Shown here: positions 1 through 31,028 of the stretch, piece by piece
How positions within the stretch are numbered: position 1 is the stretch's first letter
How the letters are laid out: each line of letters starts with the position of its first letter
From: Campylobacterota bacterium
GTDB taxonomy: Bacteria > Campylobacterota > Campylobacteria > Campylobacterales > Sulfurimonadaceae
Direction: 5' to 3'
Length of the DNA stretch: 31,028 nucleotides
Assembly (NCBI GenBank): GCA_034717975.1
Contig: JAYEMF010000139.1
Location: 1 to 31,028 of the forward strand
Made by a program: the position numbers and the translations under genes
Notes under the pieces: generated by a model
Seen by the model: only the letters and a program-made list of their open reading frames with translations
Databases searched by the model: none
Told to the model about the DNA's origin: nothing

Positions 1-82
1 CTAAAACGATAGTCGTTGCTATCATTGCCCTGCCGGTTCCAAGCATAGTCTCTTCAAGAGCTTTTTTAATACCATACGCCAT
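1..82 (-). pseudogene. Probable C-terminal fragment of an MMPL/RND (COG1033-type) transporter, running off the left edge
   Basis: Manual translation from ATG at 82 gives MAYGIKKALEETMLGTGRAMIATTIVL, which resembles the 'A(I/L)EETLxxTGRAxxxTxxVL' segment near the C-terminus of MMPL/RND exporters. The upstream sequence is the rnhA promoter and start, with no sign of the several hundred preceding residues. Confidence 0.45.
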
Positions 83-99
83 TAATCCGCTGCCAAAAA

Positions 100-108
100 T
101 GATATACT
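100..108 (+). promoter_or_regulatory. Extended -10 promoter (TGnTATACT) for rnhA-ytoQ
   Basis: TGATATACT lies about 30 nt upstream of the likely GTG start. Confidence 0.5.
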
Positions 109-139
109 CCAAAAAATATATATTATGAAGGCACAAAGA

Positions 140-913
140 GTGGCTAAAAAGTTTTACGTGGTATGGCAAGGCAGGGAAACAGGGATCTTCACGAATTGGG
201 CTACGTGTAAAAAGCAGGTCGACAAGTTTGCAGGGGCGAAATACAAGTCATTTCCGACAATGGAAGAGGCCAAGGCGGCTTTTTTTGGCACGGCACCGAC
301 TTCGAATATGAGATCATCCAAGAACGCACCGGTGAAAAAGAGAACAACGGCCCATACCGTTAAAACATACAGTGCCGATGAGATCACGGCAGTGTCCACA
401 GATGTAAAAATATTTACCGACGGCGGCTGCGAACCCAACCCCGGTGAAGCGGGTTCCGGCGTTGCCGTGTATCGTAACGGTGTGATCAGTGAGCTTTGGT
501 ACGGCCTCTATAACCCAAATGGCACGAACAACACCGCCGAGTTAAATGCACTGCACCGGGCTTTACTCATGGCGAGAGCTGAGATCGACCAAGGAAACTC
601 CGTCGCGATTTTTTGCGATTCCAAGTACTCTATTCAATGCATTACCCAATGGGCGGTTAACTGGGAGAAGAAGGGTTGGAAAAAAGCGGGCGGTGAGATA
701 AAAAACCTGGAGTTGATCAAAGAGATGTTCGCACTGCACCAGTTGCTCAAAGAGAAGGTTCAGGTTCTGCATGTAAACGGTCACGTGGGTGTTGAGGGCA
801 ACGAGCTGGCTGACCGCATGTCCATAATGGCCATAGAGACCAAAGATGCTGATTTCACACGCTATAGTGAAAAGATCGATATTAAAGCCATATTGGCCAT
901 GAGATCCGGATGA
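140..913 (+). CDS. rnhA: Ribonuclease HI with N-terminal hybrid-binding (caulimovirus viroplasmin-like) domain
   Basis: N-terminal KFYVVWQGRETGIFTNWATCKKQVDKFAGAKYKSF. Catalytic D-E-D-D residues lie in FTDGGC, TNNTAEL, CDSKY and GNELAD, with HVNGH also present. GTG at 140 follows AAGG; ATG at 125 is the alternative start. Confidence 0.92.
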   Translation: MAKKFYVVWQGRETGIFTNWATCKKQVDKFAGAKYKSFPTMEEAKAAFFGTAPTSNMRSSKNAPVKKRTTAHTVKTYSADEITAVSTDVKIFTDGGCEPNPGEAGSGVAVYRNGVISELWYGLYNPNGTNNTAELNALHRALLMARAEIDQGNSVAIFCDSKYSIQCITQWAVNWEKKGWKKAGGEIKNLELIKEMFALHQLLKEKVQVLHVNGHVGVEGNELADRMSIMAIETKDADFTRYSEKIDIKAILAMRSG

Positions 914-965
914 CTTTAAACGAAATAGCAGTATCCTTTTACTCAAACTATCTATGGAGGGAAGC

Positions 966-1406
966 ATGGGCATGACGGTATATTTATCGGGTGAGATACA
1001 CACCGCATGGCGTGATGAGATACGCCAGGGAGCGAAGGAAAAAGGGTTGGAGATCACCTTTACATCGGCAGTGACCGACCATGAAGCCAGTGATGCCGCC
1101 GGCGATCATCTCGGAGACGAAGCGAAGCAGTTCTGGCGTGATCATAAATCTGCCAAGGTCAACGCCATCCGGACCAAAACACTCATAGAAAAAAGTGATC
1201 TTGTCATTGTGCGCTTCGGTGACAAATACAAACAGTGGAATGCTGCATTCGATGCAGGTTACTGCGCAGCTCTGGGAAAACCCTATATCACCCTGCATGC
1301 CGAAGATATCATCCACCCGTTAAAAGAAGTCGATGCCGCGGCCATGGCATGGACGACCACCACCGACCAGGTTGTCGAGCTCCTGACCTATATCACACAA
1401 CAGTAA
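966..1406 (+). CDS. YtoQ-family protein (nucleoside 2-deoxyribosyltransferase-like fold)
   Basis: Motifs VYLSGEIHTAWR, FGDKYKQWNAAFDAG and HPLKEVD. GGAGG RBS at 956-960. Confidence 0.85.
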   Translation: MGMTVYLSGEIHTAWRDEIRQGAKEKGLEITFTSAVTDHEASDAAGDHLGDEAKQFWRDHKSAKVNAIRTKTLIEKSDLVIVRFGDKYKQWNAAFDAGYCAALGKPYITLHAEDIIHPLKEVDAAAMAWTTTTDQVVELLTYITQQ

Positions 1407-1420
1407 AATATAAAGGGGAG

Positions 1421-1446
1421 AGGCTGCTTTTGCGGAAAAACAGCCT
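1421..1446. terminator. Hairpin between convergent ytoQ and DEAD-box genes, possible bidirectional terminator
   Basis: AGGCTGCTTTT-GCGG-AAAAACAGCCT stem-loop. A second small hairpin GATATG-N5-CATATC lies at 1461-1477. U-tracts are weak. Confidence 0.5.
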
Positions 1447-1498
1447 GTTCATTTAGAATAGATATGGTATTCATATCCCCGTCAAAACACCCTGCCCT

Positions 1499-2737
1499 TT
1501 ACTTGGCGTCTTTACGTGCCTGTTCTCTGAGTTTGTCTTTTTTGCTCTTTTTTTTGCCTTTTACAGGTGCCGGGCCTTTCTCTATTTTAGGGGCTTCCCC
1601 TGTCAGTTCGTACCCCGCTATCTGTTCTCTCTCAAGCTTGATCTCGGAACGTTTCTCGATAAGTTTGAAATGGGCCTGCTCTTCATGCCCGATGAACGAG
1701 ACCGCCATGCCATACTTGCCGGCCCTCGCTGTCCTTCCGATGCGGTGGATGTAATCAGCCGGGGAACGGGGAAGGTCGAAATTGACAACACAGGAGATGT
1801 CGTTAATATCCAGCCCTCTTCCGACGAGGTCGGTAGCAAAGAGAATGCGGAATTTTTTCTCCTTGAACGCCTGTAACGTGTAGTTACGCTCCTCCTGGGT
1901 AAGGTCACCGTGAAACGAGTCGGCCGAAAAGCCGTACTTTCTAAATTTCGCTGCAATATTGTCCGCCGCTCTTTTATTGGCCATAAACACCAGGACCTGC
2001 TCCCACTTCTGGGTATCAAGAAGGTATCTGAGCAAGGGGCCGCGATTCTCACGGTTGACCTCAATGACGCGCTGGACAATACTCTCGACCGTCGGTGCCT
2101 CCTGTTCAAATGCGACTTCAACAGGGTTTTGCGTAATTCTGGAGGCGATAGCTACCATTTTTGGAGGATAGGTAGCAGAAAATAGAAGGTTTTGACGCTT
2201 TTCCGGCAGTTCCGGTAAAATGAGATCAAGCTCCTCGGAAAAGCCGAGATCAAGCATCTTATCTGCTTCGTCGAGAATAAGAAAATCCAGATGGGACAGG
2301 TTCATCTGCTTTTTACTCAGTACATCCAGCAGTCTGCCCGATGTCGCCACCACGATGTCACACCCCTGCTGAATGGCATAGAGCTGATCGCCAATGCTTT
2401 CACCGCCGATGATGCTGACCACCTTTGGCTTTTTCGATAAAAACGCACTGAAAGTCGCGAAGGTCCGGGCAAGCTGAAGCGTCAGCTCTCTGGTCGGGGT
2501 CAGCACCAGTGCCTTGATCTTCGCCTTCCCTTCACCGCGGCGCTTTGACCAAAGCTCCAAAACCGGCAGAACGAAGCTCGCACTTTTACCGCTTCCCGTC
2601 TGGGCCCTCGCCATGACATCATGGTCTGCGAGTACAAGCGGAATCACCTTTTCCTGAACGGGAGTCGGCTCGACATAGTTGTTTTCCCGAAGTGCACGCG
2701 CTATGTGAGATGAGAGTCCGAGTTTAGAAAATGGCAT
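1499..2737 (-). CDS. DEAD-box ATP-dependent RNA helicase (RhlE-like)
   Basis: Q motif PTPVQ, then AQTGSGKS, PTREL, DEAD, SAT and HRIGRTARAG, with a Lys-rich tail. The start was re-placed at MPFSKLGL (GAGG RBS, TAAAAT box at 2766-2771). Confidence 0.93.
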   Translation of the reverse strand: MPFSKLGLSSHIARALRENNYVEPTPVQEKVIPLVLADHDVMARAQTGSGKSASFVLPVLELWSKRRGEGKAKIKALVLTPTRELTLQLARTFATFSAFLSKKPKVVSIIGGESIGDQLYAIQQGCDIVVATSGRLLDVLSKKQMNLSHLDFLILDEADKMLDLGFSEELDLILPELPEKRQNLLFSATYPPKMVAIASRITQNPVEVAFEQEAPTVESIVQRVIEVNRENRGPLLRYLLDTQKWEQVLVFMANKRAADNIAAKFRKYGFSADSFHGDLTQEERNYTLQAFKEKKFRILFATDLVGRGLDINDISCVVNFDLPRSPADYIHRIGRTARAGKYGMAVSFIGHEEQAHFKLIEKRSEIKLEREQIAGYELTGEAPKIEKGPAPVKGKKKSKKDKLREQARKDAK

Positions 2738-2799
2738 TTGGGGTTTCCTCGTATTGTTTGTGCGTATTTTAGGAGGTTTGGGCTTTAGGGCAGATTTGA

Positions 2800-3333
2800 C
2801 TAGGCCCACTCTTCCTGTGTCACACTCACACTGTTCTCCCGTTCATCGAGTAGCAGCAGTTCAGCATCTTGAATGTTGCACTGAAGCTGCATAGAACGCT
2901 CTATCAGTGACTCCGGCTCCCCTGCAAAACTCAAGTGGATTAAACGTAGGTTTTTAAAGCGTCTGAGTTTGCCCTCGTTCTGTCGCCACCATGCATCAGC
3001 GGCTTTGTGGTTGTACGTGTAGATAATGACCTGCTCTGAGCGGCCGCAGGCTTTCCTGATGCGCTTTTCATCCGGCTGGCCAAGGTCGATCCAGAGTTCT
3101 ATCTCGCCGCCGAAATTTTTCTTCCACAGCTCCGGTTCATCTTCCTGGCTGAGTCCTTTGGTAAAACTCAGTGACTCATCGGCATGAAGCGCAAAGGCGA
3201 TAAGACGGACCATCATACGCAGGTTGTTTTCAGAGGGGTGCTGCGCGATAGTGAGATCAAAGTCGTTATAGTAGTGACGATCCATGTCGGCAACCGAGAG
3301 GGATACTTTGTAAATCGTAGCGCCTAGTGCCAT
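2800..3333 (-). CDS. yaeQ: YaeQ family protein
   Basis: MALGATIYK start, AQHPSE..RMMVRL, F.KGLS..DEPELW and LWIDLGQPDEKRIRKAC. Confidence 0.92.
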   Translation of the reverse strand: MALGATIYKVSLSVADMDRHYYNDFDLTIAQHPSENNLRMMVRLIAFALHADESLSFTKGLSQEDEPELWKKNFGGEIELWIDLGQPDEKRIRKACGRSEQVIIYTYNHKAADAWWRQNEGKLRRFKNLRLIHLSFAGEPESLIERSMQLQCNIQDAELLLLDERENSVSVTQEEWA

Positions 3334-4034
3334 CTTTTCTCCTTGCCTGTATAATCTGTGGAAGAAGATGAAACATTAACCATCTCATTCAACTCTGCCA
3401 ATCGCTGCGGGGTGCCGATATCCCGCCACTCACCCTCATACAGCTCACCGCTGATCTGATTTTGATCAATTGCTTTACGCAATAACGGCGCCAAGGGCTG
3501 TTTTCCGTAGTTCAAGTCCTGAAACAGTTTCGGGCTGTAGTAGCCGATACCGGAAAATGTCTGTTTGACGTCACCTTTGCCGGAGAGTCGATTCGACTCG
3601 AGCACGAAATCCCCTTTGAGATTATGTTCGGGATTTTCCACCAAAACCAGATGGGCAAGATCGTCTTCCAGATCAAATAAAGGATTAAATCCATAATCAG
3701 ACCAGACATCACCATTGACAACTAGAAACGGTTCATCACCCAGCAAGGGAAGCGCTTTGATAATGCCGCCTGCACTCTCCAATGCCCCCTTTTCCTGCTC
3801 ATCGGAGTAGGTGATGTTGACACCCCATTGGGAACCGTCGCCCAATGTTTCGGGAATCATAAAGCCTAAATGGGCGATATTTATAATGATCTCTTTAAAA
3901 CCGGAAGCAGCCAGCTTTTCGATCTGCCAGACAATCAGCGGCTTGCCATCTACTTCAAGCAGCGGTTTTGGAAGATGGTCTGTCAGCGGGCGCATCCGTT
4001 CACCACGGCCAGCTGCGAGGATCATCGCTTTCAT
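3324..4034 (-). CDS. murU: N-acetylmuramate alpha-1-phosphate uridylyltransferase
   Basis: MKAMILAAGRGERMRPLTD.LPKPL, LESAGGI, VVNGDVW and W.DIGTP. Shares an ATGA overlap with amgK. Confidence 0.88.
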   Translation of the reverse strand: MKAMILAAGRGERMRPLTDHLPKPLLEVDGKPLIVWQIEKLAASGFKEIIINIAHLGFMIPETLGDGSQWGVNITYSDEQEKGALESAGGIIKALPLLGDEPFLVVNGDVWSDYGFNPLFDLEDDLAHLVLVENPEHNLKGDFVLESNRLSGKGDVKQTFSGIGYYSPKLFQDLNYGKQPLAPLLRKAIDQNQISGELYEGEWRDIGTPQRLAELNEMVNVSSSSTDYTGKEKRWH

Positions 4035-4975
4035 GGGAGCTTTATACCTTTAAGCAGCGCTGTCAGTTCACGCGTCTCTTCGTAACGTTCGCCTGCCTCT
4101 AGAACATATTTCAGTGTTAGAGGAAGATCGTTAAGATAGCCATCTTTTCCATCACGCAGATAAAGTCTTGCAAAGACACCAAGGACTTTAATGTGTCGCT
4201 GCAATCCCATAAAATCGAACCACCTCAGAAAAGTTGCATCATCGACATCCAATCTCTTTAGATTGCGAAACTGTAACGCCAGTTTTTCGATCTCCGAGCG
4301 TTCATGGGTAATGTAGCAGTCTTTTAGCAGAGAAACCAGATCATAGGTCAATGCCCCGCTCATCGCATCCTGATAGTCAATGACACCCAGCTGATCAGCT
4401 GGAGTGAGCAGCATATTGCGAGAGTGGTAATCACGGTGGACAAAGAGATTTTGCGGCTGGGAAAGAACGACATCGGCGATACTGTCGAGTGTCTCGTCTA
4501 TGAGCTTTTTTTGTTCATCACTTAGTGACAGTTTCAGATATTTCTCTAAAAACCACTCCTGCATCAGCTCCATTTCGAAACGTAAAAAAGCTTTGTCATA
4601 TATCGGCAATCCTCTGGCATCACTCGCTTGCATGTTGACAATCGTTTTAATCGCTTTGATATAGAGATCTTTGTAGTTACTCTCATCGAGAATATCAAGA
4701 TAGTGGACGCTCCCAAAATCCTCGATGATCAAAAAGCCGTCATCCAGGTTTTGCTCGATGATATTGGGTGCATTGACTCCAGAGGCGAGAAGACGCCCGG
4801 TCACATCAAGAAAAGGAGTTAGGGACTCCTTTTCCAACGATGAGTCCATCAAAATATAGTTTTTGTCGCTATGTTGAAGCCTGAAGTAACGACGAAAACT
4901 GGCATCTTCAGAAGCAATTTCAACATTATAATCCCGCCAGCCGATGGCTTCCAGCCACGCTTTGATCTTATGCAT
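4031..4975 (-). CDS. amgK: Anomeric MurNAc/GlcNAc kinase (APH-like phosphotransferase)
   Basis: DASFRRYFR, HRDYHSRN, IDYQDA, YDLVSLLKDCY and QRHIKVLG.FARL..RDGK. The start was re-placed at ATG 4975, an 8-nt overlap with the anmK stop. Adjacent to murU. Confidence 0.88.
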   Translation of the reverse strand: MHKIKAWLEAIGWRDYNVEIASEDASFRRYFRLQHSDKNYILMDSSLEKESLTPFLDVTGRLLASGVNAPNIIEQNLDDGFLIIEDFGSVHYLDILDESNYKDLYIKAIKTIVNMQASDARGLPIYDKAFLRFEMELMQEWFLEKYLKLSLSDEQKKLIDETLDSIADVVLSQPQNLFVHRDYHSRNMLLTPADQLGVIDYQDAMSGALTYDLVSLLKDCYITHERSEIEKLALQFRNLKRLDVDDATFLRWFDFMGLQRHIKVLGVFARLYLRDGKDGYLNDLPLTLKYVLEAGERYEETRELTALLKGIKLP

Positions 4976-6053
4976 AAATGCCACCCAGTATGCCATTGGT
5001 ATCTGCACCTGTAACGGTTTTAAGTTCGACACTCTCTTTATGCAGCCGTTTATAGGCCAGCCAGGCGAAGGCCATCGCTTCTATATTGTCACTGCTGACA
5101 CCATAGGCATCAGTGGAAGCCACTTCAACCGAAGGTAAACATCGCTGCAGACGCTCCATCAAAAAGCTGTTTCTCACCCCTCCGCCACACACTAACAATA
5201 ACTCAGGTTCAAACTTCATCACCTCATCAGCAATCGATCGGACAGTCAACTCGCTTATCGTCGCTTGAATGTCCTGCGGATCAAGATGGCTAAATGGCTG
5301 TAGCTTGGATTCGAGCCACCCACTGTTAAAATACTCCCTGCCTGTACTTTTTGGCGCAGATTTTTTAAAATAGAGGTCATCAAGCAGTCTCTCTAAAAGT
5401 GATCTGTCGATCGTTCCACTGGCGGCCCATTGACCATCCTTATCATAGGGAAGACTCTTATGCTTATTGACCCATCCGTCGATCAGTACATTCCCCGGAC
5501 CGGTATCGTAGCCTGTCAACTGATCACCAATAAGTGTAATATTGGCCATACCGCCGATATTGACAATGGCACACCGCTGCGCAAGATTATGAAATAAAAA
5601 ATGGTGAAACGCCGGAGCAAAAGGTGCGCCCTGCCCGCCCAGTGCCATATCTTTACGCCTGAAATCCGCTACGACTTTAATCCCTGTCCTGGTGGTGACA
5701 ATATTTGGGTCACCCAGCTGCATGGTAAAAGGCATTTTACTGTCGGGCGCATGCCAGAGCGTCTGGCCATGCAGGCCGATCGCCTCGATACGTTCGGTAT
5801 CAAGGTCATACTTTGCTATCAGTGCCAAAACAGCATCAGCAAAAAGATGTCCGAGACGATGATCGATCTCACCCATTTTCGAGAGGCTTGCAGTGCCGCC
5901 AATAACTGCTAGGATCTCCTCTTTCAAGCTGTTTTCAAACGGATACTCCAGTGAGGCAGCCAGTTCAATACCATCTGCTCCGACAGGGCAGATCACCACA
6001 TCCACCCCATCCATACTCGTACCGGACATTACCCCGATATAACACTTTTTCAT
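4968..6053 (-). CDS. anmK: Anhydro-N-acetylmuramic acid kinase
   Basis: GVMSGTSMDGVD, HGQT, D.ALGGQGAP, NIGG.AN, DTGPGN, PKSTGRE and EAMAFAWL. Confidence 0.95.
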   Translation of the reverse strand: MKKCYIGVMSGTSMDGVDVVICPVGADGIELAASLEYPFENSLKEEILAVIGGTASLSKMGEIDHRLGHLFADAVLALIAKYDLDTERIEAIGLHGQTLWHAPDSKMPFTMQLGDPNIVTTRTGIKVVADFRRKDMALGGQGAPFAPAFHHFLFHNLAQRCAIVNIGGMANITLIGDQLTGYDTGPGNVLIDGWVNKHKSLPYDKDGQWAASGTIDRSLLERLLDDLYFKKSAPKSTGREYFNSGWLESKLQPFSHLDPQDIQATISELTVRSIADEVMKFEPELLLVCGGGVRNSFLMERLQRCLPSVEVASTDAYGVSSDNIEAMAFAWLAYKRLHKESVELKTVTGADTNGILGGIYA

Positions 6054-6094
6054 GTTAGTTTCCACATACGGCAAATATTTGCAGAGGCCATCTA

Positions 6095-7633
6095 CTACGC
6101 ATTTTTTTCCCTTTCCGATTTCCCCATACTTCCGCTACTTGATTGCACGATCATAAACGATACCATAGTCCCGATAACAAGCTGCCATGAAAACCCAAGT
6201 TTAAAATCAGTGACGTAACTTAAGATGTAAGGCTGTAGCAGCAACACCGTCATAAATCCGCCGATCAACCCAAACAGCACACTTTTTTGCGATCCACGTT
6301 TGGTAAAGATCGCCGAAAAGTAGACCCCAAGCAACCCGGAGTAGGCAAAGGCCATCACCCCGAGGGCGAAACTAAGCAGCGGCAGGTCGGTATAGCGCTG
6401 CCAAAAGTAGCTGATCATCGCCATGATAGAGAGCAACGCAGCAAAAACAACTACCGCGATACGAGCCGCTTTGACATAATGCTGCTCAGCCATCTCTGAA
6501 CGCGCTGACTTCCACGGACGGTAAAAATCCTCAATGGCGACCGATGACATGGCCCCGAGCACCGAAGTGGTCGATGAGAGCGCCGCAGCAATGGCTCCGA
6601 CAGTAACCAAGCCGCGCAGACCTTCGGGCATCTCATTCAAGATATAGGTCATAAACACCGTTATCTTCTCACCCTGAAAGCTCTGTTCAATACCACCGGC
6701 GCCAAAAGATGAAATCTCCGGATGCTGGTAGTAAAGGTAGAGCAGCAGACCGATTGCCAAAAAGAGGATATTTACAGGAAGACTGAAAACAATGGCATAG
6801 ATCAGTGAACGTGCCCCCTCTTTCTCACTTTTACAGCTTAGGACCCGCTGTGTCATATCCTGATCTAACCCAAATACGGCGATATTAAGCAGCAGCCAGC
6901 CGCTTAGCAGTGCCCAGATACTGAATTCACCTGAAAATGAAAAATCAAGCACCACTAACTTCTCATTACTCTCCAACAGCGAGACCATATTCCCAAGATC
7001 AGCGTTCAAAGCAGTGTACAGGTAGATAAGGACGGCCACGGCAGCACCAAGATAGGTAACTGCCTGAATGACGTCACTGTAGATGATCGAACGCACTCCG
7101 CCGACGTAGGTATAGGCCAGTGCCCCCGATATAAGGACGATGATGGAGATGGCGACATGCGATGCGATAATATCGCTGAACAGGATCATCGAAATAGCCA
7201 GGGCACCGATATAGAGCCGTGCACCGCTGGCAAAGAGGCGGCCGATGAGAAACATCGCTCCTGCCTCTTTTTTTGCAGGCTCTCCGTAACGGATCTCAAG
7301 CAGTTCATAGACAGTGACGGCACGGATCGCGTAAAAACGGGGAATCAGCACTTTGGCAACAAAGATGGCAGCCAGAAATCCCGACAGGGAGAACCCAAGC
7401 AGCGTCAGATCGTTACGATAGGAGAACTCCGGCCCGCCCAGAAATGTCGCGGCCGACTGGGCCGTGGCCAGTACCGACACGGCGACAGCCAGCATCGGCA
7501 TCGTGTTTCCTCCGACGAAATAGTCGCGCGAGGAGTCAATACCCCGGCGGCTCAGCCAGATTGATGTCCCTATCAACAGCAGAAAATAGCCGATAAAAAC
7601 GGTCCAGTCCAGCAGAGAAAATGTCGAGTTCAT
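6095..7633 (-). CDS. Sodium:solute symporter (SSS) family transporter, candidate amino-sugar/muropeptide importer
   Basis: About 13 hydrophobic segments with ATAQSAATFLGGP, GG.RSIIYSDVIQ, DQDMTQR.L and AAALSS. TGATG overlap with nagZ. Confidence 0.88.
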   Translation of the reverse strand: MNSTFSLLDWTVFIGYFLLLIGTSIWLSRRGIDSSRDYFVGGNTMPMLAVAVSVLATAQSAATFLGGPEFSYRNDLTLLGFSLSGFLAAIFVAKVLIPRFYAIRAVTVYELLEIRYGEPAKKEAGAMFLIGRLFASGARLYIGALAISMILFSDIIASHVAISIIVLISGALAYTYVGGVRSIIYSDVIQAVTYLGAAVAVLIYLYTALNADLGNMVSLLESNEKLVVLDFSFSGEFSIWALLSGWLLLNIAVFGLDQDMTQRVLSCKSEKEGARSLIYAIVFSLPVNILFLAIGLLLYLYYQHPEISSFGAGGIEQSFQGEKITVFMTYILNEMPEGLRGLVTVGAIAAALSSTTSVLGAMSSVAIEDFYRPWKSARSEMAEQHYVKAARIAVVVFAALLSIMAMISYFWQRYTDLPLLSFALGVMAFAYSGLLGVYFSAIFTKRGSQKSVLFGLIGGFMTVLLLQPYILSYVTDFKLGFSWQLVIGTMVSFMIVQSSSGSMGKSEREKNA

Positions 7634-8697
7634 CAGGCTTTTTTCCCATTATGGAAGTAGTGTTGGCGCAACGCATCGATGCGGGTGTTGGCCGCTTCAA
7701 TGGTTGAGAGCTTAATGGCATCCGATTGAACCTGCTTGTATATCACCTCAATAAGCTCATCAAGATCCTGATAAGCCAACTGATTGCCAAAGAGCAGCAT
7801 ATCTACCCCCGTATTGATCGCTAATGTCACTGTCTCTTCAAGCGGGTAATGTTCCGAGATCGCTTTCATCTGCAGGTCGTCACTGACGACAACACCCTCA
7901 AACCCAAGTTTCTTGCGTAAAAGACCGGTGTTAACGGCATAGGAGAGGGTTGCGGGGTACTGCGGATCGAGCCGGCGGTTAAACACGTGTGCGGTCATGA
8001 TCATATCGGCTTGCCTGTTATCAATCATGATCTTGTAAGCTTGCAATTCCGTCTCACTCCAGCTCTCACTCACATCGACAAAGCCTTCATGCGAATCATC
8101 CTGCGAGGAACCATGCCCCGGGAAATGCTTCAACACACTGATAATGCCTTGACGCTTCAAAGCATCACGGAAGGTACCTGCAAATCTCGCGACATGCTCA
8201 GGGTCTTTTCCATAGGAGCGTTCAAGCTTGACGATGACCTTGTTGGCCTCATTGATACGAAGATCGACTACCGGGGCAAAATCGCAGTTGATGCCATGCT
8301 CGTTCAGCATGCCTGCCAGATCGTCATAACTCGCTTTCGCATGCATCACATCACTCCCCGCACCGATGCTGGCGGCACTCGGTGTCTCTAAAAAACCGTA
8401 CTCCGGATTCAGTCGGGCCACCCGGCCACCCTCCTGATCGACGGCGATGATCAATGGCCGGGATGCGATCTGCTGCAGCTGTGTTGTCAATCGTTTGAGC
8501 TGTTGTGGATTTCGGATATTTTTAACACGGTCACGTTTATGATAGAAGCGGTCGAAAAGAATGACACCGCCAAGCGGATGCTCTTTTAGTTGACGGTAGA
8601 TCTTGCTTTGCGGTGTTACCGACTCATCATCAAAACCAACGATCAACATACCCGCAATCAGGCTCTTGATCTGCTTTTCTGACGAGGAAGTATGCAA
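7633..8697 (-). CDS. nagZ: GH3 beta-N-acetylglucosaminidase (NagZ), no signal peptide evident
   Basis: GGVILF, VDQEGGRVARL, FAPVVD, the NagZ signature KHFPGHGSSQDDSH, MTAHV and SDDLQM. TTG at 8697 just after the rny stop is preferred over ATG 8823, which overlaps rny; ATG 8649 is also possible. Confidence 0.9.
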   Translation of the reverse strand: MHTSSSEKQIKSLIAGMLIVGFDDESVTPQSKIYRQLKEHPLGGVILFDRFYHKRDRVKNIRNPQQLKRLTTQLQQIASRPLIIAVDQEGGRVARLNPEYGFLETPSAASIGAGSDVMHAKASYDDLAGMLNEHGINCDFAPVVDLRINEANKVIVKLERSYGKDPEHVARFAGTFRDALKRQGIISVLKHFPGHGSSQDDSHEGFVDVSESWSETELQAYKIMIDNRQADMIMTAHVFNRRLDPQYPATLSYAVNTGLLRKKLGFEGVVVSDDLQMKAISEHYPLEETVTLAINTGVDMLLFGNQLAYQDLDELIEVIYKQVQSDAIKLSTIEAANTRIDALRQHYFHNGKKA

Positions 8698-8701
8698 TGT
8701 T

Positions 8702-10270
8702 CTAGCGTGCGAACTCGATCGCACGGCTCTCTCTGATGACATTGACTTTGATCTCACCGGGGTACTGTACCCGCTGTTCGATCTCTTCGGCGATCTCTTT
8801 AGCCAGTAGGACCGATTCATCATCCGTTACCAGAGCAGCATTGACCATAACACGTACCTCACGGCCTGCATTGATCGCATAGACCTGTTTGACACCCGGT
8901 TTTTCCGAAGCGATCTCTTCGATCTCCGTCACCCGCTTTAAAAAACTCTCAAGAACCTCTCGACGCGCACCCGGACGCGCAGCCGACAGTGCATCTGCCG
9001 CACAGACAGCGGCACACTCGATCGTCTTGATCTCTTCATGTCCATGATGTGCATAGATGGCATTGATCACGACATCATCTTCATTGTAGCGCCGACAGAT
9101 CTCGGCTCCCAGATCGACATGGTTACCCTCATGATCGTGTGTCAATGCTTTACCGATATCGTGCAGCAGTCCTGCACGTTTGGCCAGCAGCGGATCACCG
9201 CCCATCTCTGCCGCCATGATTCCAGCCAGATGCGCCACTTCAAGGGTGTGTGCCAGGGCATTTTGCCCGTAACTTGCACGATAGCGAAGGCGCCCGATCA
9301 GCTTGGTCAACTCCTCAGGCATGGCACCCAATCCAAGTTCATAAAGGAGATCTTCACCCTCATGCAAAATAGAGTCTTCGAACTCTTTGGTCACTTTTTC
9401 ATAGATCTCTTCGATCCGTGCCGGCTGGATACGGCCGTCCTCGATGAGCAGTTCAAGCGTTTTTGTCGCAATCGCGCGTCGGTAAAGGTTGAAGCTGCTA
9501 ATCATCATCGTGTTCGGTGTATCATCTATAATAATATCGACACCAAGCAGCATCTCAAGCGTCTTGATATTACGTCCCTCTTTGCCGATGATACGCCCTT
9601 TCAGCTCATCATCGTTCAGATGGATAATATTGATCAGACGCTCCGAGGCAAACTCTCCGGCAAAGCGAGATGTCGCCTGTGCCAAGATATAGTTTGCCCG
9701 ACGGGATGCATCGGCTTTCGCTTCATTCTCATAACGTCGGACAATGTGTGCCATATCGGCACGTGACTTCTCTTCAACCTGTTTAAGCAGAAGCTCTTTT
9801 GCCTCGTCACGGGTCATCCCGGCTGAGCCTTCAATATGTTTCATCGCCTCGTCAAGACGTGTCTCATAATCGATCTTGAGTTTTTCGAGTGCTCTCTCAT
9901 TACGCTCAGCGGTCAGTCGCTGACTTTCCAGCACCCTGCGTTCATCTTTAAGTTTTTGCTGCTCATCCTGACGGAAAGTTTCAAACTTTTTCTCCTGACG
10001 CTGAACCCCGTCTTCTCTATCTGAAAGATCACGTTTTGCGCGTTCCGCCGCCTCATCATAATTTCTTCTGGCATTGTGTTCAATCTCTTGTGCTTTGAGA
10101 TTTGAACGGTTTAAGAGCAGTTCGGCTTCATTCTCAATCGCTTTGGCTTTTGCTTTGGCCTGTGCTACATATATATCAAAATGTGAAGCTGTCACCTTCT
10201 TAGAAATTAGAAAACCGACGACCCCGCTTATGGTGGCAATCCCGCCGCCTAAGAGTATTTCGTTTAACAT
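8702..10270 (-). CDS. rny: Ribonuclease Y
   Basis: N-terminal TM helix, coiled coil, KH domain (KGRIIGKEGRNI) and HD domain (LLHDIGKA, ADALSAARPGARRE). The start was re-placed at MLNEILL. Confidence 0.97.
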   Translation of the reverse strand: MLNEILLGGGIATISGVVGFLISKKVTASHFDIYVAQAKAKAKAIENEAELLLNRSNLKAQEIEHNARRNYDEAAERAKRDLSDREDGVQRQEKKFETFRQDEQQKLKDERRVLESQRLTAERNERALEKLKIDYETRLDEAMKHIEGSAGMTRDEAKELLLKQVEEKSRADMAHIVRRYENEAKADASRRANYILAQATSRFAGEFASERLINIIHLNDDELKGRIIGKEGRNIKTLEMLLGVDIIIDDTPNTMMISSFNLYRRAIATKTLELLIEDGRIQPARIEEIYEKVTKEFEDSILHEGEDLLYELGLGAMPEELTKLIGRLRYRASYGQNALAHTLEVAHLAGIMAAEMGGDPLLAKRAGLLHDIGKALTHDHEGNHVDLGAEICRRYNEDDVVINAIYAHHGHEEIKTIECAAVCAADALSAARPGARREVLESFLKRVTEIEEIASEKPGVKQVYAINAGREVRVMVNAALVTDDESVLLAKEIAEEIEQRVQYPGEIKVNVIRESRAIEFAR

Positions 10271-10823
10271 CTTTTGTCCCCGTTTTGCCGTAGCACGCCT
10301 GTGGGGTGACAAGCCAGTCAGCTTCAATATCGTAGTGGTCACAAATGTGCTCATCGGAGACACAACGTTCTAGCTGAACAAATAATATAGTGGGTTTATC
10401 TTTTAATCGGGCAAAGAAACGGTCATACATCCCTTTACCAAAACCTATTCTTCTAGCGTCGGCATCCACACCGACAGCCGGTACTACAGCAATATCAATT
10501 TTAGTTATTTTTCTTATTGTATTTCCCGCTTCATATATTCCAAACTGTTTACGTGTCAGCGGTAATCTAAATGGTACCATCTTGAAACTGACACCTTCCA
10601 TAAATGGCAGATAAACCTCGACGTGACGGGGCAGTGACCAGAGAAGTTTACGAAGATCCGCTTCGAATGGCAGCGGCCAGTAAAGAAGAATTCTTTTGGC
10701 ACCGGAGGCATCTATAACAGCTTGCAGGTTTTGCTGAAGCAGTGCTTCTTTATAGCGTTTATTGTGCTTTGATTTGCTTTTGAGCCGACCAAGGCAGTAG
10801 TCTCGAAATGCGCTTTTATCCAT
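10200..10823 (-). CDS. 5-formyltetrahydrofolate cyclo-ligase
   Basis: VVPAVGVD...RIGFGKGMYDRFF and D.YDI.AD. Positioned upstream of rny as in other Campylobacterota. Confidence 0.9.
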   Translation of the reverse strand: MDKSAFRDYCLGRLKSKSKHNKRYKEALLQQNLQAVIDASGAKRILLYWPLPFEADLRKLLWSLPRHVEVYLPFMEGVSFKMVPFRLPLTRKQFGIYEAGNTIRKITKIDIAVVPAVGVDADARRIGFGKGMYDRFFARLKDKPTILFVQLERCVSDEHICDHYDIEADWLVTPQACYGKTGTKDVKRNTLRRRDCHHKRGRRFSNF

Positions 10824-10839
10824 TCTTCACCATTTCCTA

Positions 10840-10847
10840 ATTATAAT
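10840..10847. promoter_or_regulatory. Palindromic ATTATAAT giving TATAAT -10 boxes on both strands (divergent fthC-rny and tlpA-ftsY promoters)
   Basis: Plus-strand TATAAT at 10842-10847 and minus-strand TATAAT at 10845-10840, inside a 57-bp divergent gap. Confidence 0.5.
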
Positions 10848-10880
10848 ACCGAATATTCTATCTTATCTAGAAGGTTATAA

Positions 10881-11438
10881 ATGCTTAAAAAATCGTTTTT
10901 ACTACTATCCCTTTCACTTGTTTTACTATTTCAAGGATGTAGCAGTGACACAGAATCCGAAGCCGATAATGCTATGGTTGCCACAACAGATTATGTTTTA
11001 AAAGACACCGCTGGAGAGACATATACTGTTCATAAAGAGGCAGAAAGTTTCATCCTTAACGAGCATCAAAAAGGTATTGTTCTTTATGATATTTTCGCCA
11101 CCTGGTGTCCACCTTGTCGTGCTGAAGCACCGCATCTTGCAAGTTTACAGAAAAAATATCCAAATGATCTATTGATCCTTGGTATCTCTATAGAGGAAGA
11201 TATTACAGCGGCAAAACTAAACGAATTTAAAGATAAATATGAAGCCGATTACCGTATTACCTACGGCAAGGCCAGTATCGACCTCTCGCGCATCATCGCG
11301 TCAACGATCCATATCGGGCAGCAGTTCCCGATTCCATTGATGGTGATGTATAAAGATGGCAAATACGTTACACATTACGCCGGAGCCATTCCCGAAGAGA
11401 TGATCGAAAGCGATATCAAACAGGCACTGGGACGCTAA
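10881..11438 (+). CDS. TlpA/ResA-like thioredoxin-fold lipoprotein
   Basis: Lipobox LFQGC, FATWCPPCRAE and the cis-Pro loop PIP. Confidence 0.9.
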   Translation: MLKKSFLLLSLSLVLLFQGCSSDTESEADNAMVATTDYVLKDTAGETYTVHKEAESFILNEHQKGIVLYDIFATWCPPCRAEAPHLASLQKKYPNDLLILGISIEEDITAAKLNEFKDKYEADYRITYGKASIDLSRIIASTIHIGQQFPIPLMVMYKDGKYVTHYAGAIPEEMIESDIKQALGR

Positions 11439-11441
11439 GAT

Positions 11442-12584
11442 ATGTTCGGTTTTATCTCCAAAGGTCTGAAGAAGACCGTTGAAGCCATCCATGATGTAGC
11501 ACCAAAAAAGAAAGTCAGACTCTCCAAAGATGAGATCGAAGATATCCTGCTCGAGGCCGATGTCGAATATGACCTTATCGAGATCATCGAACGCGAACTT
11601 TACCAGGAGCAGGTCACCCGGGATCAACTGCGCAGCAAACTGCTGATGACCCTGGCTTATGCCCACTACAGTGAACCGGAGGTTTCCAAGCCCTTTGTCG
11701 ATCTGATCATCGGCGTCAACGGTGCCGGGAAGACAACAACCATTGCCAAGCTGACCAAACGCTATCTCGACCAGGGCGACCGTGTTATGCTTGGTGCTTC
11801 TGATACGTTCCGTGCCGCCGCCATCGAACAGCTGACACGCTGGGCCGACAAACTGAATGTCCCTATTGTCTCTTCCAGGCAGGGTCATGATCCTTCCGCT
11901 GTTGCTTATGATGCGATTGAGTCTGCAAAAGCCAGAGGGTTTGAACACGTTATCATCGATACAGCCGGACGTCTGCATACCCAGAAAAACCTCTCCGAAG
12001 AGCTCAAAAAGATCGTTCGTATCTGCGACAAAGCCCATCCGGGTGCACCGCATCGCAAACTGCTGATCCTCGACGGGACACAGGGCAACTCTGCCATCGC
12101 CCAGGCAAAAGCCTTCAATGAGATGATCGACGTTGACGGAATCATCATCACCAAGCTCGACGGTACGGCAAAAGGCGGCTCAATCTTCAGTATCGCCTAT
12201 GCGCTTCAACTGCCTATCCTCTATGTGGGCGTCGGAGAGCAACCGGAGCATCTCGTTCCGTTTAACAAATACGAATTTGTCGACGGTTTTCTCGATGCGA
12301 TCTTTGAAGATGAAGAGGCCAAGGAAGCTGAGGCTGCTGCCATTGCAGCCAGTACAGTCAATATGCAGGCGTTAAGTGCAGAGCAGCAAAAAGCGCTTCA
12401 CAGCCTTATTTCCCTTCAGGGTTACGATGTGCTCTCTAAACACTTTGTACGTAATCAACGTACCTGGAACGAGTATAAACTCGTTGCCAATGAAGAGAAC
12501 CGGCAGTTTGAGATAGTTAACCGGGATGGGAATGTTCTTCATGCCTATAAGGCAGATTCGCTAGTGGAAAGTGGAAAGGTGTGA
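11442..12584 (+). CDS. ftsY: SRP receptor FtsY with extra C-terminal domain
   Basis: [22 protein letters not shown] and [10 protein letters not shown]. The NG domain ends near aa 289 and about 91 extra aa follow. Confidence 0.96.
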
Positions 12585-12726
12585 AAACTTTTTCAATTTG
12601 TCAAGCTTTTAATAATATCTATACTCACTAAAGTACAATGCCTCAAAAGGTTTACTATGACATATTTCCAAGACCATCCACCTCTCTCCTCTTCCCTCTT
12701 CTCTCTTCCCCTGCCAAAGGCACCCC

Positions 12727-14076
12727 ATGGCTAAAAAGAAAACCCTGTTTGAATGTCAGCACTGTGGTTTCACCAGTCCAAGGTGGATGGGTAAATGCAC
12801 CAACTGCGGTACCTGGGATTCTCTGGTCGAGCTGAACGAACAGCAGCAGGAGATCGTCAAACTCACCTCCTCATCATCACCGACCGGCAGTGCCAAAGCC
12901 CAAGCCATCTCCGAGATCAAAGAGGAGGATGTCGAACGCTTCTCCAGCAATGATATCGAACTCGACCTGGTTCTCGGCGGCGGCATCGTTCCAGGTTCAT
13001 TGACACTGATCGGCGGAAGCCCGGGAGTAGGTAAATCTACCCTGCTGCTCAAAATCGGGGCCAATATCTCCACCGGCGGCAGAAATGTACTCTATGTCAG
13101 CGGTGAAGAGTCTGCAGGGCAGATCAAACTGCGTGCCAACCGTCTCGGTGCCATTACAGATTCGCTCTATCTTTTGAGTGAGATCCGGCTTGAGCAGATC
13201 CTGCTTGAACTCGAGGAGCGTCGGTATGATTTTCTGATCATAGACTCGATCCAGACCATCTACTCGGAAACCATCACCTCTGCACCCGGTTCAGTCACAC
13301 AGGTCCGGCAGATCACATTTGATCTGATGCGTATTGCCAAAGAGCGGGGTATTGCCATCTTCATCATCGGGCACATCACCAAAGAGGGTTCCATCGCCGG
13401 CCCGCGTGTCCTGGAGCATATGGTCGATGCCGTACTCTATTTCGAGGGCGACAGCTCACAGGAACTCCGTATCCTGCGCGGGTTTAAAAACCGTTTTGGA
13501 GCTACGAGTGAGATCGGCGTTTTCGAGATGCGCAGCGAGGGACTTGTATCGGCCAAAGATATCTCTTCACGTTTTTTCAACCGCAATAAATCCCAGCCGG
13601 GTTCTGCTCTGACTGTCGTCATGGAGGGGTCCCGTCCTATCATTCTCGAGGTTCAGGCACTTGTTTCGGATACCCACGCGCCCAATCCAAAACGGCAGGC
13701 CACCGGTTTTGACAACAACCGTCTCAATATGCTGCTGGCCCTGCTTGAACGCAAACTGGAAATTCCGCTCAACCATTATGATGTCTTCATCAATATCACC
13801 GGCGGTATCAAGATCAATGAGACATCAGCGGACCTGGCAATTCTCGCCGCTATCATCAGCAGTTTCCGTAACCGTATCATCTCAAAAGAGACCATCTTCA
13901 TCGGCGAAGTCTCCCTGGTTGGCGATGTACGCGAAGTATTCCAGCTCGACACCCGACTCAGGGAAGCACAGCTTCAAAAGATCAGCAAAGCACTTGTAGC
14001 TAAAAAACCGATCGACAAACAGAGCATCAAATGTTATGAGATCGATGAAGTCGCAAAACTCATTGAATGGTTTTAA
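12727..14076 (+). CDS. radA: DNA repair protein RadA/Sms
   Basis: C4 zinc finger (CQHC...CTNC), Walker A GSPGVGKS, the KNRFG motif and a Lon-like C-terminus. Confidence 0.97.
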   Translation: MAKKKTLFECQHCGFTSPRWMGKCTNCGTWDSLVELNEQQQEIVKLTSSSSPTGSAKAQAISEIKEEDVERFSSNDIELDLVLGGGIVPGSLTLIGGSPGVGKSTLLLKIGANISTGGRNVLYVSGEESAGQIKLRANRLGAITDSLYLLSEIRLEQILLELEERRYDFLIIDSIQTIYSETITSAPGSVTQVRQITFDLMRIAKERGIAIFIIGHITKEGSIAGPRVLEHMVDAVLYFEGDSSQELRILRGFKNRFGATSEIGVFEMRSEGLVSAKDISSRFFNRNKSQPGSALTVVMEGSRPIILEVQALVSDTHAPNPKRQATGFDNNRLNMLLALLERKLEIPLNHYDVFINITGGIKINETSADLAILAAIISSFRNRIISKETIFIGEVSLVGDVREVFQLDTRLREAQLQKISKALVAKKPIDKQSIKCYEIDEVAKLIEWF

Positions 14077-14156
14077 GATGAAAAAATAGGCACTCCTTAA
14101 CAGCATGATTAGCTCTCTTATAGTATACTTTCACATAAAATATAAAAAGGGATTAA

Positions 14157-14429
14157 ATGGCTGGTTCATGCATGGACATAGATTACAAAAGTGAAGAGCG
14201 TTACGCGAGAATTTCTATTGCTTACAAAACGGATGAAGAGTATGCACAGATCAACAAAGCACTGGAAGAAGCCCATAAAGGCTACGATCTTGATGAAAAC
14301 ATCTATGTCACTGATATCTCAGATGGTCGCAAGGTGATGGTCGTAGAGTATCATGATGATTATGATCGGGAGTCGGGCACCATCTTTGAAGTATTGATGA
14401 AAAAACTCAATATCACCACCTGTCTATAA
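14157..14429 (+). CDS. Hypothetical acidic protein, 90 aa
   Basis: Good RBS (AAAGGGG) and TATACT box at 14124-14129. No recognised domain. Confidence 0.75.
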   Translation: MAGSCMDIDYKSEERYARISIAYKTDEEYAQINKALEEAHKGYDLDENIYVTDISDGRKVMVVEYHDDYDRESGTIFEVLMKKLNITTCL

Positions 14430-14458
14430 TTACACCAACTCATTTTAAAGGCACATAA

Positions 14459-15133
14459 ATGGTACTGAATGATTTTGCACAGGGAAATGAAGTGTTTCAA
14501 CGTGCCTACTTTAAAAAGCATGAAACTGAGCTCTTAGAACTGGTCAATAAAGGGCAAAATCCTAAAGCTCTCTTTATTGGCTGTTCCGACTCACGTGTCA
14601 TCCCTGACCTTATCATTCAGTCCAAACCCGGTGACCTCTTTGTTGTACGCAATGTCGGGAATTTTGTCCCTCCCTATAAACCCGACGAAGATTATCACTC
14701 AACCGCATCCGGGATAGAGTACGCTGTCAAGGTACTGAACGTCTCAGAGATCATCGTCTGCGGACATACCCATTGCGGTGCATGTAAAACACTTTTTCAG
14801 CCGGTCAATGACCCAGATCTTGTTCACATTAAAAAGTGGCTGGACCTTGGTGAACGTGCAAAGTCAATGGCACTGCTCAGCCTTGGGGCTGATGCTGATC
14901 CTGAAGAGCTGCTTCGTCTTACCGAACGTATGTCTGTCATCACCCAGATCGACAATCTTCTAACCTATCCGTTTGTCAAAGAGCGGCTGGAAAAAGAGGA
15001 ACTCTTTATCCACGGTTGGTACTATGACATTGAAACAGGTAACATTGACTACTACGACCCGGACACCTACCAGTTTTCACCTCTGACAAAACTGGCCGAC
15101 CAGTGCAAAATAAAACTCCCTAACAACCATTGA
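14459..15133 (+). CDS. can: Beta-class carbonic anhydrase
   Basis: Zn ligands in CSDSR and HTHCG, plus GDLFVVRNVGN and HGWYYDIETG. Confidence 0.93.
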   Translation: MVLNDFAQGNEVFQRAYFKKHETELLELVNKGQNPKALFIGCSDSRVIPDLIIQSKPGDLFVVRNVGNFVPPYKPDEDYHSTASGIEYAVKVLNVSEIIVCGHTHCGACKTLFQPVNDPDLVHIKKWLDLGERAKSMALLSLGADADPEELLRLTERMSVITQIDNLLTYPFVKERLEKEELFIHGWYYDIETGNIDYYDPDTYQFSPLTKLADQCKIKLPNNH

Positions 15134-15157
15134 ACATAGACCTTTAATTGCCGATAT
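15131..15157 (+). promoter_or_regulatory. Putative sigma28 (FliA)-type promoter upstream of fliL
   Basis: TGAA-N15-GCCGATAT compared with the consensus TAAA-N15-GCCGATAA. A sigma70-like TACAAT also lies at 15216-15221. Confidence 0.35.
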
Positions 15158-15252
15158 TGTCTGCAGAAAATAAGCAGAAGAGACGGTTTTTAGTCCATTT
15201 TGATATGGCTTCCGGTACAATCTTGCTATAAAAAATAATTTAAGGTAACCAC

Positions 15253-15795
15253 ATGGCTGAAGAAGAGCAAACAGAGGAAGAGACATCCGGCGAAGAGAAA
15301 AAATCCAGTAACCTGATGCTTATCATCGTTATTGTTGTCCTGGTTCTTGTTATCCTCGTTGGTGCAGTTGTCGCAATTTTGATGATGGGCGGCGAAGATG
15401 ACGAACAGGTACAGCGGCGGACACCACAAGCAAATGAACGTCCGGCACATCAACAGGGTGCTTCGTCTGATTACACTGCACCATTGGCCGAAATCGGACC
15501 AATGTTCCCACTCGATACGTTTACGGTCAACCTGCTCTCTGAGAGTGGCCGTCGTTACCTGAAAGTCGAGATGAATCTTGAACTTGGCGGTGAAGAGCTT
15601 GGTGCGGAACTTGACAGTAAAACAGCTGTTGTACGTGACATCGTTATCCGTCTTCTCTCTTCCAAATCTCTCGAAGAGATCTCTACTGCCAAAGGGAAAG
15701 AGAAACTAAAAGAGCAGATCGTCGACCAGCTCAATATGCGTCTGCGTGACGGTCGCATTAACAATGTCTATTTTACGGAGTTTGTCGTTCAGTGA
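15253..15795 (+). CDS. fliL: Flagellar basal body-associated protein FliL
   Basis: Single N-terminal TM helix, F.VNL...GRRYLK, RD..I.LLSSK..EE..T.KGK and VYFTEFVVQ. Confidence 0.95.
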   Translation: MAEEEQTEEETSGEEKKSSNLMLIIVIVVLVLVILVGAVVAILMMGGEDDEQVQRRTPQANERPAHQQGASSDYTAPLAEIGPMFPLDTFTVNLLSESGRRYLKVEMNLELGGEELGAELDSKTAVVRDIVIRLLSSKSLEEISTAKGKEKLKEQIVDQLNMRLRDGRINNVYFTEFVVQ

Positions 15796-16151
15796 TCGGT
15801 ATTGATCTTATTAAAACAGATCGCATGAAGCGCATGATGGAGCGTTTCGGCGATAAAGCCCTTCTTCGTTTTTTATCTCCGGATGAACTTGATTTAGTTA
15901 AAAACTTCACCACTGCAGCCGGATTTTGGGCCGTTAAAGAGGCCTGCTCCAAAGCACTTGGGACAGGTATTGGTTCGAACTGCTCTTTTCATGACATCGT
16001 AATCAGTAAAACAGATAAAGGTGCACCGACACTACACCTTTCACAGAAGCTTATCGATCAATTCAATATAGAAGACAGTTCCGTCTCCATTACCCATGAT
16101 GGTGACTATGCCATCGCTGTTGTCGTCTTGGAAGTTAAAAAGGGATGTTGA
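15792..16151 (+). CDS. acpS: Holo-[acyl-carrier-protein] synthase
   Basis: IGIDL, AGFWAVKEACSKALGTGI, GAP and SITHDGDYAIAVV. GTGA overlap with fliL. Confidence 0.95.
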   Translation: MIGIDLIKTDRMKRMMERFGDKALLRFLSPDELDLVKNFTTAAGFWAVKEACSKALGTGIGSNCSFHDIVISKTDKGAPTLHLSQKLIDQFNIEDSSVSITHDGDYAIAVVVLEVKKGC

Positions 16152-16410
16152 ATTTAAACTTTGGGTTTTTGATGATCTTCTCAACATCACCTTCGCTCTC
16201 TGTCTCTATCTGAACAGGCTGATTGAGCGCCTCACGCTTATTTTTCTCCTCTTCTATCTGATCTACTGCACTATTATCGGTATGAGAAGGCAATGAAGTT
16301 GTATCTTTCTCAGCAGCTTCACCCTTGAGTGGCGGCGGGGGAGTCAGCAGATGCGTGGCATCTTCTGCCAGGAGTAAAGCGGAGATCAAAAGCATTAAAA
16401 CAGATCGCAT
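16135..16410 (-). CDS. Small hypothetical protein with probable signal peptide
   Basis: MRSVLMLLISALLLA leader and a Pro-rich stretch. Follows thiS on the same strand; its 3' end overlaps acpS by 17 nt. Confidence 0.6.
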   Translation of the reverse strand: MRSVLMLLISALLLAEDATHLLTPPPPLKGEAAEKDTTSLPSHTDNSAVDQIEEEKNKREALNQPVQIETESEGDVEKIIKNPKFKFNIPF

Positions 16411-16439
16411 GCTACGCCCTGCCTGGCAATCATACTATC

Positions 16440-16640
16440 TCAACCACCACCGACAAAATCAAGCAGTTCGACTTTATCACCTTCATTAAGCTGGTGCTCA
16501 CCCCACTGCTCCTGCTTGACAATATTCATATTGACAGCGGCTGCCATCACTTTTCCTTCAAGGTTTAAAAGTTCAAGCAGCATCTGTAATGTACTACTTT
16601 CATTCACTATTCTATCTTCACCATTTACTATTACTGTCAC
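16440..16640 (-). CDS. thiS: Sulfur carrier protein ThiS
   Basis: 66 aa with VNGE, AAAVNMNIV, L.EGDKVELL and a C-terminal VGGG. Confidence 0.92.
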   Translation of the reverse strand: MTVIVNGEDRIVNESSTLQMLLELLNLEGKVMAAAVNMNIVKQEQWGEHQLNEGDKVELLDFVGGG

Positions 16641-17167
16641 TCTTTTTTTCCTCGCATATAGTTTTGTAGTTCATTGGCTGCTGCGTGATTTTTCTTTAGC
16701 ACAGCAAAATCATAAGGGGTATAGCCATCCTCATTTTTCACAAACGGGTCAGCCCCCACTTTCAGCAAAAAAGCCACGATCTCTTTTCGACCGCTGAATG
16801 CCGCCTGATGAAGCGGTGAGATCTCATCATCATTCGCCAGATCGGCATCAGCTCCATTGACAACGATAAACTTCACCAACTCCAGGTTTTTCTTTTTAAC
16901 AGCCAGTATCAGTACCGTATTGCCGCGATTATCCTGAGCATTGAGATCAGCCCCTGCATCCAGCAAACATTTTGCCAGTTTCAGATCACGCTTTTTAATA
17001 GCCACATGCAAGGGCGTCAAACCGGCACTGTTCTTGGTATTGACATCATTTCCGTCACGAAGCAGCTGCTCGACTTTGATCTGATCTTCATAAAAGACTG
17101 CCTCATGCAGCGGCGGTTGCGCCATTAACATACTCATCATCAAAACCGTCAGTAAAACATGTCGCAT
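16637..17167 (-). CDS. Ankyrin-repeat protein with probable signal peptide
   Basis: Repeats PLHEAV, GLTPLHVAI, GNTVLILAV, ISPLHQAA and GYTPYDFA, with a hydrophobic N-terminus. Confidence 0.9.
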   Translation of the reverse strand: MRHVLLTVLMMSMLMAQPPLHEAVFYEDQIKVEQLLRDGNDVNTKNSAGLTPLHVAIKKRDLKLAKCLLDAGADLNAQDNRGNTVLILAVKKKNLELVKFIVVNGADADLANDDEISPLHQAAFSGRKEIVAFLLKVGADPFVKNEDGYTPYDFAVLKKNHAAANELQNYMRGKKE

Positions 17168-17179
17168 CCATACCCTTTT

Positions 17180-17197
17180 TGATGTGACATCATAACA
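17180..17197 (-). promoter_or_regulatory. Extended -10 (TGTTATGAT) for the ankyrin-thiS unit, overlapping the palindrome TGATGT-G-ACATCA
   Basis: Minus-strand TGnTATGAT at 17197-17189 and a 6-1-6 palindrome at 17180-17192. Confidence 0.4.
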
Positions 17198-17272
17198 TCC
17201 GTAACTTCGTGGATAGCTGAATAATTTTTACTGCTTCAGAGTCCTCAAGATTCAACTCTTCCGCATATAACT

Positions 17273-17299
17273 TGCTCTCTGCACTCTCTGCAAAGAGCA
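17273..17299 (-). terminator. Hairpin about 20 nt downstream of the last cluster gene, possible terminator
   Basis: Minus-strand UGCUCUUUGCA-GAGAG-UGCAGAGAGCA forms an 11-bp stem with one G-U pair. The U-tract is poor. Confidence 0.45.
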
Positions 17300-17304
17300 C
17301 TTCA

Positions 17305-17319
17305 GGGCACCTCTAAATT
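17305..17319. mobile_element. Possible isolated IS5-family/MITE-like terminal inverted repeat
   Basis: GGGCACCTCTAAATT resembles, from recall only, the GGGCACCTCTAA ends of IS5-like elements and MITEs. It sits exactly at the cluster boundary. No transposase or second copy is in the window. Confidence 0.35.
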
Positions 17320-18521
17320 CAAATATAAAGCTTTTTGCCCATAGATGATATTGAAATTTCATCTAACTGCTTTAATGAAAATGAAAAATTCAATGTTCCG
17401 AATGCACTAACAAGAAGTTTTGTTATCTCTTGATGTGTCACAGGAGCGTTCGCCTGGAAAACTATTTCCAACTTTTCATCACGTAGTCCCTCGTTGTTCT
17501 TAATAGTAACAATAGCCTTATCAACGTTATCAAGCTTTTCAATGATCTGCTCGATCTGGGCCGTGGATATCCTTTTCCCGGCGATCTTGGCAATTCTACC
17601 ACTTCGTCCGATTAATTCAAAGGAGCCGTCAGGCTGTGCAGTAATGATATCTTCGGTCTGGAAAGGGAGGTGTTGCGGTTCTATTTGAGCTTTCAAAAGA
17701 TAGCTTGAGACATAAGGAGATGTTACAGCCAAATACTCTGCAGATTGTGAGATCTCTACATCCGGAAGCGGTGACCACAAAGATGAACCATTGTATTTAT
17801 AGGCAATCCCACCTGTTTCAGTAGAGCCGAACAGTTGCAGAAGATCAGACAGATAATGGGAATGAAAAGTGTCAGCCTCTTCGGGTGCCAGTGGACCTGT
17901 AGAGCTCAGAAAAAGGGTATGTGGCATCTTTTCAGGACGTTTTAACCGGTTGAGTGCCCGGATAAAAACCGGAGTCGTAACAATAAGAGTCCCGGGCTGG
18001 CTGGCTTCATGCAAAAGCTCATCAGGTAAAAACTCCTCTTTAACGACTAACTCTGCACCGATATAATTTGGCAGAAGCACCCCTGCAAGAATCCCGTAAA
18101 TGTGTACATAAGGTACAGTTGCCACCACACGGCTAATCGCGTAAGGCTCGATCAATGAAGCGAGAGCCTGCAGCTCACGCTCGATATTCCCTCGGCTCTT
18201 AAGTGCTCCCACCGGGAAACCGGTACTGCCTGAGGTGAAAAAAAGAAGTGCAGCCTCTTTTGAAATATAAGAGGGTTTAGCAGAACCCTCAGGCAGAGGA
18301 CAGATATCCATCTCGGCGATACGTTCTGCCAGAGCTTTATGGTTATTGTCATAAAGCACTGTACAGACTCCATTCTTCAACGCATTAAAAAAGATCATGA
18401 TCTGCTGCTGTTTAGAAGCACCCTGAAGTGTACCCCAACGCCTACTCTCTGACATCATCCGGGTATTTTGCACTGTTTGGGTGCTTCGGCCGCCGTCGGG
18501 ACTTATATAGGTTAGTCTCAT
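17319..18521 (-). CDS. AMP-binding acyl-CoA/acyl-ACP synthetase (ApeH/XanA2-like starter ligase)
   Basis: FTSGSTG.P, FGSTETGG, GR..RIAKIAGKRIS and terminal SMGKK. Confidence 0.88.
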   Translation of the reverse strand: MRLTYISPDGGRSTQTVQNTRMMSESRRWGTLQGASKQQQIMIFFNALKNGVCTVLYDNNHKALAERIAEMDICPLPEGSAKPSYISKEAALLFFTSGSTGFPVGALKSRGNIERELQALASLIEPYAISRVVATVPYVHIYGILAGVLLPNYIGAELVVKEEFLPDELLHEASQPGTLIVTTPVFIRALNRLKRPEKMPHTLFLSSTGPLAPEEADTFHSHYLSDLLQLFGSTETGGIAYKYNGSSLWSPLPDVEISQSAEYLAVTSPYVSSYLLKAQIEPQHLPFQTEDIITAQPDGSFELIGRSGRIAKIAGKRISTAQIEQIIEKLDNVDKAIVTIKNNEGLRDEKLEIVFQANAPVTHQEITKLLVSAFGTLNFSFSLKQLDEISISSMGKKLYI

Positions 18522-20632
18522 CGCATCCCTTTCAGAAGTATATGCATGGCAATAATTCCTGTTGTAATCGTTATCCCGATGGAAAAGAGAGCAGTTATAC
18601 TGCTGAAAATCAATACACCGAATCCGGCAAACGTACTAAGCAGTGCGTACCGTATTGCATGTCTGGTCTGATGCTGTGCTTTGGAACGGCTCATATAGAT
18701 ACCATAATCGATCCCTATCGCCAAGAGAATGATCAATGCGAACAGATGCATAATATTCAGTGGGCCAAGAAGGGATATGATCAGCAGAGAGGCTGCTATA
18801 GGGAAAAGCATAAAGTTAAGTGCATAAAAAAACCGTCTTCGAACCGCTACAGCCAGCAAGATCAGGATAATCCCCAATGCTGCCACACTGTAGTTCACTA
18901 TCTGGCCATGCATGATCGAGGCACTCTTTTCCAGAGACTTGGCAATATCGAGAGGTTCAACAAAAGAGAGGGGCTGAACACTCTGCATCTCTTCAGGAAC
19001 AATCAGTGCCAGCGAAATATAACGCTCTTCAAAAGCGATAACAGGCATATGCATGCGCTTTAATACCTCCAGCCCTTCTCCTATATCACATGATGGCAGA
19101 TCACGGGTGAAGTTATAGGCATTTTCGAAAAGGCCTTTTCGAAACCCAAGCTGCTCTGCTGATGCAGAGATACTGCTGCGCAATGCACTGAAATCGATGG
19201 AGGCCAACAGCTCTTTTCTCTCCCGGCAGCGCTTTTGGTCCAAAGCAAAAAGGGCTGCAGAGAGAGATGACGGTGCACGCGACTGCAGCTCCTGCGCAAA
19301 GCCAAGAAGCTGATCTTGCGTATCGGCTTGTATCAGAACCGGAACATACTGTTTTTGGTTGAGTGCTTCTGTAAACTGCTTTTCTATACTCTGCAGGGAG
19401 TTGTTTTGATAATCAAGATGACGCAGGTTGGTATCAAAGGTGATCTGTTTCAGAGCAATAAACAGAAAAACAGCACTAACCACTGTAACAACAACCGGAT
19501 GGAGTCTGAAATGGTTTTCCCTATCTGTTTTTGTAGGCTTTGCCTGCTGGAGATCGAGATAGGGAAAAACAGAGGTAAAGAGCAGGTAAGCGGCAAGCAG
19601 GGCAATGGCAGAGAAAAAACTCATCTGTGATACAAGGGGAATGGGGATCGTATAGAGGATCATAAAGGCGATAAAAGTCGTTATGAAACCAAAGAAGATA
19701 TCTTTGTCGAATGCCACTTTACGCTGAGTGTAGCGGTTATGGAAAAAGTTGTGGAACATATAATCGATGCTCACGGTACTGATGCTGATACCAAATGCCA
19801 GGGCCATCAGGTTGATGGTCTCAAAAACAGAAGAGCTTAACAGCAGTGCGGCCAGGATGGAAGAGCCCAGGGCGATAAGGGTCTGACTCAAAAGATGGAT
19901 GTTGCGTAAAATAATCCAGTAGATCAAAATCAGCAGAATGGATGAGATGAAGATGATTTTTGTAACATCACCTTGTATGACACCGCTGTTCTCAACCGAA
20001 TAGAAAAAAGGTGAAAAGGCCAGAGTATCGGGATACGGTGAGAGAATGAATTTAACCTCATGATAGAGGAGCTTGGCCTCTTTCAGATCTGCCGGGCTTA
20101 CTGTCGTACGTGCACGCAGTAAAAACCCAAACTCAGGCAGTGTCAAAGAGGAGTGGAACGAGGGAGGCTGAGCCACGTTTGGCAAGGTGAAGAGGCCAAG
20201 GGGGTCTGCGGTGTTGATAGGGGTATACATCGCAGCGTTAAATTGACGCTCCCGTACTCTTTCGAGTCTCTGATAGATGGAAGATTCTGAGAGGTCAGTT
20301 TCATGGAATGTCGACAGGAGAGGATAATGCGCCTGCAGGTACGATTGTGTTTTCTGATCTGGCACTGCGGAAGTCTCTACTGAAGTTACGGAGGGATTCT
20401 CTATGAGTCGTGACGCAATCTTCTCTATCGTCCCTTTTGAAGTCGAACTAAAACCCTTTACGGCAATAAGCAGTTCATTGGAGTAGCCCATTTTGTCTGC
20501 AGCATTGACAGTTTCCAGCGTTTTTGGCGAAGCGAACAGCTCGATGAGATTGGTTGAAAAGTTTATCTGTTTATGAAAAGCAGCGGCTGTGCCTAGCAGG
20601 AAGAGAAAAATCAGAAGATTAAGGAATCGCAT
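18518..20632 (-). CDS. MMPL-family membrane exporter (ApeM-like)
   Basis: Two TM bundles separated by periplasmic loops, with SIDY..H, GIDYGIY and STFAGFGVLIFS. ATG 20656 is the alternative start. Confidence 0.85.
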   Translation of the reverse strand: MRFLNLLIFLFLLGTAAAFHKQINFSTNLIELFASPKTLETVNAADKMGYSNELLIAVKGFSSTSKGTIEKIASRLIENPSVTSVETSAVPDQKTQSYLQAHYPLLSTFHETDLSESSIYQRLERVRERQFNAAMYTPINTADPLGLFTLPNVAQPPSFHSSLTLPEFGFLLRARTTVSPADLKEAKLLYHEVKFILSPYPDTLAFSPFFYSVENSGVIQGDVTKIIFISSILLILIYWIILRNIHLLSQTLIALGSSILAALLLSSSVFETINLMALAFGISISTVSIDYMFHNFFHNRYTQRKVAFDKDIFFGFITTFIAFMILYTIPIPLVSQMSFFSAIALLAAYLLFTSVFPYLDLQQAKPTKTDRENHFRLHPVVVTVVSAVFLFIALKQITFDTNLRHLDYQNNSLQSIEKQFTEALNQKQYVPVLIQADTQDQLLGFAQELQSRAPSSLSAALFALDQKRCRERKELLASIDFSALRSSISASAEQLGFRKGLFENAYNFTRDLPSCDIGEGLEVLKRMHMPVIAFEERYISLALIVPEEMQSVQPLSFVEPLDIAKSLEKSASIMHGQIVNYSVAALGIILILLAVAVRRRFFYALNFMLFPIAASLLIISLLGPLNIMHLFALIILLAIGIDYGIYMSRSKAQHQTRHAIRYALLSTFAGFGVLIFSSITALFSIGITITTGIIAMHILLKGMR

Positions 20633-21113
20633 CACGGTTCCTGATGGTAATCGCATCGCCGTTTGTCATTCCGATGGTAAATGTCACAATGCGGCCCTGC
20701 TCTGTTTTTACTGAAATCTCCCGGACAAAGCGACCAAGATCCGATGTCGGTGTAAGAGTATAGCCATCCTCCTGCATAAGAATCTCAAAATCTTTTTCCA
20801 GTTTGGTTGTATCATTGTCATGCAGCAGAAGAAGCATATCGAAATAGATTTTTATGCCGCTGAGTACGTTACTGTCGGGTTGCATGGGTGTCCCATCCGC
20901 ATCGATAATCTGCAGATCCCCCTGACGATAGGTAATGCTGCGCTTATCGGGGAGTTGATAATTGACCGTAACACCATCTGGTTCAAAGCTAATTACCCCT
21001 TCACGTTCTATCGTCTTGTCAAAGGCACTGATGTAGCGCTCTTCCGAAAAATGGTAACTCTCTGCTACCGCTATTGAAGCCAGAAACAGGCTTAGTACCA
21101 TTAGATAGCGCAT
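20619..21113 (-). CDS. LolA-like periplasmic lipid carrier (ApeL-like)
   Basis: Signal peptide, F.EERYI......REG, NYQLP, L.P......V..I and GD.ITI. Located next to MMPL. Confidence 0.75.
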   Translation of the reverse strand: MRYLMVLSLFLASIAVAESYHFSEERYISAFDKTIEREGVISFEPDGVTVNYQLPDKRSITYRQGDLQIIDADGTPMQPDSNVLSGIKIYFDMLLLLHDNDTTKLEKDFEILMQEDGYTLTPTSDLGRFVREISVKTEQGRIVTFTIGMTNGDAITIRNRDAIP

Positions 21114-21838
21114 AGGCGTTCCTTCTCTTTTTGCATGAGCTCTTGAGCATGGTGTGCCATACTTTTTGCACTTGTAAACATTTCAGGCCGGATCGGTTCC
21201 AAAACACTCACACGGATATCGACACTCTCTACCGTAGCCAGGCAGAACTGTGATTTGGGGAGCAGCGCCTGTGTCCCCTCGATAACAACGGGGACAATCG
21301 GACGTTGCGTCTTTATAGCGAGCCGAAAGGCGCCCTGCTTAAAAGGGTTTAGTTTGGCCCCGGTATGCCGTGTCCCTTCGGCGAAAAAAATCACATTGCC
21401 GCCGATTTTCAGCATGGTTTCCAACTCCAGATAGCTTTTATAGAGAGCTGCCGCATCGTGACGCTCCAGAAAACGGGCTCCTAAAAGTTTTCCTACCAGT
21501 GCAATAAAAGGGATTGCTGAAAAATTGATACGGGTTAAAATGAGATAATCCGGGATCAGGCATCCCAATACCGGGTAGTCGATATGGGACTGATGCGTCG
21601 AGATATAGATAGCTGATGAGGGTAATTCAGGCAGGTCAGGCAGATGCAGCCTGAATTTTGGCATACTCCAGAAAAAGAAACGGTAGATCCATGAGGCAAG
21701 ATGCTGGAATATCACTTCCGGACGGGAGTGAAAAGGTTTGATAAGATAATAGAGCAGCAGCGAGGGGAGAACAAAGAGAGCTATGGTGCCGAAGAAGAGT
21801 CCGAACCCCACAAAGCTAAGCAAGCAAGCGTAACGCAT
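21101..21838 (-). CDS. Lysophospholipid/glycerol acyltransferase (PlsC family, ApeD-like)
   Basis: HX4D motif THQSHID, plus FAEGTR, FKQGAF and PIVPV. Confidence 0.88.
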   Translation of the reverse strand: MRYACLLSFVGFGLFFGTIALFVLPSLLLYYLIKPFHSRPEVIFQHLASWIYRFFFWSMPKFRLHLPDLPELPSSAIYISTHQSHIDYPVLGCLIPDYLILTRINFSAIPFIALVGKLLGARFLERHDAAALYKSYLELETMLKIGGNVIFFAEGTRHTGAKLNPFKQGAFRLAIKTQRPIVPVVIEGTQALLPKSQFCLATVESVDIRVSVLEPIRPEMFTSAKSMAHHAQELMQKEKERLCAI

Positions 21839-22358
21839 AAAACCTTCCGTACAGATAGTGGGCGATACCGGCTACCGCGAACAAGATATACCATCCGACT
21901 GAACTGTAAAAGGCCCATACCTGGAGTGAAAAGTAGGTGATGACCACCCACTGCACCATACTGTTGGCTCCCGTAACCATAGCCCAGTAAAGATCGGAGG
22001 CAGAAAGATAGCGCACTTCGGCATGGCTCAGCTCTTTGGGATAAAAGCGTTTGACAAAACCCAGTACCATCCTTTTTTTACCAATCACCGCACCGACGAA
22101 CATAAGAAAAAAGAGTATGGAAATAAGTAGCGGAATATTTTTAATGAGGTTCAGCGAATCCATCAGCGCCGCCCCAAGTGTAAATAGAAAGTAGATCAGA
22201 GGTACTGCCAGAGAGCGCGTCAAGCCCTCTTTATAGACCTGTATGATGATCCATAAAAAGACCAGCATTGCAGCAAAAAATGCCGTCTCGGCAAGCGGGA
22301 AAAAAGAGAGTGCAATTAAAAAAGAAGGGGCGAAAACAAGCGTGGCCAGATTATTCAT
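21816..22358 (-). CDS. Integral membrane protein (ApeG/COG4648-like)
   Basis: About 6 TM helices with W..Y...GWY. Directly follows the ACP as in ape clusters. GTG 22361 is the alternative start. Confidence 0.7.
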   Translation of the reverse strand: MNNLATLVFAPSFLIALSFFPLAETAFFAAMLVFLWIIIQVYKEGLTRSLAVPLIYFLFTLGAALMDSLNLIKNIPLLISILFFLMFVGAVIGKKRMVLGFVKRFYPKELSHAEVRYLSASDLYWAMVTGANSMVQWVVITYFSLQVWAFYSSVGWYILFAVAGIAHYLYGRFYALRLLA

Positions 22359-22599
22359 CACTTACTTGCATAACAAAACGGACGACATCTCCAACGGTAC
22401 GCAAATTTTTTGCCTCCTCATTGTTCACTTCGATATCCAGTTCATTATCCAAGGTAACCATAAGGTCGATTGCATCAAGGCTGTCGAGCTCCAGGTCTGT
22501 AAACAGGTTCGACTCCATCGTCATAGCATCTTTTTCTACTTCAAACTCTTCATGTAAAATAGCTGTAATCTTAGTGTAAACCTCTTCTTCTTGTAACAT
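22351..22599 (-). CDS. Acyl carrier protein
   Basis: Acidic 82-aa protein with the phosphopantetheine site DLELDSLDAIDL and TVGDVV. Confidence 0.95.
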   Translation of the reverse strand: MLQEEEVYTKITAILHEEFEVEKDAMTMESNLFTDLELDSLDAIDLMVTLDNELDIEVNNEEAKNLRTVGDVVRFVMQVSDE

Positions 22600-22602
22600 A
22601 AA

Positions 22603-23829
22603 TTATCCTTCATACTTTTTAAATATTATTGAGGTGTTTATTCCACCAAATGCAAAATTATTATTCATTGCAATTTTAATATCTTTTAGCATGTTTTCTT
22701 CTAAAACGTCAATGGGAGCACACTCTTTATCTAATGTTTTGAAATTCATAGTTTTTGGCAGCAGTGATCTGTTTAAAGCGATTAAGCAGATAATACTCTC
22801 AACCACGCCACACCCGCCGAGCAGATGTCCCATATGACCTTTTGTACTGCTTATAGGTGTATTTGAACCAAAAAGAGTATAAGTCGCTTGTGATTCGGCA
22901 ATATCACCTCTTTGCGTTGCCGTTGCATGGGCATTGATATACTCTATGTCGCCGGCCTGCACAGACGCATCTTCCAAAGCAGTTTCCATAACCTGCTGCA
23001 TACCATCTTTTGAAGGAGTAGTGATATGTGAACCATCACAACTTGTCGCATAACCGATCACCTCTCCATAGATTTTAGCACCACGTCCGAGCGCGTGTTC
23101 CAGCTCTTCGAGCACTACAGCACCACTCCCTTCCCCTAAAACCAAACCGTCACGGCTCTCATCAAAAGGGCGGGAAGCAACTTTTGGTTCATGGTTATGT
23201 TTGGTAGATGCCGCGCCCATGACATCAAATACCCCGCCAGCCAGGTAATGAAGCCCTTCCGAACCGCCGCAGATCATAACATCGCTCATACCGTATTTGA
23301 CACTTTCATACCCTGCTCCAATGGCCTGGGATGAAGAGGTGCACGCTGAGCATGTTGGCAGGTTACGACCCTTGATCCCGAACATTTGAGCCAGGTTTGC
23401 CGCAACGGTATGGCTCATAATTTTTAAGAATGCCATAGAATTTTGACCACGGAAGCTCATGCTCTGTTTAACTTCGGGAACATACTCAAAGATAGTCTCA
23501 TTTCCACCCATAGTTGAGCCAAAAGCAAGTCCGCATCGTTTTGAACCCATTAAATCCTGAGAAAGCTCTGCATCATTGATGGCATCTTGAGTGGAAATGG
23601 CACTGAGCTGGGCTACTCTGTCCATTGAACGACGATATTTTCTGGGAATTGATTTTAAATCCACCGCTTTGACAACACCGGCGACTTTGGTACTTAAATG
23701 GTCAATCTCGTCCCATTCGGGAATGTACTCAATACCGCACTTCTCCTCCCGTAGACTCTTAAAGAGCTCATCATAACTGTTACCAAGCGGCGAGTTCAGT
23801 CCCACGCCGGTAATCACAACACGTCTCAT
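22603..23829 (-). CDS. Beta-ketoacyl-ACP synthase (FabF/ApeR-like)
   Basis: MRRVVITG, Cys-His-His triad (SACTSS, NAHATAT, KGHMGH), DGLVLGEG and NNFAFGGIN. Confidence 0.93.
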   Translation of the reverse strand: MRRVVITGVGLNSPLGNSYDELFKSLREEKCGIEYIPEWDEIDHLSTKVAGVVKAVDLKSIPRKYRRSMDRVAQLSAISTQDAINDAELSQDLMGSKRCGLAFGSTMGGNETIFEYVPEVKQSMSFRGQNSMAFLKIMSHTVAANLAQMFGIKGRNLPTCSACTSSSQAIGAGYESVKYGMSDVMICGGSEGLHYLAGGVFDVMGAASTKHNHEPKVASRPFDESRDGLVLGEGSGAVVLEELEHALGRGAKIYGEVIGYATSCDGSHITTPSKDGMQQVMETALEDASVQAGDIEYINAHATATQRGDIAESQATYTLFGSNTPISSTKGHMGHLLGGCGVVESIICLIALNRSLLPKTMNFKTLDKECAPIDVLEENMLKDIKIAMNNNFAFGGINTSIIFKKYEG

Positions 23830-25157
23830 TTCAACTCCTCAAAATAACCTGCAACTTTTGCCGCACCCAGATAACACCCTAACAGCCCGGGTGCCAAGGC
23901 ACTCTCTCCCGCTAAAAACAGGTTTTCAACTCTGGTTTTTGCCATCACCATTGATAGACTTTTTTGTTTGGCAGAACACAAAATACCGTATGTGCTTCCC
24001 CGATAACCATTGGAATAGTGCTGTTTTGTCAATGGAGTAGAACAGCCAAGAACCTCAATGTTTCCAAAATCATAAAGCTTTTTGATTCTCGATATATGCG
24101 CTTCACACTCTTCTTGCTTACGTTTTTTGTACTCGCTTCTATCAAGATCAGCATAGCTGTCAAAACTGCTTTCACCTAAAATGGTCACCACGCTTTTTCC
24201 ATCACGCTTACGGGCCGGAAGCACGGAGTAGAGATCATCGCCATAAAAGTACAAATTGGATTTTATATCTGCATCAACAAGACAGAAGATTGAAAAAAAC
24301 GGCGGCGACTCCTGAAGTCGGTTGATATGCTGTTGATAACGTTTGAGTTTTTTATCGGTAATGTCAAAAAGGTTCATTGTAGTTCGGGGGTGAAGTGTAC
24401 TTATGATGGAGTCATAATATTCGGTTCCATCTTGCGTGACTAAGGCGTTAATGCCATTTTCATCATAGAGTATCTGCTTGACTTCATGTCTGGTTTTGAT
24501 AGTGGTATCTTTGAGCGAGCTCTTCAAAGCATCAACGATGGCCCGGCCATTCCCCTTGATTTTTCGGGTGCCATCGAGCATATTGATCATTATCTTTGCA
24601 TAGATCTCGAATGAGGCCTCTTCGTAAAGCACGTTGGCATAGAAAATGGTAAAGTGCAAAAGTATTTTTCTAAGAAGTGGGTCCTCTATCTCTTTTAGAA
24701 CATCTTTAACGCTGCGTGAATCAATATTTACAAAATCATCTTTCTCTTTTAGAGTGACTTCTCCGGCTTCGTGGCATTTTTTAAAAAAGAGTTCCAAACT
24801 CTCCCGCTCATCTTCAAAACGGTTTTGCAGTTTTTCTTTAAACAGCTTTGAACCGTTAGGAATAGTGAACGTCTCCTCTTCAAAATAGAGGGTATCAAAA
24901 TCACCTTCATACTCATAGAGTTCAAGCTTCTCTAAAAGATGGTGTTTTTTAAACTCTTCATACAGAAACTGCCCCGGTGCCAGTGAACCTGAGTAATGAA
25001 AACCGACATCAAACATCACAGACTTTCGTTTAAATGAGTCGATAACACCGCCAACTTTAGGCAGTCTCTCATAGATAGTGGGCTTGTACCCTTTCTGTTC
25101 CAAGAAAAAGGCGCAGAGCAATCCGCTCAGCCCACCGCCGATGACAGCAACACTCAT
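23826..25157 (-). CDS. FAD-dependent oxidoreductase, phytoene desaturase/retinol saturase-like
   Basis: VIGGGLSG...ER...GG, FDVGFHY, STPLT...Y...GSTYG and NLFLAGES...PG. Confidence 0.85.
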   Translation of the reverse strand: MSVAVIGGGLSGLLCAFFLEQKGYKPTIYERLPKVGGVIDSFKRKSVMFDVGFHYSGSLAPGQFLYEEFKKHHLLEKLELYEYEGDFDTLYFEEETFTIPNGSKLFKEKLQNRFEDERESLELFFKKCHEAGEVTLKEKDDFVNIDSRSVKDVLKEIEDPLLRKILLHFTIFYANVLYEEASFEIYAKIMINMLDGTRKIKGNGRAIVDALKSSLKDTTIKTRHEVKQILYDENGINALVTQDGTEYYDSIISTLHPRTTMNLFDITDKKLKRYQQHINRLQESPPFFSIFCLVDADIKSNLYFYGDDLYSVLPARKRDGKSVVTILGESSFDSYADLDRSEYKKRKQEECEAHISRIKKLYDFGNIEVLGCSTPLTKQHYSNGYRGSTYGILCSAKQKSLSMVMAKTRVENLFLAGESALAPGLLGCYLGAAKVAGYFEELK

Positions 25158-25846
25158 CTAACCATTCCGCCACTGATATTGAGAACTTCGCCTGTAACAT
25201 AACCGGCTTTATCGGCTAGAAAAAAGACACACTCGGCTACATCTTCAGGTTCTCCGATGCGTTTTAGAGGTATCGCTTTTTTCATCTCTTTTAAATTCAA
25301 CTCTTTTGTCATTTCAGATGCTATGAGTCCGGGTGCCACCGCATTGACACGGATTTTATATCTTGCCACCTCGGCTGACAATGCTTTTGTAAAGGCGATC
25401 ATCGCTCCCTTTGCAGCTGAATAATTTGTCTGTCCGGCATTCCCTACAAGACCGGAAACTGACGCGACATTGACAATCGCACCATTTTTCCTGGCAATCA
25501 TATTTTTAAGTACAGCTTTCGTGACATAATAGGTTCCATTCACCGATGTATCGATCACATCACTCCACTCTTCATCGCTCATCCAAAAGAAGAGGTTGTC
25601 TCTGGTAATACCCGCATTGTTGACCAGAACATCCACATCAAGATCTTCCAACGCTTCTGTGATCTGTTCTTTACTGGTGATATCAAAACAGAGCAGTTCA
25701 GAATTCATCAACTCTTTTTGCAATGCCAGAGCTTTATCTCTTTGTGACCGGTAGTGAAGATAGACAAAATACCCTTCATCATGAAAATATTTTGCACAGG
25801 CCTCTCCAATGGCACCGGTCGAACCCGTAATCAAGACTTTTTTCAT
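25154..25846 (-). CDS. fabG: 3-oxoacyl-ACP reductase (FabG/ApeQ-like)
   Basis: TGSTGAIG, NNAGITRD, YSAAK and NAVAPG. Confidence 0.92.
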   Translation of the reverse strand: MKKVLITGSTGAIGEACAKYFHDEGYFVYLHYRSQRDKALALQKELMNSELLCFDITSKEQITEALEDLDVDVLVNNAGITRDNLFFWMSDEEWSDVIDTSVNGTYYVTKAVLKNMIARKNGAIVNVASVSGLVGNAGQTNYSAAKGAMIAFTKALSAEVARYKIRVNAVAPGLIASEMTKELNLKEMKKAIPLKRIGEPEDVAECVFFLADKAGYVTGEVLNISGGMVR

Positions 25847-27357
25847 CTCAGAACACCATCATGCAGCATCTTCTTGACAGTTTTTATATCAATATCCATA
25901 CGTCTGTCATCGATAAGTTTTTCAACTTTTTCCCGCATAAGATTGTAGTTTTTTTGCAGGTGAGATGAACACTGTTCAACCCCTCTGATATCACATGCCT
26001 GCGCCATTCCAATAAATGCAATGCTGAGCATATTGGCCAAGTCCGGCAGTTGTTTGTCGAAATGCAGAGCGGCAGTTGTCCCCATACTCACCTTGTCCTG
26101 ATTGAAAGACTCGGTTGGACGTGAATGAAGTGAAGCAGCTGTTGTATTCATAATCACATCAGCACTCAGTGAACTGAGCGTAATCTGCATCGCTTTAAAA
26201 CCATGATGCGTTGATCTGGTGTTGATTTTGAGACTCTCGCCCAGACCTTTATTGAATTTATGATCCACTAAAAGCCCAAACTCTTTATCGAGCAGATCTG
26301 CCAGGTTTCCGGAGCAGATACGCATTGTATCCATAGCATGCGCGATATATCCGCCATAAAAATTACCCGATGTATAGATCTTTTTGCCTATATGATCAAT
26401 CAATGGATTGTCATTCACCCCATTGATCTCTGTTTCGATCCATTTTTTTGCCATAACCAGATTATCCCGTATGACACCCAGCACTTGCGGCGCACATCGG
26501 ATCGAGTATCTGTCTTGAATATTTTGCTCTTTTTCCAAATGGAAGTTTTCATAGCGGCTAAATGCTTCATGTGTCAGTTTTGAATCTTTACATTTGGCCA
26601 AGATGTTTGCTGCAGCATTTTTTTGTCCATCGAAAGGTTTATTCTCATGCACAAAAGGCTCAAGCGGGGTGGTGTCACACAACAGAAGCTCAAAAATGGA
26701 GGCCACAAAACTCTCAGCACTGTCCAATAAAACTTCAAACTGCTTAATCGCATTGATCGCAATGGCACTCATGGTTGCCGTTCCGTTCATGATGGCCAGT
26801 GCTTCTTTTGGCTTAAAAACATAAGGGGTAATAGCCGACTTTTCATATATCTCTTCTGTCGGATAAACCTCGCCTTCATAAATCACTTCCCGTTCACCGG
26901 CAATGACAGCGGCGATATAAGAGAGGGGTGTCAGATCTCCGCTTGCGCCAACAGAGCCTTGCGATGGGATAAGGGGATATATTTTGTTATTGAGCAGAAG
27001 CTCAAATCGTTTCAAAAGCTCATAACTGATCCCGCTTTTACCTTTGCTCAGACTTATCAATCTGATGGTCATCATTATACGTGAGACATCAGCACTAAGG
27101 TACTCCCCTACACCGCATCCATGAAAGCTATACAGATTCTTTTGTAACTCATTTGCTTCCTCGAAAGCTGCATAGTTCTGTCCTGCTTCTCCATAACCTG
27201 TCGTCACACCATAGATCGGTCTTCCATCTCGTATCTGTTCTATCAAAAACTGATGACCAGCATTGATAAAATCAATAAACTCTTTCTCATCACTCAATGT
27301 AACTTTATTATCTGTTATAAAATTTTCATAAGAAATAGTGTTATTATTTATTGTCAT
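25843..27357 (-). CDS. MIO-dependent aromatic amino acid ammonia-lyase (PAL/TAL/XAL type)
   Basis: IYGVTTGYG, MIO tripeptide GASGDL, QDRYSIRC, NDNP, GNFYG and NQDKVSMG. Confidence 0.93.
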   Translation of the reverse strand: MTINNNTISYENFITDNKVTLSDEKEFIDFINAGHQFLIEQIRDGRPIYGVTTGYGEAGQNYAAFEEANELQKNLYSFHGCGVGEYLSADVSRIMMTIRLISLSKGKSGISYELLKRFELLLNNKIYPLIPSQGSVGASGDLTPLSYIAAVIAGEREVIYEGEVYPTEEIYEKSAITPYVFKPKEALAIMNGTATMSAIAINAIKQFEVLLDSAESFVASIFELLLCDTTPLEPFVHENKPFDGQKNAAANILAKCKDSKLTHEAFSRYENFHLEKEQNIQDRYSIRCAPQVLGVIRDNLVMAKKWIETEINGVNDNPLIDHIGKKIYTSGNFYGGYIAHAMDTMRICSGNLADLLDKEFGLLVDHKFNKGLGESLKINTRSTHHGFKAMQITLSSLSADVIMNTTAASLHSRPTESFNQDKVSMGTTAALHFDKQLPDLANMLSIAFIGMAQACDIRGVEQCSSHLQKNYNLMREKVEKLIDDRRMDIDIKTVKKMLHDGVLR

Positions 27358-27360
27358 CTA

Positions 27361-28206
27361 TTATTTAACTCCGGCAAAAAAATCATAGAAATTATACCAT
27401 TGATTAGGGTGTTTTTTAAGCACTTTTTCCAATCTGTCACTATAGGTCTGAGCCATTGCTGTTATTGAACCCAACGCTATCGATTCAAACATGAGGTCAT
27501 ACTTTTTTACCCCTGTGTTTAATACAAAGATTGCCACCAAAGGCTTATTGAGACGTTTGGCTATCTCAAATGGGGTTTTATTCATCTTTACTTTTGAGCC
27601 AAAAAAATCCACCTCGACGACCTGCATCTTATCCACGGCTCTATCCGCCATCATGGCGACAACTTCTTTATTTATCAAGGCATTGGCAATTTGAATATTG
27701 GCTGCCATTTTTCCCTGGTTCAAATCGATTATCTTGACACTCTGTTCATTATACCTTTGATTGCTTTGTTCAACTTGGTAAATATTCTCCTGTGTGTTTT
27801 CACGCATCACAATATGCATCGATAAAATACCATCTTGCAAGCAGTGTGCAGCTGTAGCCCAGCTTCCTACATGGGACAAGAGAACAATTCCCCCCTCTTC
27901 AAACAGATCCAGTGCTTCAAGATTGTGGATATCAAATTTCAACTCTTCCGGGTTGATCCGTGAAACAAACCGATCAAAAATGGACAAAGCAAACATTTTA
28001 ATATGGTTAAAATAGACCCTGTTTGTCGGTTCTATTCCAAGATGTCGGTAATAGCTTCGCATCGCTTTTTTAACGGAAGGTGTAAAGAAGAGATAGTAAA
28101 GTGCTACAAAATTCAATATAAAGGCTACGGATCTATAGCCAACAATACTATAGATCAATAGCAAGATTTTATAGCCGAAGGCACTTCCCCGCTGTTTTAT
28201 CTCCAA
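27361..28206 (-). CDS. LpxL/HtrB-like acyltransferase (ApeJ acyltransferase-domain-like)
   Basis: QRGS..G, SHVGSW, MMADR, V.FFG and HPNQWYNFYDFF. TTG start overlaps the GT2 stop. Confidence 0.85.
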   Translation of the reverse strand: MEIKQRGSAFGYKILLLIYSIVGYRSVAFILNFVALYYLFFTPSVKKAMRSYYRHLGIEPTNRVYFNHIKMFALSIFDRFVSRINPEELKFDIHNLEALDLFEEGGIVLLSHVGSWATAAHCLQDGILSMHIVMRENTQENIYQVEQSNQRYNEQSVKIIDLNQGKMAANIQIANALINKEVVAMMADRAVDKMQVVEVDFFGSKVKMNKTPFEIAKRLNKPLVAIFVLNTGVKKYDLMFESIALGSITAMAQTYSDRLEKVLKKHPNQWYNFYDFFAGVK

Positions 28207-28886
28207 AACCAGCCTCTAAGAAAAAGGAATCTCTGGATTAACAACTTGATATGAAGGAGTGTTATATGCACATTGTCATGCAATTTGTCAAAGTGGGAAA
28301 TTCGCTCCTCATGTGGAGGGTAATAACACTCAACATCAACATCAATGATACGTCCACCTCTGTACGCATGCAGTACCAACACCTCTACTTCAAAATCAAA
28401 GCGGCTGTTCTTCAGTGGAAGCTCTGTTATGCTGACAGGGTACATTCTAAATCCACTCTGGGTATCGCCCAAAGATTTGAAAGTCTCCAGCATCACCCAG
28501 AAATTACTGAATTTACGTCCAAATTTCGAGCTATCGGGAACATGCTCGGATTCAAAGTCACGGTTGCCTATTACAATAGACTCTTCCTGATAAGCATCTA
28601 CGAGTTTAACCAGTTCGGAACTTAGGTGCTGTTTATCTGCATCCATAGTAATAAAAGTGTTAAAACCAACTCTTTTGGCCTCTTTTGCACCACTCAGGAT
28701 CGCTTCGCCTTTTCCCTGATTTGTCCCATGTGTTATTAGATGAACATGCTCCGATTCAAAGGTCACCTTCTCATCTGAACCATCATCAACAACAATAACT
28801 TCATAACCGTGTCTTAAAACATCTTCTACAACCTCTTTTATATAGGGAGAGTTATAGACCGGAATAACAACAGATGGTTTATTCAT
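28197..28886 (-). CDS. Family 2 glycosyltransferase (ApeJ GT-domain-like)
   Basis: VVIPVYN, VVDDGSD, NQGKG, TMDADKQH, DTQSGFRMYP and RISHF. Confidence 0.92.
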   Translation of the reverse strand: MNKPSVVIPVYNSPYIKEVVEDVLRHGYEVIVVDDGSDEKVTFESEHVHLITHGTNQGKGEAILSGAKEAKRVGFNTFITMDADKQHLSSELVKLVDAYQEESIVIGNRDFESEHVPDSSKFGRKFSNFWVMLETFKSLGDTQSGFRMYPVSITELPLKNSRFDFEVEVLVLHAYRGGRIIDVDVECYYPPHEERISHFDKLHDNVHITLLHIKLLIQRFLFLRGWFWR

Positions 28887-29185
28887 AGTAAAATCTCACT
28901 CACCACAACATTCTGATCATAAACCGTTATTTTCATGCCGCTTTTTCGTTCACTGTAGAGATACTTGAGTTCGGATCCGGGACCGACAGGACGATTGAAT
29001 TTTGCTTTTTTTATTTTTGTAAAGTGAATTTTGAACAGGATAGATGCGATTTCAAGATGCATAAACCCGGGTAAAAGAGGATTGCCTGGAAAGTGTGCCT
29101 GAAAAAGAGGGTGATCAGCGTCTGCCAGTTTTATTGTGGCTTCATTACCATTTTGCTTGATTATTGAAAAAAGATCGAGAAACAA
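28883..29185 (-). CDS. Short FabZ/ApeI-like hot-dog 3-hydroxyacyl-ACP dehydratase
   Basis: HPLFQAHFPGNPLLPG and KF..PV.P. TTG start. Confidence 0.82.
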   Translation of the reverse strand: MFLDLFSIIKQNGNEATIKLADADHPLFQAHFPGNPLLPGFMHLEIASILFKIHFTKIKKAKFNRPVGPGSELKYLYSERKSGMKITVYDQNVVVSEILL

Positions 29186-29200
29186 TTGTTATCTTTATAT

Positions 29201-29224
29201 TGTTACAGATTTCTATCTATAACA
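29201..29224. promoter_or_regulatory. Inverted repeat, candidate operator in the divergent cluster promoter
   Basis: TGTTACAGAT-TTCT-ATCTATAACA (9/10 match between arms). Tandem ATTATAAT boxes lie at 29238-29251. Confidence 0.45.
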
Positions 29225-29283
29225 GTTAATTTATACTATTATAATTATAATTTTTAAAATATTTCATTAAATCGAGGCCACTA

Positions 29284-30351
29284 ATGTTCGAAAACAAATC
29301 CATCTCAGCGGCAGATGCACTGCTGGAAGCACAAAAAATCGCATTTGGACCGGTTATTTTCCAAGCAGCCCGGATTTTACGTGATTTTGGCATTCTTGCC
29401 ATGCTGTACGATGCCAAAGAAGAGGGTATGAGTGTTCAGAAGATAAGCCAAAAAGCCGGCATCAGTGAATATGGTGTTAAAGTGCTTTGCGAATCAGGCT
29501 TAAGTATGGGCGCACTGAGCTTAAAAGATGAGCGGTACATGCTCACCAAAATAGGCTATTTTCTACAATTTGATGAAATGACAAATATCAATATGAATTT
29601 CAACCATGATGTCAACTATCTTGGTCTCTTCAATCTTGATGACGCGATTAAAACGGCATCGCCGTCCGGGCTTAACCAAAGTTTTAAAAATGAGTGGGAG
29701 ACTATCTACCCCCACCTCTCAGCACTGCCTGAAAAAGCGAAAAAAAGCTGGTTCGATTTTGACCATTTCTACTCCGATGCGGCTTTTGGCAGGCTCGTAG
29801 AGATCATAGCTGAACGGGCACCCGAAAAGCTGCTTGATGTCGGAGGCAATACCGGTAAATGGGCAGTGGCCATTACGCAAAAAAGCCTAGAGACCTCAGT
29901 GACTATTTTAGACCATCAGAAGCAGATAGACGTTGCCCTCGAAAATGCAAAGAAAGCCGGTGTTGAAGATCGTGTGGACGGTGTTCCCATGGACCTTCTC
30001 GATCACACCGTTGCATTTCCCACCGGGTATGATGCGGTATGGATGAGCCAGTTCCTGGACTGTTTCGCACCAGAAGATATCACTGCCCTGCTAAGGAGAG
30101 CGGCAGATGCGCTCAACACTCAAGGAAGCGTCTATATAATCGAACCATACTGGGATCGCCAGAGTCATGAAATCGGAGCATTTTGCCTAATCAACACTTC
30201 ACCCTATTTTACTGCATTGGCCAACGGAACAAGCAAGATGTACCGGGCAATAGATATGCATCAATATATTAAAGAAGCCGGTTTGGTCATAGTAGAAGAG
30301 ATAGACCACCTGGGCTTTGGTCATACTTTGACCGTTTGTAAAAAGAGTTGA
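29284..30351 (+). CDS. SAM-dependent O-methyltransferase (ApeB-like)
   Basis: AQKIAFGP..FQ start, winged-helix dimerisation region, LLDVGGNTGKW and WMSQFLDCF. Confidence 0.9.
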   Translation: MFENKSISAADALLEAQKIAFGPVIFQAARILRDFGILAMLYDAKEEGMSVQKISQKAGISEYGVKVLCESGLSMGALSLKDERYMLTKIGYFLQFDEMTNINMNFNHDVNYLGLFNLDDAIKTASPSGLNQSFKNEWETIYPHLSALPEKAKKSWFDFDHFYSDAAFGRLVEIIAERAPEKLLDVGGNTGKWAVAITQKSLETSVTILDHQKQIDVALENAKKAGVEDRVDGVPMDLLDHTVAFPTGYDAVWMSQFLDCFAPEDITALLRRAADALNTQGSVYIIEPYWDRQSHEIGAFCLINTSPYFTALANGTSKMYRAIDMHQYIKEAGLVIVEEIDHLGFGHTLTVCKKS

Positions 30352-30381
30352 GAACAGCTATTTTTTCTTAAAGGTATTATC

Positions 30382-31028
30382 ATGGCTTTTTTTAAAATAT
30401 TGTTTTTACCCTTTTTTCTATTTCTAAGCGGATGTTCTTTCCTGGACCTCAAAGATGATCTTGAAAAACAGGATCAGCTGGTAACTATAAGCGGTAAGAT
30501 CATTCTGGATTCCAGGAGCTCCGCACCAATCATGGTGCTGTTAATAAAAGATGACCAAAACCGACCAACACTAAATCACTATAGAAAAATCGAAAAGAGT
30601 AATGAGTTTTCGTTCATAGTCGAGCCGGGTATATACCGTATTTATGCCTATGAAGATGCCAATAGGGATGAGAAATTCAACCCTGCCGAACGAGCAGCAC
30701 ACACTCCAATTCTCACCATGTCAGTTCCAGGAATGCATCAGAAAACTGATATTGTCATAAAGAGTTCAGCAGACAAAGATCTTCTTGATAAAATTGACGT
30801 ACTCAAAAAAACCGGCTTGGTTGATATCGTCAACGCCAGACGCTATCTTGGTCAGGTAACTTCTCTTGATGCAGACTGTTTTTCCCAAGAGAATGTCAGT
30901 AAAGGACTTTGGCAACCTTATGCTTTTGCCACAGAAGTCCCCTTGGGTATTTTCTTCCTGGAGAAATATGACCCAAATAAAAAGCCGGTTTTATTTATCC
31001 ATGGTATTTCCGGTTCACCGACTCAATT
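30382..31028 (+). CDS. Lipoprotein alpha/beta-hydrolase (esterase/lipase-like), truncated by window end; absent from the supplied ORF track
   Basis: Manual translation gives MAFFKILFLPFFLFLSGC (lipobox) ... YEDANRDEKFN ... EKYDPNKKPVLFIHGISGSPTQ. The frame is open to the edge, with an AAAGG RBS. Confidence 0.8.
   Translation, partial: MAFFKILFLPFFLFLSGCSFLDLKDDLEKQDQLVTISGKIILDSRSSAPIMVLLIKDDQNRPTLNHYRKIEKSNEFSFIVEPGIYRIYAYEDANRDEKFNPAERAAHTPILTMSVPGMHQKTDIVIKSSADKDLLDKIDVLKKTGLVDIVNARRYLGQVTSLDADCFSQENVSKGLWQPYAFATEVPLGIFFLEKYDPNKKPVLFIHGISGSPTQ

Follow-up and report, generated by a model that had tools for sequence, protein, structure and literature searches.

The permease encoded in a peptidoglycan-sugar salvage locus of a Campylobacterota bacterium (family Sulfurimonadaceae) belongs to the sodium:solute symporter (SSS) family and in all likelihood imports a wall sugar that contains MurNAc or its anhydro form, (anh)MurNAc. 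Our fuller reading, held with modest confidence, is that this putatively Na+-coupled inner-membrane permease feeds a peptide-free peptidoglycan sugar to the UDP-MurNAc route and that, in this organism, the sugar would enter as a disaccharide. The analysis compared gene content and synteny, the phyletic pattern, the distribution of signal peptides and the pattern of residues, and from these we infer substrate, Na+ coupling and enzymatic steps. The window, i.e. the whole stretch of DNA analysed, comprised 31,028 nucleotides. Sequencing runs containing this DNA were labelled brine metagenome, so that the probably marine origin suggested at first was not borne out.

Organization of the locus

The five genes of the pathway were carried by the minus strand in the order nagZ (7633-8697), SSS permease (6095-7633, 512 aa), anmK (4968-6053), amgK-like (4031-4975) and murU (3324-4034). 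The first of these started with a TTG codon four nt past the rny stop, with an alternative ATG at 8649, and overlapped the permease gene by 1 nt. A spacer of 41 nt (6054-6094, read from the sequence) separated the permease stop from the ATG start of anmK, while anmK and amgK, and amgK and murU, overlapped by 8 and 4 nt, respectively. These coordinates agreed with the gene order, overlaps and gap of the original prediction, which had placed the operon at 3324-8697. The five genes stood as described, but the operon is probably longer, with rny upstream and yaeQ and a DEAD-box helicase gene downstream, all on the same strand. The rny gene (RNase Y, 8702-10363), 4 nt upstream of nagZ, matched TIGR03319 (594 bits) to model position 514 of 514. 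Gene yaeQ (2800-3333; PF07152, 235.6 bits) overlapped murU by 10 nt and is probably co-transcribed with it; we know of no role for it in the pathway. The DEAD-box RNA helicase gene (1499-2809; PF00270 and PF00271) overlapped yaeQ by 10 nt. The only terminator-like site on the minus strand inside this block was weak and lay within the permease gene (6342-6324); none was found in the 41-nt spacer.

The 3' end of rny was intact and occupied the place where relatives encode the signal peptide of NagZ. The junction between rny and nagZ was bridged by contigs from two more runs of the same study. In a congener the order was nagZ-amidase-SSS-anmK, compared with which the window locus looked rearranged. 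The gene order is not a matter of chance, since SSS-anmK-amgK-murU recurred in dozens of genomes.

Predicted enzymes and remaining recycling genes

The nagZ product is predicted to be a GH3 beta-N-acetylglucosaminidase of a YbbD-like branch. It matched PF00933 (GH3) with 217 bits and fell just under the cut-off of NF003740 (192.4 against 207 bits). Its translation displayed VVSDDLQM and KHFPGHGSSQDDSH, which we counted as matching the NagZ-type motif KH(F/I)PG(H/L)GxxxxD(S/T)H. The closest solved structures were 3TEV, 6K5J and the Bacillus subtilis lipoprotein YbbD (144.5 bits), ahead of Vibrio cholerae NagZ (115.6 bits), and the nearest solved chains were all beta-N-acetylglucosaminidases. 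AnmK exceeded the equivalog cut-off of NF007139 (482.9 against 367 bits; PF03702, 472 bits), as did MurU that of NF045761 (309.3 against 250 bits), and these products are assigned as a putative anhydro-N-acetylmuramic acid kinase and MurNAc-alpha-1-phosphate uridylyltransferase, respectively. The remaining kinase was labelled AmgK-like, because NF045759 was by far its best match but remained under the equivalog cut-off (248.2 against 550 bits; PF01636, 90 bits), while its motifs and its synteny with anmK and murU were kept. It displayed HRDYHSRN and IDYQD, which we take to be APH-type catalytic motifs, and amgK adjoined anmK and murU in 49 of 80 related loci; the protein is predicted to be an anomeric MurNAc/GlcNAc kinase of APH fold.

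No MFS or PTS gene was present in the window, where the original prediction had remarked on the lack of ampG and murP, and the check for these two that it called for gave the same outcome genome-wide. The genome (2.52 Mb, 99.9 % complete) contained no match to AmpG (TIGR00901) or PTS_EIIC, none of its nine MFS matches was AmpG-like, and tblastn searches with four gammaproteobacterial AmpG proteins reached a best E value of 0.6. MurQ, NamZ, LdcA and Mpl were likewise not found in the whole genome, nor was any match to PF07786 (HGSNAT-type, MurT-like proteins). Four SLT domains were detected, together with a single Amidase_2 protein with a signal- or lipoprotein-like N-terminus. MurA was present (575 bits) and the AnmK-AmgK-MurU route therefore would be a bypass rather than the remedy of an auxotrophy. 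The search for MupP gave four HAD_2 matches, three of which were scanned against NCBIfam (86, 55 and 43 bits; cut-off of NF009696, 359). With its best candidate at 86 bits the AnmK branch was not closed, and related loci displayed no conserved phosphatase.

Family and binding sites of the permease

The permease matched the SSS family profile PF00474 (TC 2.A.21) with 95.6 bits (cut-off 22.8; residues 38-459 over model positions 1-406) and TIGR00813 with 153.8 bits, under the cut-off of 184. Among NCBIfam models only generic SSS ones matched, all below their cut-offs, and none of them assigns a substrate. The nearest solved relative was the Na+/sialic acid symporter SiaT (PDB 5NV9), with 132 bits for the single sequence and 246.7 bits for the profile. 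The Na2 site of SiaT (A56, A339, S342, S343) aligned with A56, A350, S353 and S354 of the permease, the two serines being retained in 41 and 39 of 50 relatives, respectively; equivalents of the Na3 site were D187, T356 and S357. Equivalents of the carboxylate-binding S60 and T63 were also present. SiaT of Proteus mirabilis (PMC5931594) shares with the permease these Na2/Na3 sites, S60 and T63, and its substrate, too, is an acidic N-acetyl amino sugar. In contrast to SiaT, Arg135 and Gln82 were not conserved (Ala135 and Phe81 at the aligned positions), whereas R132 and R139, on the same helix as SiaT R135, were invariant in a 14-sequence alignment (A2). An assignment as a SiaT-type sialic acid transporter was not supported, both Arg135 and Gln82 being absent and the window containing no nan genes.

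Distribution and gene context of the permease clade

The permease belonged to a single clade (support 100) composed of Campylobacterota and a few Gammaproteobacteria. Relatives with 48-70 % identity were collected from 80 genome loci, and in 76 of these at least one peptidoglycan-sugar gene was found within 6 kb: anmK in 57, amgK in 49, murU in 46, Amidase_2 in 46, nagZ in 35, namZ in 7, murQ in 7, murK-like in 6 and murR in 5. Such a context was displayed by 56 of the 58 loci with at least 2.5 kb of flank on either side and by 19 of 20 metagenome loci; of the four loci without any such gene (L032, L035, L045 and L055), two had short flanks. In a sample of 201 Campylobacterota genomes, SSS (E<=1e-60) and AnmK co-occurred, adjacent, in the same seven genomes and neither was found in the other 194. 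AmpG exceeded its cut-off in none of the 201, and the seven SSS- and AnmK-bearing genomes displayed no AmpG match at E<=1e-5.

Members from Vibrio, Cardiobacteriaceae, Microbulbifer and Woeseiaceae resided in operons of the type murR | SSS-murK-like-(anmK)-murQ, where the partners were MurR, MurQ, AnmK and a MurK-like kinase and not nagA or nagB. One randomly sampled genome (G413) carried murQ and an AnmK-like gene at most 4 kb from the permease gene. AmpG coexisted with the gammaproteobacterial members in four of four genomes and the permease is therefore not simply a replacement of AmpG. Related SSS branches, distinct in the tree from that of the window permease, were fused to NanM and are for this reason probably sialic-acid transporters. 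The survey thus tied the clade to anmK, nagZ and murQ across two phyla, and together with the one-to-one co-occurrence with AnmK it lent support to the AmpG-independent SSS importer initially proposed. All the in silico checks suggested with the original prediction thus turned out in its favour.

Signal peptides and the pocket variant

The NagZ of the window displayed no hydrophobic signal peptide whichever N-terminus was read, which upheld, along with the junction seen in other runs, what had first been noticed. A 396-aa open reading frame reaching up to 8823 was rejected as an extension, as it lay inside rny and was hydrophilic. The missing signal peptide holds for the window but not as a rule, this case being an exception among relatives. 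Orthologues in both congeners possessed one, and in most relatives NagZ, NamZ and amidase all did, which implies periplasmic trimming followed by monosaccharide import. The Amidase_2 proteins read at three loci (L027, L046 and L053) were encoded directly upstream of the permease and had signal peptides.

At five positions of the permease itself the residue had been replaced by a smaller one (A58, L78, S82, A280 and S284, here called ALSAS). Positions 58 and 78 align with T58 and F78, both of which contact the ligand in SiaT, and 82 with Y83 beside Q82; for 280 and 284 no ligand contact is documented. The combination was found in two lineages, the window and a second clade of seven members. The closest relatives of the window permease (P0001-P0005) displayed the signature AL[S/F/T]AS. 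Adjoining NagZ lacked a signal peptide for six of the eight ALSAS sequences and was ambiguous for two; it possessed one at all 23 non-ALSAS loci with a readable adjacent NagZ and at nine of nine metagenome loci. To call signal peptides we used a plain hydrophobicity rule together with visual inspection, and three labels were changed by hand (L079 to positive, L084 and L086 to ambiguous). A congener with 72 % identity (G201) displayed SFYST at the pocket positions and encoded an exported NagZ and an amidase. The arrangement nagZ (without signal peptide)-SSS-anmK-amgK-murU recurred in Arcobacteraceae with the same five substitutions. AmpG was above cut-off in none of the seven other ALSAS genomes, one of which (G507) contained an AmpG-like MFS protein under the cut-off (116 bits).

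A sister relationship between the window permease and the second ALSAS clade was rejected (AU test, dlnL 25.4, p 0.0096, for a group named after the trees had been seen). At positions 58, 82 and 284 the window had states in common with all seven members of that clade and with no further sequence, whereas such sharing in the other 66 sequences averaged 0.12 with a maximum of two; under a looser criterion the window shared seven residues with that clade, which was unexceptional as other sequences reached ten. Since only two independent lineages are concerned, counting the cases gives the association of pocket and signal peptide no statistical weight. In the window the loss of the NagZ signal peptide goes along with an altered transporter pocket, and this brings import of the disaccharide back into consideration here.

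Proposed mechanism and alternatives

Lytic transglycosylases would release GlcNAc-1,6-anhMurNAc-peptides in the periplasm, from which exported Amidase_2 would strip the peptide. In most relatives, exported NagZ (or NamZ) would then free (anh)MurNAc for import as a monosaccharide. For the ALSAS variant we lean slightly towards import of the disaccharide GlcNAc-anhMurNAc, as suggested by the NagZ without signal peptide and the five smaller residues; cytoplasmic NagZ would split it after uptake. The imported sugar would be passed on by AnmK, a putative MupP-like phosphatase, AmgK and MurU to UDP-MurNAc.

It is possible, though rather unlikely, that only monosaccharide (anh)MurNAc is imported here too. 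In that case the rearrangement that brought rny to its present position would have left NagZ without a signal peptide as a side effect; the enzyme would be idle or otherwise fed, and the operon would serve mainly to scavenge free (anh)MurNAc from other cells. Known SSS substrates are small, and SiaT is the nearest structure. The exported NagZ, NamZ or amidase of most relatives, including both congeners, the monosaccharide kinases (MurK-like, AnmK) beside the gammaproteobacterial members that coexist with AmpG, and the rearranged appearance of the window locus point the same way. The NagZ frame of 354 codons is, however, intact, with its catalytic motifs and 1-nt overlap kept; with neither NagZ nor NamZ in the periplasm, no free anhMurNAc would arise from the cell's own turnover; and the recurrence of architecture and substitutions in Arcobacteraceae also argues against this reading.

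That the permease transports some other pathway-related solute, GlcNAc for example, or an unrelated one, its operon position saying nothing about a MurNAc-type substrate, seems improbable. AmgK can reportedly phosphorylate GlcNAc as well, according to Gisin in 2013, and the purely generic model matches, the NanM-fused related branches and the loss of SiaT R135 and Q82 leave room for such a solute. It accords poorly with the one-to-one co-occurrence with AnmK in the 201 genomes and with gammaproteobacterial partners that are MurR, MurQ, AnmK and a MurK-like kinase rather than nagA or nagB, while S60, T63 and the two invariant arginines of TM3 fit an acidic sugar. Import of whole anhydro-muropeptides (GlcNAc-anhMurNAc-peptide), as by a full functional copy of AmpG, is hardly credible despite the absence of AmpG and the cytoplasmic NagZ, given the lack of a cytoplasmic AmpD-type amidase and of LdcA or Mpl for peptide reuse in this genome, the Amidase_2 near related permeases (exported in the three read) and a substrate presumably very large for an SSS pocket; the peptide-bearing substrate among those first envisaged is accordingly disfavoured.

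Comparison with known systems

The muropeptide permease AmpG of Escherichia coli and Pseudomonas (MFS, TC 2.A.1.25) brings in anhydro-muropeptide sugars for cytoplasmic NagZ and AnmK, a role that the SSS protein would fill in the window. The latter differs from AmpG in its LeuT fold, unrelated to MFS, in its coupling ion (probably Na+, not H+) and in its probably peptide-free substrate. An identification as AmpG was discarded, the protein being SSS and not MFS and the genome being devoid of TIGR00901 matches. The anabolic shortcut of Pseudomonas, AnmK-MupP-AmgK-MurU, was reportedly described by Gisin in 2013 and Borisova in 2017. Like it, the window encodes AnmK, an AmgK-like kinase and MurU together, but with an SSS importer instead of AmpG and all steps in one operon. 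Neither AmpD nor LdcA nor Mpl was detected, so that only the sugar would be salvaged in this genome.

In the muropeptide rescue of B. subtilis, NagZ (YbbD), AmiE and NamZ act extracellularly and uptake proceeds through MurP. Similarly, in most relatives of the locus a YbbD-like NagZ and an amidase, both exported, are encoded next to the putative importer, in some cases along with NamZ; uptake would be by SSS rather than PTS, AmgK and MurU would lead to UDP-MurNAc instead of MurQ, and in the window the NagZ signal peptide is lost.

The gammaproteobacterial SSS-murK-murQ loci follow the same operon logic as the namZ1-murT-murK-murQ cluster of Tannerella forsythia, whose MurT (Tanf_08375) is presented in PMC5790795, PMC7670621 and bioRxiv 2021.12.02.470905 as a non-PTS inner-membrane importer of free MurNAc. 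PMC5790795 is inconsistent, placing MurT in both the 'sodium symporter superfamily' and the 'major facilitator superfamily', while a chain of papers points to an HGSNAT-domain protein. Set apart by these published descriptions, MurT is probably not homologous to the window permease. Another importer operating where AmpG is missing and recycling enzymes are kept is YejBEF-YepA of Agrobacterium tumefaciens; according to PMC9790009 it is, unlike the permease, an ATP-driven ABC transporter for muropeptides, unrelated in sequence to SSS.

Muramic acid and peptidoglycan went unmentioned in a 2021 review of the SSS family. The clade described here is spread over Campylobacterota and Gammaproteobacteria. 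To our knowledge, no SSS member has been reported to carry a disaccharide, and we know of no SSS substrate as large as GlcNAc-anhMurNAc. We regard the permease as a strong candidate for a wall-sugar importer of a new type.

Operon organization and gene identities

The salvage genes formed a compact block on the minus strand, and the originally noted order nagZ-SSS-anmK-amgK-murU, with its overlaps and single gap, was confirmed by ORF listing, direct reading and matches to Pfam and NCBIfam, which also backed the gene names. Downstream of rny (8702-10363, minus strand), nagZ (7633-8697) opened with a TTG start 4 nt past the rny stop, an alternative ATG being located at 8649. The gene of the sodium:solute symporter (SSS) permease (6095-7633) overlapped nagZ by 1 nt and was separated by a directly read spacer of 41 nt from anmK (4968-6053), itself overlapped by 8 nt by an amgK-like gene (4031-4975). 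The latter shared 4 nt with murU (3324-4034), which was followed by yaeQ (2800-3333) and a DEAD-box helicase gene (1499-2809), each with a 10-nt overlap with the preceding gene; all of these genes lay on the minus strand. AnmK and MurU scored above their equivalog cut-offs. AmgK (248 versus a cut-off of 550) and NagZ (192 versus 207) stayed under theirs, yet these were the best-matching models for both. The SSS protein matched PF00474 with 95.6 bits.

A consensus scan of the minus strand within the block revealed a sole terminator-like site, which was weak (6342-6324). Contigs from two other runs of the same study spanned the rny/nagZ junction and were identical there, and no rny match was present in the 1.5 kb examined upstream of nagZ in the congener, a genome of the same genus. 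RNA-metabolism genes closely flanked the salvage genes on both sides (1499-3333 and 8702-10823), with rny upstream and yaeQ and the helicase gene downstream. The best promoter-like site on the minus strand (10869-10840) was situated upstream of a 5-formyl-THF cyclo-ligase gene. Within nagZ, a 202-nt stretch (8220-8423) was of equal length and diverged sequence in contigs of three runs, one of which displayed a 1-nt deletion at 8400 offset by an insertion after 8407; this points to frame-preserving strain variation.

Elsewhere in the window, genes for a beta-class carbonic anhydrase, FliL and a 176-aa ankyrin-repeat protein occupied 14459-17167. A co-oriented run on the minus strand (17319-28886) encoded an AMP-binding enzyme, two proteins that match no Pfam family, an acyltransferase, a ketoacyl synthase, an amine oxidoreductase, an SDR/ketoreductase, an aromatic amino acid ammonia-lyase, an LpxL-type acyltransferase and a family-2 glycosyltransferase, which we take to resemble aryl-polyene or flexirubin-type pigment and lipid clusters.

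Absence of known importers from the source genome

The source assembly, of which the window is one contig, comprises 2.52 Mb and is 99.9% complete. Judging by the labels of close homologues and loci, it belongs with Sulfurimonadaceae/Sulfurovaceae-like Campylobacterota. Neither ampG nor murP had been seen in the window, and this absence extended to the whole genome in profile searches and tblastn: TIGR00901 had no match, none of nine MFS matches was AmpG-like, four gammaproteobacterial AmpG proteins gave a best E value of 0.6 in tblastn, and no PTS EIIC was found. MurQ was not found either, its sole match (24 bits) being to a 604-aa SIS-domain frame taken for GlmS. Searches of the same genome for NamZ, LdcA, Mpl and HGSNAT-type membrane proteins were equally negative, so that neither peptide-reuse enzymes nor a known importer were recognisable. 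For MupP, the phosphatase needed between AnmK and AmgK, three HAD candidates were scanned, and all scored far under cut-off.

Gene neighbourhoods and distribution of the transporter clade

The SSS protein had thousands of relatives. Species-representative genomes were scanned with a 14-sequence alignment, and the best 80 loci (48-70% identity) were kept; their surroundings were queried by tblastn with the window's proteins and with NamZ, Amidase_2, MurQ, a MurK-like kinase and MurR from related loci. At least one peptidoglycan-sugar gene lay within 6 kb in 76 out of these 80 loci, and in 56 out of the 58 with at least 2.5 kb on either side. The genes encountered were anmK (57), amgK (49), murU (46), Amidase_2 (46), nagZ (35), namZ (7), murQ (7), murK-like (6) and murR (5). 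Four loci (L032, L035, L045 and L055) lacked such a gene near SSS, two of them being short-flanked. Metagenomes gave a similar picture (19 out of 20 loci), with relatives of 62-69% identity only and none above 70% to the window's SSS. Genes inserted among SSS, anmK, amgK and murU in relatives were mixed, including toxin-antitoxin, restriction enzyme, HtrA-like protease, Zn peptidase and VanY genes.

Vibrio and Cardiobacteriaceae displayed the order SSS, BadF/BadG-type kinase, anmK, murQ, with murR and a canonical nagZ placed divergently upstream of SSS in Vibrio. In Microbulbifer, murR and an SSS-kinase-murQ series were found next to NamZ, LdcA and an HGSNAT-like gene, and in Woeseiaceae murQ and a TonB-dependent receptor adjoined SSS and an AnmK-like gene. 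All four genomes also encoded AmpG. The Microbulbifer locus (L092, 8966-20258) carried, on the strand opposite to murR and SSS-murK-like-murQ, genes for HGSNAT-like, NamZ, Na+/H+ antiporter-family, LdcA and beta-lactamase-fold proteins; both candidate MurNAc importer types therefore adjoin at one locus.

Among 301 sampled genomes of the gammaproteobacterial class, the clade appeared in just one more, with murQ and an AnmK-like gene within 4 kb. Among 201 sampled Campylobacterota genomes, SSS and AnmK occurred in the same seven and nowhere else, and AmpG exceeded the cut-off in none. A tree of 74 family members united the Campylobacterota and gammaproteobacterial SSS proteins in one clade (support 100), apart from the branches with NanM-fused (sialic-acid-type) forms and a NamZ-fused form. 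The latter, P0263 (913 aa), naturally combines an SSS permease and the exo-beta-N-acetylmuramidase NamZ in one protein, which hints that SSS proteins are linked to MurNAc in a second, independent way. P0235 and P0270 fuse an SSS permease to the Kelch-repeat sialate mutarotase NanM and probably import sialic acid, the mutarotase being part of the same protein.

Compartment of NagZ

The NagZ adjoining SSS belonged to a YbbD-like branch. Its presumed lack of a signal peptide held for the window, where no hydrophobic stretch was present at the N-terminus whichever start was read, but proved to be the exception among relatives, most of which, both same-genus genomes included, carry a clear one. Signal peptides were called by a simple hydrophobicity rule and inspection; two loci (L084 and L086) were reassigned as ambiguous and one (L079) as positive. 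Besides the window, three MAGs labelled Sulfurimonas and Arcobacteraceae encoded a NagZ of the signal-peptide-less kind. NamZ and Amidase_2 genes at related loci specified signal peptides, and in the congener G201 a nagZ with signal peptide was followed by amidase, SSS and anmK genes. Most members of the clade thus look periplasm-first: fragments would be trimmed to (anh)MurNAc outside and the monosaccharide then presumably imported.

In the three Sulfurimonas-labelled MAGs, tblastn detected a 377-aa ORF directly upstream of the signal-peptide-less nagZ. In two of these (L081, 2544-3677; L090, 7831-8964), it lacked a Pfam family and showed a start-stop overlap with nagZ. A homologue with 48% identity lay elsewhere in the source genome (C149:57018-58196).

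A pocket signature accompanying the NagZ type

The window's transporter was compared with a second group of seven sequences, from loci with a signal-peptide-less or ambiguous NagZ. Residues A58, L78, S82, A280 and S284 (ALSAS) were common to the window and all seven. Other Campylobacterota SSS proteins displayed S or T at position 58, F at 78 (L in four, Y in one), Y or F at 82, S at 280 (A in two) and T at 284 (I in one); the congener's protein, 72% identical to the window's, read SFYST. All five ALSAS changes bring smaller side chains. Positions 58 and 78 corresponded to the ligand contacts T58 and F78 of the Proteus mirabilis Na+/sialic acid symporter SiaT (PDB 5NV9), the closest solved structure, and position 82 to Y83, neighbour of Q82; 280 and 284 are separated by a single turn of the following helix and have no documented contact.

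At all eight ALSAS loci the adjoining NagZ was without a signal peptide (six) or ambiguous (two), and a signal peptide was present at every non-ALSAS locus with a readable adjoining NagZ (23/23 in genomes, 9/9 in metagenomes), a pairing that represents two lineages, too few for a statistical claim. Among the seven further ALSAS genomes, six were without an AmpG-model match at E<=1e-5, and the last one had a sub-cut-off match only. The five closest database proteins (P0001-P0005, 76-96% identity) read AL(S/F/T)AS and the following 115 did not.

A FastTree analysis of 74 sequences had joined the window and the ALSAS clade (support 90). This grouping was rejected: an IQ-TREE tree including the congener placed the window with the latter and the other ALSAS group elsewhere, and an AU test argued against joining them (dlnL 25.4, p 0.0096, for a group named after the trees had been seen). 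A larger FastTree left the window's position unresolved. Under a strict rule (residues in all seven and in no other sequence) the window shared three (58, 82 and 284), the other 66 sequences averaging 0.12 with a maximum of two; under a looser shared-residue rule it was unexceptional (7, others up to 10).

The pattern looks coherent, in that a cytoplasmic NagZ would leave the disaccharide as the periplasmic product, and the pocket of the accompanying transporter looks enlarged. We accordingly lean towards GlcNAc-anhMurNAc as the substrate of the ALSAS variant. Import of the monosaccharide only, as envisaged for most of the clade, would leave the window's NagZ idle and is a rather unlikely reading beside this pairing. 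More tentatively, an (anh)MurNAc importer may have been retuned to the disaccharide at least twice independently by the same five changes (S/T58A, F78L, Y82S, S280A, T284S), together with loss of the NagZ signal peptide and a shift of the glycosidase step from periplasm to cytoplasm; we hold this to be possible, at somewhat short of even chances.

Predicted transport chemistry

Ligand and ion sites of SiaT were taken from the accessible text of PMC5931594. By HMMER alignment, its Na2 residues corresponded to A56, A350, S353 and S354 of SSS, and its Na3 residues to D187, T356 and S357. S60 and T63, the carboxylate-binding pair, were invariant in the 14-sequence alignment and present in 49/50 and 48/50 sequences, respectively, of a 50-sequence one. 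R135 and Q82 of SiaT were not conserved in SSS; R132 and R139, on the same helix, were invariant among the 14. As far as an alignment can tell, the pattern agrees with coupling to Na+ and with an acidic sugar as substrate. That SSS carries another substrate such as GlcNAc is improbable.

Proposed pathway

The source genome contained four SLT-domain proteins, MurA (575 bits), one NagZ copy, that of the window, and one Amidase_2 copy on another contig with a signal/lipoprotein-like N-terminus. With this set it can therefore, as judged from its gene content, form anhydro-muropeptides and remove their peptides outside the cytoplasm. Carriage of whole muropeptides by SSS is highly improbable in a genome so equipped.

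Peptide-free wall sugar would be imported by SSS with Na+, the window's substrate probably being GlcNAc-anhMurNAc. NagZ would then cleave the imported disaccharide, AnmK would yield MurNAc-6-P, a putative phosphatase would release MurNAc, and AmgK and MurU would convert it to UDP-MurNAc. Every available computational test favoured the AmpG-independent importer role originally ascribed to SSS, and its general function is very likely that of a wall-sugar importer.

Comparison with known systems

In its enzymes the pathway matches the anabolic shortcut of Pseudomonas, and the relatives, with NagZ, amidase and NamZ exported, resemble the B. subtilis rescue route. Unlike AmpG (MFS) and MurP (PTS), the candidate importer of the window belongs to neither of these types. 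Tannerella forsythia MurT works in a similar way, but homology to SSS is improbable. Homology had been considered from the accessible text of PMC5790795, whose introduction assigns MurT to the "sodium symporter superfamily" and whose discussion, in conflict with this, names the "major facilitator superfamily"; it was dropped, as the accessible parts of later papers point to the HGSNAT-domain family. In Agrobacterium, an ABC importer takes the place of AmpG, according to the accessible text of PMC9790009.

Searches of the accessible literature returned no paper tying an SSS protein to AnmK/NagZ, AmgK/MurU, MurT or MurNAc, and muramic acid goes unmentioned in a review of SSS proteins in prokaryotes from 2021. 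What is new is the pairing of a known pathway with a known transporter family, with a hint that importer specificity shifted together with the NagZ compartment.

Significance

In bacteria without AmpG and MurP, reuptake of wall sugars is known for few groups only. The SSS clade offers a clear and testable candidate for one more class of importer, with a fold unlinked to muramic acid in the searchable literature, and NagZ with or without a signal peptide, together with the five-residue pocket signature, provides a ready test case for substrate specificity. The recycling route bypasses MurA/MurB and therefore bears on intrinsic fosfomycin tolerance; it also bears on carbon and nitrogen saving by chemolithotrophs in saline habitats. 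A retuned disaccharide importer, if true, would be the first disaccharide transporter of the SSS family and would match AmpG in function without belonging to the MFS; it would also illustrate, in nature, a transporter whose specificity shifts along with the compartment of a partner enzyme.
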